From contig CM000207.1 in NCBI GenBank assembly GCA_000002445.1, positions 2,112,001 to 2,176,000 of the forward strand: a DNA stretch of 64,000 nt, in the 5' to 3' direction. Within the stretch, counting starts at the first letter, position 1. Every line of letters begins with the position of its first letter. The DNA is from Trypanosoma brucei (taxonomy: Eukaryota). Shown piece by piece: positions 1 to 64,000 of the stretch. The notes under the pieces are model-generated. The model made no database searches. It was not told the origin of the DNA and saw only the letters and a list, made by a program, of their open reading frames with translations. Position numbers and translations under genes: made by a program.

Positions 1-448
1 AAAAGTCAAATAAAAAAAACTGAACTGATACGTGAAATGGAAAGAGGGAAGAGGTATAGCATGCCCAAGCACACCTGTAAGGCGTGAGGTAGCAAAGTGC
101 ACTACATTAAGATCACAATAAAGTAGCGGTGTAGTCAGCGAACGCATCAAGGAAAACGCGGCGCGCACAAAAATAGACAACAACAACAACATAGAAGGTA
201 AAAAAGAAAAAAAAGAAAAGCGACATCACAAAGATACATGCACGCACGTACTCACCAACGTGTAGTCACTCGTTGTTAGTCAGTAAAAGCGTAAGTGTAA
301 CACCACCCTCGCTAGCAAATATAGAACAGTGGGAAGTCAACGCAACGTAAACCGAAAATAGAAGAATGAAAACTCAACATTGCCACATGAGCGAGTGGCA
401 ACGCTCCACCAGCAAAATGCAAGCACCTAAGGTACACCAACACATGCC

Positions 449-3400
449 TCATTGCTGCGGATTGGTTTGTTTACCCTTGAAGATCTTGTTCTCTTGTTCG
501 TACATTTCTGGTGCTATGGCATTGCGAGCGCCCCGCAACACTTCGCCGGTTCCCCGTAGCAACCCGTCCAACATGGCAGAGAAAGCGACAGGTAGGCAAA
601 TGCTGTTGCCTTGAGGTCCGAGGCAGTGAAGAGCAATATCATACGCTACGCGAAACCCTCGGGTTACTTCTATTAGTCCATTTTGAACCCCCTGCGTGGC
701 GTTCACCGGTTGCGAACCACGTGCCGCAGGATTCACACCACTAGCCGGCACGAGGTATGAAATGGAGTTACTTGTCACGTGCTGCAGCGAATGCGAGAGA
801 CCCGCAGCGCTATGCAGTGACTCAGTGGTTACCGTCAAAAGGAAGCTACGTAACGCGCAACATACAGCTGCGAAAAAGCGCTTGTTGCGACGGTGCTCGT
901 TTAGCGGGGCGAATAAAACCCCAGTGCTCGCCGAGGCAACGTTTGACGCCAGCTGTAGCGGTTGAACGGCGCAGCAAAGCAGAAAGAAGCCCCAAAACTT
1001 TCCAATTTCCCCACCCAAGCGCTGACAGAATAACCCCCACACTTGTTCAGCGGGGCATGAAGTGATCACCATCCGCGGCAGTTGTACTTGTGCGCGCTCC
1101 AGTGAGGGTAGCAAATAGTTACACAGCTCAAAGACATTTCCATGTAGGGCTTCAAAGGCGCTTCTCCCTTCAAATTGCACATAGAGTGTCATGGTGACAG
1201 GAGATAGTTCAATTTTTCTGAAAAATAGTGAGTCTCTACGTGCCTTCTTCCAAATTATATTCTCCTCGGTGACATTTTCGGGCACCTCAATGAATCTTGG
1301 AAGCAAATTCAGGGCTCGCCTGTGGAGAGCCACGGTAATAGGCTGGAGACGAACGTACAGCTCCTCCTCCGGTTTCCCCTCAATTACCGTTCCCGCATAT
1401 CCTGACAAAGTGGAAGGGAGAATTGTGGTCCATTTCATTGAAAATAAATCGCTATCACAGTCCCGAAGCGACTGAGGTAAGGAAGCCATTAGAAGTGTTT
1501 GCACAGTGCTTCCCTCAATGCGGTCAATGATCTCTCCGTCTTTCACTGTAATATGCAATTGCATGAAGTACGCCTTACCAGGGGCAAAACGATCAAATTG
1601 CGCGCGAATACCCCTCAGGTGAGCAATGACGTGCTCATCCTGTCGACGACCACCACCGAGGACGTCATCGCGGTGTTCATCACACCCAAAGTTGCGGTTC
1701 AGCTCATTGGAAGGCCCACGCTCTTCCGATGCAAGCTGATTAGCACACGACTCCGGAGCAGTATCTTCATCTACAGCAAAGCGTTGGAGGGTACGTAAGT
1801 ATTTGTCTGGAACGTCTGCGCGTATAAAGTCTTCGCCGCCGTAGAGATGCACAACGAGATTACAATCTCGCACAAAAATCTCCATTGACGCGGTGGAGAA
1901 GGGCGGCAACCTCCATGGTGCGTCATTTGGGCAATTCAAAGGGTCCCCAGATGTGGAGCTCCAACAACCGATGGGCAAACATCCTTCATAAGTAGCGTGA
2001 ACAGACAAAAAATTCTGAGACTTGCAGTGACTCGTTAGATCTACAGCTTCATCATTACGGGTATTCCAGACTCCCCACGATGATTTCCCAAAGGTTACGT
2101 CTCCAAGCATATCAAAATCAGAAAAAGACTGTGCGCCCTCGTCAACGCAGGGCGCATCGATCTTCTGGTGAAAAACTTCTGGCACCCCGTGACAAGCTGC
2201 GATGACGGAACTATTTAGCAGATGGCGCAAACGTGCACCATAATCACGTGCCACGACATGCACATCCACCTCAGACATCTCCCTAACCGTTTTCACCTGA
2301 GTAATGTGGGCGAAGTACTCCCCACTGCGCTGCACCAACAAGTACGGTGAAGGGAGAAAATCGACATCCAACCCCGTAAAAAAATTTGTAACAGTGGTTT
2401 GGAAGTGATATAGCGAGTCTTGGGCAAAGAACATGGCAACGTGAAGGTCGTGCACCGTGATAAAGAGTGGTTTCTCTGATGTCGCATTCAAGGAAACTGT
2501 TACTGCCGCTGCGCCTTTCGTTTCTGCGTCACCCCCTTTAGCACAACACTTACTCACGTGATCGGTGGACACATTAGACTGGTAAATGTCCAAAACCCTT
2601 ACAAACCCAAGGTTTGCGAGGTGCGCCCCTGTACCCCTCTTTCTGTCGCCGAAAAGTGAACTGTATCCCGTCTCATGGTCAATGACCAATAAACTCTTTG
2701 GAAAGTTGTCGTGAATAAATAATGATGCCGTGTCTCTACCGAGGTACAATTTTATAACGGTTGTTCCTGTCGGAAGACTTGGCACAATGATATCGATTTT
2801 GATGTGGGGAGAAAGGCCAGCGATCACGGAGTACCTTCCGAAAGGTCGATACTCCACTAGTGTGTCAAAAAAACTTACTCTTACTTTTGCACTTGTTGCC
2901 ATCGAAACACCATCATCGCTCTGTGCATCTATTACATCCGCGGAGCAGTCCTGCACTCCCGACACCTTTTGAGCCACAGCAGAGCTCAGCACCTCAGTGC
3001 TTGGGTCTGACAAATAATTAAAGATGACAAGAAACCAGTTATCCCCCTCCCACGCAGGCTGGTGGCCCATGAAAATGCGGTCCAAAAGCACAACTGCATC
3101 ATACGTTTCAGTGTGATCCTCGAAATTTAAAAACCGGCAAAGTGAAACTCCTCCCGCTCGCCGACCATACAATACTTCCGAGGTTCCATGAGCGTCTGCC
3201 GGAGTTTGGAGGCCGCCCACATCATTGTAATATGTGCCGTAACTTTGGAGAAGCGTCACAGTTCCGCCCCATTCAGGTGAAGAAGCATGCTCAGGAAGCC
3301 ACTGAAAGTCTACGCTGTCAGACCATACATCACACAAATTTTCTTGAAGGCAAAAACACAAAGTCTCGGCGTGAACAGTCACCTTCTTAACATCATCTGA

Positions 3401-6400
3401 CGTCTCGTGAAAGGAAAACACTTCAACGTTTGAAAACCTCAGTTGATACTGATGATACAGTAGTCGAGCATCAGTGACCTTCCGCATTTCGTAAGGTATG
3501 CAGCGCCACAAGGGTTCTCCTATGGCCACGCCTGCAGATGAAAGGCGCGGTGCCCATAACACCGTCGATACCTCGCCCACCAACAACCTGATACTAATGC
3601 TTGTGGCTTCGGAAGCACCGTCCGCGCCCACGCTCCACATGTCATCGCATTGTGAGGATAAATTATCTCTGCACGTATCACCCTTCATCCTTCTCTCCCC
3701 TCGGTGCAATTTTTTAAACATAATGCATAGCTTGTCAACAGTCTCCGCCACCTGGTTAAGGAAGAACGCGATCAGAAGAAACTCACATTTGTGGAGGGTA
3801 CCACTTACGTGATGAACGACTGCCCGAACAGTTATTAAACTTCTTTCTTCAGCTTTGACCTCTTCCTGGTGGTATTCCCTTGTGAAGGGTACATTAGGTG
3901 CGGATGCCGTACCAATATTTTTGTACGACGGGTGGTTCGGGTGACGCTGCACAGTAATGCATGGTTCCCCTTCTTCAGTGTCGAACGAACACTGAATCCC
4001 GCTTCTTTCGTTGTCCTTGTGGTCGTTCAGCGATAGTAGCACCTTGCTGAGTGAAATCTTCATGCCACCAGCGCTGTCCACAGAGAGTTTAACATTCTCC
4101 AGGTAACAACTTAGCGTAACTGGAAGATACGGCCCCTCAACATCGCCGAAACCCGCGCACAAGGCACTGGTGAAGAGATGCATTTCCTCTCCTTCTTCTC
4201 GCAGCCGACCCCACAGGCGACGGGTAAGAGGGCCACAGTAGTCAGGATCTGGTGCCTTTGATGTCATGAACAAAACCTCCACCATTGCGTTCTCTAGCTC
4301 CAACTCAAACGATCGAAGAACCAAATACGGCGCCACCACGCTTTTCTTAGGGATTGCGGAAGATGCTGTCTCAGAGGACGGAAGCGCCGGCGGAAACTCC
4401 ACAAGCGGGTCCTCGCACGCACTGCCTTTCGACCGGTCCACGTTGTCGCCTACATTCTCCTGCGTTGGAACAACCGAGTGGATCGACCCTGAGGAAGGGA
4501 ACACAGACGGTAACGCAGCGTCTTGCGATCTTTGATCCGCCACGGTGCTAGGAGAGGGGCCACTCACTATGCACTGGAGTCTCTTCCAATAACTGCCTAA
4601 CCTCTCTAGAGTATTCAGATTCACATTTACGATCAGATCTATCCCCGACAAAATAATAGCAACGCTCTCAAATACAGTTGCCGCTGCATCAATCCCCTCG
4701 TTAGGAAATTCACCGATATACCGAGTTGCCTCCGCAGGGGTTAGGGGGTGGGTTGTACCGATGATAATCCCCACACTGAACCGCCGCTTTGATTTCGATA
4801 CGGTATTCACTCTCGTGGTAAGCACAACTCGGCCATACTTGGTGTTGCCCACACCGTTCCAATCAGTCAGCTCAGTGCGGGCATCCTCACTGGTATCATC
4901 TTCGCACGGGAGCCGTTCATATGCCTCAATGGCAACTATCCCCACCGAGCAACGGCGAGCAAGGTCACTTCCAAACACACCGTGCAATGCATCCTCTGAA
5001 GAAAGAGAGTTGGTGATCGTCGGATATACCAACAACCTAATACCGCTTACGTACACTTCGTAGAACCCTGTACGGAACAGAAAACGGTGTAAAATGACCC
5101 TGTGTTCCCGGGATAGAAGCAACTCATCAACACTATTATCCTCAAAGTGTTCTACAAGGGCTTTCCATGCGCGCTTGACCCCCTCACGATCTTCGCAACG
5201 TAGAAATGTGGATGAAATGAGTTCACATGTAATCTTCAGCGACGTGGCGGATCGCCGTGTCGCGCAGACATCACCTTTGGCCGCTAAACTTGCTGGCTCT
5301 TCAGAAGGTTTTGGCGCACCCGCAATCGCACGAGCGATGTGAACCAGGTGTCCCAGCTGCGTTGGTGAAAGCACGAAGAGGAATACCTTTGTTGTTATTT
5401 GTGCCCTGCTGAATCCCTTCGGCACTCCAACCGCCATGTCAGCCTCACTGAGGTGGAATTCAACACTGTGTATGAACTCCTTTGGATGCCCGCTGCACAA
5501 AAATATATCGCCCGTATCAACAACTTCACCCCTTTCCACATCGGCATCAACCATCGTTTGGCGCCTACCATACGGATAGACAGCGGCGCGAAGACCAGAA
5601 AATCGAACAATTTTCTTCATTGTGCCTCCATTCGGATCCGAACCCGCGTCGTCAATCTCGAACCCTCCTTCAAATGACACCAGTAACTCTACAGTGCCAT
5701 ATGGAGGCTCTCGCCCGACGACTATTTCCTGTCCGCGAGGTGGTACCCGCAGGATGACACTAACATTGCTCATGCGGCCACTCACACTGTAAGCCAACTT
5801 CTTTATGCTGCATACGAGGGCCCTTACACAGTCGTCAAGCGTGTGTTGTGAGGACAATTGCCCAACAGAATGAGACCCCCACTCCTCCACAACGTAATTG
5901 GGGCCTCTCCCGTCTGCACCCCGCGAGAGAATTCCATCATTGTCAAGGGATGAGTACGCATCCTCCACCGTTTCTCGAGACAGCGGGATTTCCTCCGTCA
6001 CACCCTTGCTGTCGGCGCCCCCCTCACCAAAAGTAGGAGGATGATCACAGTAACGGGAGGACGTAGTGCACTCCATTGCACGAGGATTGACGTCGAAAAC
6101 GAGCTGAACACCGTCCACTTCGAACCGCCGCCTCCCGGTTGTGCCCACACTAAACGTAGCCTCCACAGTGTGCACATGCCCAGACGCTAAGCTCAATAAC
6201 CCACGCCGCGTAGAACCTGGCGCAACGGTATCTCCACCGCATTCTACACCCGCAGTACCTAGAACTGTCTCATTGATGTAAGTTTCGTTGAGCTGCAGGT
6301 TCGAGAGCTTAACAACAACTCCCCAACCACCCATTGTAAGGCCTACGCGTTCCAACTGATCTTCATTAATATCCTTCACGATGTTCTTAAGCGTTTGCTT

Positions 6401-6454
6401 CACAGCAGCCAACAACAACTGATCCTTCAACCACCTGAGCACAAATGGGGACAT
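449..6454 (-). CDS. Very large protein (2001 aa) with a chorein-N-like N-terminus. Putative bridge-like lipid-transfer protein (VPS13/ATG2-like).
   Basis: Uninterrupted 6 kb ORF. The N-terminus MSPFVLRWLKDQLLLAAVKQTLKNIVKDINEDQLERVGLTMGGWGVVVKLSNLQLNETYINE follows the chorein-N pattern (M-x3-hydrophobic ... DQL-x-hydrophobic ... W-G-x-V-x-L-x-NL-x-L). The rest of the protein is long and beta-rich. Product assignment is from pattern memory, not alignment. Confidence 0.55.
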   Translation of the reverse strand: MSPFVLRWLKDQLLLAAVKQTLKNIVKDINEDQLERVGLTMGGWGVVVKLSNLQLNETYINETVLGTAGVECGGDTVAPGSTRRGLLSLASGHVHTVEATFSVGTTGRRRFEVDGVQLVFDVNPRAMECTTSSRYCDHPPTFGEGGADSKGVTEEIPLSRETVEDAYSSLDNDGILSRGADGRGPNYVVEEWGSHSVGQLSSQHTLDDCVRALVCSIKKLAYSVSGRMSNVSVILRVPPRGQEIVVGREPPYGTVELLVSFEGGFEIDDAGSDPNGGTMKKIVRFSGLRAAVYPYGRRQTMVDADVERGEVVDTGDIFLCSGHPKEFIHSVEFHLSEADMAVGVPKGFSRAQITTKVFLFVLSPTQLGHLVHIARAIAGAPKPSEEPASLAAKGDVCATRRSATSLKITCELISSTFLRCEDREGVKRAWKALVEHFEDNSVDELLLSREHRVILHRFLFRTGFYEVYVSGIRLLVYPTITNSLSSEDALHGVFGSDLARRCSVGIVAIEAYERLPCEDDTSEDARTELTDWNGVGNTKYGRVVLTTRVNTVSKSKRRFSVGIIIGTTHPLTPAEATRYIGEFPNEGIDAAATVFESVAIILSGIDLIVNVNLNTLERLGSYWKRLQCIVSGPSPSTVADQRSQDAALPSVFPSSGSIHSVVPTQENVGDNVDRSKGSACEDPLVEFPPALPSSETASSAIPKKSVVAPYLVLRSFELELENAMVEVLFMTSKAPDPDYCGPLTRRLWGRLREEGEEMHLFTSALCAGFGDVEGPYLPVTLSCYLENVKLSVDSAGGMKISLSKVLLSLNDHKDNERSGIQCSFDTEEGEPCITVQRHPNHPSYKNIGTASAPNVPFTREYHQEEVKAEERSLITVRAVVHHVSGTLHKCEFLLIAFFLNQVAETVDKLCIMFKKLHRGERRMKGDTCRDNLSSQCDDMWSVGADGASEATSISIRLLVGEVSTVLWAPRLSSAGVAIGEPLWRCIPYEMRKVTDARLLYHQYQLRFSNVEVFSFHETSDDVKKVTVHAETLCFCLQENLCDVWSDSVDFQWLPEHASSPEWGGTVTLLQSYGTYYNDVGGLQTPADAHGTSEVLYGRRAGGVSLCRFLNFEDHTETYDAVVLLDRIFMGHQPAWEGDNWFLVIFNYLSDPSTEVLSSAVAQKVSGVQDCSADVIDAQSDDGVSMATSAKVRVSFFDTLVEYRPFGRYSVIAGLSPHIKIDIIVPSLPTGTTVIKLYLGRDTASLFIHDNFPKSLLVIDHETGYSSLFGDRKRGTGAHLANLGFVRVLDIYQSNVSTDHVSKCCAKGGDAETKGAAAVTVSLNATSEKPLFITVHDLHVAMFFAQDSLYHFQTTVTNFFTGLDVDFLPSPYLLVQRSGEYFAHITQVKTVREMSEVDVHVVARDYGARLRHLLNSSVIAACHGVPEVFHQKIDAPCVDEGAQSFSDFDMLGDVTFGKSSWGVWNTRNDEAVDLTSHCKSQNFLSVHATYEGCLPIGCWSSTSGDPLNCPNDAPWRLPPFSTASMEIFVRDCNLVVHLYGGEDFIRADVPDKYLRTLQRFAVDEDTAPESCANQLASEERGPSNELNRNFGCDEHRDDVLGGGRRQDEHVIAHLRGIRAQFDRFAPGKAYFMQLHITVKDGEIIDRIEGSTVQTLLMASLPQSLRDCDSDLFSMKWTTILPSTLSGYAGTVIEGKPEEELYVRLQPITVALHRRALNLLPRFIEVPENVTEENIIWKKARRDSLFFRKIELSPVTMTLYVQFEGRSAFEALHGNVFELCNYLLPSLERAQVQLPRMVITSCPAEQVWGLFCQRLGGEIGKFWGFFLLCCAVQPLQLASNVASASTGVLFAPLNEHRRNKRFFAAVCCALRSFLLTVTTESLHSAAGLSHSLQHVTSNSISYLVPASGVNPAARGSQPVNATQGVQNGLIEVTRGFRVAYDIALHCLGPQGNSICLPVAFSAMLDGLLRGTGEVLRGARNAIAPEMYEQENKIFKGKQTNPQQ

Positions 6455-6985
6455 CAGTGACGCGAAGCAAATGTACAGAACAAAAGGAAAAGAATCGCCT
6501 CGCTTTCCCCAGACCCACAGATGAAAACTTCAACTATACTACCTTTGTTCTTCAGTCGACCCCCCACCCCTGACCTTTCGAAAAGTAAGGAGAGAAAAGA
6601 GTCTATAACAACACACTTTCATTCTCTGCCCCACGAACTTCCTGACCCAACCGAACTACGTCCCACACAACCTTGCGCGCTCACTAAACGAACAACAGGA
6701 AGCGATGTATTACCCTCCAGCAGGGTGTGTGTTAGTCCCCTTCCCACACTAACTGAGGAGGACAAGCTCCGATATCCAAACAAATGAAGACGGATTCTTT
6801 TTTTATAAATAAATTAAAAAACCTCCCGCGCACACACTTCATCTGCAGGGAAGGGGTATTCACAGCCACATCATCGCCCCACGGACATAAACATCGCTGA
6901 GGCGCTGGTATGCACAGGAAAGTGTTCCCGTTTCCATTCAGAGACGTTCGTGGGGAGGACAGTCGGAAACCCAAATGTCCTTTTG

Positions 6986-8107
6986 TTACTTCAGGTGTGG
7001 TAAGCGCTCAACGGCACTGGGATGAGGAGGCAACTGCGATTGCGCATTAATCGAACGGGTGCTGCACGTAACAACAAAGTGACTCACACGGACTCGTAAA
7101 GCCGACTTGCCAGCAGCAGTGTCCCCTCCCGAGATTAAAAGCGCACGCAAACAACCCTCCAATGCTTCGAGTGGATCCACAATGCAACGACGGCGGACGA
7201 CATTTAACGCATCGTCACCACTACCACCCTCGCATATCAGTGTTTCCTCCATGTCACTACATTGAGGAGCCCTTGAGTTTCCCCTAGATCCTGTGGAGAG
7301 TAACTGGTATTCTGGGAGACATCTGTACGCCGCCGCCACCTGAGCGGGTGTTGCACTGTACTCAGAACAAAACCACCGTCTCCGTACGGAGGGGAAGGGA
7401 AAATACATGTCCGCGTGACCAACGTCTAAGCTACTGCTCACATCCATTACCCGTTGCAAAGCCTCCCGCATGTTATCTGCCTCCCCTCGTTCAATTGCGG
7501 CACGCGCAGAGTCCACAAGATCCTTCAGAAAATCGTCAGCATCGTTTCGTGCCGCCTCTGGTGCCACAACTCGGATCACGGGAGAATACCCCATTACGGC
7601 CACTACACCATGTGGTCGGAGGCACCGATGCGCCAGGGACAAATGCCACGGCGCATCGTGAAGCATTTCTTCCCCAAACACATTCCCCGCAAAAATCACT
7701 GCATCAAGAGATGATGGTGCCACAGTCTCTAAAGGGGAAACAAAATGAGGGAGTCGACCGCCTTTGACCTGCAGGGCCTCACCACTACCTTCAGCTCTGC
7801 AGCATGGACTGCTTGTTGCAACGCCAATGCGTCTCCGCAATGCGGCCACACGGCAACCCGGGAAGTGCTCACCTGAACGACGGGTTATTGCCCCAAGCCG
7901 CTCGTCATCCATGAACGAAGGACATATTACCAAAGAATTTCGATAAAAAGGCACCGAGTCCGTCAAGATTGCCAACCAGCATTCAGCAGGTTCAGGGAAA
8001 AAACCCTTGCACCCACGGTGATAACCGTGCAGTGCGGGGCTGAATGCAGACACAAAACCGCGACATAACTCCCCCACTTTGCTCCCGTAAGGTATAGACC
8101 GCATCAC
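6986..8107 (-). CDS. Hypothetical conserved protein (373 aa), possibly with a methyltransferase-like fold.
   Basis: Long minus-strand ORF in the same orientation as its neighbours. The segment LDAVIFAGNVFGEE...WHLSLAHRCLRPHGVVAV resembles post-I/II motifs of class I SAM methyltransferases, but no clear GxGxG motif I was seen. Confidence 0.45.
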   Translation of the reverse strand: MMRSIPYGSKVGELCRGFVSAFSPALHGYHRGCKGFFPEPAECWLAILTDSVPFYRNSLVICPSFMDDERLGAITRRSGEHFPGCRVAALRRRIGVATSSPCCRAEGSGEALQVKGGRLPHFVSPLETVAPSSLDAVIFAGNVFGEEMLHDAPWHLSLAHRCLRPHGVVAVMGYSPVIRVVAPEAARNDADDFLKDLVDSARAAIERGEADNMREALQRVMDVSSSLDVGHADMYFPFPSVRRRWFCSEYSATPAQVAAAYRCLPEYQLLSTGSRGNSRAPQCSDMEETLICEGGSGDDALNVVRRRCIVDPLEALEGCLRALLISGGDTAAGKSALRVRVSHFVVTCSTRSINAQSQLPPHPSAVERLPHLK

Positions 8108-8409
8108 ATTCTTCCCTCTAGTGTAAAAAAATTAAAAAAACAAATCTCACAAAAAAACATCAGAGCAATAAGATTTCCACCAAAATAAATACAAACAACA
8201 TACATCAAGAAAACACCTAAATAAATTAACAACCTAGCAGAACAAAAGAAGCTCCGTATACTCCTCAATAAACGCATTTGTGCCCCGCGATCAGCAACAA
8301 ATGAAATTACGAAAAAGGGAAAAAGAAAGCAAAAAAGATATAAAGGAACCCATAGCAAGAGGTATTAACAATAACCTACTTCAAGAACTAAATCATCTAT
8401 CACACACCG

Positions 8410-8982
<573 letters not shown>

Positions 8983-9184
8983 TTATTTTTTGACTACCGT
9001 TTTGCAGCACATACACAGAATGTTATCCCACAGAAAATTTAAAGGATTGAAACACTTCCTTAGCACAACAATGCACGACAGAACAAGAGCAACAAAACTG
9101 CACCACAATACAATCACAAGCTCACAATTTTCGCTTGTTCATCATATAATGAAACTAAAATATAACATCACAAATCACGCGCCG

Positions 9185-9757
<573 letters not shown>

Positions 9758-9976
9758 TTACTTTTGGTTACGGTCCTTCCACACACACACACACAGTGTT
9801 TGCTGAGGGGTAATAAGAAAAATGGTGAAATGCTAACAGTCACACGACGCTGTACAAAGAGAGCGTTTTTCCTGCAACAGGTGTCCATTAACTTAGCGGC
9901 ATTTACTTCAATTGGAGGGCACATCACCAGAACAATCACAACAAGGAAAACAAAACCTAAGAGTTTCAGCGGAGTA

Positions 9977-10549
<573 letters not shown>

Positions 10550-10770
10550 TTACTTTTGGTTACGGTCCTTCCACACACACACACACACAGTGTTTGCTGA
10601 GGGGTAATAAGAAAAATGGTGAAATGCTAACAGTCACACGACGCTGTACAAAGAGAGCGTTTTTCCTGCAACAGGTGTCCATTAACTTAGCGGCATTTAC
10701 TTCAATTGGAGGGCACATCACCAGAACAATCACAACAAGGAAAACAAAACCTAAGAGTTTCAGCGGAGTA

Positions 10771-11343
<573 letters not shown>

Positions 11344-12265
11344 TTACTTTTGGTTACGGTCCTTCCACACACACACACACAGTGTTTGCTGAGGGGTAAT
11401 AAGAAAAATGGTGAAATGCTAACAGTCACACGATACTGTACAAAGATAGGAATGTAGAAACAGCGTGTTAAGTTGTAACGTAAGTGGACTGCAATTGACA
11501 AACGAAATATAGTTTGTCGGGAGGGCAGCACTGCCTGTTGCTGGCATTTCCGGATACTTCAAGTTAGGTCAGTAATATTCGGCAGAGGGAACTGTACCAG
11601 GTGTATCCTTTTTGTAAGTCTGTTGTTCCTCATATTAATTTTTGGCTATCCCCCTGGTCCTCTCTCTTCGTGCGTGGCACCGACTGTAAGTACGATCTTA
11701 GTCTGGAGGAAAAGAACGAAACGTGGACTCCTCTCTGACTATATCTCATTTTTAAACTGGTGAGCTATCCCTTAGCTGAAGGGTCAGGGCAGGTCAGCGC
11801 AGAGTTTCTAAACCGAATTCCTGACTGCATTGCGTCTGCTTAATGTGTCAGCGTCATTATCTGTTCTCTTTACGGGGGGGTGGGGGGTCAACGACGTGGA
11901 ATGATGAGGAATATTTATTAGGAGAAAATAATTATTTTAATATAGGGATGCAAGATAAATGTAAAGTTCGATCCAAAAAAAAACACCAAGACGCTGCCTA
12001 AAAGCACTGCGGAAACGGTTCGCCGAACCAGGCATATTCTACGCAAACAAGAGAGGGGAAACACAAAGGAGGGAAGGAAAAGTGATCAACGAGGAATGAT
12101 GAATAGTGCACCAATGAGCTAACAAATGGTGTTATGTGTACTACCCTGCCGTTTATTCGGTGCTAAATGAAGTGTAACATGAGGCCACGTCATCACGGAG
12201 ACTGAAGGCTAACAGCACTGCCACTGCCATGCGCACATGTGCGCTGAATCAGGAAAACGCCGGAG

Positions 12266-13105
12266 TCAGTTGTCACTCTCTCCCATTTGCTGCTGCTCGT
12301 TTTGCGGGAGAAATATGTTGATGATACTCACAATAAATGACGTCACATTTGCACCCCACAACATGGTACCGTTCAAAAATGAAGCAGAGAGTTGAGAGTA
12401 CGTTGTTTCATGTCGGAGGAGGGTTCCTAAAATCTCGGCCGTCCATTGCACCTGGCGGTCATTCATGAGCTTCTTAAGGTCCAACGGCACCCCGCTGTCA
12501 AGTTCCCCAAGCGGGAGGTAATCTTTGAGCCTCAAGGTGTAAAAACCCGGATCCTCCTGCAGAGCCTTAAGCAATTTTTCTGATCCAAGTATATCCACAA
12601 GGTTCACATCATGTGCTAAGGCTTCTGACCATAAGTCGCTCAGTATATTTTGCAATGTGCCCATTTTTATCTCCCTCCTACCATGTTGTGCTACGGCTTG
12701 CTGTCGGTTGCGTTCAATCGCGTGTTGTATCCTATGCATAACCGGCTCGTCAAGCTCATCAGAACGTGACTGCATCCAGAAGAACAAGGGCTGCTTGCCG
12801 TTATCTATATCAAAGAGCAAAACCCTTGACGGTCTGCATTTTTCTACCCAACTAACCTTGACCCTACCGGGAGGTAGTGTAACGCGGCATTGTTCCTCAC
12901 CATCAGAAGAAACCCACGTCAACACAGTGTCCTGTAGCAGTCCTTCGCGTAAGAGGAATAAAAATCCACTCCCCAGTAACGGCCGCACAATTCCATCTTG
13001 TAAGATCATTCTGCCTGCCTGGACCTTTACAACCACCGTACTGCTGTAGGCAGTTGCGCCTGGTTGAGAAGATAACAAGACTGCTTTGGAGTCTGCAGAA
13101 GCCAT
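12266..13105 (-). CDS. RPN13: Proteasome regulatory subunit Rpn13/ADRM1-like (Pru domain protein).
   Basis: The N-terminal region VVVKVQAGRMILQDGIVRPLLGSGFLFLLREGLL...VSWVEKCRPSRVLLFDIDNGKQPLFFWMQ matches the Rpn13 Pru ubiquitin-receptor domain (AGKM..., RxYVLKF..., LFFWMQ signature). A C-terminal helical DEUBAD-like region follows. Confidence 0.7.
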   Translation of the reverse strand: MASADSKAVLLSSQPGATAYSSTVVVKVQAGRMILQDGIVRPLLGSGFLFLLREGLLQDTVLTWVSSDGEEQCRVTLPPGRVKVSWVEKCRPSRVLLFDIDNGKQPLFFWMQSRSDELDEPVMHRIQHAIERNRQQAVAQHGRREIKMGTLQNILSDLWSEALAHDVNLVDILGSEKLLKALQEDPGFYTLRLKDYLPLGELDSGVPLDLKKLMNDRQVQWTAEILGTLLRHETTYSQLSASFLNGTMLWGANVTSFIVSIINIFLPQNEQQQMGESDN

Positions 13106-13431
13106 GAGATATTACGTATTTAAGCCCGCTAGATACCTTCGTTACTACGTGCTTTTCTCTGTGCGTTCCCGCCCTTGCGCACCTCCCCACAGTAACCAGT
13201 GCCCTTAATCAGGAAACAATAAAAAGAATTTAGAAAAACAACTGAACGGAAGAGCCAACAGAGAAACGCCTCGCGACGCAAGACCTCATACTCTCTCATC
13301 ACGTACCTTCCAGAGAGTTCCATACAGTCGTGGGGGCCAGAGAAAAGGAGAATGGGAAACAACAAGTCACAAGCAAAAGAAATCGCTGGAGGTTAGAATA
13401 TGTGAATGTTTGGCCATTCCACTCACCACTC

Positions 13432-14313
13432 CTACGGATAAGGTGCCAGGAAGCGAACCTCAGGCACGGACTGTTGCGGTGATTTCTGCCAGCTGCTGTG
13501 GGCATGAAGCCCTTCATTCATATCGTTACGGCGAATAGTATCTCTCCATATTCCGATGCGGAAATATTTAGTATTCTGTGAGAAGCGCCAAGGAGTTCCG
13601 TTTCGTGGATTGTGACCGACAAATTCAGTCAGTTTGGGGCCGCGCTGCAGCTCATCGATAAACATATACCGCATTCGTGTCCAAGGACGCGGTACTAGTG
13701 GCGACTCGGCAAGATCACACTTCATGCCATAACGTCCGAGTGTCGCACGTAGAGACTCGTTGCGACGGACATTTGGATTTTCGGGCAACTTCCCGTAAAG
13801 CAAACCCCCCGGCCGCAGCTCACTGAACAGTGTGCATTGCTCGATTGCGTCCATGCCGAGCCGCAGATCCAACTCACCATCTCTTGTCCTCATGTCCCAA
13901 GTACCCTCCGGCACAAAATACGGGTTCAGCACAACAGGTACACTTTGACCGGTGATGTATAAAACGACGGGGCCAGCTATAATCGCATTTGCTTCATTCC
14001 GCCCAACAGATGGCGACCCTGATGCAAAGCCGCCCTTCTGAGGCCTCGCCTCCTTTTTACCTCCATTGGAGGTTGCGTTGGGTAAAGACACATGCACAGT
14101 CTCCTCCACAAAATAGCCTGTTGGTAGTCTAAGTGAGGGACTACGAAGTAATTCTAACCAACTAAGCGGCAAAACGGTCCGTTTGAATGTTGGATCCACA
14201 ATCGCGTCCTCAACACGAATCGACCGCCTATGGTCACGGGAAAGCACTTTATACTCCACAAACATATCCCCACCACTCATCCTGAATTGCCGTAAAAAGG
14301 TACGGCACAGCAT
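13432..14313 (-). CDS. Hypothetical conserved protein (293 aa).
   Basis: Long minus-strand ORF in the cluster orientation with non-repetitive composition. No motif recognised. Confidence 0.5.
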   Translation of the reverse strand: MLCRTFLRQFRMSGGDMFVEYKVLSRDHRRSIRVEDAIVDPTFKRTVLPLSWLELLRSPSLRLPTGYFVEETVHVSLPNATSNGGKKEARPQKGGFASGSPSVGRNEANAIIAGPVVLYITGQSVPVVLNPYFVPEGTWDMRTRDGELDLRLGMDAIEQCTLFSELRPGGLLYGKLPENPNVRRNESLRATLGRYGMKCDLAESPLVPRPWTRMRYMFIDELQRGPKLTEFVGHNPRNGTPWRFSQNTKYFRIGIWRDTIRRNDMNEGLHAHSSWQKSPQQSVPEVRFLAPYP

Positions 14314-14832
14314 TCTCCCCGCTCCGCCAAAAAAAAAAAAACACTACCACAAGGGAATACACGCTATATGACCAAACACACACTAAGACGCAACGGCCGC
14401 AGAAAGTAGAAAAATCAAATCAGTAGTCCCCTTCAAAGTTTCCCTACACTTCGAGGTTACTACCGCTATTTACAGTGCAGAACCAGAGGAAAATACGATT
14501 ACAGAGAATGGAGGGAAAGGATAATCAAGTAAGATACATACGCGTCCAAAAAATATGCACAGATGAGTGTCAGCTTAACCACAATCATAAATTCCTTCAA
14601 GTAGGTGCTGAGTACAAGGAAAAATAGATTCTATTCATTTGCAGAGAGTTCAAACATATTCGTCCCTCCCACTACACAAAAAAAACATCCGTTGCTTGGG
14701 GTAGTAGTAAAGGAACTCAAAAAAGATCAAAAAAAATTATATTCAATAGAAATTCATCAAGACCTCAACGAAAAAAAAATATGTGACATCCTCACGGGGT
14801 TAGAAGTCTCCTTAAATACATATGTTCTATCA

Positions 14833-15111
14833 TCATTTTCCGGGGAACTGGGCATTCTTCTGCTGCTCGAGGAGTTCCGCAAACTTGGCCTTGAAGTGCT
14901 CTGAGTGCTCGCGCATCTTCTTGTTGAACTTGTCCGTGTGCTCCTGGATCATTTTTTCGAACTTTTCATAGTGCTCTTTCATCTCAGGGGACAGCGTAGC
15001 CTCATCAGGCTTGTCAGCGAAGAATCGCTTGTTCTGCTCCTCCATCTTCTTGGCGAATTCGGCATCGAGGCGGTCGAGCTTCGCAGCAAATTCTTCGTAT
15101 GTAGTGGCCAT
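14833..15111 (-). CDS. KMP-11: Kinetoplastid membrane protein 11 (KMP-11), array copy with a unique 3' flank.
   Basis: The 92-aa translation MATTYEEFAAKLDRLDAEFAKKMEEQNKRFFADKPDEATLSPEMKEHYEKFEKMIQEHTDKFNKKMREHSEHFKAKFAELLEQQKNAQFPGK is the canonical KMP-11 sequence. Confidence 0.95.
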   Translation of the reverse strand: MATTYEEFAAKLDRLDAEFAKKMEEQNKRFFADKPDEATLSPEMKEHYEKFEKMIQEHTDKFNKKMREHSEHFKAKFAELLEQQKNAQFPGK

Positions 15112-15165
15112 GTTTCTTGAAAAAGTATCTTAAAGTTTAGTTTACTCTTGAAAGCACAATCTAAA

Positions 15166-15210
15166 CGAAATGAAAAGTAGCGAAACGGAAAGGAAAGAAA
15201 AGAAAAAACG
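15166..15210 (-). promoter_or_regulatory. Polypyrimidine tract (on the minus strand) with AG dinucleotides. Candidate SL trans-splice acceptor region for KMP-11 copy 1, paired with the polyadenylation region of the upstream copy.
   Basis: A plus-strand purine run cgaaatgaaaagtagcgaaacggaaaggaaagaaaagaaaaaacg lies 55-100 nt 5' of the ATG at 15111. Equivalent tracts precede the other two copies. Confidence 0.5.
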
Positions 15211-15425
15211 ATATAGGTCAAGCAAGTGGCAGTACAAGTGGTGGAAGAGGTAAGTAAAAACTGCGCCACGGCAACACATGATCCGGGACGTTATTTTAGA
15301 GATATCAATAGTTTGACAGAGGTAGCCCCCTTGCAAAGACACCAAAGAGGTGGAATTTAGTAACATAGTGCCCGGAAGGACCTCTAATAAGAGAGAAAAG
15401 AAACAAAAGGAGAGTGTTTTCGAAA

Positions 15426-15704
15426 TCACTTTCCGGGGAACTGGGCATTCTTCTGCTGCTCGAGGAGTTCCGCAAACTTGGCCTTGAAGTGCTCTGAGTG
15501 CTCGCGCATCTTCTTGTTGAACTTGTCCGTGTGCTCCTGGATCATTTTTTCGAACTTTTCATAGTGCTCTTTCATCTCAGGGGACAGCGTAGCCTCATCA
15601 GGCTTGTCAGCGAAGAATCGCTTGTTCTGCTCCTCCATCTTCTTGGCGAATTCGGCATCGAGGCGGTCGAGCTTCGCAGCAAATTCTTCGTATGTGGTGG
15701 CCAT
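15426..15704 (-). CDS. KMP-11: KMP-11, array copy.
   Basis: Identical 92-aa translation. Confidence 0.95.
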   Translation of the reverse strand: MATTYEEFAAKLDRLDAEFAKKMEEQNKRFFADKPDEATLSPEMKEHYEKFEKMIQEHTDKFNKKMREHSEHFKAKFAELLEQQKNAQFPGK

Positions 15705-15998
15705 GTTTCTTGAAAAAGTATCTTAAAGTTTAGTTTACTCTTGAAAGCACGATCTAAACGAAATGAAAAGTGGCGTAACGGAAAGGAAAAAGGAGGAGCA
15801 ACTTATTCAGGGATAAGGGATAGGGAGGCACACCGAAGTGAACGGGACAAGTAAGTTAACAGTGGCAACCAATATTAATTCATATACTCATGCATTGCGC
15901 TAGAAAAGTGGTATTTACATCTTTTAAAAGATTTTTATAGTATTATCCCTAGGGACTCTAACATAGGAAAGAAAATGAGAGGTGTAGTAAATTTGTAA

Positions 15999-16277
15999 TC
16001 ATTTTCCGGGGAACTGGGCATTCTTCTGCTGCTCGAGGAGTTCCGCAAACTTGGCCTTGAAGTGCTCTGAGTGCTCGCGCATCTTCTTGTTGAACTTGTC
16101 CGTGTGCTCCTGGATCATTTTTTCGAACTTTTCATAGTGCTCTTTCATCTCAGGGGACAGCGTAGCCTCATCAGGCTTGTCAGCGAAGAATCGCTTGTTC
16201 TGCTCCTCCATCTTCTTGGCGAATTCGGCATCGAGGCGGTCGAGCTTCGCAGCAAATTCTTCGTATGTGGTGGCCAT
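15999..16277 (-). CDS. KMP-11: KMP-11, array copy.
   Basis: Identical 92-aa translation. Confidence 0.95.
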   Translation of the reverse strand: MATTYEEFAAKLDRLDAEFAKKMEEQNKRFFADKPDEATLSPEMKEHYEKFEKMIQEHTDKFNKKMREHSEHFKAKFAELLEQQKNAQFPGK

Positions 16278-16537
16278 GTTTCTTGAAAAAGTATCTTAAA
16301 GTTTAGTTTACTCTTGAAAGCACGATCTAAACGAAATGAAAAGTGGCGTAATGGAAAGGAAAGAAAAGAAAAACGATAAAGGGGAAAAAGTGTTACAGGT
16401 AGAAGTTGGTTCTAGGATAAACAAATGACTGCACAAATGTAAGGGGGGGAATCAAATGAATTGGCACGTCGCTCCCGCACCAGTGGTGACATGGTGGAAG
16501 AAACCATCACTTAACCTTGTCGCGCTCCCCGTCCTGG

Positions 16538-17557
16538 TCATTGTCTAGGAATAAGGACATTACCAAACGGGTCGACGAATCCTGCCACTTTTGCGTTGGT
16601 GTGTTCCATCATGTTTGCCATGCTGCGCAATACCTCATGCTTCTTCACCAATTGTAGGTTCTCACCATCCACCATCACCTGCGCACGGGGTTTGTGCACG
16701 GATAAATAATAGCTAACGCACTGAGATTGTTCGGTAACCTTCCAACCGTTTTGTTCTTCTTCACCAACCGCGACAGTTACTTGAAGGCCGTGACCCTCTG
16801 AAGCTAGTTCAAGAAGCCGGATTCCAACTGCTCTGGGAACAGTAATGAGCGCTTCATCATCACATACACGACGCAATGACAACATTTCCCCCATCGTCAG
16901 ATGCCGAATCGCAAGAGCAACATCGAAGAAGAGGTCGGCAACCGACCGCAGCACCACCGCAGAGCCAAACCTTGCAACGGAGGGATCCGACCCACCCACC
17001 TCCTCCTCGCCCCTCGGTCCCTCCTTCCGCACAATTTCTCCAATGCCTCCAAGAAAGTTTCCATATAAATGTGTTGGTATGCCAACCAGTCGAACCTCCA
17101 TCTCATGGACGGCGGCTTCAACATTGGGAGGCGGTCGCTTTCGACCTCCTGCTGAGTCAAAGTTGTCATCACGTATGCCGCACCGCAGTTGTTCATACGC
17201 CTTGCGTCCCTCCTTCTCACACTCACGCTGTCCAGAAACGGCAACCGAGCCAACGACGTTGAGCATAACAACAGTGTCTCCCACTAAAAAGTCCACACGC
17301 CGAGCTGCATCAGCGGCGGCTTTTGTTTCGTAGTCAATTAGCGCTGCGCCTGAAGATACAAAGGGGTTTTCCGCAGCTCTTTTCCGCTTTGCTGGCCCCT
17401 TCCTAATACCAGGAGCCGCAGCCCCGTTGTCGCCAGGTCGCGTGATGAGCAACGCATTAACCACCGCGTCACCACTTGAATGGGCACGCACATAGTCGTA
17501 AAACTCCTCTGCAGTGATGTGCAGAGGAATATTGGTGGCGAGCAGGCGGCAGTGCAT
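16538..17557 (-). CDS. Hypothetical conserved protein (339 aa).
   Basis: Long minus-strand ORF with non-repetitive composition. No motif recognised. The plus-strand ORFs inside it are antisense artefacts. Confidence 0.5.
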   Translation of the reverse strand: MHCRLLATNIPLHITAEEFYDYVRAHSSGDAVVNALLITRPGDNGAAAPGIRKGPAKRKRAAENPFVSSGAALIDYETKAAADAARRVDFLVGDTVVMLNVVGSVAVSGQRECEKEGRKAYEQLRCGIRDDNFDSAGGRKRPPPNVEAAVHEMEVRLVGIPTHLYGNFLGGIGEIVRKEGPRGEEEVGGSDPSVARFGSAVVLRSVADLFFDVALAIRHLTMGEMLSLRRVCDDEALITVPRAVGIRLLELASEGHGLQVTVAVGEEEQNGWKVTEQSQCVSYYLSVHKPRAQVMVDGENLQLVKKHEVLRSMANMMEHTNAKVAGFVDPFGNVLIPRQ

Positions 17558-18916
17558 ACTTTACTAAAGAACAGTAGGTTATCACAAACTGACTGCAATG
17601 GGTGATTTCTGAGGAGGGAGGAAAGGAAAAAAAAATGCTAAAAAATGATTCCTCAACGTAACATGAGAAGGTAGAGACAGTACCGCAGCGACAAAAGGAA
17701 CAAAAAAACAATAATGACAGCGATAACGACGATAATAACGATAATAACGATGCCAACGACTGGACCAGCAGACACCCGCGTTAGTAAAAGGAGAAACATA
17801 TCACATGTATCCCAGCCAATGCGATATCATAACACTCTTACAAACGAAAAGGAGTAGTACAGAAGAGATATACAAAAGACTTAAGGATGTAAAAACGGGG
17901 AGAGGGGCGGGTTCAGAACGACGCCACATTAAGTGGTACAAATGGCGAGTTCAAGTGCAATTTATGAGTGAAGAGAAGCACCCACGACCGCGGCAGTTGG
18001 CACAAAAGCAGCCGTTAGATACGGAGGAAAACCGCCACGGCGTCGGTCACCACCTGAATTCTCTCATGCCCTTTTCCTTCCTTGCGTCCCTCAAATCCTC
18101 CCTAAATCAACGCCTCTCGGAATCCTCGATGGTTCATGTGATGAATGCGGTTCAAGCGAGATAACTTACAACAGTGCTTATATCACTGACAATAATCCGA
18201 CTATCCCATAACACCTTTCACGCATAATGTCACACATGTCACTAGGTGGCACGCACTGAAAAGAGCCCGTCAAGAAAAGACGATCCCTAATCCCTCACGT
18301 AATTCCTTTTCGCCCAGTCCCTGAAAGAGAAGAGGCGGAGAAAAAAAAAAGAAAAAAGAAAATAAATGCGCCATAACACTAACTAACTTGCGAGTGAGTG
18401 AGTGAGTGGACAAGAAAGATACAACATAGCCATATCAATCACTTAACAATCCCAACAAAATTATAAACACACACACACACACACCTTCACGTGCACGTGG
18501 GCAAATGCATTACCACCTATCCTTTCCTTCCCATCATAACAGTCATCATCCCCCTCCACCATTCCGTCCACTTCTCAACGCCTTTTTCCCCTTTTTCCCC
18601 ATTTTATTCTTTTTTTTTTGCATTTTTCCTGCTTTTTTTTTTTTTGCGTTCTCGCACCAGTAGGTGAGCACCGACAAAGAGAAGAAAGAGAGTAATATAT
18701 GTATATATGTAATTTCCCGCACACAAAAAACAAAGAAGCAAAAAGAAAATGGATGCAAGACGTTAGAAATCCCTACACCACTAACTTGGATTTTTGCATC
18801 TTTTCCGTTGACTACTGACATTGTCTCCACTCAAAGAATAAGAGGGGTCACATCTCTATTCTCATCTCTCTTCTAAGTACACATCAAAAAAGGTACAAAA
18901 AGAAAAAGCAAAGACA

Positions 18917-18937
18917 AACACACACACACACACACAC
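18917..18937. repeat. (CA)n microsatellite.
   Basis: acacacacacacacacacaca. Other (CA)n/(GT)n tracts occur at 18467-18484, 9781-9796, 10573-10590, 11356-11371, 21470-21482, 33818-33833 and 42525-42548. The last is compound with (TA)n and (GA)n. Confidence 0.9.
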
Positions 18938-19065
18938 AAAGGAAAATAATTTAAAAAAAACAAAAATTAAAAAATCAAACGAAGCCGTAATCACCCTTCT
19001 TTTGATACAAACAATCAGGCGTCAAACAACATTTGTTTCTCTCTTCCCACACGAGCCAGATGTAT

Positions 19066-19092
19066 AAATATATATATATATATATATATACA
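19066..19092. repeat. (AT)n microsatellite.
   Basis: atatatatatatatatatatatata run. Similar (TA)n tracts occur at 20101-20150, 23353-23372, 33846-33863, 35611-35650 and 37859-37880. Confidence 0.9.
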
Positions 19093-22076
19093 TCTATACG
19101 TCCGTACGCGTATGTATGTGTGTGTGTGTTTGTGTGTTCGCATGCTTCACCTTCATCTCCCCCACAATTATGTACTTCGATCTCTCATTATAAACAAAAA
19201 AGACAAACAAAAACAAAATAGACCGAACGGACAGACAGACATGTAGTAGTAGTAGTAGGAAAAACGAAAAAAAAAACAAAAGGAAGAAAATAAGAAAAGG
19301 GCCAGACAGAGAGATAACAGCGGTGACAGCAAGACACCCACGAATAAAGCACGCACACATACACACACACACATATTTGATTATTTAAAGAAAAAAAAAC
19401 ATCAAGTGAGCCAATTTTTATTCCCCCTTCTGCTCTCCTCAGAAGCGCAGCACGAAAAAAAAAAAGGAATAAAAGTTGGCTACACATTCATCGGTACTTT
19501 TTTTTTCTTTTTCTCATTATCCCGCTTAGTTCAACTGTCAGGGCTCACGTCACCACTCACTCATATTGAAAGAAAGATAAGGGAAGGTTAGAGTATGAAA
19601 GCAAAAGGAGGAAAGGAAAGGAAAGGAAGGGAAAGAAAAGGAGGCGAGAGATCGAAAAATTAAAAAGAAAACGAAAGGAAAGGTAAAGTGAAGGTGAAGG
19701 TGAAAGGTAAAGAAGTAGTGACGAACAAAAAAAATTCAAAAATCAAGTGAGGGAGTCTATGCATGTGTACGACAAAAAGAAGTTGTGTTGACAAACTACA
19801 CACACAAATGCAGTCATTTACACAAGCATGTGTACGTGCACATTCACCTCTCGAAAGACCCTCCACGCGCCCAGACACCGAACAGCGTGTAACTTGTGAA
19901 TAAATATAGAAAGAAAAAAAGAACCAAAAAAAAAAAAGCTTGCATCTTGTGGAAGCTGACTACCATTTTGTTATAAGCGTTTGCATGGAGGGAGGAGGAA
20001 GGAAAAAGATTTGAGGCTAAGGATTAAATAACATCACACATGTCCAAATAGAAGTGGTGCCGTAACCTCTTTCCACTCAATTCCTTTGGTACGCGAACAC
20101 ATACGTATATATAATATATATATAATATATATAAATATATATATTGCCTTCGCCACCCTGAAACAACAACAAATGAATCACACCGCGCATAAAACCCACC
20201 TTATCCTCCTCCTTCCCTTCCCTTCCCTTCCCTCCCTCCGACTCCTCACCTATTTATTTCTTAATTATTATCATCTCTCCTTCTCCAATATTACACAAAC
20301 GCCGCAAAGTAAAGTAACGCATTTTGGGTCCCTTCATCCTCCTCCTCCTTCTCCTTCTTTTCCAACCTAAACTCATCCCTACCTCCCGTTAATCACTCTT
20401 CGCTTGTTTCCTTTCTTTTTTTTTAAAAAAAAAAAGAGAGAAAAGAAAACAAATGTGTTCGACTCTTTGATTACCTGGATTCTTTCTTCAGATTTTGGCT
20501 GAGGTTGGTGTCTTCATTTTTCCTTTTTCTTTTTTTCTTTTTTTTTTTCGTTGTAAAAAGTAACCTCCACACACGCAGACAACTTTCCCCTTTTCTCGCT
20601 CAACACTAAATGTAATAAATTTCATCCTCCCCCCCCCCTCTTCTTCTTCCATAAGTCGTTGCGTACAAACAAAACAAAACGGAAGGAGGAAAGGAGGGGA
20701 AAAAAAAACAAACAAATCGTGCAGCCCTCACCACCCTCGCAAACTTATTCAGACGAAACGACTACTTGTGGACAAAATTATGAAAAAAATCTCAACCTCA
20801 CAATAACAAAGAAACACACAAAAAAAAAATGTGAGAAAGGGAGAAGATAGAGAAAGGGAGAAAGAGAAGTGACTAAACACTTCAAAACATACGTACAAGC
20901 GCATAAGCATATACACATATCCTCCTCCTTCCTTTCAGCTTCCTTTTACCGCTCTCTCACTTACCTTTCTCCATCAACTCCCCTTTGAGCATTTCCAACG
21001 CGTCCCCTACAACTCAAATTTCAAGTATTGACCCCTCCCTCAAAGAACAGAAGAAAAAAAAAAAAGAAGAACAAAAAAAAAAAATGGAGTCACTCTATCT
21101 GCCTCGCCTCACAATAAATCGGTTCACACCAGACCTCACTTTCATCCCTTATCATTCACTATGCGATAAAGCTTTAAAGTCGCACCTAATACAGAACTGT
21201 CTCCTTTTGCTTCATTGTTGCTTTTCAATTCCCCATACCCGCTCTTTCCTACTCAACCTTCCTTCAACACCCCCATCTCCCCAGTCCGAACCGTCTACAT
21301 TTACCTATCGATTTATTTTTTAAGGGTCCCTCATTCTTTTTTTTTTCTTTCCTCCTCCTCCTCCTCCTCTCCCCTTCTCCATTCACCATTCCATCCCCAT
21401 CACATACACGCATACGCATACGCATACGTTTCTTTTTCTTTTTCCTTTTTGTTTCCCCCCCCCCCAACACACACACACACGCACCAACTTCCCATATTCA
21501 CGTATCCATCTCCTTTTCCTCTTCCTCGTGTGTAAAAGTTATATTTCCCCTCACGTTATGCAATGGTGCGTGTGAGAGGGAAAGCAAGGGGGAAAGGGAG
21601 AAAAAGAAAGAAAAAAAAAAAAGAAAACCACCGCAGAGAGTCACGTGCCGCTGCGCGCGGTTTGGTCCGGTGTGGTTGCCGGAAATTCCTCGCAACCTTC
21701 TGAACCCAGATTTGCTTTCGCCCCTCTTTTTTTTTCTTTTCTTTTATCTTATCTTATTTTTGCGCTGTGCTGTGCGTGCTTTGTTTTGTTTTGTTTTTTT
21801 TCCTTTTCCCCACTTCCACACCCTTCCCTTCACACCCCCCTCCCTTCTCTCTCTCTTTCTCACACACACACAAACACACGCGAACACACGCACACAAACA
21901 CGCGCAACCCCACGCATCATTTTAAGCTTCTGCGTCTTCATTTACTCCCCCCCCCCTAACATTAATTATATATCGCACCCTCACTTTTATACCCGCCCAC
22001 ATTCGCAAGTCACGTGTTCCCCCCCCCCTGATCTCAAGCACCCCCGTCGTCTTTTATCGTTCTTTTCTTCACGATT

Positions 22077-22979
22077 TCATGAAGTGGATTTATTGTCAAG
22101 ACGGACATTCATTGCCCTGTTCGCCATCTCAATTCCATCGAACTCCTCTATGGCAACACGGGTTTCCTCCTCTGTCTTCATTACAACAATACCCATACCA
22201 CGGCTCTTTCCATTACGTCCCATGATAATCTCAGCGCGTTCCACTTCGCCAACCTGCTGGAACGTTTCTCGCAGCGCTACACTGGTGCAGTCAAACGGAA
22301 GATTTGATACAAACAATTTGCGACCGACTTCGTTCATTTGTTTGCTGCGTGGCTTTGGCACTACCTCATTCACATCGTTGAAGACACCCGAATTCCCATC
22401 ATCGGGTAAGGCATATCCACCGCGATTCACGTAACCACCACCACGACCGAAGTTTCCCGCGCTATTATTGTATGATGTCATATTAGCGTTCGCATTCCCG
22501 AATCCCCGCATTCGCTGCTGATGCTGCTGCTGCTGCTGTTGTTGTTGCTGTTGTTGTTGTTGCTGATGTGGCGGATGATGTTGTTGTTGATGATGCTGCG
22601 GTTGTTGCAACTGCCCCTGCCGAACGTACGGAGGCATCATTTCCCGCTGCACCAACTGTGGCCGTGGCCCGTCATCAAAAAGACGGACGATAAGTCGTCT
22701 CCCTTCGAAGTCGGTTTCATCAAACATGCGAATGGCTTGCAGGGCGTCTTCCCTAGTGGCCATCGTCACCAACGCGGAGCCCTTCGGACGGCCCGTCTTG
22801 TCGGCGATAAGATCCGTGTAACGAACCTTTCCAGCACTTCTGAAGTGATCCTTCACATGCTGCCATGGGGTTTGAAAGGGGATGTTGCCCACAAAAAGAA
22901 TGTTGCCGTGGTTCTGGCGACGGTCACCATCTTCAGGATCACGCTGGGGACATGATGCAGATGAATGCTCGTCGAACAT
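22077..22979 (-). CDS. DRBD2: RNA-binding protein with two RRM domains separated by a Gln/His-rich linker. Probably double RNA-binding domain protein DRBD2.
   Basis: RRM1 (ILFVGNIPFQTPWQHVKDHFRSAGKV...KGSALVTMATREDALQAI) and RRM2 (KLFVSNLPFDCTSVALRETFQQVGEV...RGMGIVVMKTEEETRVAIE) contain RNP-2/RNP-1 motifs, with a polyQ linker between them. The start was chosen at MFDEH (300 aa), because the upstream ORF extension is translated from a poly-T/G tract. The symbol comes from my memory of the T. brucei chr9 gene order and is less certain than the domain call. Confidence 0.75.
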   Translation of the reverse strand: MFDEHSSASCPQRDPEDGDRRQNHGNILFVGNIPFQTPWQHVKDHFRSAGKVRYTDLIADKTGRPKGSALVTMATREDALQAIRMFDETDFEGRRLIVRLFDDGPRPQLVQREMMPPYVRQGQLQQPQHHQQQHHPPHQQQQQQQQQQQQQQHQQRMRGFGNANANMTSYNNSAGNFGRGGGYVNRGGYALPDDGNSGVFNDVNEVVPKPRSKQMNEVGRKLFVSNLPFDCTSVALRETFQQVGEVERAEIIMGRNGKSRGMGIVVMKTEEETRVAIEEFDGIEMANRAMNVRLDNKSTS

Positions 22980-24038
22980 ATTTCCTCCTTGCATCAGGTA
23001 CACCCTTTTTGCCTTGATAATTTTTTTTGGGGGGGTATTTGTTTTTATTTCTTCTTGACTTTTTTTTTTTATTATTCCCACTTTTACCTTCCCTTCCCCT
23101 TATTACTTATGTGTTTTACCCCCTTTTTTTTTTTTCGGCGCTCTTATTATTGTTAATACTCGCCTTTTTTTTGTTTTTTCCCCTTTATGGTCCTTTCCCT
23201 TCCCTGTAGATCCTTCTTTTTTTTTTTTCTTACGTTCTTTCCACTCTCCTTTAATCTGTTGTACTCCGCCCGTGTGTATGTGAAATGAATGAGATATTGT
23301 CGAAAACGCACACGTTGCAGCTCCTCCAGGAAATGGAGCGAAAAAGAAAGATATATATATATATATATATATGAGTTAACCTCGAAGGGTCTACACGCAG
23401 AGTGAACGAAAAGAAAATTATAATTCTATTAACAATAGCAACGGCGAGAACCGTTATTACTAACAAGTTCTACGTAGAAACAACGAGTCTTTTTTTAAAA
23501 AAAAAAACAGCCTGAAACATACAGAGTGACTGCGACCCCAAACGCTTCAAGTTATATGAAGTAATAAAGGAAATAAACAAGGGAGCATATTGTGAACCAA
23601 AATGGACGACTTATTCACGCATACAAATATATATTTATATATTTACGTACATTTGTATGAGACAACTTATTATGTTTGACAACCGAGTGTATGGGAAAGA
23701 TCACGCGATTTGTGGTTCCCGCCTGCAGAGCCTTGGAAGATAATAGTACCACGACAGTTTTTCATATTCCTCGTCAAGCGCGCTGAGCTATATAGATCTA
23801 GATATATATGAGTTGCACCCGAATTCAACTAACGGGACACATAAAAACAGCTAGAATCCAAAGGGGGAAAAAAAATTGAAAAAAATTGAAAAAAAAAGAG
23901 GTTTAGAGGAAAGCAAACAGAGACGTGAAGAAAGAAAATCAACTGGGCCATACTAAAGCGGTGAAACCCACGATCTCGAACAGAAAGATGGAAAACAAAG
24001 AGAAGAAACAAAACCCTCCACAGACTCGATGAGCGAAA

Positions 24039-24533
24039 CTAGTTTGGGACCTTTAGTTTACCTTCCTGAACCTTCTCCTGAATCGCTCGCGGGTGTTCGC
24101 CATCAATTGTGCAACCGATGGAAACGGCAGTGCCAAGTACCTCCATCACCACAGATTTCATGCTGGCACCCATAGAGTTCGGCGCCGACTCCTTCGCAAT
24201 CTTCAGAATCTCAGAGAAGGCGATGTTACCGTCATGCTTAATATTCTTCACCTTCTTGCGATCACGCGGTGGCTCCTTCAGCGCACGGATCAGCCTTGAG
24301 GCGACGGATGGCGTGACGATGACGGTAGCCACACGGTTCTTCACGCGCAGCTGACACGTAACCTTGAGACCCTTCCAGTCCTTCGTGGACTTGGCGATAT
24401 CCTCACCGATTTTTTTCGCATTCAGGCCGAGCGGACCGACTTTGGGGGCGAGTGACGCCGTTGCAGGCACTTCACCACCCACAGCACGGACGACGACTGT
24501 GATCTCCTGATTGGGGTCAAACTTGGGGGGCAT
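24039..24533 (-). CDS. RPL12: 60S ribosomal protein L12.
   Basis: The 164-aa translation starts MPPKFDPNQEITVVVRAVGGEVPATASLAPKVGPLGLNAKKIGEDIAK..., the universal uL11/eL12 N-terminus. The start was set at this Met, because the 55-codon ORF extension is non-conserved leader. The coordinate comes from ORF frame arithmetic. Confidence 0.9.
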   Translation of the reverse strand: MPPKFDPNQEITVVVRAVGGEVPATASLAPKVGPLGLNAKKIGEDIAKSTKDWKGLKVTCQLRVKNRVATVIVTPSVASRLIRALKEPPRDRKKVKNIKHDGNIAFSEILKIAKESAPNSMGASMKSVVMEVLGTAVSIGCTIDGEHPRAIQEKVQEGKLKVPN

Positions 24534-24557
24534 CTTCCAGGTTTTGTTTTCCCTTCC

Positions 24558-24615
24558 AGAAATAAAAGGATACGTTAAAAGAAGAAGAGAGGATCGAGGG
24601 GAGAGAGAAAGATGC
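24558..24615 (-). promoter_or_regulatory. Polypyrimidine tract (minus strand) upstream of RPL12. Candidate trans-splice acceptor region.
   Basis: A plus-strand purine run agaaataaaaggatacgttaaaagaagaagagaggatcgaggggagagagaaagatg lies 25-80 nt 5' of the RPL12 ATG. Confidence 0.5.
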
Positions 24616-24917
24616 AAATCACAGCGTGTCCTGCGCGAGAGAACAAGAGGGCATAAGTTCGAAGCAGTGAACCACAGCAAACAACGAAAAGTCAACATGC
24701 ATGTGTGAAAGTGTGGAATGAATACAAGAGTAAATCAATTTCCTCGGTGGGTGGTCGCTGCAAAACCTTCGCGCCCAGGTTAGTGACGCCCAAGAGCATT
24801 ATATCTGCGAGCTCGCGCCAAGAGGTGGAAAGGGAAAGCAAAACTTTACGAAGTATCCGCTACCACGTGCCGCCGACGGTACCAGACGCATACCCCATAT
24901 AATTCCCCCCTGTGCTG

Positions 24918-27197
24918 CTATGGACCGTCAGCAAGGTGTTGCTCCCACAAGATACCATCTGCTCCTACTGTGTAGTAACGCAGGTTATGCTCCCAAACGT
25001 CATTCTTAGCATAATATTCCGAATTGTGTCGTTGTTCAGTGGTGCGGTTAACGGTGTAACACGCCCGCGGAGCTGGGCCGTAGGTAAAAGGAATCCGGTC
25101 CGGGAATGGCCAGACACATGGTGGAAGATACTCCCGCCGGCAGACGGATTGTCCAGCTGGTTCAATAAAGGACTCTACGGCATCCTGAACTGACGGTTCC
25201 GTCGGATAACAGGAACTGACGGAGCACAACGAAACCTCAGAGTGGCCTTTCGCCTTCCTCAGTAAGAAGGTGCATCCTTCAGGGTTTCCAGATTTCTCGT
25301 CCATCCCCTCTTGGTGTTGCCTCTCACGTTGATGGTACTGACGGGTCGCAGTTGCGACCAACTTCGAAAGGATGTCACGGAGGCAGCTCCAAGCGCTTTG
25401 GACCTCAGTGTCGTTAGAATATTCGTGAAGAACTTGATTCGCAAGCGTCGCGGACGAAAATTGCTCAATCCCAACAACCGCACTCGAATATGCATTGACT
25501 CGATACACATAGAGAGCCGCGGTTGGGTTACAATGAAGCAAGACCCACATGTATATTACTTCCTTTTTGCTAAAGTTTTCATATAGAAGGGTCCGCTCAT
25601 CGTCGGGCGCTGTGTTGTAACCTTTGCAGTTGTACTCCATCTTCACCAAGCGGAAAACTGGTTTCGGTTCTTTAAGGTCGAACACGCAATTCGTCATACA
25701 TAAAAATGCAAGATCAGCACCAAAGGAGACTTCGGAGTAGCACTTGCTTTCCCCACCATCAGGGCCACTGCACCGGCCTCTGGTCGGCAAACGCAACTCG
25801 GCGTCCACCAAACGCTTCATGGCCATTGCACTAATATTACGCCGCGACTCGCAGCTTGGTGGAAGAGGTTTCTCAATGCTGATATCGAGGCACTGCGCTG
25901 ATGGGGACCATGTGCAACTCACCGGTATGCAGAATTCCCCGCGAAACGACGACAAATGCGCTGTGGCCAATTTGAACAGCGCCGACTTGCAAACCCTGAG
26001 GGTGAAGAAGGTCCCCACAATGTCTTTGCAAGGGAGCGCTGGAGGCCGTGCCTCTGCCACCTCCTGTTGCTGCTGACCCTGAGACGATACGTCCTTTTCC
26101 ACAACTTTAGCACCCGCTACGTTTGAGGTGTGTAGTGCAGGCTCCCGCTCGTTAAGCCATTGCACTCCTAAAGGCAGCGTGGGCGGAACGGCGGCCGACG
26201 GAAGGACGCGAGTGTGACCTTTTGACTGACGCTCTTCAATGGTTTCAGCGACGCGATGCGCACAGAGATGACGGGTACGCTCACACAGAGTCGCCGTTGG
26301 CTTCACCCCGGTTGATGCTGCAATGCTTTTGCGGAGATCACAAATAACCTCGGAGAAATTGACCCCACCGCCCCCACCACCACAGGACGACCCACCAAGG
26401 AGCCCACGCAACAACTGCGACTCCAATCGGTAACGCAGCCACTGCTTGGCATATTGCTCCACGTACTCGTCAATGTAATTGTGGTTCCAACAAGCCCGGT
26501 GAGACTGCTGTGGCATCTCGTCGCTTCTGGTACGTTTGTTATACCCTGTTTCACACTTACAAGCCTCACATGCAATCATTTCTTCTTTTAACTTGTGGCG
26601 GTAAGCTGCCTGCTCCCGCTGAACTAAATCAATGACAGTACTAAGATCCGGATAGTCTTCCGTTGGGTTTGGAATAATGCCTTCCTCCAGGTATCTTTTC
26701 ACCCAAGAGTAATAGTGTCGATGTTGTCCCCGTGTGAGGCATGAAGTGCACATGGAGAGCCGCTTTGACGAATTGGATTTCATGATGGCGAGCGCAGCGT
26801 TGTAGTCGACCCGCCTACGCGTGTCATCTTCCCTAGCATCTTCCTCACCAAACGCTTCCTCCAGATACGATTCATTTACCCCCTTTAACTCTTCACGAAT
26901 CTCCGCACACCGGGGGTGCCGCCGCAGCGCCGTTAAAAGTGCCTCCGCATCTTCAGCGGGTAGCTCTAATGTGGGCGAGGCATTCAACAACATTTCCTTG
27001 CCATGGTAAACCCTTGCATTACCGGTACCGTCGCTGCTCTTACTACACAACCGGATAACTTCAGGAACAATAACATCCTTCTCGCTTGGGAAGCCATCTA
27101 CCGGAGCTCGCATAGGTACAGAGAACTGAGGAGGAAGAAATGCGCCATGCTCCTGCTGCCGTTTCTCCTCCAGAGCAGGCGACGGAAGCGATGTCAT
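24918..27197 (-). CDS. Hypothetical conserved protein (759 aa).
   Basis: 2.3-kb uninterrupted minus-strand ORF with complex composition. The embedded plus-strand ORFs are antisense. No recognisable domain. Confidence 0.6.
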   Translation of the reverse strand: MTSLPSPALEEKRQQEHGAFLPPQFSVPMRAPVDGFPSEKDVIVPEVIRLCSKSSDGTGNARVYHGKEMLLNASPTLELPAEDAEALLTALRRHPRCAEIREELKGVNESYLEEAFGEEDAREDDTRRRVDYNAALAIMKSNSSKRLSMCTSCLTRGQHRHYYSWVKRYLEEGIIPNPTEDYPDLSTVIDLVQREQAAYRHKLKEEMIACEACKCETGYNKRTRSDEMPQQSHRACWNHNYIDEYVEQYAKQWLRYRLESQLLRGLLGGSSCGGGGGGVNFSEVICDLRKSIAASTGVKPTATLCERTRHLCAHRVAETIEERQSKGHTRVLPSAAVPPTLPLGVQWLNEREPALHTSNVAGAKVVEKDVSSQGQQQQEVAEARPPALPCKDIVGTFFTLRVCKSALFKLATAHLSSFRGEFCIPVSCTWSPSAQCLDISIEKPLPPSCESRRNISAMAMKRLVDAELRLPTRGRCSGPDGGESKCYSEVSFGADLAFLCMTNCVFDLKEPKPVFRLVKMEYNCKGYNTAPDDERTLLYENFSKKEVIYMWVLLHCNPTAALYVYRVNAYSSAVVGIEQFSSATLANQVLHEYSNDTEVQSAWSCLRDILSKLVATATRQYHQRERQHQEGMDEKSGNPEGCTFLLRKAKGHSEVSLCSVSSCYPTEPSVQDAVESFIEPAGQSVCRREYLPPCVWPFPDRIPFTYGPAPRACYTVNRTTEQRHNSEYYAKNDVWEHNLRYYTVGADGILWEQHLADGP

Positions 27198-27560
27198 ACC
27201 CTAGTGTCACATAGTGAGAAGAAAAACAAGAAGTCAAAAGAGCCAGTGTGAGATTTTCTACCATTACTGCCGCCACCATTGTTGCCAGTACTTTAACAGG
27301 TGGTGATATGAGACGGAAAGTTCAACCAGAAATGCGACGTGCTCGAGCTGCTCCAATGAATAACCTAACAGCACGTTCCTCAACGCCAGCGCACGACTAA
27401 CAACCGCAAAAACAATTTGGCGCAAAGACAGGAAAGAAAAATCCCCGGGGCGGCCCCCGTAGTGCACCGCCTCTACCACGTCTTTTTGCAGCTCCCGATC
27501 AAACGCCGGTAGTCAACCCTACTTTCCGCTCCCGTCTCGCCCTTACGACTACACTCACGT

Positions 27561-28841
27561 TCACAAAAGTTTTACTGCAATAAGTCGCCTGGGTAGGTCT
27601 ACCTTTTTGGTGCGTAACTTTGGAACTCGTGGAGTGTCCTTTTGTAATTCTATTTGCATATTCGCCCACGCGCAAAATTCCTCCGCCGCTTTCATGTCCT
27701 TTGCGTATGCAGAGAGGCAACAGTTACTGCTCTTCTCACCATACTCGCCATCGCAAAGGTAATATCCACCTTGCACCAACCGCTCCTCCTCAACAGCCAT
27801 CCGCAGCACCACCTGCGCTCCATCTGTCCATGTTTTACCAATGAGCAGCGAGGGATAGTAAATTAAATAGTCCAGTACGAAAGTAGGGAAGAGATCACGG
27901 TACAAATGCGTTGTAATGATACCGGGGTGACAACAGGCAACGGAGACCCGGGGTAGCGGTTGTGACGGTTGAGCTCCCTCGGTGGTGGGAAGGTAAAGGG
28001 AAGAAACACGCTGTGCAAGGATATTTGTCCACCAAATCATGCACAGTTTGGAAAGCCCATAATAACCCACAAAGTTCCATAGAGTAAAATCCCGTACCCC
28101 GGCATCCTCACTGAGCGGTGCCCTGCTGTGGAGCTCTTTCAACATCTCCAAAGGACCCTGTTGTGGGGCGACGCCCAAAAACGTGTGGCAGCTGGATGCA
28201 ATATTAACAATCCGCGACGACGCCCCAGTCCGCAGCGCTGTCTCATCCAGTAGCGGAAGCAACAACTCTGTGAGAAGCATCGGCCCAACCACGTTAGTCG
28301 CAATCATCTCCTCCATCCCTGTACCATCACAGCGGTGAAGACGCCGGCGCAACACCCCAGCCGCATTCACCAAAAGTGACAGAGATAATTGATCTTTCTG
28401 TCCAGTCACAACCTCGGCAAAATCTCGCACGCTGCTCAGATCCGACAGGTCCAATACACCAACAACGATTGCACAGCCAGCAGGATTCCGCACCATAATT
28501 TTCTTCCGTGCCTCAAGCAGCCGTTCTTCACTGCGCCCCGCCATGACCACACGCCAACCATGTTCAACAAGTTGCTGCGTAACGGCAAAACCAATGCCGG
28601 AAGATGCCCCCGTGACGAGGGCTACACGAGAGTTTTTACCCGTATTAGCAGGCCACCGACAACTGCGGCCCTTCGCCTTTCTGCGGCAAATCAGACAACT
28701 GCTAATCATGAGAAGTGTAGTTGAGACGCCCGACATATTGACCCGCCAAAACCAACCAAAGAGGTGGGTGAACGCCCAAATTAAAAGAAACTGACACATT
28801 GTTATTGCTGCCTGCATCTCAGATGACTCGACATGCAACAT
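27561..28841 (-). CDS. Short-chain dehydrogenase/reductase (classical SDR, retinol-dehydrogenase/WWOX-like) with an N-terminal transmembrane anchor.
   Basis: Rossmann motif RVALVTGASSGIGF, NAAG motif, and active-site YGLSKL (YxxxK). A hydrophobic N-terminal segment is present. The exact start Met is uncertain among M1, M9 and M36. Confidence 0.75.
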   Translation of the reverse strand: MLHVESSEMQAAITMCQFLLIWAFTHLFGWFWRVNMSGVSTTLLMISSCLICRRKAKGRSCRWPANTGKNSRVALVTGASSGIGFAVTQQLVEHGWRVVMAGRSEERLLEARKKIMVRNPAGCAIVVGVLDLSDLSSVRDFAEVVTGQKDQLSLSLLVNAAGVLRRRLHRCDGTGMEEMIATNVVGPMLLTELLLPLLDETALRTGASSRIVNIASSCHTFLGVAPQQGPLEMLKELHSRAPLSEDAGVRDFTLWNFVGYYGLSKLCMIWWTNILAQRVSSLYLPTTEGAQPSQPLPRVSVACCHPGIITTHLYRDLFPTFVLDYLIYYPSLLIGKTWTDGAQVVLRMAVEEERLVQGGYYLCDGEYGEKSSNCCLSAYAKDMKAAEEFCAWANMQIELQKDTPRVPKLRTKKVDLPRRLIAVKLL

Positions 28842-29235
28842 CGCGCCGCCAGATTACACTACTTGGACAATATGTGTATCTTTCCACTATCAGTGACTGA
28901 ACGTGCCGACGGCGGTGGCAAATTCTATCCGCTTAATGTACCAAATGCAAATTTTGTATATATGCGTTCACTCATTTGGATGTGTGGAGGGAGTGAAATG
29001 GCAATATGCTAACAAGTACATTAAGCGAATAAACTTCCCTACCACCGGAACTAGTAGCCGCATCACCAGCACTCATAGATTTGTGTCACCACAGGTTTAT
29101 GCGTGCGCAAAATAAATAAATAACTATTTACTGTGAGATGATGTTAATGTATTAAGAGGGCGAGGAAAGCGCAGCCCCTCGAAACACTACGCGTACCGAC
29201 CGCAGGCGCTGCCAAACACTTACCCACGCTATGCG

Positions 29236-30810
29236 TTACACTGGGCTTCTTAACTCGTCCTGCCACTTCTGCGACCCTGAGAAACTGTGCCCCAACTGGT
29301 CCTCGCGCTTCATCTGCGCGTAATCACCCTCGTCCCAAACCTCATCACCTTCCGCATAAGTCAGCCGAACGGTTGTATCTGTCAAGTGTTCAACGTAATG
29401 ATTCACTAAAAATCCTTCGGAGTACCGCTTCGCCGCCAACCGGAGTTGCTCCAACAAATCCTCCCCACCAACGTCACCTTCATCGTTATAATCCCCTGTA
29501 GCCACGCATCCCTCCTCGTTACCCATTGCGGGTTCCTCCGACGCATCAAGTGAATCGCTAAGTGACTCAGCGGTAAACAAATCTTCAGTGGACTCATTTC
29601 TTCCGCCCTCCGATTGTCTCCCCGCCTCTCTCGTCTTCATATCCGCCTCACTGCCCAGATCCGCCCGGGCGCGGTTATCCATCAGTAGTATTTCGCCGCA
29701 ATGAACAAAAGGGTCGCCCTCAGCTCCCGTTACTGGAAGCTCAATCAGTGGGTCACCTTCCAACACCACCCGAATGGGATTCACCGCGTGGACGTACCGC
29801 GCAAGAGACTTTTGGATACATTTGGGGGCACCGAGTGTCACGCAGTTCTTCACGTCAAAGCCGCGGGCGTGCAAAAGTAACGCGAGGCAGAAAGCAACTG
29901 CCCCACCAACACCGTGACCGACAAGGACGGTGGACCGATACGCGTGCAGTGGGGTCTCCACCATTAACGCATCACACAGCCGCAGGGCCACACTGAGGTA
30001 CTCCGCATGGAACACCGTACCGCGCAGCTCCTCCGCCTCCGCGATTTCCACACGCTCCACGTCACGAGACCAGTCGTATGTCTCACACCGTACGTAAACA
30101 ATTTGCTTATTGAATGTTTCATCAACTTCCACAACCACATTCTCCTTCCCATGCGACATGTGATGAGCTGTGACACCGCTACGAGTTCCCACGATTGCCT
30201 CTGTGACTTGCCATGACGTCAGCCTACCGGGCTCCGCAACAGCGTCCCTGCCGCCGCCGGTTTCTTGCAGTCTGTGAAGAATAAGTAAACGCTCACCGTA
30301 CGGAATGAGCGCATGCTGCATGATGCGATTCTGCCTGTCGGAGGTCGCCTCCTCCTCCACCTCGTCACGATCCAACTTCTTCTCCTCAAACTGGCAGTAG
30401 CGAACATAATTTCGTTCCACCGTCTGCTGGTAGTGGACATTCCCCACTCCGGCAGACAAAACCTGAAGCATAGAAGTAAGGGCCGTATTGCCTGGTGCAC
30501 GCAAAAGTAACTCAGCTAACCCATGCACCTGCTGTAGTTCCTTCGCAATGAACTTCCCGTACTGCGCAGTCAAAACCCGCTGCTTTTGGGACTTCCTTCT
30601 TCCACCACGCGCATCCCCGCTCCCATCGTGGAGCAGATGCCTATACTGCTGTCGGTTCCGCTCCGCCCTCTCAAGGAAGCGACGGCCCACATATTGCCTG
30701 AGTCCTTCAGTTTGGTAGAGTGGGCAGTCACGCGTAACTTGTTCCGCAACTTTGATTAAACGGCGATACGCGACTCGGGTGTCGATGCGGATTGCGGATG
30801 GCACACTCAT
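29236..30810 (-). CDS. Class-3 (fungal-type) lipase-like alpha/beta-hydrolase protein whose nucleophile motif reads GHGVG instead of GHSLG. Possible pseudo-lipase. An LYR-like N-terminal segment is also present.
   Basis: The Lipase_3 core VLVGHGVGGAVAFCLALLL...VTLGAPK...RVVLEGDPLIELP...FVHCGE matches the family motifs vtGHSLGGAlA / tfGsPrvg / DiVPrlP / H. The start was set at MSVPSAIRID, because the upstream 64 codons are translated from a poly-pyrimidine tract. The N-terminal stretch AYRRLIKVAEQ is weakly LYR-motif-like. Confidence 0.65.
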   Translation of the reverse strand: MSVPSAIRIDTRVAYRRLIKVAEQVTRDCPLYQTEGLRQYVGRRFLERAERNRQQYRHLLHDGSGDARGGRRKSQKQRVLTAQYGKFIAKELQQVHGLAELLLRAPGNTALTSMLQVLSAGVGNVHYQQTVERNYVRYCQFEEKKLDRDEVEEEATSDRQNRIMQHALIPYGERLLILHRLQETGGGRDAVAEPGRLTSWQVTEAIVGTRSGVTAHHMSHGKENVVVEVDETFNKQIVYVRCETYDWSRDVERVEIAEAEELRGTVFHAEYLSVALRLCDALMVETPLHAYRSTVLVGHGVGGAVAFCLALLLHARGFDVKNCVTLGAPKCIQKSLARYVHAVNPIRVVLEGDPLIELPVTGAEGDPFVHCGEILLMDNRARADLGSEADMKTREAGRQSEGGRNESTEDLFTAESLSDSLDASEEPAMGNEEGCVATGDYNDEGDVGGEDLLEQLRLAAKRYSEGFLVNHYVEHLTDTTVRLTYAEGDEVWDEGDYAQMKREDQLGHSFSGSQKWQDELRSPV

Positions 30811-31664
30811 CGTTGCAGGGTAACGGCAGCCCCTCTTTTGTCTGTTATTTCCTTTCCTCCCTTTTCCCCTTTCTTTATTTTTTGATCCCCCCCCCCTTGA
30901 TTCCCAACTGGAAGGAGAGAAAGGGTTTCGTAACCCACACCTAATGCTGTGTTTGAACGGTCTGTGAGAAAAAGAGGAACGACTTTTGCACGATGAGTGC
31001 AATCACGTCGTGGCACCACTTCCCTTTGCAACAAAGCATAGAAACGAGTTATCCGTTCCAATATTTAAAAAAAACAAAAAGGAAGCGCATATGGGAGCTT
31101 GAAAAATACCTCAGGCGGTAGAGCAGTCCGGAAACCACAAAGCAAAAATAATAATAATAACAATAATATATAATAACAATAACAATAACAGAGTATCAAA
31201 CGCGAAAAGAAAGGATTCCGTAATAGGCATTAAGCCTGCAATTTGAAGTGGTTGCTGCGAAGTAAAAACAATCGATAAAGAAAGGAACTGGTGGGTCGTG
31301 TAGGGGACCGGAAGGGGAGGGAAAAGCAGACAAATGGAAATGTTAAGCACCTTTTTCTTGAGGGTGAGACCTACTTTACATTCCATGGTAAATGATAGGG
31401 GCATACAAGAGAACCTTTTGCCGCCAGAAAAAAAAAAAAAAGTGGCACGGCAGACCCTGATCACCACTTTGCCACGTAAAACAAACCAAATGAAACAATC
31501 AAGGGTACGTTACACGTAAACCCACTTCACTTTACTCCCACAGTTGTAACCCTAACCCTAACCCACACCCTCTAAGGGAATACATTTATATATTTATAAA
31601 TATATGTTCTACCGCATTGATGAAGTGAGAAGTCGCCTCTTCACGACGGGTTCGCCTCCAATCC

Positions 31665-33056
31665 CTACGCGGAAAGGTCTTCCTTTGCGTTTAACGGAAG
31701 GCCAACAATGTCTTTGCCCCATTCCACAATGAGGTCCCCCTCCTTCACATCCCAAGCGTAGCGCAAGAGCCATGGATGTGTTTGGTTCATGCACTCAGCG
31801 AAGTAGGGGCTGACAAAGGCATTCGGATCTCCACCACGTGGTTCAACGGGCCGAAGTTCCTCCGCATCACACATGGCACAGTGCAGCGTTGTTTGGGCTC
31901 CATCTTCAGGGGACTTTAGGAAGAGCAAACACACGAGCTGGTACGCACAGGCCACAAAGCCACTAAAAACGAGGTCTCGCGAGAAGTTTGTGCCCACACA
32001 ACCGGGATGAAGGCTGCAAACAGCGATGCCGTGGTGCCGGGCAATGTGGTGAGCGTGATATATATTGAGCAGCTTACTGGTCCCATAACGGGCAAAGGCG
32101 TATAGGAGTGTAGACGACGTTAGTGCGCCAAGGGCGTTAGCCTCACCACTATTGAGTGCCTTCAGAGCCTCTAATAGGCGACCGTTAAGTTTACAATCAG
32201 CTGCTCCCCGGGAGAACAGCAAACGCAGGAATCCACCTTCATGTAACACCAGCTGTGGGTATCGGTGAGCCGCAGAGGAAACGTATACCACACGGCCCCT
32301 GCTTTGCTTCAATACGGGTATAAGCAGCTCAGTTAAAAGCAGAGGGCCGAGAAAATTAACCGCCGTGTGAAGCTCCAGTTGCGGATTGAACCGACTGAAC
32401 TCCAATCGTCGACGCATCATACCAGCGTTGTTGACCAACACGTCAAGACGATCATAAGATGCCCTAAACCGGTCCACAAAACGACGTACACTACTGAAGT
32501 CATCACACTCGATGCAGAACCTCCCGTCGACGATGACTGTGGAGGGCACCTCCCTATACTCTTGACCTTTCGTATCCTTAAGCCGTTGTTGCTCTGCCTT
32601 TTCCCTAATCCTCCCCGCGGTTATTTCGCTGAGTGACGCATCCCGACAGGTACATATCACGCGATACCCCTCTACCGCCAGTCCTACCGCAGTCCAGAAC
32701 CCGATGCCGGAGTTCGTCCCCGTTACGATAGCAACGGGCCGCTCCTCATCCTTCATGTCCCGCGTCATGACAAACACGGAACGTGACTCATCCACTACAG
32801 AAGATGTTGGTTTGTCCCGACTAACATTACTGTCTGTGCCTTTACGGCAACTCACTTCATCTCCTCGCCTTCGCGGCCTTGCTCTGTTGCGCACACCGCT
32901 AGCCACCAGCCGTTGTAGCACAAGCCACACCGGCACTGCTACCACCAGAAATTGATTAGGCAAAAACGCAAATGAAGCAGCGGCCGCGCAAGCAGTACAT
33001 AAAGCTCCCAACTCACTATGGTAACCAGCCGGCACGAAACCCAACCCAACACCCAT
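31665..33056 (-). CDS. Short-chain dehydrogenase/reductase, paralogue of the SDR at 27561-28841, with an N-terminal membrane anchor.
   Basis: Contains VAIVTGTNSGIGF, VNNAGMM and YGTSKL motifs. LLTELLIPVL is shared with the paralogue (LLTELLLPLL). Hydrophobic N-terminus. Confidence 0.75.
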   Translation of the reverse strand: MGVGLGFVPAGYHSELGALCTACAAAASFAFLPNQFLVVAVPVWLVLQRLVASGVRNRARPRRRGDEVSCRKGTDSNVSRDKPTSSVVDESRSVFVMTRDMKDEERPVAIVTGTNSGIGFWTAVGLAVEGYRVICTCRDASLSEITAGRIREKAEQQRLKDTKGQEYREVPSTVIVDGRFCIECDDFSSVRRFVDRFRASYDRLDVLVNNAGMMRRRLEFSRFNPQLELHTAVNFLGPLLLTELLIPVLKQSRGRVVYVSSAAHRYPQLVLHEGGFLRLLFSRGAADCKLNGRLLEALKALNSGEANALGALTSSTLLYAFARYGTSKLLNIYHAHHIARHHGIAVCSLHPGCVGTNFSRDLVFSGFVACAYQLVCLLFLKSPEDGAQTTLHCAMCDAEELRPVEPRGGDPNAFVSPYFAECMNQTHPWLLRYAWDVKEGDLIVEWGKDIVGLPLNAKEDLSA

Positions 33057-34354
33057 TCCCTTTTCCCACTCTTCACCACTATTTGTTTTCCCCTACCCTA
33101 TTCAATCGTTGAAACTTTAGCGTTTCTTTTGTCCTTTCCAGTAATTTCCCCCTTCGTAAATCACACTCCCTTAATTCCCCACAAATATATACATATTATG
33201 GAAGAAGATGTCAGTAAAGAGAGGAAACAAAAAAAAAATCCGTTACAGTGTTATAAAGTTTGGCATTTCAAAAAATTGTGTTGCACAGACAAGAGGAGGC
33301 ATCAAAGCAATTAAAATACGTGAGTGAATCATACAGCACGAGCATTGAATAAAAACAGAGATGTCTAGTTCACAAAACTTGATGATCGAATGAAGGCATC
33401 TGCGGCACAACAACGATGGAGCAAATTTTGCAGTTGAGCCGTCAAACATGGACATTCAAGTGCAGAAGTTGGATGAGGGAAAAAGGGAAGGAAACGGAAG
33501 GGTTTGATGAAAGTAAAATAAAAAGAAAGTAAAAGCGATTAATCACAATCGCTTTAGTGCCTCCACATGAATTTGCAATACAAAGAATGTGTCATCATGT
33601 CCCTCCTCCTTCCTTCCCTTTATCAAATACACTGAAAAGGGTTTTGTCATAAGAGGGTTCCTCTGAGAGAGTTTAGTTACCGCCATGCAGCTGCGGAAGT
33701 ATCGGCAACCTCTACTCGCTTCACAGAACGTAACATCCAACCGTATTTTCACACACAAATGCGAACACAAAACTCTGATTCTTCCCTCCCCTTTCCTTTC
33801 CCTCCTTCCACACAAACACACACACACACACACATATAAATAAATATATATATATATATATATGCAAATACCCTTGACACTCAACTCCCTTAATTCCGTC
33901 CTCTTTGTTTCATTTCCCACTTAAGTTTATCTCTCCTTCCTTTTTTTTTTTCGTTCGGTTCATCATCCGCACATATGGACAGGTTGAGATGCGCGTCGCT
34001 AAATCGTAAGCTCTTGCATAAAGCACAAAAAAAAAAACAAAACGCTGTGAGCTTAACAGGAAATAAACGAGTAACAACTCAGGGATCTATACAACTCAGC
34101 ATATAACAAGTCTTGAAAATATATATACTCCACAGCTCTCACCGTTGCAACCGGTTGGGTCCAAAGAAGAAAAAAAGTGAGAGGACACAGACAGAGAGAA
34201 AGCTATAGAAAGAGAGAGAGAGAGCCGTGTCTGTGGGAAAGTAAATTAAAGGGGAGGGAAGGAAAAAAAAAAGAAACAAAACAAGTATGAGCGAACGACA
34301 TAAAACAAAACAAAACGCAGAACGATCACGTGAATATGGGAAGTACACACCAGC

Positions 34355-34972
34355 TCACATGACGGTGCAACACCCAGAGTTTGTTTTCTTGGCTTGCTTG
34401 TAGAAGGTTTTGCTCGCCATTCCCAAATCCTCACTTTGTGCGACGAGGTCATCAATTTTCTGCCCGCGTTCAATAATCTGATCAATGGCGTTGTACATGA
34501 TAACTTTGGTGTCTTCTATATCTCGTTTGATCTTCAGAATCTTATCCTGTTCTTCTGGTTTCTGGTATTTCTCCAAAGTTTCCGTCAAATGTGGCCAACT
34601 GAGGAAGTTATCTTCCTTCCCATCAACGAGGTCGTATTTGCCGCGAAATGTGGTTTGGAATTGCTGAACGAGATCACCAAGTAACGTAAATGCCACACGG
34701 GAGTTATATTCCACATCACTAATGGCTAAAGCAACCAACCCATCGAATGTCGCATGAGCAAAGACAACATTGCCATTTTCTGTTATTTGTGTTTTAACAC
34801 CTTTGGCCACGCGGTTCGATACGGTACGGGTGAGAAACACTATGAATTCCCTTGCGGAGTTCCGCTGGAAGAATCCAAATGAACTAACGTCGATGGCCTG
34901 AGAGCATATGACGGGTTGCTTCTCCACACCACTTGGGTAGGGTTTTACAATTGCCAGGGAGTAAAGCTTCAT
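34355..34972 (-). CDS. YKT6: R-SNARE Ykt6 (longin domain, SNARE motif, C-terminal CCxxM prenylation/palmitoylation box).
   Basis: The 205-aa translation runs MKLYSLAIVK...(longin)...KIKRDIEDTKVIMYNAIDQIIERGQKIDDLVAQSEDLGMASKTFYKQAKKTNSGCCTVM. The start was set at MKLYS, because the 44 upstream codons are low-complexity leader. Confidence 0.85.
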   Translation of the reverse strand: MKLYSLAIVKPYPSGVEKQPVICSQAIDVSSFGFFQRNSAREFIVFLTRTVSNRVAKGVKTQITENGNVVFAHATFDGLVALAISDVEYNSRVAFTLLGDLVQQFQTTFRGKYDLVDGKEDNFLSWPHLTETLEKYQKPEEQDKILKIKRDIEDTKVIMYNAIDQIIERGQKIDDLVAQSEDLGMASKTFYKQAKKTNSGCCTVM

Positions 34973-36584
34973 CGCAATGTTAATAATAAAAACAAAATCA
35001 ACAACTACGACAATATATGTATGCGCACCAAAGAAGGCAAACGAAAAAAAAATTCTTCTACCACAGACCTCTTCTTTTTTGTTCCCCACTTTGTGCTCCT
35101 CCACTTCTCAGACGCCTATGTTTTTTTTTCTTTTTCTTTTATAGCAATTAGAACACAAAGTAGAAAAGAAGAGTTAAATACGCTTATATATACTTATGTA
35201 TGTCACTTAAACGTAGCAGAGCTGCTGCCCACGTATAAATAATCAGTAAAGTAATACGTGAATTGTTAGAGCTGATTATATGTCAAATTTAACTCTCAGC
35301 TCCCGCCCTCCCCTTTTTTTCTTGCTTTTCTCTTGTGATATAATTGGTGATGGCGCCTTCTTTTTCCTTTTTTCCTTCTCCCTTTCTGCTTTTGTTGTTG
35401 TTGTTGTTGCTTTTATTGTCAATGCTGACCGGAATCGGCGGTTTTCAACTACCTTTCCTCCTTCCACGCGCGACACAAGAAGAAAGAAACTAAATTAAGG
35501 GAAAATATCAGTAACAATGATAATAATGATAATAATAGAATGAGAATGTAGGATAAGGCAACCAGGAAAGAAAAAGCGTATGTGAACGCAAACATATGCA
35601 TATATATATATATATATATACTAACACACATAAATATATATATATATATACACGGTGATGTTTGATGATGAAAGAACTTAAGTAAGACGGGGGAGGAAAG
35701 GGGAGAAACAAACAAATAATAAGAAAACAACAACAACAACAGCAACAAAAAAGAAAAGAAAGGTGTCACAATCTGCTTCCATTTTGTACTTAAAAGCGGA
35801 ATGACTGTTTCTTTGTTCTTCCTTCTTTTTTTTTCCTTTTTTCAAGTGAACCAAAGCACAGACGCTCATAAATTATATTCCCATGCCTCTTCCCTTTTTC
35901 CTCCATTACTCGCAATTTACTTCGCACATCAAATCGCCGATACTTCCCCCTCCCTTTTTTTTAAATCCGGCTCTCTTTTTTTTAAAAAAAAATGAAGAGA
36001 AACATATGAGGTATATAACTTTTTAATTATAATAATAATAACAGTAACATAACAGCAATAACAACAAATGAGTCGTAAAACAGCTGCGAAGGAATGAAAT
36101 GAAATGATGAGTAAGCCGAGCGGTCTCAAAGGAAACAATACGAAACTGAGCAACCACACGGAACACACGTCAAAAAAACGAACCAAAAGGAAATTATAAA
36201 AAAAGAGAGGGAGAGAGAGAGAGAGAGCGGGAACCAAACACATATGCCCACAAATAAAAATCCAGCAAAAAGAAAAAAAACGGCCGAAAAGAAAAAAAAG
36301 AAAAGAAGAACATGAAACTTTAAAAGGGGAAAATAGAGCAATCAACACACACATAAATATGTATATTTCTTTCAATATCCGTATATAAGACGTGACAAAT
36401 GCTCGAGAGTAATGATCTCACATCCCAGAACCACAATGACACCAAATAGTAATCAGAAAACGTCACCACCACCTCCATAAGGAGAAAGACACCAATACAA
36501 TGTCATCAAACAAGTACAAATATAAAAACAACTCTGAAAGAATGAATATTACTTTTCTTTTTTAAAAAAAAGAAAAAAGAAAAA

Positions 36585-36614
36585 GGAACAAGGAACAAGG
36601 AACAAGGAACAAGA
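36585..36614. repeat. (GGAACAA)4 heptanucleotide repeat in an intergenic region.
   Basis: ggaacaaggaacaaggaacaaggaacaag, immediately 3' of the poly-Asn protein gene. Confidence 0.85.
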
Positions 36615-36630
36615 GGTTTTATTGCTCCCA

Positions 36631-37575
36631 TTACGCGGAATTCAACTCCTCCCGCAGCATTTCACGACCCACAGGAGTGTACAAACTCAAATCCACGAGG
36701 AAGCGTTGTGCTAACGATATATCCACATCATTTCCCGTAAAGCGTGCACTGACTTCCTTGCAATTGTCCGGGACGGAAAATACCGATGGATGCGGTTCCG
36801 CGGGGACAAAATTATAAAAGTCCAACGTGACAGTTGTGTCCTGCATGAGGCGCTCAAGTTTGTCTTCGTATGGCCCTTCAGGGACTGCCACTTCATCAAA
36901 GAAAAGACCTCCAAAATACCGCCAGTTCGGAAGCGTCATGGGGCTTCCCGTCAATTCCTTTAACGCAGTCTGCCGCCGTCGTATTTGTACCCGCCATGGC
37001 ACGGCATGAAATGTACCATTGCGAATAAAATAATCCACCTCCTGCAATGGGCCCACACCACTTCGGCTATACCCCGTGTAGCGCCAAACCTTCACACCAC
37101 GGACGAGACTTGACTCCGCGTGCCTAACAAACTCATCCGGAACTCCAAACCCCGTAAGGCCGCGGTTTAACGCAAACGAGCGACAAGAAATTCTCTCTTC
37201 ACCTCCCCTACCACTTTTCTTTTCGCTACTATTGTTATTATTGTTGTTATTATTATTGTTGTTATTGTTGTTGCCGCTGGCGGTGGTGGTGGTGATGGGC
37301 TCGATGCTTTCGAACACGAAACCGCGTCCCAGTTTACCATCTGCAACAAATGAGTACTGAAATCCCATAAAAAAGTTATCGACGCGCAACCTCTTGGATT
37401 CATTGGAGGCGTAAATGTTTCCACTCTGTGCTACGGGTGGGGAAGAAATGAAAGGAATTGTGGTACCGGTAGTGACGTAAAAGCTGGGAGGAAATGGCAA
37501 CAACACGGCTGCAACCGAATCCAAACACGCAGCCAGCAGAAACACATTTGCTACGAGCATAGCGGCTGGTATCAT
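36631..37575 (-). CDS. Hypothetical protein with an N-terminal signal/anchor sequence and a 15-residue poly-Asn tract.
   Basis: The start was taken at MIPAAMLVANVFLLAACLDS, which is a hydrophobic signal. The ORF extension beyond it is translated from a polypyrimidine tract. The poly-N is encoded by (AAT/AAC)n at about 37200-37290. The rest of the sequence is non-repetitive. Confidence 0.5.
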   Translation of the reverse strand: MIPAAMLVANVFLLAACLDSVAAVLLPFPPSFYVTTGTTIPFISSPPVAQSGNIYASNESKRLRVDNFFMGFQYSFVADGKLGRGFVFESIEPITTTTASGNNNNNNNNNNNNNNSSEKKSGRGGEERISCRSFALNRGLTGFGVPDEFVRHAESSLVRGVKVWRYTGYSRSGVGPLQEVDYFIRNGTFHAVPWRVQIRRRQTALKELTGSPMTLPNWRYFGGLFFDEVAVPEGPYEDKLERLMQDTTVTLDFYNFVPAEPHPSVFSVPDNCKEVSARFTGNDVDISLAQRFLVDLSLYTPVGREMLREELNSA

Positions 37576-39950
37576 GAGGTGATAACCTTTTATGTCTTTC
37601 ACTATATAAAACCTTGGGGTGTGGCAAAACCGAAGGGGGAGGGAGAAAAAAGAAAAAAAAACACACACAAATAACAGAAAATGAATCAAATAAAACGAGT
37701 TAAAAGACAGACAAAAGTCTCCATAAAATAAAAAGCGGCCTTGTGACCGTCACTTACCCCATGGAATTTAACAATAAATGCGTTATGCGAAGAGAATACG
37801 GAATAAAAATGTTGGCCGGGCGTGGCTGCGGGGAACCACACGTATAAATATGAACAGATCTATATATATATATATATATAGATAGATAGATAGATATAGA
37901 TATATAGATGCGTGTATGGAATGAAAATGGAAAAAAGCAAAAACTTGGCAACTGTTGTAAGACGTGTAATCGATGTATTGGCGAGTGGGTGGGGGCATAT
38001 GTGTGTGTGGGAGGGGAGGGCGATCCTGCCACTATATAAAAAAAAGAAACAAAAAAAAGGAAACAAAACAAAACAAAGTTGGAAAAGCAGGAAACAAATG
38101 GAAGGATAAATAAATTTATCAGCTTGTTTGTTTTGGGTTTGGTTTGTTAAACCTCATCATGCACTTCTACCAGCCATACACACATACACACACACACACA
38201 TACAAACACCGCCAACACACCTTGCAAGTCCTCTGTGCATATTTCATATATATATATATATATATTATCCAACACACAAATGCACAAACGACAAAGAGAG
38301 TGTAACCAAATTTGCAATGCGTAAAAAAAAAAAAAATTACTTCCCCTTGATTCCTTGCGTTTTTTATTCCTTCTTATTTCTTTTCCTATAATTCCGCTTT
38401 CTTTTGCATATCCCATTAGGTTTTTTTTTCTGTTTGTATTCCAATTACGCCACTACTCTTTCCTCCTTTACCTTCACCTTTCTGTTCGTTTCTTTTCTTT
38501 TCTTTTCTTTTTCTCTTTTTTCTCTTTCTCTTTATCTCTTTTCCTCTACCTCCTCCCGCAACCAGCCTTTGAAGAAATATTAAAACAACCAAACAAAATA
38601 CCTTAACAAGAAAAGTAAAAAAAAGAAACAAACAAAAAGGTGAAGGTACAAGCAAAGAAAAGAAAGAAGTGGAATTGGGAGTAATCATGATGATGATTAT
38701 GTGTTGTGAGCCATAAGCCATGAAGCCGAACGCCAACAACAAATACAAAAGTAAAAAGGGAAAATGAAAGTGAAAGAGTGAAGGTCAGAAATTGGAACAT
38801 CAGCAGTAACAAATAAAGAGAAAAGGAAACCACAAGGTTTCATATCACATGTAAAAAAAAAAAAAAGAAAAAAAACTAGTAGAATCAGAGAACAACAACA
38901 ACAAAAAAAGGAAAAGAAACTCCTTCACCATCGAAGGGAGAGGGAAAAAGAAAATGAAAAAAAAAAAGAGAAACAGAGAAAGAAATAAAGAAATAAAGGA
39001 GGAAATCCCTTCCCCTTCTCCTTCTCATCCTTCCCTTTCCCTTTCTTTTTCTTTTTCTTTTTCTCTCTCATTCATTCATCATCTTTTTCAAAACAAACAC
39101 AAAATGCAACCAAAGCAAATATATATATATATATTACACAATCACACCTATGCACAAATACAAACACCTGACATGTAATGCAACAGGCAATTTATGTTTT
39201 TTTTATTTATTTTTTTTGTTCTTCCTCTTCTCGCCTTCTTTCTTTTTTTTTTCTCTTCTCCCTTCGTATATATCACGTTCCGTTGTTCATCATTGATTCC
39301 CTCACCGCCAAATTACATAAAAACACAAAACCGAAACGCCCCGTTAGTCGCGTGGTTTCAAGGGATGGTTACAGTTGCTGCAGTAAATTCGAGTCACAAT
39401 GTAGAGGTGTTGGAACAAAGCGTAAAACAGAAAGAAAAAAAAACAAAGTCAAATGAACAAACAAATAAAAAAAAGAAGAAACGAACTTTAAAAAAAAAAA
39501 AATCACGCCCTCCATGTACAAACAAGGGGCCAAGAATCAAAGGAAGTGGTCACAACTACGACCACACATCTATCTTTATCCTTTCCCCCTCATTCTGTGC
39601 AGGATATGCACTGACAGGAGAAAAGAGGGAATATTTTTTTTAATAAAAAAAAAAAGAAAGAAGAGAGTGAAGAATGTGAAGGGGAAAGGGAAAGGGAAGA
39701 ACTAAAGGATGAAGATTTTTTTAAAAAAAAAAAAGGGCACCAACCAACTAACAGCGAGCGCCTTTGAACCTTCCTCCCACAATTTCCCACCGTTTTTTTT
39801 CTGTTCCCTTCCCATTTTTTTTATTTAAAAAAAAAACTCCCTACTTGTCTTTTATCGCGTATGGTTTGGTTGCGGTTGGTGTCAATAGTAGCGTCGACAA
39901 ATATAAATAAACAAATATATATATATACAAATATATATATATATATACTG

Positions 39951-41588
39951 CTACCGGTTCCTATGCTTACGTCGGTTCACCTTCTCACTACCGCCACTAA
40001 CGGCCCCTACTGTTGCCTGTAGTTGCCGAAGCAGTGAGACGCCGTTACCGCCGTCAGATTTAAAGTGCAGTGCTCCCGAAGGTTTCTGCGCTACTGTCCC
40101 CGAGGCGGGGCGCTTCCATTGCTGGCTTTGAAGGCCGATAAGCTGCCGTAATTCCTCAGATGCCGTTAGTTGAGGTTCCACAGCGGGGTGACGGGAGTCG
40201 GGTCCCTTCTGAAGGTCCGGATGCGTCGAGAAGAGTGGCACATCCTCCGGTAGTCCCAATACATCCAACATGCCGCCGCCGCCACGAACTGCCGTGCACC
40301 CCGCAGCTTTTGTTGCTTGTTGTGGCGACTTTGAGGATCTGACAACAGCAACCTTCTGGTATTTTTCCTTTTGTTTTTGTCCCATTACGGGGGTGCTCCA
40401 ACGGTTGGCATGCCCTCGCCGGCATTTGTCCTTGCGTGAGCAGGGACGCTTGCCATCATCGGGGTCGTGACTAAAGCGGCATGCATCCCTGGTGCAGCCT
40501 ACACTAATATTCTCGCAGCATAGTCGAGTTTCCCAAAAAAATGTCTCCGATGGTTTCATCGCTGCAGCGTCCGTATCCGGTTCCTCTCTTCTATCACTTG
40601 ACCTATGTTCACTGCGGTCCTTCTTCGCATTGTTTCCCTCACTCCTTTTCCTACTATTGCTCCTGTCATCGTTCCTGTTTCTGTTGTTGTTGTTGTTGTC
40701 GTCGTCGTCATTACCGTTACCGCTACCGTTACCGTTGGTGTTGGCGTTGGCATTATTGTAGGCAGCACCCTTCATGTGGTCGGTAACATCTGACAGTTTC
40801 GCTCCTTCGTTTAGTTGTTTTTCCTTAGCCTCTTCCTTTCTTTTAGCAATCGCGAGCAACCGCTCCTGAGCGGCGCGAATCAAAGGTTCATGGGAGTCTG
40901 TGCGAAGCACTTCCTTCAGTACTTCCATTGCCATCTCAAGGCCCCTGTCATTCGCTTGCCGCTCCGGATCATTGAAAGACTCCGGACAAAGTGCAATATC
41001 GGGATGAGAGCATTTATCGGGTGAGTCATCCACAATGATGGTGTTTACAGCGTTAAAACTCTTTGGGTACGAGTCAAATATCCTTTGCAAATTCTTCACC
41101 GTATGATAAGGTTTATCAGGAGTTGGCCGCGCGCCGCATGAATCACGATACAGTTGAAAAAGCAAACGGTCCTGATACCCGTTGAGCACCTTGTCAATAA
41201 TAGGAATGGAGGTGCGCTCCAACCCGCTTGTCCACACGGCCACAACAAAATTGTTCATGACAAACCGCACGAATTCCTCCACACCGGGGCGATCAGCAAA
41301 ACTTCCCCGACCGCGTGCCACAAGCACACCATTCAAGTCAAGCACCAGAAGGAAGGCCCGATGCACGCTGTCAAGACGTACAGTTACATCATATCCATGA
41401 CGGGTGGCTATCACTGCGGTATCATTTACTTCATCAAGTGAAACAACGACGCCAATTTCCGAGCGCCCGTTCGACAGTTGCACGCGGACGTACTGGTCAA
41501 CTTCAAAACGCTTCGTGCGTATGGCACATGGGGCAAAATGCTCCATTGATAGACAAAATGGTGCAACGTTGTGAGATTCAATAAACAA
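39951..41588 (-). CDS. FCP1/SCP-type (NIF) phosphatase domain protein fused to C-terminal CCCH-type zinc fingers. Its catalytic motif reads DLNGV instead of DxDx(T/V).
   Basis: The NIF domain LVLDLNGVLV...RPGVEEFVRFVMNNFVVAVWTSGLERTSIPIIDKV...LYRDSC...IIVDDSP aligns by eye with SCP1 (VVIDLDETLV...RPHVDEFL...LFTAS...LFRESC...ILDNSP). The C-terminus contains CENISVGCTRDACRFSH and CSRKDKCRRGH, which are CCCH-like. A low-complexity N/D/G tract is encoded by the GTT/GTC repeats at 40680-40750. The start may be M1 or M15 (MEHFAPC). Confidence 0.7.
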   Translation of the reverse strand: MFIESHNVAPFCLSMEHFAPCAIRTKRFEVDQYVRVQLSNGRSEIGVVVSLDEVNDTAVIATRHGYDVTVRLDSVHRAFLLVLDLNGVLVARGRGSFADRPGVEEFVRFVMNNFVVAVWTSGLERTSIPIIDKVLNGYQDRLLFQLYRDSCGARPTPDKPYHTVKNLQRIFDSYPKSFNAVNTIIVDDSPDKCSHPDIALCPESFNDPERQANDRGLEMAMEVLKEVLRTDSHEPLIRAAQERLLAIAKRKEEAKEKQLNEGAKLSDVTDHMKGAAYNNANANTNGNGSGNGNDDDDNNNNNRNRNDDRSNSRKRSEGNNAKKDRSEHRSSDRREEPDTDAAAMKPSETFFWETRLCCENISVGCTRDACRFSHDPDDGKRPCSRKDKCRRGHANRWSTPVMGQKQKEKYQKVAVVRSSKSPQQATKAAGCTAVRGGGGMLDVLGLPEDVPLFSTHPDLQKGPDSRHPAVEPQLTASEELRQLIGLQSQQWKRPASGTVAQKPSGALHFKSDGGNGVSLLRQLQATVGAVSGGSEKVNRRKHRNR

Positions 41589-43107
41589 CCCGGAACCTTT
41601 CTTTTCTTTTTTTTTATTTTGTTGTTGTTGATGTTGTTGATGTTAAAACAAATCTTTATATTTATTTATATGTTTATATACTTTATCGGTTCGTGTCCCC
41701 CGCCCCCTCGTTACGGGATCTCCTGTGAACACGCACACGTAATCAAACAAACTTCAAGACAAAACAGAGGGAGGAATTGGAGGATGGAATGACAGTTGTT
41801 TATTGTTCCTGTTCCTCCCTTTGTTTTGCGGTATCGTCACAACACCTCTTTCCCTTTTTATGCTTGTACACAAATATATAAATATAAATAAATATATGTG
41901 TCGGTGTTTATTTGTATGTGCAGTACTTTTCCTGCTTTCTGTAGGGAGTGCTTTTTGTGTTTGTTTTCGGGTGGGGGTTTTGTGTCACTGGTGCGGAAGA
42001 AAAAAAAAAAAGAACGATAGTGTGATTGTATGCGTCTGCTTGAAAGTGATTGGAAAATATATAAATTAACCGTTCCACTAGCCAATCACACTTTGAAGCT
42101 AATCTTTTTTTTTTTAAATCGAAAGAAAGGAATAGAAAGCAAAGAAAGAAAATAAATAAATAAAAGTGGGGAGAATTTTTCTTCCACGAAAAAAAAAAAA
42201 GAAACAATTGTATAAACAAACAAACAAACTTCATCCTTCAAAGAAAATTTTAGTAGTAGTAAAGTGTGTAAAAGAAAATTGACCAAAAAGGTTTATTTAT
42301 TTTTCACTTTCTCCCGCTTCCTTCCCCCCCCCCCCCACCCTCCTCTCTCCTTTTCCTGTGTTCCTTTTTTTTTTCTTTTCCTCCCTCTTTTCTCCCTGTA
42401 GTGGGAGGAATTAAGAGGAGGAAAAAAAAACAGAGTGAAATTGCACAAAATTTTCGGTGGTAGCAGGTGGGAAGGAAGAAACACAAAATTAAACAGTGAA
42501 AAGTGGAATAAAAGAGGAAAGGAGCACACACACACACACACACACACATATATAGAGAGAGAGAGAGGGAGACAAAATATTATACAGCACAAAAATTAAC
42601 ACCATAATGCTACAGTTTCATCATTATTATGAAAGGCGGTTAGTAACTTGAGTGACATATGCTCATGTTAAATACTTTTTTTTTCATTTTCTCATTACTC
42701 CCCATCTGTTATTATTATTATTATTATTATCATAATTGTCATCACTAATGTTAGCTGCATCTCCCCACGCCCCCCTCCTTTTCCCTTCTCAAGTTATAAC
42801 AATGACAATAATAACACTATGACGCGCAGTGAGAAAATGAGAAGGGAAATACATTAGGCATCGCCGCCTCCTCCACATAAAAGAAAAAAAATCATAAATT
42901 TACACAAGCACAGACATATGGGAACAGAAGAGGCCAACAACAACAAAAAGGGGGGGCATGATAACAATAATATGATAAGGGTAACGAGAATGAAAATTAC
43001 ACGTAGATGTGAATATGCGTGCGCACGCGAGAAAATAATGACAACAATAATAATAGTAATAGTGGTAATAAAGCAAGTAAAGAAGGAAAGACAACATATG
43101 TGGACAC

Positions 43108-44670
43108 TTAACTTGGTTCAACGTATGACCGCCACAGCAACAACACCGCCCACAACCCAACAAGCCCCATAACCGATATATTAAACCACATCGGATACAC
43201 CTGCATCCATGTCACCTCATCAGCCGCCCGAAGTATATCTGCGCCACCGCCCCACGTCTCATTAACATGTGATCGCAACAATTCTCGAATACCATCACGT
43301 AACGTCATGAAAGAGGCCTTTCGCTGCCTTTTACTGTTCGTATTATTCCCTTTTTCTTTTGTTCCGTTAGAAAGGTTCCCACCCTTCGTTAACCGTTCCC
43401 GCTGCTTATCATTCCTCTCTTCCTCCTCTTCCTCCCTCTTCATGTCATCCAACGCATCCTTAGTCACGACACGCATATTAATTACGTCGAGTCTTATGAG
43501 TTGTATAAACAAAGAAACTAACATCGACTCGATATCCTTTTGGGATCCAATTGTAATTTCGACACTCTCAAGTGGATCACAAAAGCGTCTCCCCGGGAGT
43601 TCAGAAGCAAAGACCTTGACAGTGGGAGCAATGTGGATCACCTCCAGTCGGCATGGCACACCATAAAATCGAATGCGTGGAACAAGTAATTGAGATCGCG
43701 GCGCCTTTGCACGGAAAAGCATCAGCACCGGACTACAGCTCACAACAGACATGTGACCATGCTCGCATAAACGGCGGTACAGGAAAGGAAGAAGATCGAA
43801 CATGATATTATAATCCCTACAACGTTTACAGTTATCCGAGTAGTAATACACCAATGCAGGAGGTGTCACCAGAGGGGGAGGTAAGTACGGATATGAGCGG
43901 CGTCTGAAGAATTCTCTGGGCAGCCCAATGTTAGATTTACCGGACTGATTATGCGTCCCCGTCGAGTTTGAAGAGGAAAACAATACCGGTGGTTCTATGT
44001 GTGGTCCAATGAGTCTCTCCAAATCCACCCATGGAATATACGGAGGTCCGACATGACGGTCACGAGCGACAGCCGCTTGTGCTTCCAGCCACCACTCCCT
44101 CACTGCCTGCACATAATGGGCAATTTGTTCCGGCTCACTGTCCTGTTCCTCAAGATTAATGGCGCGCACAATATGTCGCCCCCTCACATTCCATGCGTAG
44201 TATTCAGTGGCCTGTGCAATAATCCCCGGTTTAACCATTAGCCACGGCATATTCTGATACGTTTCCTTCACCCTCTTGGCATACACAGTCCTCACATCTT
44301 CCGTGTCATTTGCAATACCTTCCAAGTTGTTGGTTAATCTTAAAACCTCATCCATTACGAAGTTGTGTGCCTCAGGAAACATACCCACCGTGCGGTTGGC
44401 GCGAATCCATTGCTCCATCTCCAAACGAAGTGACTGTTCATCAAATGACGACCACGGCTTTTGGCAGAGGGCACTGCAAAAAAGGGAAGAAGGCAACATG
44501 CGACGCGCCAATCGGTAATGGAAATGATGCACCAGGGGAAGACTGGGACATTGAGATGTCAAAGTGCTTCTTTTCTCTGGTATGCAGTCCGCAACAACCG
44601 CGCGGGTGACGACAAGAGAAAAAAATGATAAGGTAACTAAAATTATCCAAGTTTTCATATTGCATTGCAT
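43108..44670 (-). CDS. Hypothetical type-I membrane/secretory protein with a signal peptide and a C-terminal transmembrane segment.
   Basis: The start was set at MQCNMKTWIILVTLSFFSLVVTRAVVADC, a classic signal peptide. The ORF extension upstream is a lysine-rich poly-A artefact. The C-terminal hydrophobic segment is ISVMGLVGLWAVLLLW. There are multiple N-x-S/T sites and Cys pairs. Confidence 0.55.
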   Translation of the reverse strand: MQCNMKTWIILVTLSFFSLVVTRAVVADCIPEKRSTLTSQCPSLPLVHHFHYRLARRMLPSSLFCSALCQKPWSSFDEQSLRLEMEQWIRANRTVGMFPEAHNFVMDEVLRLTNNLEGIANDTEDVRTVYAKRVKETYQNMPWLMVKPGIIAQATEYYAWNVRGRHIVRAINLEEQDSEPEQIAHYVQAVREWWLEAQAAVARDRHVGPPYIPWVDLERLIGPHIEPPVLFSSSNSTGTHNQSGKSNIGLPREFFRRRSYPYLPPPLVTPPALVYYYSDNCKRCRDYNIMFDLLPFLYRRLCEHGHMSVVSCSPVLMLFRAKAPRSQLLVPRIRFYGVPCRLEVIHIAPTVKVFASELPGRRFCDPLESVEITIGSQKDIESMLVSLFIQLIRLDVINMRVVTKDALDDMKREEEEEERNDKQRERLTKGGNLSNGTKEKGNNTNSKRQRKASFMTLRDGIRELLRSHVNETWGGGADILRAADEVTWMQVYPMWFNISVMGLVGLWAVLLLWRSYVEPS

Positions 44671-45622
44671 TTTTGCGTATTTACTCCTGCTATTTCTTAC
44701 TTTCCCTCCCCCCTCCTCCTCCTCCTCCTCCCTTTTATTCTTCCTTGTATAATTGATGGTGTCGCCCCTTTCTTTTTTTTTTATTTTCTTTTTTACTTTT
44801 TTCACCTTCCTACTTCTTTCCCCTTCTACTACGCCGCTACACGGGCCACCAAACACCTAAGGCAGGAAGAGGTTAATGTTCAAGGGAATGAAAATTCAAA
44901 CGCAAAAGGAAGATAATAAGAAGAGAGAAAAATACAACAAGTGTAAATGTGCGAAAACAGAAAAAACGGTCATATGGAAGAATATATATATATATACGTG
45001 CATATATATAATATTTTTGTATGCGCCCTATGTAGTGACAGGCACTCTGCGTCACTGTTGCTGCGAAACACAGTGGCGGAAGAAGAAAATGCAACACATA
45101 AACATAAGAGGCGGGAACAGTAATGTATGAGTCGCTAAACAAAAAAAAAATAATAATAATAATGAAATGGTAGCGAGAAGAGGCAGCGAAGTGAGGTCCC
45201 CGGGTCAACTCTCCCGCTTATTCCTTTTCTTCATCATCTTGCCAAATTATAAATGAACACATAAAAATGTTCCCACCCCTTCACTATGTAGTAGCTAATG
45301 CAGTTTCCCCTTTCCTTGTAATTTTTTTCTTTGGTTTTACTTTTTCCCCTCCCCGCTTGTCTGCCTTCCACATGCAACGGGACACCATAACAGATCAAAA
45401 ATTAAGGAAAAAAAAATGCCGCAACACCTGAGGAACGTGGCGGCCCAACGCTAACGTCACCAACTAACCACATCAACAATAAGTTCACACATTTCACATC
45501 CCCATGATTTACAGACGGCAAAAATACAAAACAAGGTAACCTGAAAAATTAGTGAACAAAACAAAAGGAGTTAAGTGCACAACAATCAAACAAAGTCACA
45601 GAGTGCAGGTGTAAGAAAACAC

Positions 45623-46258
45623 CTACTGCAACCCTGAAGTGCGATATAGTGCCAACATGATCATTCCACATGGCCTATCGCACAACGCTGACATAAGTGA
45701 CTCGGCCCCAGCTTCTGAACGAACATTTTTCCCACGGAAAACCAAACACCACGTCCGATCACCGATTAAACCCACTTTTGCCATAACTTGGCTGGTGAGC
45801 GCAAGCGCAACATCTGCCTGGTGACTTGTATGATCCCCCATGTCTTCCATGGCCCTGTAATGAGTCCTACGTGGCGGTACGGTAAATGTGAAAAGATAAC
45901 TCCTCCCGGTGTCCCCACAAGTGACGTTAACCTCCACCTGCTGCAAAACACCGGAACCACCCGTAATGCTATCGTCTGCAACGTCACTAAACATCTGCTG
46001 CCTGCAAGTGAGTCGCTTCTTCGTCTCCTCATGTGCATCGGCCAATGCGTGAACGGCGTTGCACCATAAGTTGAACCGACGAGACGCGCCCTCCGTTCCT
46101 CCCAAAGAACTCCGCACAACACAATCACCTGGAGGCACCACGCCACAGGAACTAGGAAAGACGCTCAGCTGCATCACTTCACATTCTGATGTGAGTGAAT
46201 CATCACGCCGGCGCTTCGCTCTGCCATGGAAGGTGGGGATTTGACTTCCAGTTGCCAT
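45623..46258 (-). CDS. Hypothetical protein (211 aa).
   Basis: Minus-strand ORF of complex composition with correct orientation and spacing. No motif recognised. Overlapping ORFs in other frames are shorter. Confidence 0.4.
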   Translation of the reverse strand: MATGSQIPTFHGRAKRRRDDSLTSECEVMQLSVFPSSCGVVPPGDCVVRSSLGGTEGASRRFNLWCNAVHALADAHEETKKRLTCRQQMFSDVADDSITGGSGVLQQVEVNVTCGDTGRSYLFTFTVPPRRTHYRAMEDMGDHTSHQADVALALTSQVMAKVGLIGDRTWCLVFRGKNVRSEAGAESLMSALCDRPCGMIMLALYRTSGLQ

Positions 46259-47777
46259 GAAAAATAATTACCACAACTGCAACTTCACCCTCTCCCCTCT
46301 TCTTTTCCCCTCTGACTTTTTCTTCTTACTTATTTTTACTTCCTTTTTTTTTTTGTTAATTATTAATATTTTCTTTTTCTTCTGCCTTCTTCCCTCGTCT
46401 AACTGTCGCGCCTTCCACAACTACTGCTGCCGCTGTAACCAACAGCAATCTAGCAGATGGATGGCTGTGAATGGGAATGGGAAGAAAGGAGAAACGGTGG
46501 CTTTACCGGCTATGTAACAGAAATTTTTCTTTAAAAAAAAAAAACAATGCACAAAAATGTTATGAGTATCCGTAACTATGGACCCAGTGCATAAATGCAC
46601 CAGTTACGTTGAGGATGGCGAGTTACCCCACTTTTCTTTTGCTTTTTTTTTTTTGATGATCAAATGATTGAACGATTGTTCACCGTCGATCCCCCCTCGC
46701 AATTGAAGAGCGACACCAAAAGGAGTGTAACCTCCCTCTAATGTGTAATAAACCTAAAGTTAAAAAAAAATTTTAAAAAAAGACAAAGGACAGCAAGAGA
46801 ATAATTATTTAAAGGTGTATAATGGAAAGGGAGGAAACGGCATGATTAAAGAGGAAAAAAAAACGGCAGCAGTACCCAATAATATAAATTGATTTATTGA
46901 TATATAAACGCCTTCAGTCTTGACGTCCAAGGCGGTAATAAATAAAGATAAGAGAACGAAAAGGAAATAAAAAGGAGTGGAAGGAAAGGCGTCGTCACGC
47001 CCACAGATATGTATGTTATTGCATATGGGCATCAGAAAACACACACGCACACACACACAAACAAACAAACAAATAGACTACTACAAATGCCATCAAAGTG
47101 GTGGCATTGTAAAGCGAGACAAAATCAATAAAAGAAATATGTCTAAACAAAACAAAGTAAAAATAAATAAGATGTGGATGAGAAACCCTCCTACAGCAAG
47201 AGGAAAGAGGTGAATGAAAAGAAGCATATGCATACGCTGCTAAAAAATTGCAACATATTCAAACCTTCATTCCACATCCTCCTAAACACTTGGTCGCCAA
47301 CACCCTAACGTGATAATATTTCCCCTCTCCCCCTTTAGATCTACTCTTTCCTCATCTTCATTCCATTTCTTTTTTCTTTTCCTTCTCTCTTCTTCTTTTA
47401 AAGCTCCCCCATTATCAAGCACTTTCCTTTTCCTTTGTTGTTATCCTACTCCACTAGAATTGAACAAATAACGGTTTTACATACGAGACGAGGTACATAT
47501 ATATATATATATATACGCCAACGATGGCGGTTCTCATAGCGATAGCCATAATGGCCTGTTAGCGTTAATCATGATAATTGACGTGGCTAAGATTACCATC
47601 AAAACCAGGGATACATACGCACGTAATTTTGTTCCTTTTTTGCTTTTACCTTCCCCCTTTGCTCCCATAATACCAGCACCCCTGCATCATTCCTGTAAGT
47701 GCGGATGAAAAGGCGGAGGAAAAAAGGAAATAAAAAAAAAATTAAACATTTAGCGTGAGAACAGTAGGATTAAGATT

Positions 47778-47800
47778 CATCATCATCATCATCATCATCA
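47778..47800. repeat. (CAT)7 trinucleotide repeat in an intergenic region.
   Basis: catcatcatcatcatcatcatca. Confidence 0.9.
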
Positions 47801-48124
47801 CACGCTAACAAATTCCAAACTCTCACCATCACTCTTGCTTTCCCCCCCCCCTTTCTTCCTCCCTTTACACCTTCATCACTCTTTCACTACTACAACTTCC
47901 ATGTATGTTCATCCTATCTTTTTTTCCGGTACCCCCTTCTATTAAATGCCAATAAAGATACATATGCACCAACATGGCCACGCAAACATGCGCGTACACT
48001 TAACCATTACGAAAAGGAAAAGGAAGAAAATGGAGAAATATCTTGCTCACACAGACACACACACACAAAAAAAAAAAAGAAAAAAAATCATGCACGCATA
48101 TCCTGAAGAACTGCATCGCTTTCC

Positions 48125-49018
48125 CTATAGTTTTCCCAAATATATCGTCTTATCATCCACCCAGCGGTACGGCGGTACCTCCAAGTTAAGAGGGGCGGGA
48201 CCTTGACGAATACGACCTGAAGCGTCGTAATGACTGCCGTGACACGGACAGAAGAAGCCACCAAAGAGACCCTCGTTAGGAATGGGAATGCACCCGAGAT
48301 GAGTGCAAATAGCGATGACAACAGCCATTTCACGATGGTCAGGGAAGCGGGCCTCGTCCGTTTCGGGATGCTTCAGTGCACTGAGTGGAGTCCCCAGCAC
48401 ATCATTCATTTGGCGCTCTGAGCGGCGATAAACAAACACGGGTTTGCCCCGCCATACTACAGTCTTGCATTCACGGTCCTCTAGCTCACCCACCTCAGCC
48501 TCAATGTTCATTTGACCAACCATGGACATGGCCGGCTGTCCAACGTACCACAGCGGCAACACGGCATACCGCACCATAAGAATAACAAATCCCAACAATG
48601 CAGAATTCAGCGCATAGTCTGTGACGCGCGCACGGTCCTCTAATTCATTAGGCAACTTCGGTTTCAATATGTACTTGCGGAAAAACTCCTCGTCCCACAT
48701 GGAAGCGTCGTAATCCTTGAGAGCGACGCCGGCTGTGGCCTCAATGCGTCCCTCACGAGATCCCTCCGGATATGTGTTGAGAACAACCTCAGAAGAGGTA
48801 TCCACTGAACACAACGTTGGGTCGGAGTATTTGGCGTATCGGCCGTACTTGTCTGCCATCTCCTTCGATACGGGTGGTTTTAGAAATTCGTCGGACCATG
48901 AATTCACGGGTCTGTCCTTTACAGTTAATGGGTTGGAACCTTCAAGTTGCTTAAAGACCAGCGATACGCGAAGGAATGCCGTGGGTTGGAAAGCTGATAT
49001 GCAGGACCTGCGGAACAT
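48125..49018 (-). CDS. RISP: Ubiquinol-cytochrome c reductase Rieske iron-sulfur protein, mitochondrial precursor.
   Basis: Rieske 2Fe-2S boxes CTHLGCIP and CPCHGSHYD are present. The N-terminus MFRRSCISAFQ is a typical trypanosome mitochondrial presequence. Confidence 0.9.
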   Translation of the reverse strand: MFRRSCISAFQPTAFLRVSLVFKQLEGSNPLTVKDRPVNSWSDEFLKPPVSKEMADKYGRYAKYSDPTLCSVDTSSEVVLNTYPEGSREGRIEATAGVALKDYDASMWDEEFFRKYILKPKLPNELEDRARVTDYALNSALLGFVILMVRYAVLPLWYVGQPAMSMVGQMNIEAEVGELEDRECKTVVWRGKPVFVYRRSERQMNDVLGTPLSALKHPETDEARFPDHREMAVVIAICTHLGCIPIPNEGLFGGFFCPCHGSHYDASGRIRQGPAPLNLEVPPYRWVDDKTIYLGKL

Positions 49019-49708
49019 TTAAAGTGCTTGTAGTTTCTTTTTCTCTCTCCCTCTCTTAGAGCGTATATATTTGCCGCCGTCTGGAGAATACAACTGGTAC
49101 GGGGTTCACCTCACACGTTAACGGAAACAAATGGTAACACTGCAAGGAAACCAATTTCCCTTTTTGTGAGTAATAATAGATAATACCACTGATTGCTTTG
49201 TACGCGCATCGTAATAGAAGTAGGTGGATTGAAAAGAAGAAAGTAAAAAAGAAAAGAAAGAGAAAAAATTAACAAATATATAAACATATTTGCTCCCACA
49301 GCTGTGTAGACACTAAACGAGCAAATATACGGAAGGAATTATACTTATCAACAAGGAGCTCATGCGGATAAAAAAAATTCGCGCACGAAAGGGACAACTT
49401 TGAGAGAACCAAGGGGTCCCACACACCAGCAACACATAACGGAGCAAACGCTCCAGCCTTCACAATAACTGGTTATCGCTATTGTAAATCAACAGCAAAT
49501 AGAAAACCAAATATATAAATATACACACAACTAGAAAGGAGAAACACAAAAGGGGAGCGACGATGACAGCAACACTCGCATCCACCCCTCATACATTCAA
49601 CAACTCGATTCGAATAGATTCGCCTCCGTGAGGGCTCCACTTTCTCAAAGCAAACTCCTACAAAACACACATGCAAAAGCAAAAAAAAAAAACATCCACC
49701 AGATGAAG

Positions 49709-51676
49709 TTACACAGCACTCACTGAGGGATACATCGGCAACCCAACCATGAAAGCAGCACGACGTGTGCTCCCATTTGTTGTTGCCACAATAACAGGTG
49801 TGCGTGCCCGGGAGGAGCGCAAGCGGGATGACTTAAAAAGCACTGGGGGACCAGTGCCGTCACCATCGCATATGTTTCTTTCGTTATGGTCACTATGATG
49901 TTTGAGAAAACTCGAGCTTTGACTGTTGTTGCTTCCCCACTTTTCCTCCGTCATGGCTTCAACGACACCTGAAACTAAAAGGTCCAATTCGCCCTGTCCC
50001 TTGACGGATGCCGATTCGCCTGTTAGTCGCCCATTTGTTACAGAGACAATCTTTTCCAATTGCTTTGCAACGAGCACACTCGCATAATGGGCATCACTCA
50101 ACAATGGGGGGTTGGAGCAACTTGGCTCAACCCGCGCAGAATCAGGAGCCAAGAAGAATCTTTCTTGACTTTCCTCCAATAGAGCCACTTCATCCTGGAG
50201 GCCAAGCAGAGTAACACCACCACAGTGCTCCTTCATGGATATTGAATAGGGGCTCAGCAGACGGTTACTCTCCAGTGCCGTTTGTTTAGTGGTGGTGTTA
50301 TGCATCAATGCCAGAAGCACACGACGTGAGTGGAAACGCCGAGAGCCCTGATCCTCCAGCGCAGAATGGGCGATGTCGAGGAGGACAGAGTACGGTACAA
50401 CAACCTCGCGATGTTTTGCAAGCTGTAGCAGGCGGTTAAAGTGTTGAAGAACGAAACAAGAGTCGGGTACCACAATGTCGTGATGAAGTCGGCGGCGAAT
50501 AATAAATTCAACGCGCTCTGCTGCACCTTCAATATCTGTACCACCAAACACTTCACCGTTTGGGTCCGTCCATCGAGACGCACCTAGCCTATTCTCCTCG
50601 GGTTCCTTGCTTCTTCGTTGGCCAACTCGGGAATCGGTCCTCGCCCTCATGCTGTAACGCCGCGGTAGAACGTCGTGAGCCTCGCCAGGGAGAACCAACG
50701 TGGCCGCAGCCCGACGTATAAAAAGTGCATCCCACGATGCTGTGACGCAATGCATAAACTTCAATGGTTGTTTACATAGCGGCCGCATGGACTCGGTGAG
50801 GGCCTCAAGAGAGGCAAGCTTCTTCTCTTGTATGCTACTCAAACCCTCACTACCAGCAAAACGACCAAAGTCTTCAAACAACAGTCGTTCTCGAGCCAAC
50901 TCGCTTGTGGGTGTCGTGAAGACCAGCGGGTGGTTCAGCACCGCACGACCAAGGTCTATAAGAGGCTCAATTTCAACCTCAGATGCGAGACGGACGTCTT
51001 CCACCACGCGACGCATCTGCGAAAGAAGATAATAAAGACCCAGCTGACCACCTAATCGCTGCGTGGTGCGTAGTAGCTGTATATTTTGTTGAAACTGAAT
51101 GCGGAACTGCTCTGCTTCCGATAGCTGTGTCAGTTCCAAGCCTGCTATTGAATAAATCCCTGCAGCACCACCTTTAGTGGGAAACCATGTCCTGACAACA
51201 CTGTCACCGCCGCACGAAGTGTCCAAACTACACTGTGCCACGGCAGCCTCAATACCAACATCACCAACACAGTCCCCACGCTCAGCTGCTATAATTTCAG
51301 CCACAATCATACTTTGATGTACGCGGTGGGGTTGCTGACGCAGTGCCAATAAAGCAAGTTCATCACTAGAAAGCCCCTGCAGCGACTTGGGGCTTAAACC
51401 CGCCGATGCCGAAGGGAGGCGTCGCAACTTTCGGGGATGCCACTCCATCGCGTGTCCACAACGGTTCAACAGCCCGTGGACGCGAAGGGCCTCAGACGCT
51501 TTGCGATGCAGTAAACAAACCCGCATGCATTCGCTTACCGCCTCGTGAAAAAGCCCAACATCGCACGTGCTACGACTGGGCCCAAGGAGGGTGTAAACAA
51601 CTTGAAGGGCAGCCTCCCACGGCGTCATCGTATCGCTGCATGCGGCTCTGAAGAGGCCTTTAATCCGCCCATCCAT
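49709..51676 (-). CDS. Hypothetical conserved protein (655 aa).
   Basis: 2-kb uninterrupted minus-strand ORF with complex composition. No confidently recognised domain. Confidence 0.55.
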   Translation of the reverse strand: MDGRIKGLFRAACSDTMTPWEAALQVVYTLLGPSRSTCDVGLFHEAVSECMRVCLLHRKASEALRVHGLLNRCGHAMEWHPRKLRRLPSASAGLSPKSLQGLSSDELALLALRQQPHRVHQSMIVAEIIAAERGDCVGDVGIEAAVAQCSLDTSCGGDSVVRTWFPTKGGAAGIYSIAGLELTQLSEAEQFRIQFQQNIQLLRTTQRLGGQLGLYYLLSQMRRVVEDVRLASEVEIEPLIDLGRAVLNHPLVFTTPTSELARERLLFEDFGRFAGSEGLSSIQEKKLASLEALTESMRPLCKQPLKFMHCVTASWDALFIRRAAATLVLPGEAHDVLPRRYSMRARTDSRVGQRRSKEPEENRLGASRWTDPNGEVFGGTDIEGAAERVEFIIRRRLHHDIVVPDSCFVLQHFNRLLQLAKHREVVVPYSVLLDIAHSALEDQGSRRFHSRRVLLALMHNTTTKQTALESNRLLSPYSISMKEHCGGVTLLGLQDEVALLEESQERFFLAPDSARVEPSCSNPPLLSDAHYASVLVAKQLEKIVSVTNGRLTGESASVKGQGELDLLVSGVVEAMTEEKWGSNNSQSSSFLKHHSDHNERNICDGDGTGPPVLFKSSRLRSSRARTPVIVATTNGSTRRAAFMVGLPMYPSVSAV

Positions 51677-52049
51677 TCCGTAGGAGTGATATGTATTCCA
51701 CCCTCACCTCGCTGCAAGAACCGGTGGACAGGATTGAGAAATAAAAAAAAAACAAAGGAACAAAAAGATGAAACTTGCCGCACTCATGTCGATACCACAC
51801 ACATAAAATAGCAAAACAAATACAACAACAAAACACACACTCGAAATGCAAATTAAAAAGAAGAGAGTTGGGAGACGCCCAGAAACCGGGAGGGAGAACA
51901 AAGAAACCTCCCTCCAATAACGGAACGCACACTCCCCATTACGAGTGAGCAAAAACTCACAAACGAACGGAGTGCGAGTTGAAAGGGGGGTATTGTTCGC
52001 GACAACTTCGGCTTGTACGGGAGCCTTGACGCGAATACCGGGCGCTCCT

Positions 52050-53018
52050 TCAATCAGTTAAAACACAAAGTGGAGAGGAAACGAACAGCTGATCCGCCGA
52101 TGTCACGGAAAACGTGTCATTGAACTTCGGACTCCACAACTTGCGTGGCCACTTCCTCTTCGCGGAGCGATCAGGGGCCTTCACAGCTTTTAGCCCCCTC
52201 CGCACACGAATCGTAGCGGTCACCTCGTAGCGCTCTCGCGACGCCCAAGCTAAGAGTAACTCCACAGGACACACCTTCTCAATCCACTGCTGCACAAGCT
52301 TCCGGGCTATCGCCTCACTCACTGTTGAGGGCCGCCAGACGGTAACGCCCTTCACTCCACCTTCTGTTGCCGCACTGTAAACAAATGTGGCGCCGACGTC
52401 TCCATCACGACCGCTACCAGCCAAACTACTGTAAGTATTCCCACCAGTCCCTTCTATTCTTCCATACCTTTCCCACGCGTCCAATACAGGGGTCTTTAGT
52501 GTGGCAAGTATAAACATGAGCAGAACCACTAGAAAATTTCTTTCGCCAAGCCGCCTAGACGCCCTGCGCTTCACCTTAAATCTTATCTCAAACATGTCGT
52601 TATGCCCCTGCGGCAAAAATGGCTCCGTCCATGAAAATTTTTCACAGAGAGTTTCGGTGGCATGAATGCGGCACGCTGCGTGGTAAAGCACCTTAGCTGA
52701 CGCGCAGTGCACGAGACGGAGTGCGACTTCTGACAATGAGAACAGCTCCGATGATTCCCACCTATTTAAAACCTCTTCACCATGGGTATCGTAAACATAT
52801 CTCAATTTCCCATCCATTAACACTTCGTAAGAGCGGGCGACGGCGCAGAATGCCTCTCTTGCCCTCGGGTTATTTGGGTTCTTATCGGGATGAAGCTGAA
52901 GAACTAAACTATGGTAGCTGCGTCGAATGGTTCTCTCATCCGCATCTTTGGGAACTTGCAACACCTCGTAGTACTTGCTGCGGTTCTCGAGAATCCAATT
53001 GATGCGAGTGTCATCCAT
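52050..53018 (-). CDS. DnaJ (J-domain) protein.
   Basis: The N-terminal J domain KYYEVLQVPKDADERTIRRSYHSLVLQLHPDKNPNNPRAREAFCAVARSYEVL contains the HPD tripeptide. The start was set at MDDTRINW (M12 of the track ORF). Confidence 0.8.
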   Translation of the reverse strand: MDDTRINWILENRSKYYEVLQVPKDADERTIRRSYHSLVLQLHPDKNPNNPRAREAFCAVARSYEVLMDGKLRYVYDTHGEEVLNRWESSELFSLSEVALRLVHCASAKVLYHAACRIHATETLCEKFSWTEPFLPQGHNDMFEIRFKVKRRASRRLGERNFLVVLLMFILATLKTPVLDAWERYGRIEGTGGNTYSSLAGSGRDGDVGATFVYSAATEGGVKGVTVWRPSTVSEAIARKLVQQWIEKVCPVELLLAWASRERYEVTATIRVRRGLKAVKAPDRSAKRKWPRKLWSPKFNDTFSVTSADQLFVSSPLCVLTD

Positions 53019-53849
53019 CACTAGAAAACGATGAGTTTGTGTACAAGTCACCTACTCTCTTCTCCCAGTAGATACGCAATGTGATATGTCTCTTTCCCTA
53101 CCACTTCCTGCACACAAGCGCAATGATAATACGTATTCGCTGCTTCGTGGTGTAGTGCGAGTATTACTTGACACAGAAGCCACCGCCCGATGTCTGACAC
53201 GGGCAAATGGCCTTTAAAAAAAAAGAATGCACTTTACCTTATCACCATCACGCCGCGGGTATGTGGGTGACGTTAGTGGAGAAAAATAAAATGAAAATAA
53301 AAAAACAATGGGACAAAAAACAAAAACGAAAGAGTAAAATGCTAGCAAGGTCACATATATGTATGCATTTGCATTAGAAGATGTGGCATCCACAAAACTG
53401 AGCACGCAAAACAAAAAAAATCGAGTGAAATCACAAAAAGGGCACAGAAATCTCGAGAATTGAACATCTCATATCACGCAGGAAGAAAACGGGAGAACAC
53501 AGTAAGTGCTTCCAAAACCTTTCCACACCCCGAAAACTAAACTCACTCTGTATGTCTGTGTTGAAGTAAGATAGATTGTGAAAAAAGATGGGACGCTAGA
53601 GAACAGTAATAAGTTTTAAACTAAACAATGAATAAATCGAAAACATTCGGCTACGAATGTGAAAATTTAAAAAAATGGATGTTTGCCGAGGCCTAACGGC
53701 AGCAACCTGCTTCACGTTGGTATCCTTGCAAGTGACACGAAAAAAAAAATGAACACGCTTAAACAAACACAAAAAATAAAAGAGAGAAACCAGTGGCACA
53801 GTCACAGGGGGGGGCTCAGTGGCTGGTTGGAGCGCACCACACAAATCTT

Positions 53850-56800
53850 TCAGGAAGCAACCATGAGCTCACCACCACCTTCTGCAGCTCTGAACACGAT
53901 ATCGCGCTCCATATCGATACTTATTGCCTCTACCGGCCAACGCAAGTAGAAATCTTTTGCGCGGTTGACGGGAAACGGTCCACAACGCTCCGCTTGCAAC
54001 TCACACGCCTCAAGGACTGCCCGCACCGCTTCATAAACATTTAGAGACGGGCGATTGAACTGAGCAACAGTTGCAGCACTACCCGAAACCAGTAACTCAC
54101 GCGGTCGCTTGGCACCGTTACACAGTTTGGATTCCTCCCCCAGTCCTGAGAGAAACACGGCAACCGCCTCCCGAAGCCCACCCGCTTCTGCCCATGAGGG
54201 CCAAGCGTTTAGAAGGGCCGCAAACACCCAGCCACCCTCAGCTACACCCACGGAATGTACCGGATCATTTCCCTGCTTCTCAGACCTGGTACCAGCAACC
54301 ACTACTCCGGTAAGCAGAAAAAAAAGGCCCAAAGCCTCTAGAGAGCATGATAAGTGTGGGAATTTCCCCAACAGCTCGTGGCACACACGAGATGCAGCAA
54401 CGGTCTCGCAGTGGTAAAACATCAATTCGCTTACCCACGTGAGAAGCAGTGGCGCCGCCACTTCCAAAAATTGGTTCATCGCGGAAGACCAACAACACTT
54501 CATGCGATGTTCAACGCTGCAGATTACAAACGCACGCAACGTTAAATTTCCCGGCGCAACTTTGGACCACTCGTTTAATGGGATTTGAACAGCAGAGTGG
54601 TGCCGGCCAACCCCACAGCGCATCATTTCACCCTCCACCATCCAACAGACCGTTGCCCTCGCTGCTTCAATACAGGGAGACACATCCCCGCCCTTCACCA
54701 TGTGGTTTAACTCCGCCCCCAGCTCCACCTCATGACGTAGAGCAAACTCGCTACGATGCGCACGTCTCAGCAAGAGAAATATCGTCATCCACATGTACAC
54801 TTGTCCACTCGGTTGCCTCACGTTCTGAAGTGCCCATTTGAAAAGTGTGTGGTCGCAGCAGCTCGCCACACTCAGGGGAAGCCGAGAAAGCGACAAAGCA
54901 ACAAGCCGTGCAGCATGCCCTACCAAAAACGGCGCGGCTTCCCTGTAGAGTAGCAGTGGTGTCAGGTGCTGCTCGAGAAGTAAGCGAACGAACTCAATAA
55001 TCACCGTGGTATCAGTACTTTCCTCTGCATGTAAACATCGACACAAGAAAGAAATGATGCGGCAACTGAGCGGGTGGTCATTTGAGGCAGTACGCCGCCG
55101 CAGCGTGTTAAACAGCAATGACAAAAACAACCCGCAGCCAGCAGCATGATTCACAACAAGGGAACAAAGAGTAACCTGATCCTTGTCTCGATGTTGGGAA
55201 CCGGTGAAGAGATAATCATGTGCTTCTTCTATGCGTCCCTGTTCCCTATCACTCTCAATTTGAATGATGGCACTTGAAACAAGGGCAGCCAGCAGTGCCT
55301 TGCCCCACGTTCGAGCCCCTAGCGCTTCTAACCATTGGGGTTCTGCGGAACGGAACATCTGCAGGTGCGATAGACGTAGCTCCTCTGATACGACAGAAGC
55401 ACCACTGACAGAAACGCAGGCGTTTAAATGAGAAATATCACGTTGTGGTTGCTCTCCCCCCCACTTATGGATTGCCAAAGATACCTTCAAAGCGGAAAAC
55501 TCGGCCACGGAACAGCGGTCCTCGCTTGGAATTACATCATCACCCGTCCTGTACGCACCACTATAACCACCCGACGCAAACACCTGCCTCGCACCTTCAG
55601 TGAAGAGCGGAACAAGCGAGAGCTGTTCAAATAAAAAGGAATCGAGCTGCCCACTCCCCAGTGGCTGCTCACATCCCGCGGTGGCTAGGGCTAACAGAAA
55701 CGAAGCCGCCCAGTGTGGGTGCCGGCGCAAGGAGTTATTGACAAGCAGTTGCGGAGACATTAAGCCATCAGCCCCTTTCACGAAGGTAAAGTAAATCTGT
55801 CCATCTTCCCCCGTCAAGTCACGATTTGCAGGAGCTAAAAGCAGGAAATCATTCATGACACTAACGCGGAGATCTGAGAACGAAGACGGTACGCTGAGCA
55901 GCAACGTCAGGAGGTTGCCCCGGAGAAGGTGGCACACCTTTTGTTCGAGCTGACTGTCACCTATGCCGAAGTCGTCTCCCTTACCAACGAGACGTCTAAT
56001 CACGGTGGACCCCATCTTCAAGATGGCATCACCCAAACTACTGTCAAACACGAGTCTGGTATCCGGTATACCTCCGTCATTCCGTATCTGAAACTGACGT
56101 AGTGCCTCCCCCAGAAGGCCTACAACCAACTGCATGAGCAGCACTTCACACCCAGGAAGCAAAAAGGCCGCCACACAAATAAGACTGTGGAGCGCCCCGC
56201 ACGGGATTGTACGGAATTCGCTGGGGAACAACTGCTGGTCAGCGTGGTAGTTACCACCCGCTTCAGTACCCGCCGTAGCCTCCCCGCAGAGCTCCCACAC
56301 GACGTGCAACAAAGTGTTTGTCAACATAGAAATAGTTTCAGGAAGAAGAGAGGCACCTCCACAATTCTCATGTTTGCATGCTCGCTCAAGACAGAGACAT
56401 TCCAACAGAAAGCAGTGGAAGGATACGGAACTTCCATCGCGCACGCTGCGCACTATTTTTTCGGCGACATCGTTAAGGTTGGTATGGCGGTCAATAACGG
56501 CGTCCACGAAGTGCGGGCCTCTCACCGCGTCCTCAAATGCCTTCCCACTGATAGATGAAACCTCAAACAATACGCACAACAACGGTCCGTAGGGCACACT
56601 ACCACTTGGTAGGTTGTTTAGCAGTCCCACCAAAGCAGGCGCTGTATCAGCTGAGGCGGTTCTCAGTGCTTCAATAATGTAATCAGACAGATCAGGGCAT
56701 TCACCCAAGAGAGGCTTCTCCACAAATAGCTCTCTTAGCGCCTCAGCCGCTGCCACCACAACATCTCCATTAAGATGCAGCAGCAAAATAATTAAGTTAC

Positions 56801-57881
56801 GCGCAAGCCCCAGCGCGTCGCTCAAAGGCAATCCGTAGCTATCACTCTTGCCGCCCGCAGTGCCAGCAGCAGCATCATGGTGCGGCAGAGGGGTGGTAGT
56901 AAACAGCGCCGTACGCGTTGTCCCGTACTGCAAAACGAAACGCGTGAGGTAAAGAGCATTCGCAACTACCGGCTCCTCCCCACGAAACGTTTCCAACGCC
57001 CACGTAAGATAGGTCAAGAAAGGTGACCTCCGAACACCCCACGAAGAAGCAGGGAGTGCATTTGCTAGACTCTCGAGCCATACAGGGTGTTTGGCGCACG
57101 CCTCGAAGGCCAGGTGGAGCAGATAAAGCAAGAGCTCCACTCGGAACGCATCTGTCAGTGCTGTAGTGAGAGAACACATGTGTGGCACGCAGTGCTCCGC
57201 AACACACCACAGAAAAGGGGGACTCGCCTCCGCCAGGTCCGTTAGCAAAAGAAGCGGCAGAGGAACGGAGAAATCATCCGCTGTGACTTTTACCTCCTGT
57301 GATAACCCAGCAAGGACTGTTTCGCATAGGCATATCGAGAGACCCACTGGCGGCTGCGACAACAGCGTTGTATGTCCCTGGACAGTAAAGTCGTAACTGC
57401 GCCCATCCATGCCAAGACACTCCGTGTGACAAAAAAGGCCACTCTCTGTTGCTTCCTCAAGCAGAGTAAAAACAAGAGCAAGCACCGACAGGCCGGCTTT
57501 GTACAGCGGCATGTGGTGGTGAAGCGAGATGCAACGGCAAATCTTCGCCCCGAGATCCTGCAACAAACCCGCGAATCGCAAGAGTAAATCCCACGGTGGC
57601 GACGACAAGCAACCCTGTGCAGGGACGTCGACAAAGGAGCTTTCGTGCAGGGAGTTCGTGCGGTGTTTGACAAGCACTGGGGAAAAGGTGTATTGTAACG
57701 ATAGCATGATATCCTGTAAAGCCTGCACGACGTGCAACGCGGGAAGTTTGTCGAGTCGATCAACCAAACAGGATGCACAAAGCGTGTGGTGAGGGGGAAA
57801 CTCCCGCTGCGCATTCTTTGGCTCCAACAGGAGAATCATATGCTGTGGATCACAACACTCATCTACTTCCCACTCGCTCAT
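53850..57881 (-). CDS. Large hypothetical protein (~1343 aa), Leu-rich and helical. Possible HEAT/ARM-type scaffold.
   Basis: 4-kb uninterrupted minus-strand ORF. The start was set at MSEWEVDECCDPQH, because the upstream 58 codons are translated from an AT-rich leader. No catalytic motifs recognised. Confidence 0.55.
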   Translation of the reverse strand: MSEWEVDECCDPQHMILLLEPKNAQREFPPHHTLCASCLVDRLDKLPALHVVQALQDIMLSLQYTFSPVLVKHRTNSLHESSFVDVPAQGCLSSPPWDLLLRFAGLLQDLGAKICRCISLHHHMPLYKAGLSVLALVFTLLEEATESGLFCHTECLGMDGRSYDFTVQGHTTLLSQPPVGLSICLCETVLAGLSQEVKVTADDFSVPLPLLLLTDLAEASPPFLWCVAEHCVPHMCSLTTALTDAFRVELLLYLLHLAFEACAKHPVWLESLANALPASSWGVRRSPFLTYLTWALETFRGEEPVVANALYLTRFVLQYGTTRTALFTTTPLPHHDAAAGTAGGKSDSYGLPLSDALGLARNLIILLLHLNGDVVVAAAEALRELFVEKPLLGECPDLSDYIIEALRTASADTAPALVGLLNNLPSGSVPYGPLLCVLFEVSSISGKAFEDAVRGPHFVDAVIDRHTNLNDVAEKIVRSVRDGSSVSFHCFLLECLCLERACKHENCGGASLLPETISMLTNTLLHVVWELCGEATAGTEAGGNYHADQQLFPSEFRTIPCGALHSLICVAAFLLPGCEVLLMQLVVGLLGEALRQFQIRNDGGIPDTRLVFDSSLGDAILKMGSTVIRRLVGKGDDFGIGDSQLEQKVCHLLRGNLLTLLLSVPSSFSDLRVSVMNDFLLLAPANRDLTGEDGQIYFTFVKGADGLMSPQLLVNNSLRRHPHWAASFLLALATAGCEQPLGSGQLDSFLFEQLSLVPLFTEGARQVFASGGYSGAYRTGDDVIPSEDRCSVAEFSALKVSLAIHKWGGEQPQRDISHLNACVSVSGASVVSEELRLSHLQMFRSAEPQWLEALGARTWGKALLAALVSSAIIQIESDREQGRIEEAHDYLFTGSQHRDKDQVTLCSLVVNHAAGCGLFLSLLFNTLRRRTASNDHPLSCRIISFLCRCLHAEESTDTTVIIEFVRLLLEQHLTPLLLYREAAPFLVGHAARLVALSLSRLPLSVASCCDHTLFKWALQNVRQPSGQVYMWMTIFLLLRRAHRSEFALRHEVELGAELNHMVKGGDVSPCIEAARATVCWMVEGEMMRCGVGRHHSAVQIPLNEWSKVAPGNLTLRAFVICSVEHRMKCCWSSAMNQFLEVAAPLLLTWVSELMFYHCETVAASRVCHELLGKFPHLSCSLEALGLFFLLTGVVVAGTRSEKQGNDPVHSVGVAEGGWVFAALLNAWPSWAEAGGLREAVAVFLSGLGEESKLCNGAKRPRELLVSGSAATVAQFNRPSLNVYEAVRAVLEACELQAERCGPFPVNRAKDFYLRWPVEAISIDMERDIVFRAAEGGGELMVAS

Positions 57882-58608
57882 ATAAATATATAATGAATTA
57901 TTGATATACGTATGTGTACGTTGACCAGGCCTGGGGGAGTGGTGAAAGCGGAGCGAAAGAGAGAAAGGAACAGAAAGAAAAAATATAAAATAAACGAAAC
58001 GCAGATATGGCTCGTCACTAAGAAAACGCGAGAAATTAGCAGTGGAAAGCAACACCTTGAACTCTTGTCCGTTATAACAAAACTTACCGAACGTATCCCC
58101 GACGCAGTGCGATACACAAACACCCCCTCAGTGGGATAAAAGAGGTTATAACGTCGGGAAGGGACATATGAATAAACAAACAAATAAATGAAGGAGTAAA
58201 CAAATGATAAGACGAAGATAGACTAATGAGAAAACCATCGGTGTGCAGCTGAATGACACATATTTTTTTTTCTCAGACGAAGCGATAGTGCCCGCTCAGG
58301 GACTTCGAGGGTTACTGTAACACCACCTACGCGTGCCCATTCCCACGCATACACAATCTTTTTACGACACTGCGGTTACGCAATAATAATCACGCAGCGA
58401 AGCATATAGAAATACAGGAAAAAATAAAACAGTATTATATGTAAGTGTAAATGACTGACGATAAAGTTGAAAATATTCTTCCCTTCACCAACCAACCAAC
58501 CAACCAACACCTCCATCGCAACAACAACAACGACAACGACAAAGCCTCGGCAGCACATCGACCAAAACCCCTGCGATTGTCTCCCCTGCGCTCCCATCGC
58601 AACGTAAC

Positions 58609-59769
58609 CTATTCCCTGGGTTTTTGGACGTCTGGTGACCCACCACGAGCACTAAGCGCCTCAAGTACCTCCGGGTACGCTACGACGTAATACGTCGTTC
58701 CATAGTGCATATTCCTAAGTTCCTTTATTTCCAGACGTGACTCCTTCAAGTACTCCCTAATAGGTGAATTCCACTTACAGCCGTGTGTGTTTACGCTGTG
58801 TCGCTCCTCAAAATAGTCGAGAAACCAGTTGATTGGTAAATACGGGCTTTTGCCGTGCTCAAGTAGAAGAATAAGACCACTTGATTTAACGACGCGCTGC
58901 ATCTGCCGTAGAGCCTTGAGAGGATCATGAAGCGAACACAGTCCAAACATGTCAACTACGCAGTCAAACTCACCATCAGCAAACATCTCAAGGTTCTCTG
59001 AGCGCACACGGCGCACGTCATACTTGGGATATGCCGTCTGTGGTATGCGATACCGAATGGCCTGAAGCTGCTGGGCGTTTGCATCACACATAACAATCTC
59101 ATGGACAGCGTATGGGTACGCCCCAATGTTCTGTCCGTGACCGGCAGCGAGTTCAAGCACCCTGCCGTACGTTTGCTGAAGGAGCTCCTCCCTGAGCTGT
59201 CGCACTTCCTTCGGTTGCTCCACCCATATTCGAAAGAAGGTCAGCACCCCACCCACTAGTGAGATGCAGAACACAACGGCGCTCCAAGTTTTCACACGTT
59301 CCTTCAGGGGAAGTTTCGCACGCTGCAGGCGGAAGTACTCGCGTTGCTGGTAGTACTCGTGATGCCAAAAGGGTTTCACATGGGTGGGAATATCATCTGT
59401 GTAGTCGTAGAAGTTTTGCTTCCCTCTCGAAAGAATGGGAGGGTACGTTGTATCCCACCGCCAAATAAGAGCCTCAGGCTCCTTGTCCCTTCCATCCCTT
59501 GCCAAGGCGTGCCGAGCATACTCCAGCACCACGTCATCCGATGGTTCGAGGAACCCCTCTCTCCTCTCCACACCCATATTTACGTTCGTAATTGACGAAC
59601 TCTTATCAGAACTGGGGCTGACTTCAGGAGCAACGCCCTCCGTTGATGCCTCCTCCCGACCGCTGCCACCTCCAGATTTCGTGCCCTGAAACCTACGAGC
59701 AGTGGTCACCACGGCACGAAGCGGGCCCGCTGCACCGCTCCTCATACATGGAATAAACCGCCGGAACAT
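58609..59769 (-). CDS. SAM-dependent methyltransferase (class I, Methyltransf_11-like) with a putative mitochondrial presequence.
   Basis: Motif I VLELAAGHGQN and post-I DCVVDMFGLCSLHDPLKALRQMQRVVKSSGLILLLEHG are present. The start was set at MFRRFIPCMRSGAAGPLRAVVTTARRF, an MFRR-type presequence. Confidence 0.7.
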   Translation of the reverse strand: MFRRFIPCMRSGAAGPLRAVVTTARRFQGTKSGGGSGREEASTEGVAPEVSPSSDKSSSITNVNMGVERREGFLEPSDDVVLEYARHALARDGRDKEPEALIWRWDTTYPPILSRGKQNFYDYTDDIPTHVKPFWHHEYYQQREYFRLQRAKLPLKERVKTWSAVVFCISLVGGVLTFFRIWVEQPKEVRQLREELLQQTYGRVLELAAGHGQNIGAYPYAVHEIVMCDANAQQLQAIRYRIPQTAYPKYDVRRVRSENLEMFADGEFDCVVDMFGLCSLHDPLKALRQMQRVVKSSGLILLLEHGKSPYLPINWFLDYFEERHSVNTHGCKWNSPIREYLKESRLEIKELRNMHYGTTYYVVAYPEVLEALSARGGSPDVQKPRE

Positions 59770-60793
59770 TTGCGAGTCTAATAATGATAAAAGTACCCGC
59801 ACTATTTTTCCCCCCTCCCTTTTCGTCTCCTTTCCGTTGACCACTTATTGATGAGTAAACCCCCTTCCTCCTCGCCCCTAACACTAAGTAGCAAAGGGAT
59901 TGGTAACGAGCAAAGTGAAAAGGAAAAAAAAAAGTAGCACTGCACACGCTCGTGGTAAAAGCCCTGTACAACATGAGGGATCAAAGCAAGCGACGGAAAT
60001 AAAGGAAGCAGAAAACAGTAGCTAATAGGGAAAAGTCGGAAGTGGTCACATGACCAAAACCCCTTCCGGGTGTATGCAATTGCACTTGGGAATAAGTAAA
60101 GAGTAAGAGGAAGGGAGAAACAGACGGGGAGGGAGTTCAATATCTTTACCCAACCATGCCACCCTTGTGCACGCACCATCATCTAATGGATGATCGTGCA
60201 ATAACAAAACAATGGGACGATGCACCACTACCGGTAAGGTAACTCAAGTTATCTTACCGGTAACTGAGACTCTCTCCCCCCCCCCTCACGAATAAGGAAG
60301 AACCGTCCCATATTCGCATCAGCAAAACGGGGACAAGAGAGTAGGGGTAAATATTTTTTAAAAAAGAAACTGCTTGGCCGTTTCCTCTGCCTCGCTTAAT
60401 GATATGACTATAAAGTCACGCTTTCTACACACGTTGAACAATGTCGTAATACTATATTTATTTATCTCTGGATGTGCATACGCGCCTTCGAATGAATAAA
60501 CGTAGAAGCAGAACAACAACTCACTGGCGGATTTTTTCTTTAAAAATAAAAAAATAGGACCAATGCGACTAGCATACATATATATGATATATGCAAATAC
60601 AGTCCCCCACTACCCCTACGATGGATAGTCAGTAAACCCTCAACAACATTCCTACCATCCCACTCACTAGTCATTAAGGACAAAGGAAGGATAAGGGGGT
60701 GAAAACTAAACCGTCCACTTCCGGTGTGTCATAAAGAAATTAAAAAACGGTGGGAAGGGTGGGTCATAGACATCTCCCCAGGGGTCAACTCGC

Positions 60794-62296
60794 TCACTTG
60801 CGGCCGGGTTTACCCTGCGAAAATTTCATACAATAGCTCATCGGGTATCCGGGTCGCGCCGGTTTATTTTCTTTCTTTGGTGGTGGCGGCGGGGCTGGCT
60901 GATGGTGTGGTTCCGGTTGGTAATACGCCTGTTGTGGTGGTTGGTAATACGCCTGTTGTGGTGGTTGGTAATACGCCTGTTGTGGTGGTTGGTAATACGC
61001 CTGTTGTGGTGGTTGATAATACGCCTGTTGTGGTGGTTGGTAATACGCCTGTTGTTGGGGCGCCGGGTGCGATGATGGGTACTGCGTCGGTGGGTAAACC
61101 TCTCCTGAAGCCCTTCCTCCGTCAGAAACCCCCGGATTTGATTTACCGTTGCTGGTTGATGCAACAGGGATCCCCATTACTGGCTGAGAGTGTGGCTGAG
61201 ATACGGAAGCAGGGAGTGTTGCTTCGTGTGGTTGTTGATATGCCGGATGGGGCGCCCACGGTTGAACATACTCCTGAGGCAAATGCTGCACCAGGCTTGC
61301 GTTCATGGTAAGGGGGCCAAAGAGAGAAAATTGCTTGTACAAGTCAACCGGTTTTGAGCTTGATAATTGTGGTACCTGCTTATAGCCCTTCTGGCGAAGC
61401 ACCTCCCTCGTCTTCATAAATATGTCGATGTAGCTGTATCCTGTAGTATTAAGTAATGCCCAAGTGAAGGCCTGCGTAGCCGCGCCGCCCGCAGCTACGG
61501 TTCCGTTACCGAAGGACGAAGTGTTGGTTACGTCCGCACTTGTCCCAGAGTCTTCACAGCCACTGAACATTACCACATCACCCCGAGAGTAGTTATCCTT
61601 CCGTACCATCCGCATTTCGTGTCGCTGGTTAGATGAGACATTCCTGCCGGCCACGAATGCAAAGGGGAGGTCCAGCAACGAGGCGGAATGACAGCAGTCA
61701 AACACTGCGGTCATGCGCACGCCGGCCGGTAGCCCCTTGATCATCAGTTCAAACAAATCATCATCTAGAATGGCGCCTGCCTTATCGTAGTCTAAGGGCA
61801 CAAGGCACTGGTCCATCTTTTCGTTCGAGTCACGTCCTCCCTTCGTCTCCGCTCCATGTCCAGAGAAGTGGAAAAACAAAACGTCCCCTGGGCGTACATC
61901 GTACACAAGCCATGCCATGTACTTGATAATGTTCTCACGGGTTGGCATGGCCGTGAAGTTTGGAAAGCGGCGGTCATCCACAAGGATGCAGCACTCAGAT
62001 ATGGGGAACTCAATTCTCTGCAGTGTTTGAAGCATATGCATCACGTCATTAACACACCCACCGAGTTGTGCACTCGAGCCCGTGTAGTTGATTCCAATGA
62101 AGAGTGCCTTCACACGTCCCTCCGTGTAGGGTCTGGGAGCCCGGTAAGGAACCACTGGACGACATTGGTGCGCCTCTCCCATCGCCTTCTTTACATCCAC
62201 GCGCTTCGGCCGTGGAACCCTGCCAATGCTGTTAACCACATAAGGCAGGACTGCGGTCGCAACCTGTCCAAATAGCAAAGCGAGAGCTGCGTCCAT
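60794..62296 (-). CDS. MCA5: Metacaspase (clan CD, family C14) with a Pro/Gln/Tyr-rich repetitive C-terminal extension. MCA5-type.
   Basis: The catalytic dyad regions HFSGHGAETKGG (His) and DCCHSAS (Cys) are present. A 500-aa product with a C-terminal (PPQQAYYQ)x6 tail matches the described T. brucei MCA5 architecture. Confidence 0.85.
   Translation of the reverse strand: MDAALALLFGQVATAVLPYVVNSIGRVPRPKRVDVKKAMGEAHQCRPVVPYRAPRPYTEGRVKALFIGINYTGSSAQLGGCVNDVMHMLQTLQRIEFPISECCILVDDRRFPNFTAMPTRENIIKYMAWLVYDVRPGDVLFFHFSGHGAETKGGRDSNEKMDQCLVPLDYDKAGAILDDDLFELMIKGLPAGVRMTAVFDCCHSASLLDLPFAFVAGRNVSSNQRHEMRMVRKDNYSRGDVVMFSGCEDSGTSADVTNTSSFGNGTVAAGGAATQAFTWALLNTTGYSYIDIFMKTREVLRQKGYKQVPQLSSSKPVDLYKQFSLFGPLTMNASLVQHLPQEYVQPWAPHPAYQQPHEATLPASVSQPHSQPVMGIPVASTSNGKSNPGVSDGGRASGEVYPPTQYPSSHPAPQQQAYYQPPQQAYYQPPQQAYYQPPQQAYYQPPQQAYYQPPQQAYYQPEPHHQPAPPPPPKKENKPARPGYPMSYCMKFSQGKPGRK
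60915..61062. repeat. Perfect 24-nt tandem repeat (ggtaatacgcctgttgtggtggtt) x6 inside the MCA5 CDS, encoding QQAYYQPP repeats.
   Basis: Directly visible as six identical units. The antisense reading gives the spurious VGNTPVVV repeat ORF on the plus strand. Confidence 0.9.
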
Positions 62297-63423
62297 TGCT
62301 TTCTGTATTTTATCTTAAATGCTTCACCCTCTTTTCCCGAACAACTCAACTATTCTGATCCAAGTGCAAGGGAGTTAAGCAGGGAGTATTAAATGCTGAG
62401 TACGTACAAACTCACCCAACCACAAGCTTTGAATCCAATCGTCAGCCTGTGTTGCACACGCTTTCGAGAACAATATCTCCACGGTCTGTATGACTATGGG
62501 CTCTCGCAACTCTCTCCTCTAACTAAGAAGAAAGACACAACAGAAAAATTATAATGATTTTTAGCGGTCACGTTGCTCTTTCCTGGTGTCCTTACAATAA
62601 ATGCCAACCACTACATTTTCACCCAGTTCCGTGGCAGTGAGAACAAATATCAAAAAAAAGTGAAAAATAGATGAGTGTAATCTGGCCTCACCTTCGCAGC
62701 CAGAAACAACAGTAACACAATACTAACAAAAAAGATGCGTTAAGGGAGTTCAGCAACCTCCCTCTCTCAAATTACTCACACACATGCGTACCAGGCGACT
62801 CCTCCAACACGCAGACACAACGAACTCACAAGGGAAATACAAAACATAATCAACATGAACCACTCCAAAAAACAGATAAACAAGGGGGAAGGACGTTGGG
62901 GGTCGAATGAAAACGTGCATAAAACGAAGCTGGGGTGAAGAGGCAATGACTCACCCAAACTTGCGAGGAAAACAACATTTTTTGCGAGTGTCTCGAGATG
63001 CCTGCCGTCTCATAAGCGGCAAATGCAATGCTCGCTAACTGACCAGGGCCAACCCTCGGATACGAAACATTAGGAAGGCACGCACAGCGGAATATGCGCT
63101 TGCGTTAGCGTACATGTCCCCCTTCCTCTACTTTTGTGACATTCGTCCACGTGGCAAAAAAGCATATTAATCCACTGTTTTCACAGCGCCGACGGGCGAT
63201 GCCTGTCTCTGCTACCCGGCGCACTGCAGTTGTTTCATCGTGTGAACGTCACAAACCAGCGGGGAGTTGAGACTGCCACACGAAAGGGAGAACAAGTGCG
63301 GCAGGACCTCGGACCCTGCCGGTTCAAACTTTTCTCACACCCCGCTGAAAAAAAAAAAACTTTGCAAGAGACTAGTCTGAATTGGCAAACTCAAACTCCA
63401 GCTTTACCATCACTTGACTTCAC

Positions 63424-63960
63424 CTAACCCCTGAGGCCGCCTCGGTGTTGCAGCAATGATTCATCCGAAAGAATCGTACAACCGGGAGTCCTACCACACA
63501 CACGTTTGTACATTTGTCGGCTGCTATCTAGTGCCTTCTTCAAAGGGCTCACACGTTCTTTTGAATCTCGTGACGAAGGGACTGATGCAGGTATTGGTTT
63601 CTCCGACCTCGGCCCCGCGCCAGATGTTGTGGACGAACCACCAGTATGCTCCGCCGCCCCCTGGAACACGGGGCAACTCTCCCTATCATTATCGGCACCG
63701 GTACCCCTCTCAGTAACTTTTTTTATCTCCTCCTCAAACTTAGCGCTTTCAGCAAGAACCGCCCCAATCTCTGTGTTAAGTCTTAAAACCTTCTCGGTAA
63801 GTTCGTTGCAATCATCACTACATTCCTTTAGCTCTTTCTTTCTCAGCAGCCGACGCGCGGCTTCCGCCTGTGTTGAACGAGATTCCGCCGCACAGGAGCC
63901 GTGGTGGTAACCAAACCATAAACAAAGAACAAACAGCACGGTTATAATACCCAGAGCCAT
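63424..63960 (-). CDS. Hypothetical small membrane protein (178 aa) with an N-terminal hydrophobic anchor and a coiled-coil segment.
   Basis: MALGIITVLFVLCLWFGYHHGSCAA is a signal/anchor, followed by a charged helical region. The ORF is close to the window edge, and the true start could lie upstream of the window. Confidence 0.4.
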   Translation of the reverse strand: MALGIITVLFVLCLWFGYHHGSCAAESRSTQAEAARRLLRKKELKECSDDCNELTEKVLRLNTEIGAVLAESAKFEEEIKKVTERGTGADNDRESCPVFQGAAEHTGGSSTTSGAGPRSEKPIPASVPSSRDSKERVSPLKKALDSSRQMYKRVCGRTPGCTILSDESLLQHRGGLRG

Positions 63961-64000
63961 TGGTCGGATGAACTGCTGATCATTCCGACGCTGCTTCCAC

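What the first reader, a model, noticed from the sequence alone, without database searches (positions are those of the whole stretch)
449..6454. 2001-aa chorein-N-like protein, a candidate bridge-like lipid-transfer protein
The extreme N-terminus follows the chorein-N pattern shared by VPS13, ATG2 and other BLTP families. The remaining roughly 1900 residues are long and low in obvious motifs, as expected for a repeating beta-groove. At 2001 aa it is ATG2- or SHIP164-sized rather than VPS13-sized. Kinetoplastid bridge-like lipid transfer proteins are poorly characterised.
Basis: inference. Interest (0 to 1): 0.5.

Follow-up and report, generated by a model that had tools for sequence, protein, structure and literature searches.

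The report
Trypanosoma brucei ATG2 lipid-transfer protein
[quoted passage not shown] UniProt already names it ATG2 automatically, although trypanosome autophagy reviews still list ATG2 as "not found".

Summary
The ORF is real: 449..6454, minus strand, 2001 aa. It is 100% identical to T. brucei TREU927 XP_827583.1 / UniProt Q38D67.

Evidence:
- Pfam's only hit is ATG2 (E 1.4e-12, 46.7 bits, just under the 50-bit cut-off).
- An exhaustive HMMER search found 76 relatives. Of 23 full-length ones sampled, 21 are Pfam ATG2, and the nearest kinetoplastid scores 142 bits.
- Profile-profile alignment to non-euglenozoan ATG2 is end-to-end: Tb 5-1994, probability 100%, E 1e-44.
- A kinetoplastid-only profile hits one PDB sequence of 177,635, human ATG2A (E 1.7e-26), at both termini.
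- The chorein-N claim holds by hhalign (97%, E 1e-10; reversed control E 0.57).

The structure models are low-confidence, and the C-terminal half failed.

A LIR-like motif (SFSDFDML) followed by a Y/HFS-like motif (NFLS) lies upstream of HLYGGEDF, in the same order as the GABARAP and WIPI4 sites of human ATG2A.

Verdict: ordinary. It is database-annotated but uncharacterised, and corrects a gap in the reviews. Interest 0.3.

The parts
449..6454 (-). Complete coding sequence (2001 aa plus stop) of the T. brucei ATG2 orthologue
   Evidence: The ORF is listed and translated. It is 100% identical to XP_827583.1 / EAN77253.1 / Q38D67. Full-length collinear hhalign to non-euglenozoan ATG2 gives probability 100%, E 1.1e-44, Tb 5-1994.
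6080..6442 (-). Chorein-N-like N-terminal domain (aa 5-125): one helix followed by long beta-strands. Predicted to be the lipid-entry tip at the ER end.
6197..6259 (-). Insertion of about 20 residues (aa 66-86, GTAGVECGGDTVAPGSTRRGL) inside the chorein-N domain. It is present in the Trypanosoma sequences and absent from other ATG2 proteins.
   Evidence: It appears as a gap in the template in the hhalign alignments. AF2 pLDDT is below 50 for residues 68-85.
5792..6085 (-). Predicted disordered loop (aa 124-221) between the first beta-strands of the groove
   Evidence: AF2 pLDDT is 21-45 with no secondary structure. Conservation is poor in alignments A1 and A5.
2105..2128 (-). LIR-like motif SFSDFDML (aa 1443-1450; core F1447-x-x-L1450 preceded by acidic and Ser residues). 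Candidate ATG8-binding site.
   Evidence: F1447 is invariant in 8 kinetoplastid sequences within an otherwise poorly conserved stretch. F/Y-x-x-I/L/V/M preceded by acidic residues recurs at the same relative position in diplonemids. Human ATG2A has its functional LIR, SDEFCIL, at 1362-1365, upstream of the WIPI4 motif (10.1101/624627). Binding was not tested.
2003..2020 (-). SQNFLS (aa 1479-1484): candidate counterpart of the Y/HFS WIPI4/Atg18-binding motif
   Evidence: It aligns with THYMS, NHYLS, RYIS and MHF in other kinetoplastids. It lies where diplonemids have DDYF[ST] and fungal-type ATG2 have E[ND][HY][FY]. The human YFS motif is at 1395-1397, about 30 aa after the LIR. This is an inference from order and position only.
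1826..1849 (-). HLYGGEDF (aa 1536-1543): conserved motif that opens the ATG2 C-terminal (CAD-type) region
   Evidence: L1537, G1540, D1542 and F1543 are invariant in kinetoplastids. The motif aligns to human ATG2A HLYGGRDFG at about 1425-1433. It is found in most relatives.
1184..1648 (-). Best Pfam ATG2 (PF13329) stretch: aa 1603-1757, profile positions 1291-1434 of 1697
   Evidence: One search gives E 1.4e-12 and 46.7 bits for the whole protein, against a cut-off of 50. One search gives 35.8 bits for the C-terminal 500 aa taken alone.
476..1051 (-). C-terminal helical region (aa 1802-1993): ATG_C-like, a candidate amphipathic membrane- or lipid-droplet-binding end
   Evidence: The kinetoplastid HMM aligns through to ATG2A residue 1936 of 1938. 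This includes the block LLCGVQP...APLxxYRRNK, which matches LLGGVGP...LPIEQYRKDG. AF2 predicts five long helices here, but with pLDDT below 50. Levine 2022 describes ATG_C as paired helices (PMC7613979).

Best explanation
The gene encodes the Trypanosoma brucei orthologue of ATG2. ATG2 belongs to the repeating-beta-groove (bridge-like) lipid-transfer protein superfamily.

By homology, the protein folds into a long rod whose inside is a hydrophobic groove. The N-terminal chorein-N tip takes phospholipids from the ER. The lipids slide along the groove. The C-terminal end (the HLYGGEDF/CAD region plus the ATG_C helices) docks on the growing phagophore, so that bulk lipid flow expands the autophagosome membrane.

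Docking is predicted to use a LIR-like motif (F1447-x-x-L1450) for ATG8 and a nearby NFLS motif for the PROPPIN ATG18, with ATG9 acting as scramblase partner.

Shown here: homology to ATG2 over the whole length, a chorein-N fold at the N-terminus, and conservation of the motifs.

Inferred from the family: lipid transfer, the ER-phagophore location, partner binding and a role in autophagy.
For: Identity and conservation:
- 100% identical to T. brucei Q38D67, which UniRef names 'Autophagy-related protein 2'.
- Orthologues at 41-45% identity in other Trypanosoma species.

Family assignment:
- The only Pfam hit is ATG2 PF13329, E 1.4e-12. T. cruzi-group and T. conorhini orthologues hit a second, collinear part of the same model.
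- Exhaustive HMMER search of 1.84 billion proteins found 76 relatives, nearly all matching at the C-terminal end of 1800-2900 aa proteins.
- Of 23 full-length relatives, 21 are Pfam ATG2 and none belongs to any other family apart from VPS13_N. The nearest kinetoplastid, P0009, scores 142 bits against a cut-off of 50.
- Relatives are independently named ATG2 in Leptomonas, Diplonema papillatum and Papus (K17906).
- Full-length hhalign to non-euglenozoan ATG2: probability 100%, E 1.1e-44, 1584 collinear columns.
- A kinetoplastid-only HMM hits only human ATG2A in the PDB, even at E<=10: E 1.7e-26, matching residues 11-106 and 1411-1936.

Chorein-N domain.

Exclusion of BLTP1/BLTP2: no N-terminal TM helix.

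Motifs: LIR-like and Y/HFS-like motifs lie in the same order as in human ATG2A.

Partners: ATG8, ATG9 and ATG18 homologues are reported in trypanosomatids (PMC3901119).

Family mechanism: lipid transfer by ATG2 is described in PMC6625793 and PMC6548141 (abstracts).
Against: - The T. brucei protein itself scores below Pfam's gathering threshold (46.7 against 50 bits).
- Alone, or as a Trypanosoma-only profile, it finds no solved structure.
- Pfam VPS13_N does not hit its N-terminus directly.
- The structure models are weak: mean pLDDT is 44.5 for the N half and 31.2 for the C half. A continuous hydrophobic groove was therefore not demonstrated, and the C half gave no fold match.
- No experimental data on this protein were found. 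Reviews state that ATG2 was not found in trypanosomatids.
- Motif function is inferred only from position and conservation.
Confidence: 0.85

Rival explanations
1. It is an ATG2-family lipid bridge by descent, but in trypanosomes its main job is not macroautophagy. It might instead supply lipid to lipid droplets, glycosomes or other organelles, or act mainly in glycosome turnover during differentiation.
For: The sequence is strongly diverged: it is sub-threshold in Pfam and has a Trypanosoma-specific insert in the chorein-N domain. The putative WIPI motif is degenerate in Trypanosoma, with NFLS in place of H/Y-F-S. Mammalian ATG2A also localises to lipid droplets independently of its LIR and WIPI4 sites (10.1101/624627). 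The ATG_C region is reported to target lipid droplets (PMC7613979).
Against: The C-terminal 500 residues, which hold the autophagy-specific partner region, are the best conserved part. The LIR-like aromatic residue is invariant across kinetoplastids. Trypanosomatids carry out ATG8-dependent autophagy and have ATG8, ATG9 and ATG18. Only one ATG2-like protein per species appeared among the relatives.
Confidence: 0.1
2. It belongs to another chorein-N family, either a short VPS13-like protein or BLTP3/SHIP164, and resembles ATG2 only through the shared superfamily fold.
Against: Chorein-N is shared by all these families, so the Vps13-N match does not discriminate between them. Sequence evidence outside the N-terminus is ATG2-specific: Pfam ATG2 alone, 21 of 23 relatives being ATG2, a single collinear alignment over the full length of ATG2, and human ATG2A as the only PDB hit although the PDB holds Vps13, BLTP1/LPD-3 and TamB chains, none of which the profile matched even at E<=10. 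No VAB, PH or other VPS13 accessory-domain hits were found.
Confidence: 0.03
3. It is a non-functional or mis-annotated ORF, such as a decaying gene or a chance reading frame.
For: GenBank annotates it only as 'hypothetical protein, conserved'. The T. b. gambiense copy is flagged LOW QUALITY and carries a 22-aa insertion.
Against: A 2001-codon open frame cannot arise by chance. Full-length orthologues are kept across Trypanosoma, other kinetoplastids, diplonemids and euglenids, with invariant motifs. The gene lies in the same orientation as all other genes of its transcription unit.
Confidence: 0.01

Closest known systems
ATG2 (human ATG2A/ATG2B, yeast Atg2; Pfam PF13329; KEGG K17906)
   Same: - Length: 2001 aa against 1938 aa.
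- Chorein-N start.
- Collinear homology over the whole length.
- HLYGG(E/R)DF motif and the C-terminal ATG_C-type block.
- A LIR-like motif followed by a Y/HFS-like motif upstream of the CAD region, as in human ATG2A.
   Different: - Very low identity: about 17% over the hhalign alignment.
- Below the Pfam gathering score.
- Insertion of about 20 aa inside chorein-N in the Trypanosoma sequences.
- Wider spacing: the LIR-like motif is about 90 aa from the anchor, against about 63 aa in human ATG2A.
- NFLS in place of H/Y-F-S in Trypanosoma.
- No biochemical or cell-biological data.
VPS13 family (yeast Vps13, human VPS13A-D)
   Different: VPS13 proteins are much longer and carry VAB repeats and a C-terminal PH domain (PMC7613979). 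None of these is detected here. No VPS13 chain is hit by the kinetoplastid profile.
BLTP3 / SHIP164 (UHRF1BP1L)
   Same: A chorein-N start without a transmembrane anchor, and a bridge-like lipid-transfer protein of moderate size.
   Different: No sequence signal for this family in the Pfam or PDB searches. The C-terminal half is ATG2-specific.
BLTP1 (Tweek/Csf1/LPD-3) and BLTP2 (Hobbit)
   Different: Those families start with ER-anchoring transmembrane helices and are larger (PMC7613979). Here there is no N-terminal hydrophobic segment, and the strongest 19-residue window is at aa 591. T. brucei has a separate 4203-aa Tweek homologue (PMC7613979).
Bacterial AsmA/TamB family
   Different: These are bacterial periplasmic proteins. 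The relationship is only a distant one at superfamily level, with no sequence match.

Membership tests
ATG2 | N-terminal chorein-N domain (helix plus beta-scoop) at the extreme N-terminus | tested here: met
ATG2 | Sequence membership by Pfam PF13329 at the curated gathering score | tested here: inconclusive
   T. brucei scores 46.7 bits against a cut-off of 50, although E is 1.4e-12. T. cruzi-group and T. conorhini orthologues score 28.8 and 24.7 bits. The kinetoplastid relative P0009 passes at 142 bits, and 21 of 23 relatives match. The collection's precomputed Pfam field lists PF13329.14 for this protein.
ATG2 | Collinear homology to bona fide ATG2 over the whole length, not to other bridge-like families | tested here: met
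   hhalign gives probability 100%, E 1.1e-44, Tb 5-1994 against 14-1966 of 1970. The only PDB sequence hit at E<=10 is human ATG2A, at E 1.7e-26.
ATG2 | C-terminal CAD-type region and ATG_C helical region | tested here: met
   HLYGGEDF aligns to ATG2A HLYGGRDFG, and the alignment runs to ATG2A residue 1936. The Pfam stretch covers aa 1603-1757. Predicted helices span 1802-1993, at low confidence.
ATG2 | Continuous hydrophobic beta-groove (repeating beta-groove rod, about 20 nm) | tested here: inconclusive
   The N half is predicted as long strands and matches LPD-3 over 488-1012 positions, but mean pLDDT is 44.5. The C-half model failed at pLDDT 31.2 and gave no fold match. Groove hydrophobicity was not measured.
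ATG2 | PROPPIN (Atg18/WIPI4) binding site (Y/HFS motif) and, in metazoa, an adjacent LIR for ATG8/GABARAP | tested here: inconclusive
   Conserved SFSDFDML (F1447 invariant) and NFLS/HY[ML]S motifs lie in the right order upstream of the CAD anchor, as do the human motifs. Binding was not tested.
ATG2 | Lipid-transfer activity, ER-phagophore localisation and a requirement for autophagosome formation | not testable with these tools
   No experimental paper on a trypanosomatid ATG2 was found.
VPS13 | VAB repeats, C-terminal PH domain and a much greater length than ATG2 | tested here: not met
   The protein is 2001 aa. No Pfam hit other than ATG2 appears at E<=1. No VPS13 chain is hit by the kinetoplastid profile.
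BLTP1 (Tweek) / BLTP2 (Hobbit) | N-terminal ER-anchoring transmembrane helix; APT1-type region for Hobbit | tested here: not met
   No hydrophobic segment at the N-terminus in the Kyte-Doolittle scan. No such Pfam hits.
BLTP3 / SHIP164 | Family-specific sequence beyond the chorein-N domain | tested here: not met
   No Pfam hit. The sampled relatives are ATG2.

The most novel reading that the evidence does not exclude
The acidic F-x-x-L/I motif about 90 residues upstream of HLYGGxDF may be a working ATG8-binding LIR. It is invariant in kinetoplastids and recurs in diplonemids. If it works, the ATG2-ATG8 contact known from animals and reported as not apparent in yeasts would be ancestral to eukaryotes rather than an animal invention. 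Trypanosomatids, long listed as lacking ATG2, would then run a canonical ATG2-ATG8-ATG18-ATG9 membrane-expansion module built on a highly diverged protein.
Probability: 0.35. Interest if true: 0.45.

Novelty: already known. Interest (0 to 1): 0.3.

Why it matters
Two reviews of trypanosomatid autophagy (2012, 2023) list ATG2 as not found, which leaves the lipid supply for autophagosome growth unexplained in these parasites. This gene fills that gap with a conventional answer.

The analysis also gives concrete handles for experiments: a chorein-N tip, the candidate ATG8-binding residues F1447 and L1450, a candidate ATG18-binding NFLS, and the HLYGGEDF/ATG_C end.

Autophagy contributes to trypanosomatid differentiation, so a defined ATG2 is a useful tool. 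It does not change what is known about the protein family. The family assignment is already present as an automatic UniProt name.

Tried and rejected
Sequence searches that gave nothing:
- phmmer of the single protein, and hmmsearch of a 4-sequence Trypanosoma profile, against PDB sequences found nothing relevant. Only the 8-sequence kinetoplastid profile worked.
- Pfam scans of the N-terminal 200 and 400 aa and the C-terminal 200 aa alone gave no hit.
- The word-indexed homologue search with alignment A3 returned nothing, not even the query's own family.
- With low-complexity-masked P0009 it returned only P0009 and P0081. Relatives outside Trypanosoma share at most 13 exact 5-mers with the query. 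This capped the AlphaFold alignments at 5-6 sequences.

Structure work that failed:
- The AF2 model of the C-terminal half failed (pLDDT 31.2), and its Foldseek search gave only noise (best E 0.18).
- The afdb50 library was not available.

Readings considered and rejected:
- Hobbit/Tweek: no N-terminal TM helix.
- VPS13/SHIP164: the C-terminal homology is ATG2-specific.
- Functional clustering with neighbours: the neighbours are unrelated housekeeping genes in one polycistronic unit.

Literature: searches for TbATG2, for 'autophagy-related protein 2' and for kinetoplastid ATG2 returned only ATG24 papers or statements of absence.
Full report
OBSERVATION. The window carries an uninterrupted 2001-codon ORF at 449..6454 on the minus strand, starting at the first start codon after the upstream stop. 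All 23 ORFs of 200 aa or more except one overlapping spurious frame lie on the minus strand. This is the pattern of a kinetoplastid polycistronic unit. The protein is 100% identical to T. brucei brucei TREU927 XP_827583.1 / EAN77253.1 / UniProt Q38D67 and to T. equiperdum SCU72730.1. GenBank calls it 'hypothetical protein, conserved'. UniRef carries the automatic name 'Autophagy-related protein 2'. A locus tag of a near-identical copy (DPX39_090082600) suggests chromosome 9; that is my reading of the tag and was not checked.

FAMILY ASSIGNMENT BY SEQUENCE. Pfam gives one hit, ATG2 (PF13329, now a 1697-position full-length model). It scores E 1.4e-12 and 46.7 bits against a gathering score of 50, with the best stretch at aa 1603-1757 matching profile positions 1291-1434. 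The T. cruzi-group and T. conorhini orthologues hit a different part of the same model (profile ~865-1005 at aa ~1120-1296). The two parts lie in the same order in the proteins and in the model.

The T. brucei protein alone, and a 4-sequence Trypanosoma profile, found no solved structure by sequence. I then ran the one exhaustive HMMER search, using a Trypanosoma profile of aa 1001-2001 against 1.84 billion representative proteins. It gave 76 hits at E<=1e-3 and 13 at E<=1e-30, nearly all matching at the C-terminal end of 1800-2900 aa proteins.

Of 23 full-length hits, 21 are Pfam ATG2 and 4 also match VPS13_N. No other family appears. The nearest relative outside Trypanosoma, P0009 (E 1.7e-147 to my profile), scores 142 bits on ATG2. 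Source names show that the relatives are Leptomonas pyrrhocoris ('Autophagy-related protein 2'), Diplonema papillatum (ATG2, KAJ9459865.1), Papus (K17906/ATG2), Entosiphon, Sulcionema and D. japonicum.

A profile of 7 kinetoplastid sequences aligns to a profile of 8 non-euglenozoan ATG2 proteins in one collinear alignment of 1584 columns. It covers Tb 5-1994 against 14-1966 of 1970, at probability 100% and E 1.1e-44.

The most discriminating result used an HMM built from 8 kinetoplastid sequences only. It hits exactly one of 177,635 distinct PDB sequences, even at E<=10. That sequence is human ATG2A (8kbx_B), at E 1.7e-26. The N-terminal stretch covers ATG2A 11-106, and the C-terminal stretch covers ATG2A 1411-1936 and includes HLYGG(R/E)DF. 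The PDB also holds Vps13, BLTP1/LPD-3 and TamB chains, which the fold searches found. None of them appeared.

THE CHOREIN-N CLAIM. Pfam does not recognise the N-terminus directly. I therefore took the N-termini of relatives that Pfam itself recognises as ATG2 positions 1-190 and/or VPS13_N and compared profiles. Seven kinetoplastids against five such N-termini gave 97.0% and E 1.1e-10 over Tb 9-123. Trypanosoma alone gave 75.5% and E 2.4e-5. The same templates reversed gave 0.1% and E 0.57. Against 13 ATG2 N-termini that included diplonemids, the result was 99.2% and E 1.8e-19. The alignments show an insertion of about 20 residues (aa 66-86) in the Trypanosoma sequences.

STRUCTURE. The tools only accept sequences returned by the word-indexed search as AlphaFold input, and that search reaches almost no relatives outside Trypanosoma. 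The alignments therefore had 6 and 5 sequences.

The N half (aa 1-1000) has mean pLDDT 44.5 and pTM 0.39. Residues 10-120, 220-300, 710-830 and 870-910 reach pLDDT 50-78. Its secondary structure is a helix at 3-22 followed by many 11-19-residue strands.

The C half failed at pLDDT 31.2. Only the trend is usable: strands followed by five long helices at aa 1802-1993. Its fold search is uninformative. A chorein-N fold with an extended beta-sheet is therefore supported for the N half. A continuous hydrophobic groove along the whole protein is not demonstrated.

PARTNER-BINDING MOTIFS (inference). Human ATG2A has a functional LIR (SDEFCIL, 1362-1365) about 30 residues before the WIPI4-binding Y/HFS motif (1395-1397). 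The same paper reports that the LIR is not apparent in S. cerevisiae or S. pombe (10.1101/624627).

In T. brucei, SFSDFDML (aa 1443-1450) lies about 90 residues before HLYGGEDF (1536-1543). F1447 is invariant in 8 kinetoplastids within a poorly conserved stretch, and 7 of the 8 keep F-x-x-I/L. Diplonemids have DSFQEI, DSFHEV, DSFELV, DTFDDM and DEYHNV at the same relative position.

Between the LIR-like motif and the anchor, diplonemids have DDYF[ST] and fungal-type ATG2 have E[ND][HY][FY]. Other kinetoplastids have HY[ML]S, RYIS or MHF, and Trypanosoma has NFLS (aa 1481-1484). The order LIR, then Y/HFS, then CAD is therefore kept. Whether these motifs bind ATG8 and ATG18 was not tested.

MECHANISM. 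By homology, the protein is a rod-shaped lipid bridge. The chorein-N end sits at the ER and the CAD/ATG_C end at the phagophore. Phospholipids flow along the groove to expand the autophagosome, as shown for ATG2A and yeast Atg2 (PMC6625793 and PMC6548141, abstracts). ATG8, ATG9 and ATG18 homologues are reported in trypanosomatids (PMC3901119). Homology and motif conservation are shown here. Activity, location and partners are inferred.

RIVALS.
- ATG2 by descent but used mainly outside macroautophagy, for example at lipid droplets or glycosomes: possible, about 0.1.
- Another chorein-N family (VPS13 or BLTP3): about 0.03. This is contradicted by the ATG2-specific C-terminal and full-length homology.
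- Hobbit or Tweek: excluded, because there is no N-terminal TM helix. Levine (2022) identified a separate 4203-aa T. brucei Tweek homologue.
- A non-functional ORF: effectively excluded.

WHAT IS KNOWN. The 2012 review states that ATG2 was not found in trypanosomatids (PMC3901119). [quoted passage not shown] I found no paper identifying or studying a trypanosomatid ATG2; every 'ATG2' hit was ATG24. The paper on Leishmania lipid-transfer proteins mentions RBG proteins only in general terms. However, UniRef's automatic name, the collection's precomputed Pfam field and KEGG-type labels on relatives already give the ATG2 assignment.

VERDICT. It can be refined to 'the ATG2 orthologue'. This is an ordinary, conserved eukaryotic gene in a diverged form. 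It is annotated automatically in databases, uncharacterised experimentally, and overlooked in the field's reviews. Novelty: already known at database level. Interest: 0.3. The most novel reading still open is an ancestral ATG2 LIR conserved in Euglenozoa, at probability about 0.35.

Noticed in passing
Related protein P0006 (T. b. gambiense DAL972, XP_011777047.1, 2023 aa); corresponds to window ~2030-2095 (-): The gambiense copy carries a 22-aa insertion (ESGIPVMMKLYAWRRNLCEIIV) between the LIR-like motif and NFLS, and NCBI flags it 'LOW QUALITY PROTEIN'. This looks like an assembly or annotation artefact rather than biology.
   Followed up: partly
window 27564-33056 (-): Two paralogous short-chain dehydrogenase/reductase ORFs (27564-28841 and 31668-33056) flank a class-3 lipase-like ORF (29239-31002). 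Three lipid-related genes sit side by side in the same transcription unit as ATG2. Gene order in kinetoplastids usually carries no functional meaning.
   Followed up: no
window 53853-58055 (-): A 1401-aa ORF has no Pfam match at E<=1e-3. Seven other ORFs of 211-655 aa also lack Pfam hits: 6989-8107, 13435-14313, 16541-17557, 36634-37689, 43111-44856, 45626-46258 and 49712-51676.
   Followed up: no
window 18000-24000: This region has low GC (0.39-0.44) and a strongly negative GC skew (-0.43 at 20001-22000). It contains only short low-complexity arrays of TA, AGGAA, poly-A/poly-T and CA-rich units, typical of intergenic or UTR sequence. A TGT/TGCTGT array at 22522-22607 lies inside the RRM-protein ORF and is probably the source of that ORF's weak TFIIA hit. 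The plus-strand ORF 21670-22434 overlaps that gene and is probably spurious.
   Followed up: partly
window ~6575-6602 (-), about 120-150 nt upstream of the ATG at 6454: A polypyrimidine tract (CTCTTTTCTCTCCTTACTTTTC) is followed by AG dinucleotides, and a second tract (TTCTTTTCCTTTTGTTCTGT) lies about 20-40 nt upstream of the ATG. These are plausible trans-splicing acceptor signals for this gene. Coordinates were estimated by hand.
   Followed up: no
window 34358-35104 (-): A longin-domain synaptobrevin (VAMP7-like R-SNARE) gene lies in the same unit. Other neighbours include the Rpn13 Pru domain, ribosomal protein L11, the Rieske Fe-S protein, a DnaJ protein, a NIF phosphatase and a methyltransferase. 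All are ordinary housekeeping genes.
   Followed up: no
tool behaviour: The word-indexed homologue search missed P0007 and P0008, which share 84 and 122 exact 5-mers with the query and were found by the exhaustive search. In alignment mode it returned nothing at all. 'No homologues' from that tool should not be read as absence for long, diverged proteins.
   Followed up: partly

What the first reader, a model, noticed from the sequence alone, without database searches (positions are those of the whole stretch)
27561..33056. SDR, lipase-like, SDR gene triplet with a Ser to Gly substituted lipase nucleophile
Two clearly paralogous membrane-anchored short-chain dehydrogenases carry TGxxxGIGF, NAAG and YxxSK motifs. 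They flank a class-3-lipase-fold protein whose nucleophile elbow reads G-H-G-V-G-G rather than G-H-S-L-G-G, while the Asp and His regions (LEGDP, FVHCGE) look conserved. That predicts a catalytically dead lipase-like protein, a pseudoenzyme or lipid-binding adaptor, sitting between two lipid-type oxidoreductases. Adjacency in a polycistron does not prove function, but the combination is suggestive of a shared lipid or retinoid-like metabolic module, and the SDR duplication around it is notable.
Basis: partly seen in the sequence, partly recalled or inferred. Interest (0 to 1): 0.6.

Follow-up and report, generated by a model that had tools for sequence, protein, structure and literature searches.

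The report
Known mitoribosome assembly factor, unrelated neighbours
The "dead lipase" is the published Trypanosoma brucei mitochondrial-ribosome assembly factor mt-LAF18, and the two dehydrogenase genes beside it are ordinary neighbours in a polycistron, not partners in a lipid pathway.

Summary
Three minus-strand genes lie at 27561-33056: SDR, lipase-like, SDR. The lipase-like nucleophile elbow reads GHGVGG.

The middle gene is 100% identical to T. brucei TREU927 Tb927.9.14050. That protein is mt-LAF18, present in PDB 6YXX, 6YXY and 7AOI. Its N-terminal LYR-motif helices bind acylated mitochondrial ACP. They lock the L1 stalk and brace mt-EngA in the precursor of the large mitoribosomal subunit.

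The lipase domain is dead twice over:
- Ser is replaced by Gly (Gly or Ala in 36 of 37 orthologues).
- The catalytic His position is Phe467.
Asp353 is invariant.

Diplonemid homologues still carry the Ser.

The SDRs are ancient paralogues at 30% identity, each with its own Leishmania orthologue, and their cofactor and catalytic motifs are intact. Gene order differs in Leishmania major. No SDR lies near the homologue in four non-trypanosomatid loci. So "pseudoenzyme" is supported and "lipid or retinoid module" is not.

One open point remains. The pseudo-lipase domain is the best-conserved part of the protein, yet it is not modelled in either deposited cryo-EM chain.

The parts
29236..30810 (-). 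CDS of mt-LAF18 (Tb927.9.14050), 524 aa plus stop. It combines a LYR-motif ACP-binding domain with a class-3 pseudo-lipase domain.
   Evidence: 100% identical over full length to the TREU927 protein P0001. About 99% identical to PDB chain 6yxx_ES, named 'Lipase (Class 3) | mt-LAF18'. The gene ID comes from PMC7957421. The TTG-started extension to 31002 is 5' UTR with polypyrimidine tracts followed by AG.
30319..30810 (-). N-terminal helical region, residues 1-164. It holds the LYR-type three-helix bundle (A-Y-R at residues 14-16) that binds acyl-4'-phosphopantetheine mt-ACP2, plus helices that contact mt-EngA. This is approximately the stretch built in the published cryo-EM models.
   Evidence: PMC7957421 reports 164 N-terminal residues built. 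Foldseek finds only 152 modelled residues in 6yxx_ES and 137 in 7aoi_XR, both matching this region. AF2 predicts helices 5-28, 34-64 and 70-102. Tyr15 is kept in 35 of 36 and Arg16 in 36 of 36 aligned orthologues. Pfam Complex1_LYR does not match.
29626..30342 (-). Main part of the pseudo-lipase alpha/beta-hydrolase domain, residues 157-395.
   Evidence: Pfam Lipase_3 E=2.1e-8. hhalign against 101 Lipase_3 proteins gives probability 99.96% and E=2.4e-38 over residues 157-490. The AF2 model has pLDDT above 90 here and matches fungal class-3 lipases and EDS1/PAD4. It is the most conserved region of the protein.
29911..29913 (-). Gly300 codon (GGT) at the nucleophile position of the elbow GHGVGG (29902-29919).
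   Evidence: It aligns with the nucleophile Ser of MDLA and Thermomyces lipase. The column reads Gly 17, Ala 19, Ser 1 in 37 orthologues.
29752..29754 (-). Asp353, the equivalent of the catalytic Asp (motif VLEGDPLIELP). It is retained.
   Evidence: Invariant in 37 of 37 orthologues. It aligns with the 'NDPVPKLP' Asp of MDLA and with the Asp of the Lipase_3 profile.
29701..29703 (-). His370 in FVHCGE. This is a conserved non-catalytic motif, not the triad His.
   Evidence: It aligns with the 'Y.H.G' motif that lies about 15 residues after the Asp in true lipases, and with 'YSHSS' of Thermomyces lipase. His is present in 36 of 37 orthologues.
29410..29412 (-). Phe467, which occupies the position of the catalytic His.
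   Evidence: hhalign pairs F467-L-V-N-H-Y with the lipase motif H-Y-M-D-S-Y. MAFFT gives the same register. The column reads Phe 32 and Tyr 4 in 36 orthologues.
29470..29676 (-). Acidic, poorly conserved insertion (residues 379-447) predicted to be disordered. It splits the alpha/beta domain.
   Evidence: pLDDT is 37-58. Mean pairwise identity is 0.20.
29341..29469 (-). C-terminal helices and strand (residues 448-490) that complete the lipase-like domain.
   Evidence: hhalign coverage runs to residue 490. pLDDT is 89-94. Tyr472 is kept in 36 of 36 orthologues.
27561..28841 (-). SDR1: a 426-aa classical short-chain dehydrogenase/reductase of the RDH/DHRS12-13/WWOX/POR-like type. It is a neighbour gene, not part of mt-LAF18 function.
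   Evidence: adh_short E=1.2e-22. TGASSGIGF at 28587-28613, NAAG at 28356-28367, YGLSK at 28047-28061. Orthologues occur throughout trypanosomatids, and the best outside hits are named DHRS12, DHRS13, RDH12 or WWOX. There is no identical PDB chain.
31665..33056 (-). SDR2: a 463-aa classical SDR with an N-terminal hydrophobic segment. It is a neighbour gene.
   Evidence: adh_short E=3.6e-21. TGTNSGIGF at 32697-32723, NNAG at 32421-32432, YGTSK at 32073-32087. The best PDB relatives are protochlorophyllide reductases and carbonyl reductase 1. Orthologues: L. major 440-aa protein at 50% identity, T. cruzi 442-aa protein at 64%.

Best explanation
The window is part of one long minus-strand polycistronic unit of Trypanosoma brucei TREU927 chromosome 9. 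The three genes are neighbours by synteny only.

The middle gene encodes mt-LAF18, a factor that acts transiently in assembly of the mitochondrial large ribosomal subunit.

Shown by published cryo-EM:
- The N-terminal LYR-type helices clamp the acylated 4'-phosphopantetheine arm of a mitochondrial acyl carrier protein (mt-ACP2).
- The module binds the L1 stalk and holds it in an inward, non-functional position.
- Further helices brace the GTPase mt-EngA and contact mt-LAF14.
- The published model has maturation proceeding on release of the module.

Shown here:
- The rest of the protein is a class-3-lipase fold that has lost two of its three catalytic residues (Ser to Gly or Ala, His to Phe). 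It keeps the Asp and the surrounding scaffold under strong constraint.
- The Ser was lost at the base of the kinetoplastids. Sister-group diplonemids keep it.

Inferred:
- This domain is a non-catalytic scaffold or binding module. That fits the pattern of other dead enzymes reported in this assembly pathway (MRM, RPUSD4).
- The two flanking genes are probably active, membrane-associated RDH/DHRS-like oxidoreductases. Their substrate is unknown and there is no demonstrated link to mt-LAF18.
For: Identity:
- phmmer against PDB gives 6yxx_ES/6yxy 'mt-LAF18 / Lipase (Class 3)' at 1173 bits with about 99% identity, and 7aoi_XR.
- The protein is 100% identical to the TREU927 protein, and the L. donovani orthologue is named 'Mitoribosomal LSU assembly factor'.

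Mechanism:
- PMC7957421 describes Tb927.9.14050 as a LYR-motif protein bound to acylated mt-ACP2. It locks the L1 stalk and stabilises mt-EngA.
- Complexome profiling shows LAF18 leaving with mt-ACP in states A/B in both T. brucei and L. tarentolae (PMC13631411).

Pseudo-lipase:
- Pfam Lipase_3 match.
- The AF2 model has mean pLDDT 82. Foldseek matches it to class-3 lipases at E of about 1e-7.
- hhalign gives E=2.4e-38, with F467 at the catalytic His position.
- Column counts: position 300 G17/A19/S1, D353 37/37, position 467 F32/Y4.
- Six of seven diplonemid homologues carry Ser.

No module:
- All but one of the 23 ORFs of at least 200 aa are on the minus strand.
- Gene order is changed in L. 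major.
- Other genes are interposed in L004.
- No adh_short gene appears among the called genes around the homologue, within about 10 kb or to the contig end, in L005, D. papillatum L006, L007 or the P0154 contig.
- SDR1 and SDR2 each have their own orthologue in Leishmania and T. cruzi.
- SDR1 scores better against non-kinetoplastid DHRS12-like proteins (1e-19) than against an SDR2-type protein (P0100, 1.7e-14).
Against: - The function of the pseudo-lipase domain has not been observed. Only about 140-165 N-terminal residues are modelled in the deposited structures, so 'scaffold' is an inference.
- The domain is more conserved than the LYR region (0.70 against 0.43 mean pairwise identity). That hints at a specific role that is still unknown.
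- SDR2-LAF18-SDR1 adjacency is conserved between T. brucei and T. cruzi. A looser neighbourhood persists in other trypanosomatids. A lineage-specific link therefore cannot be formally excluded.
- I could not read the Jaskolowski et al. 2020 paper behind 6YXX.
- I could not resolve the TriTrypDB IDs or the localisation of the SDRs.
- The His-to-Phe assignment rests on profile and multiple alignments, not on inspection of coordinates.
Confidence: 0.88

Rival explanations
1. First reader's model. The dead lipase is a lipid-binding adaptor that works with the two flanking SDRs as a lipid or retinoid-like metabolic module.
For: The three genes are adjacent in T. brucei and T. cruzi. Both SDRs are of the RDH/DHRS type, which often acts on lipophilic carbonyls. 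The lipase-like protein is associated with an acyl chain, though through ACP and the LYR domain.
Against: The protein has a demonstrated, different role in the pre-mtLSU. Trypanosomatid polycistrons do not group genes by function (established knowledge). Gene order is rearranged in L. major, interrupted in L004, and absent from four non-trypanosomatid loci. Neither SDR matches any chain of the mitoribosome structures in the PDB.
Confidence: 0.04
2. The lipase-like domain keeps a non-canonical catalytic activity despite lacking Ser and His. One example would be acyl-ACP thioesterase or acyl transfer acting on the ACP held by its own LYR domain.
For: Asp353 is invariant, and the elbow-Asp region is the most conserved part of the protein. 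The LYR domain places an acylated ACP on the same polypeptide. Diplonemid homologues and two kinetoplastid-type sequences carry Ser at the elbow.
Against: Both the nucleophile and the general base are missing (G/A300, F467). Position 300 even tolerates Arg or Lys in two deep lineages. The Ser-bearing diplonemid proteins also lack a conserved His at the aligned position. The two Ser-bearing kinetoplastid-type sequences are nested among Gly/Ala lineages, and one uses TCG, a single step from Ala GCN. That fits a position needing a small residue rather than a catalytic one.
Confidence: 0.05
3. Gly300 is a strain-specific mutation or a sequencing error in an otherwise active lipase.
For: None was found.
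Against: The same Gly is present in the independently sequenced PDB construct. It is also present in all nine named Trypanosoma species and in T. cruzi genomic DNA, where the codon is GGT. Ala replaces it throughout Leishmaniinae.
Confidence: 0.01

Closest known systems
mt-LAF18 of Trypanosoma brucei (Tb927.9.14050, UniProt Q38D50; PDB 6YXX, 6YXY, 7AOI)
   Same: It is the same protein. It is 100% identical to the TREU927 entry and about 99% identical to the deposited chains.
   Different: Nothing differs in sequence. The publication I could read describes only the N-terminal LYR/ACP module. The state of the lipase-like domain described here (Ser to Gly, His to Phe, Asp kept, acidic insertion) does not appear in that text.
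LYRM-acyl-ACP modules on mitoribosome precursors and complex I (MALSU1-L0R8F8-mtACP; NDUFA6/NDUFB9-NDUFAB1)
   Same: A three-helix LYR-type bundle grips the acylated phosphopantetheine arm of mitochondrial ACP and acts as a removable block or scaffold (PMC7957421; PMC7703582).
   Different: Those comparator LYRM proteins are described as essentially the three-helix LYR fold (single-domain size from my own knowledge). mt-LAF18 fuses the LYR region to a roughly 330-residue pseudo-lipase. It sits at the central protuberance and L1 stalk rather than on uL14m. Pfam's Complex1_LYR model does not detect it.
Plant EDS1 / PAD4 / SAG101 lipase-like proteins
   Same: They have a class-3-lipase fold used as a protein-interaction scaffold rather than for hydrolysis. 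They appear among the Foldseek matches of the model (ranks 24, 29, 36-38, 40).
   Different: They belong to an unrelated pathway (immune signalling) and have different partner domains (EP domain against LYR helices). From my own knowledge, EDS1 and PAD4 keep the Ser-Asp-His residues whereas SAG101 does not. mt-LAF18 lacks Ser and His.
Catalytically inactive enzymes reused as scaffolds in T. brucei mitoribosome assembly (MRM, RPUSD4)
   Same: They are enzyme folds reported to have lost catalytic function and to serve as structural assembly factors in the same particle (PMC7957421 discussion).
   Different: Those derive from RNA-modifying enzymes, which have an obvious ancestral link to rRNA. 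A lipase fold has no such link. Its position on the particle is unresolved.
RDH11-14 / DHRS12 / DHRS13 / DHRSX / WWOX / protochlorophyllide-reductase-like classical SDRs (for the two flanking genes)
   Same: They share the TGxxxGIG cofactor motif, N(N/A)AG, catalytic Ser and YxxxK. They also share an N-terminal hydrophobic segment, which is clear in SDR2 and weaker in SDR1. The best outside hits carry these names.
   Different: Identity to outside relatives is only about 30%. The insertion between the catalytic Ser and Tyr is long: 45 residues in SDR1 and 64 in SDR2. The substrate is unknown and no experimental data were found.

Membership tests
Class 3 lipase (Pfam PF01764, alpha/beta hydrolase) | Sequence and fold signature of the family | tested here: met
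   Lipase_3 scores 34.6 bits against a cut-off of 22. hhalign against 101 members gives E=2.4e-38. Foldseek matches 5ch8, 4tgl and 1uza at E of about 1e-7.
Class 3 lipase (Pfam PF01764, alpha/beta hydrolase) | Nucleophile Ser in the G-x-S-x-G elbow | tested here: not met
   The elbow is GHGVGG. Gly300 aligns with the nucleophile Ser of the lipases. Only 1 of 37 orthologues has Ser.
Class 3 lipase (Pfam PF01764, alpha/beta hydrolase) | Catalytic Asp | tested here: met
   D353 is invariant and aligns with the lipase Asp.
Class 3 lipase (Pfam PF01764, alpha/beta hydrolase) | Catalytic His (motif H-x4-5-Y before the last helix) | tested here: not met
   The aligned position is Phe467 (Phe 32, Tyr 4 in 36 orthologues). 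This is based on alignment; coordinates were not inspected.
Class 3 lipase (Pfam PF01764, alpha/beta hydrolase) | Ester hydrolysis activity | not testable with these tools
   This needs an enzyme assay.
LYR-motif (LYRM / Complex1_LYR) proteins | L-Y-R/K tripeptide near the N-terminus, with a downstream conserved aromatic or basic patch | tested here: met
   A-Y-R lies at residues 14-16. Tyr15 is kept in 35 of 36 and Arg16 in 36 of 36 orthologues. R44-F45 is conserved. The Leu is degenerate.
LYR-motif (LYRM / Complex1_LYR) proteins | Match to the Pfam Complex1_LYR profile | tested here: not met
   There is no match, even at E up to 10, with the N-terminal 110 residues alone.
LYR-motif (LYRM / Complex1_LYR) proteins | Three-helix bundle that binds the acyl-4'-phosphopantetheine of mitochondrial ACP | not testable with these tools
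   AF2 predicts helices 5-28, 34-64 and 70-102, and these superpose on the deposited chains. ACP binding itself comes from published cryo-EM (PMC7957421).
mt-LAF18 (kinetoplastid mitoribosomal LSU assembly factor) | Sequence identity with the protein built into the pre-mtLSU density | tested here: met
   Match to 6yxx_ES at 1173 bits. 100% identity to Tb927.9.14050.
Classical SDR (Pfam PF00106), both flanking genes | TGxxxGxG cofactor motif, NNAG, catalytic Ser and YxxxK, and an HMM score above the cut-off | tested here: met
   adh_short scores 80.8 and 76 bits against a cut-off of 26.6. Motifs were located. By inspection of 20 listed SDR1 orthologue sequences, the cofactor motif, catalytic Ser and YxxxK are kept, while the NNAG-type motif varies.
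Functionally linked gene cluster (SDR / pseudo-lipase / SDR module) | Adjacency kept beyond what background synteny explains, or independent evidence of interaction | tested here: not met
   The order is rearranged in L. major and interrupted in L004. No SDR lies nearby in L005, L006, L007 or the P0154 contig. No SDR chain is present in the mitoribosome PDB entries.

The most novel reading that the evidence does not exclude
The strongly conserved but structurally unresolved pseudo-lipase domain of mt-LAF18 may be more than an inert remnant. It could be a ligand or membrane sensor. It would read the acyl chain carried by the ACP held on its own LYR domain, or bind inner-membrane lipid. Either way it would couple mitochondrial fatty-acid synthesis status, or membrane proximity, to release of the L1-stalk lock during assembly of the large subunit. 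The fusion would descend from a Ser-bearing LYR-lipase of the euglenozoan ancestor, which diplonemids still retain.
Probability: 0.12. Interest if true: 0.6.

Novelty: already known. Interest (0 to 1): 0.22.

Why it matters
As filed, the finding adds little.
- The protein, its complex and its mechanism are published, and its chains are in the PDB.
- The gene-cluster idea fails the synteny tests.

The useful residue is narrow.
- The catalytic triad of the mt-LAF18 lipase domain is broken at two positions, not one.
- The loss of Ser maps to the base of the kinetoplastids, while diplonemids keep it.
- This domain is the best-conserved part of the protein, yet it is absent from the built models of both deposited chains examined.

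That last point flags a defined and testable gap in an otherwise well-described assembly pathway of a parasite-specific mitoribosome.

Tried and rejected
1. **SDRs as mitoribosome components.** I checked whether either SDR is a mitoribosome or assembly-factor chain. Neither has a near-identical PDB chain, only generic SDRs at E of 1e-15 or weaker. Rejected.

2. **Jaskolowski et al. 2020.** I tried to read the paper that deposited 6YXX/6YXY, by DOI. It is not held.

3. **Literature on neighbouring gene IDs.** A search for Tb927.9.14030.14040.14060 and .14070 found nothing in main texts. A TrypTag supplementary table lists .14030 as 'Pol II-like' and .14060 as 'fibrillarin-like'. I could not tie these IDs to the SDR ORFs, so SDR localisation stays untested. 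The supplements of PMC13631411 are not held.

4. **His471 as the catalytic His.** I first suspected His471 in 'LVNHYVEHL' was a retained catalytic His. I rejected this after MAFFT and hhalign both placed the lipase His at Phe467. His471 is also only 21 of 36 conserved, often replaced by Asp.

5. **Recent tandem duplication of the SDRs.** Rejected. The two are 30% identical, each has separate orthologues in Leishmania and T. cruzi, and outside DHRS12-like proteins score higher against SDR1 than an SDR2-type protein does.

6. **Pfam Complex1_LYR on the N-terminus.** No hit.

7. **Diplonemid mitoribosome paper (PMC10325924).** Its main text does not mention a LAF18 homologue.

8. **Alpha/beta-hydrolase classification paper (PMC11878206).** The passages shown do not discuss this protein.

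Full report
**1. What is in the sequence**

Between 27561 and 33056 there are three large ORFs, all on the minus strand.
- 31665-33056 encodes 463 aa.
- 29236-31002 encodes 588 aa when read from a TTG.
- 27561-28841 encodes 426 aa.

Twenty-two of the 23 ORFs of at least 200 aa in the whole window are on the minus strand. This is the layout of a trypanosomatid polycistronic transcription unit.

Pfam assigns adh_short to the outer two ORFs (E=1.2e-22 and 3.6e-21). It assigns Lipase_3 to the middle one (E=2.1e-8, 34.6 bits against a cut-off of 22).

- SDR1 has TGASSGIGF, NAAG and YGLSK.
- SDR2 has TGTNSGIGF, NNAG and YGTSK.
- The lipase-like protein has GHGVGG at 29902-29919.

The lipase-like protein starts at the ATG at 30810, not at the TTG. 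Three observations support this. The 524-aa product is 100% identical over its full length to the TREU927 protein. It matches the deposited 524-residue chain. The stretch upstream of the ATG carries polypyrimidine tracts followed by AG, as expected for a trans-splice acceptor region.

**2. Identity of the middle gene**

A sequence search of the PDB returns chain 6yxx_ES (also in 6yxy), named 'Lipase (Class 3) | mt-LAF18', at 1173 bits and about 99% identity. It also returns 7aoi_XR.

Tobiasson et al. (EMBO J 2021, PMC7957421) identify this protein as Tb927.9.14050 (UniProt Q38D50). They report the following:
- They found it by searching for LYR-motif proteins that fit a three-helix density bound to a second copy of mitochondrial acyl carrier protein (mt-ACP2).
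- The contact runs through the 4'-phosphopantetheine arm of ACP, which appears to be acylated.
- Two further helices form a bundle with the GTPase mt-EngA, and the module touches mt-LAF14.
- In the authors' model, maturation of the central protuberance and L1 stalk follows release of the module.

A 2026 complexome study reports LAF18 dissociating together with mt-ACP in the A/B precursor states, in both T. brucei and Leishmania tarentolae (PMC13631411). The L. donovani orthologue is already annotated 'Mitoribosomal LSU assembly factor'.

So the protein, its partners and its mechanism are known.

**3. The lipase-like domain**

I aligned 37 orthologues (A1) and predicted the structure from that alignment.
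- Mean pLDDT is 82, and most 10-residue blocks between residues 200 and 380 exceed 90.
- Foldseek matches the alpha/beta part to fungal class-3 lipases and feruloyl esterase A (5ch8, 4tgl, 1uza and others, E of about 1e-7). It also matches the plant lipase-like proteins EDS1, PAD4 and SAG101.
- The same search shows that the deposited chains contain only 152 (6yxx_ES) and 137 (7aoi_XR) modelled residues, all from the N-terminal helical region.

The lipase-like domain is therefore absent from the built models of both deposited chains examined.

State of the catalytic triad:
- **Nucleophile.** Gly300 aligns with the nucleophile Ser of MDLA and Thermomyces lipase. Across the 37 orthologues the column is Gly 17, Ala 19, Ser 1. 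Every named Trypanosoma species has Gly, and Leishmaniinae and Phytomonas have Ala.
- **Asp.** Asp353 is invariant and aligns with the catalytic Asp.
- **His.** His370 in FVHCGE aligns with the conserved non-catalytic 'Y-x-H-x-G-x-E' motif that follows the Asp by about 15 residues in true lipases.
- I compared the family profile with an alignment of 101 Lipase_3 proteins recovered by the profile search (probability 99.96%, E=2.4e-38, residues 157-490). The lipase motif 'D-H-x-M-x-x-Y' pairs with 'G-F-L-V-N-H-Y', which puts Phe467 at the catalytic His position.
- MAFFT gives the same register.
- The column is Phe 32 and Tyr 4 in 36 sequences. The nearby His471 is only 21 of 36 conserved.

Two of the three triad residues are therefore gone. 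This assignment rests on alignments. I could not inspect model coordinates.

Its residues 113-176 agree with the HMMER output, and its Ser146, Asp201 and His258 indices check out.

A poorly conserved acidic insertion of about 70 residues (379-447) has pLDDT 37-58 and mean identity 0.20. It splits the domain.

**4. Conservation and history**

Mean pairwise identity per region:

| Region | Mean pairwise identity |
|---|---|
| Elbow-to-Asp (residues 293-378) | 0.70 |
| Helical 106-180 | 0.61 |
| N-terminal alpha/beta core | 0.59 |
| C-terminal helices | 0.55 |
| LYR bundle | 0.43 |
| Acidic insertion | 0.20 |

The dead domain is the most constrained part of the protein.

An exhaustive profile search found 48 cluster representatives at E of 1e-10 or better. 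Source names place some of them:
- Cryptobia borreli has Ala at the nucleophile position.
- The prokinetoplastid Papus has Gly.
- Six diplonemids have Ser: Hemistasia, Diplonema ambulator, D. papillatum DIPPA_17525, Namystynia, Lacrimia and Rhynchopus.
- One unnamed member of the diplonemid clade has Gly.

A rough neighbour-joining tree places Ser in the diplonemid clade and Gly at the base of all kinetoplastid-side lineages. Ala arises within trypanosomatids. Two Ser-bearing sequences (P0030, P0151) are nested inside Gly/Ala clades. P0030 uses TCG, one step from Ala GCN. Two deep lineages even have Arg or Lys at this position.

Most diplonemid proteins also have a LYR-like N-terminus, for example 'LYRQLLR'. 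At the aligned catalytic-His position they lack a conserved His.

My inference is as follows. A LYR-lipase fusion predates the split between kinetoplastids and diplonemids. The His may have been lost first. The elbow then only needed a small residue.

**5. The two SDRs and the 'module' idea**

The two SDRs share 30% identity (E=2e-17). Each has its own orthologue elsewhere:
- SDR1 matches the L. major 484-aa protein at 41% identity and the T. cruzi 428-aa protein at 54%.
- SDR2 matches the L. major 440-aa protein at 50% and the T. cruzi 442-aa protein at 64%.

SDR1 scores higher against non-kinetoplastid proteins named DHRS12, DHRS13, RDH12 or WWOX (1e-19 and weaker) than against an SDR2-type protein (P0100, 1.7e-14). 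They are old paralogues within the RDH/DHRS/POR-like group, not a duplication around the lipase gene.

In the 20 SDR1 orthologue sequences I read, the cofactor motif, catalytic Ser and YxxxK are kept, while the NNAG-type motif varies. They are probably active enzymes. Their substrate is unknown and no literature on them was found.

Gene order across species:

| Species or locus | Order or finding |
|---|---|
| T. cruzi | SDR2-LAF18-SDR1, followed by the same 745/759-aa gene as in the window |
| L004 (unnamed trypanosomatid-like contig) | SDR2, two genes, LAF18, an ankyrin-repeat gene, SDR1 |
| L. major | LAF18, SDR2 orthologue, adenosine deaminase, SDR1 orthologue |
| L005 | No adh_short gene nearby |
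| D. papillatum L006 | No adh_short gene nearby |
| L007 (prokinetoplastid-like contig) | No adh_short gene nearby |
| P0154 contig | No adh_short gene nearby |

For the last four rows, 'nearby' means within about 10 kb of the homologue or up to the contig end.

It is established knowledge that genes within trypanosomatid polycistrons are not grouped by function and that synteny is broadly conserved in the group. Together with that, the adjacency carries no functional weight. Neither SDR matches any chain of the mitoribosome structures.

**6. Comparison with known systems**

- By identity, this is mt-LAF18.
- By mode of action, it resembles other LYRM-acyl-ACP modules on mitoribosome precursors and complex I. 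It differs in being fused to a large second domain and in escaping the Pfam LYR model.
- Its lipase half resembles EDS1-family pseudo-lipases, in that a class-3 fold is used as a scaffold.
- It fits the pattern, already noted for this particle, of enzymes that have lost activity and serve as scaffolds (MRM, RPUSD4).
- It fails membership as an active class-3 lipase on two defining residues.

**7. Verdict**

- The functional interpretation as a lipid or retinoid module with the SDRs is not supported.
- The central protein is already known.

The one open question is what the highly conserved, structurally unseen pseudo-lipase domain does. An acyl-chain or membrane sensing role is possible but is speculative, and nothing here tests it.

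Noticed in passing
window 1-64000: Twenty-two of the 23 ORFs of at least 200 aa lie on the minus strand. The exception (21670-22434 +) overlaps a minus-strand RRM gene. The window is one polycistronic unit of T. brucei TREU927 chromosome 9.
   Followed up: partly
P0179, P0182, P0184, P0185, P0187, P0191 (diplonemid homologues; D. papillatum locus L006:10001-16637): Diplonemid homologues of mt-LAF18 keep the nucleophile Ser (GHSxGG or GFSEGG), and most keep a LYR-like N-terminus. They lack a conserved His at the catalytic position. The D. papillatum gene spans 6.6 kb, so it presumably has introns. The diplonemid mitoribosome paper (PMC10325924) does not mention this protein in its main text.
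   Followed up: partly
P0030 (L002:736-2226) and P0151: Two kinetoplastid-type orthologues from read-archive assemblies carry Ser at the elbow (GHSVGG), yet are nested among Gly/Ala lineages. The P0030 codon is TCG. Their source organisms are not identified.
   Followed up: partly
P0149 (1624 aa, from the representative library): This is a run-on gene model. It fuses a LAF18 orthologue, an intervening repeat-containing segment with no assigned domain, and an SDR1 orthologue into one protein. It is most likely a gene-calling artefact across a polycistron. The order resembles that of L004 (LAF18, ankyrin-repeat gene, SDR1).
   Followed up: no
P0154 (JGI/NCBI metagenome protein): A deep-branching LAF18 homologue with GHGVGG is named 'pimeloyl-ACP methyl ester carboxylesterase' by its source. 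This automated name is almost certainly wrong for a protein that lacks the nucleophile.
   Followed up: no
window 34355-35104 (-): A Longin plus Synaptobrevin SNARE ending in ...SGCCTVM. This looks like a Ykt6-type double-Cys lipidation motif. Its orthologue sits in the same synteny block in L004.
   Followed up: partly
window 24039-24698 (-): A ribosomal protein with uL11 domains (Ribosomal_L11_N plus Ribosomal_L11). The T. cruzi orthologue is called at 164 aa. I did not determine whether it is the cytosolic or the mitochondrial protein. No link to mt-LAF18 was found.
   Followed up: no
window 24918-27197 (-): A 759-aa protein with a weak NARG2_C match below the cut-off (26.2 bits against 30.8). 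It is conserved next to SDR1 in T. cruzi at 53% identity. It may be the Tb927.9.14030 that TrypTag lists as 'Pol II-like' nuclear, but I could not confirm that link.
   Followed up: partly
window 27561-28841 and 31665-33056 (-): Both SDRs have a long insertion between the catalytic Ser and the YxxxK Tyr: 45 residues in SDR1 and 64 in SDR2. From my own knowledge, the usual spacing in classical SDRs is about 13. The insertion is reminiscent of the extra loop in RDH-type and protochlorophyllide-reductase-type SDRs.
   Followed up: no
window 20001-22000: GC skew is strongly negative here (-0.43). CA-rich imperfect tandem repeats lie at 21861-21916, in what appears to be an intergenic stretch.
   Followed up: no
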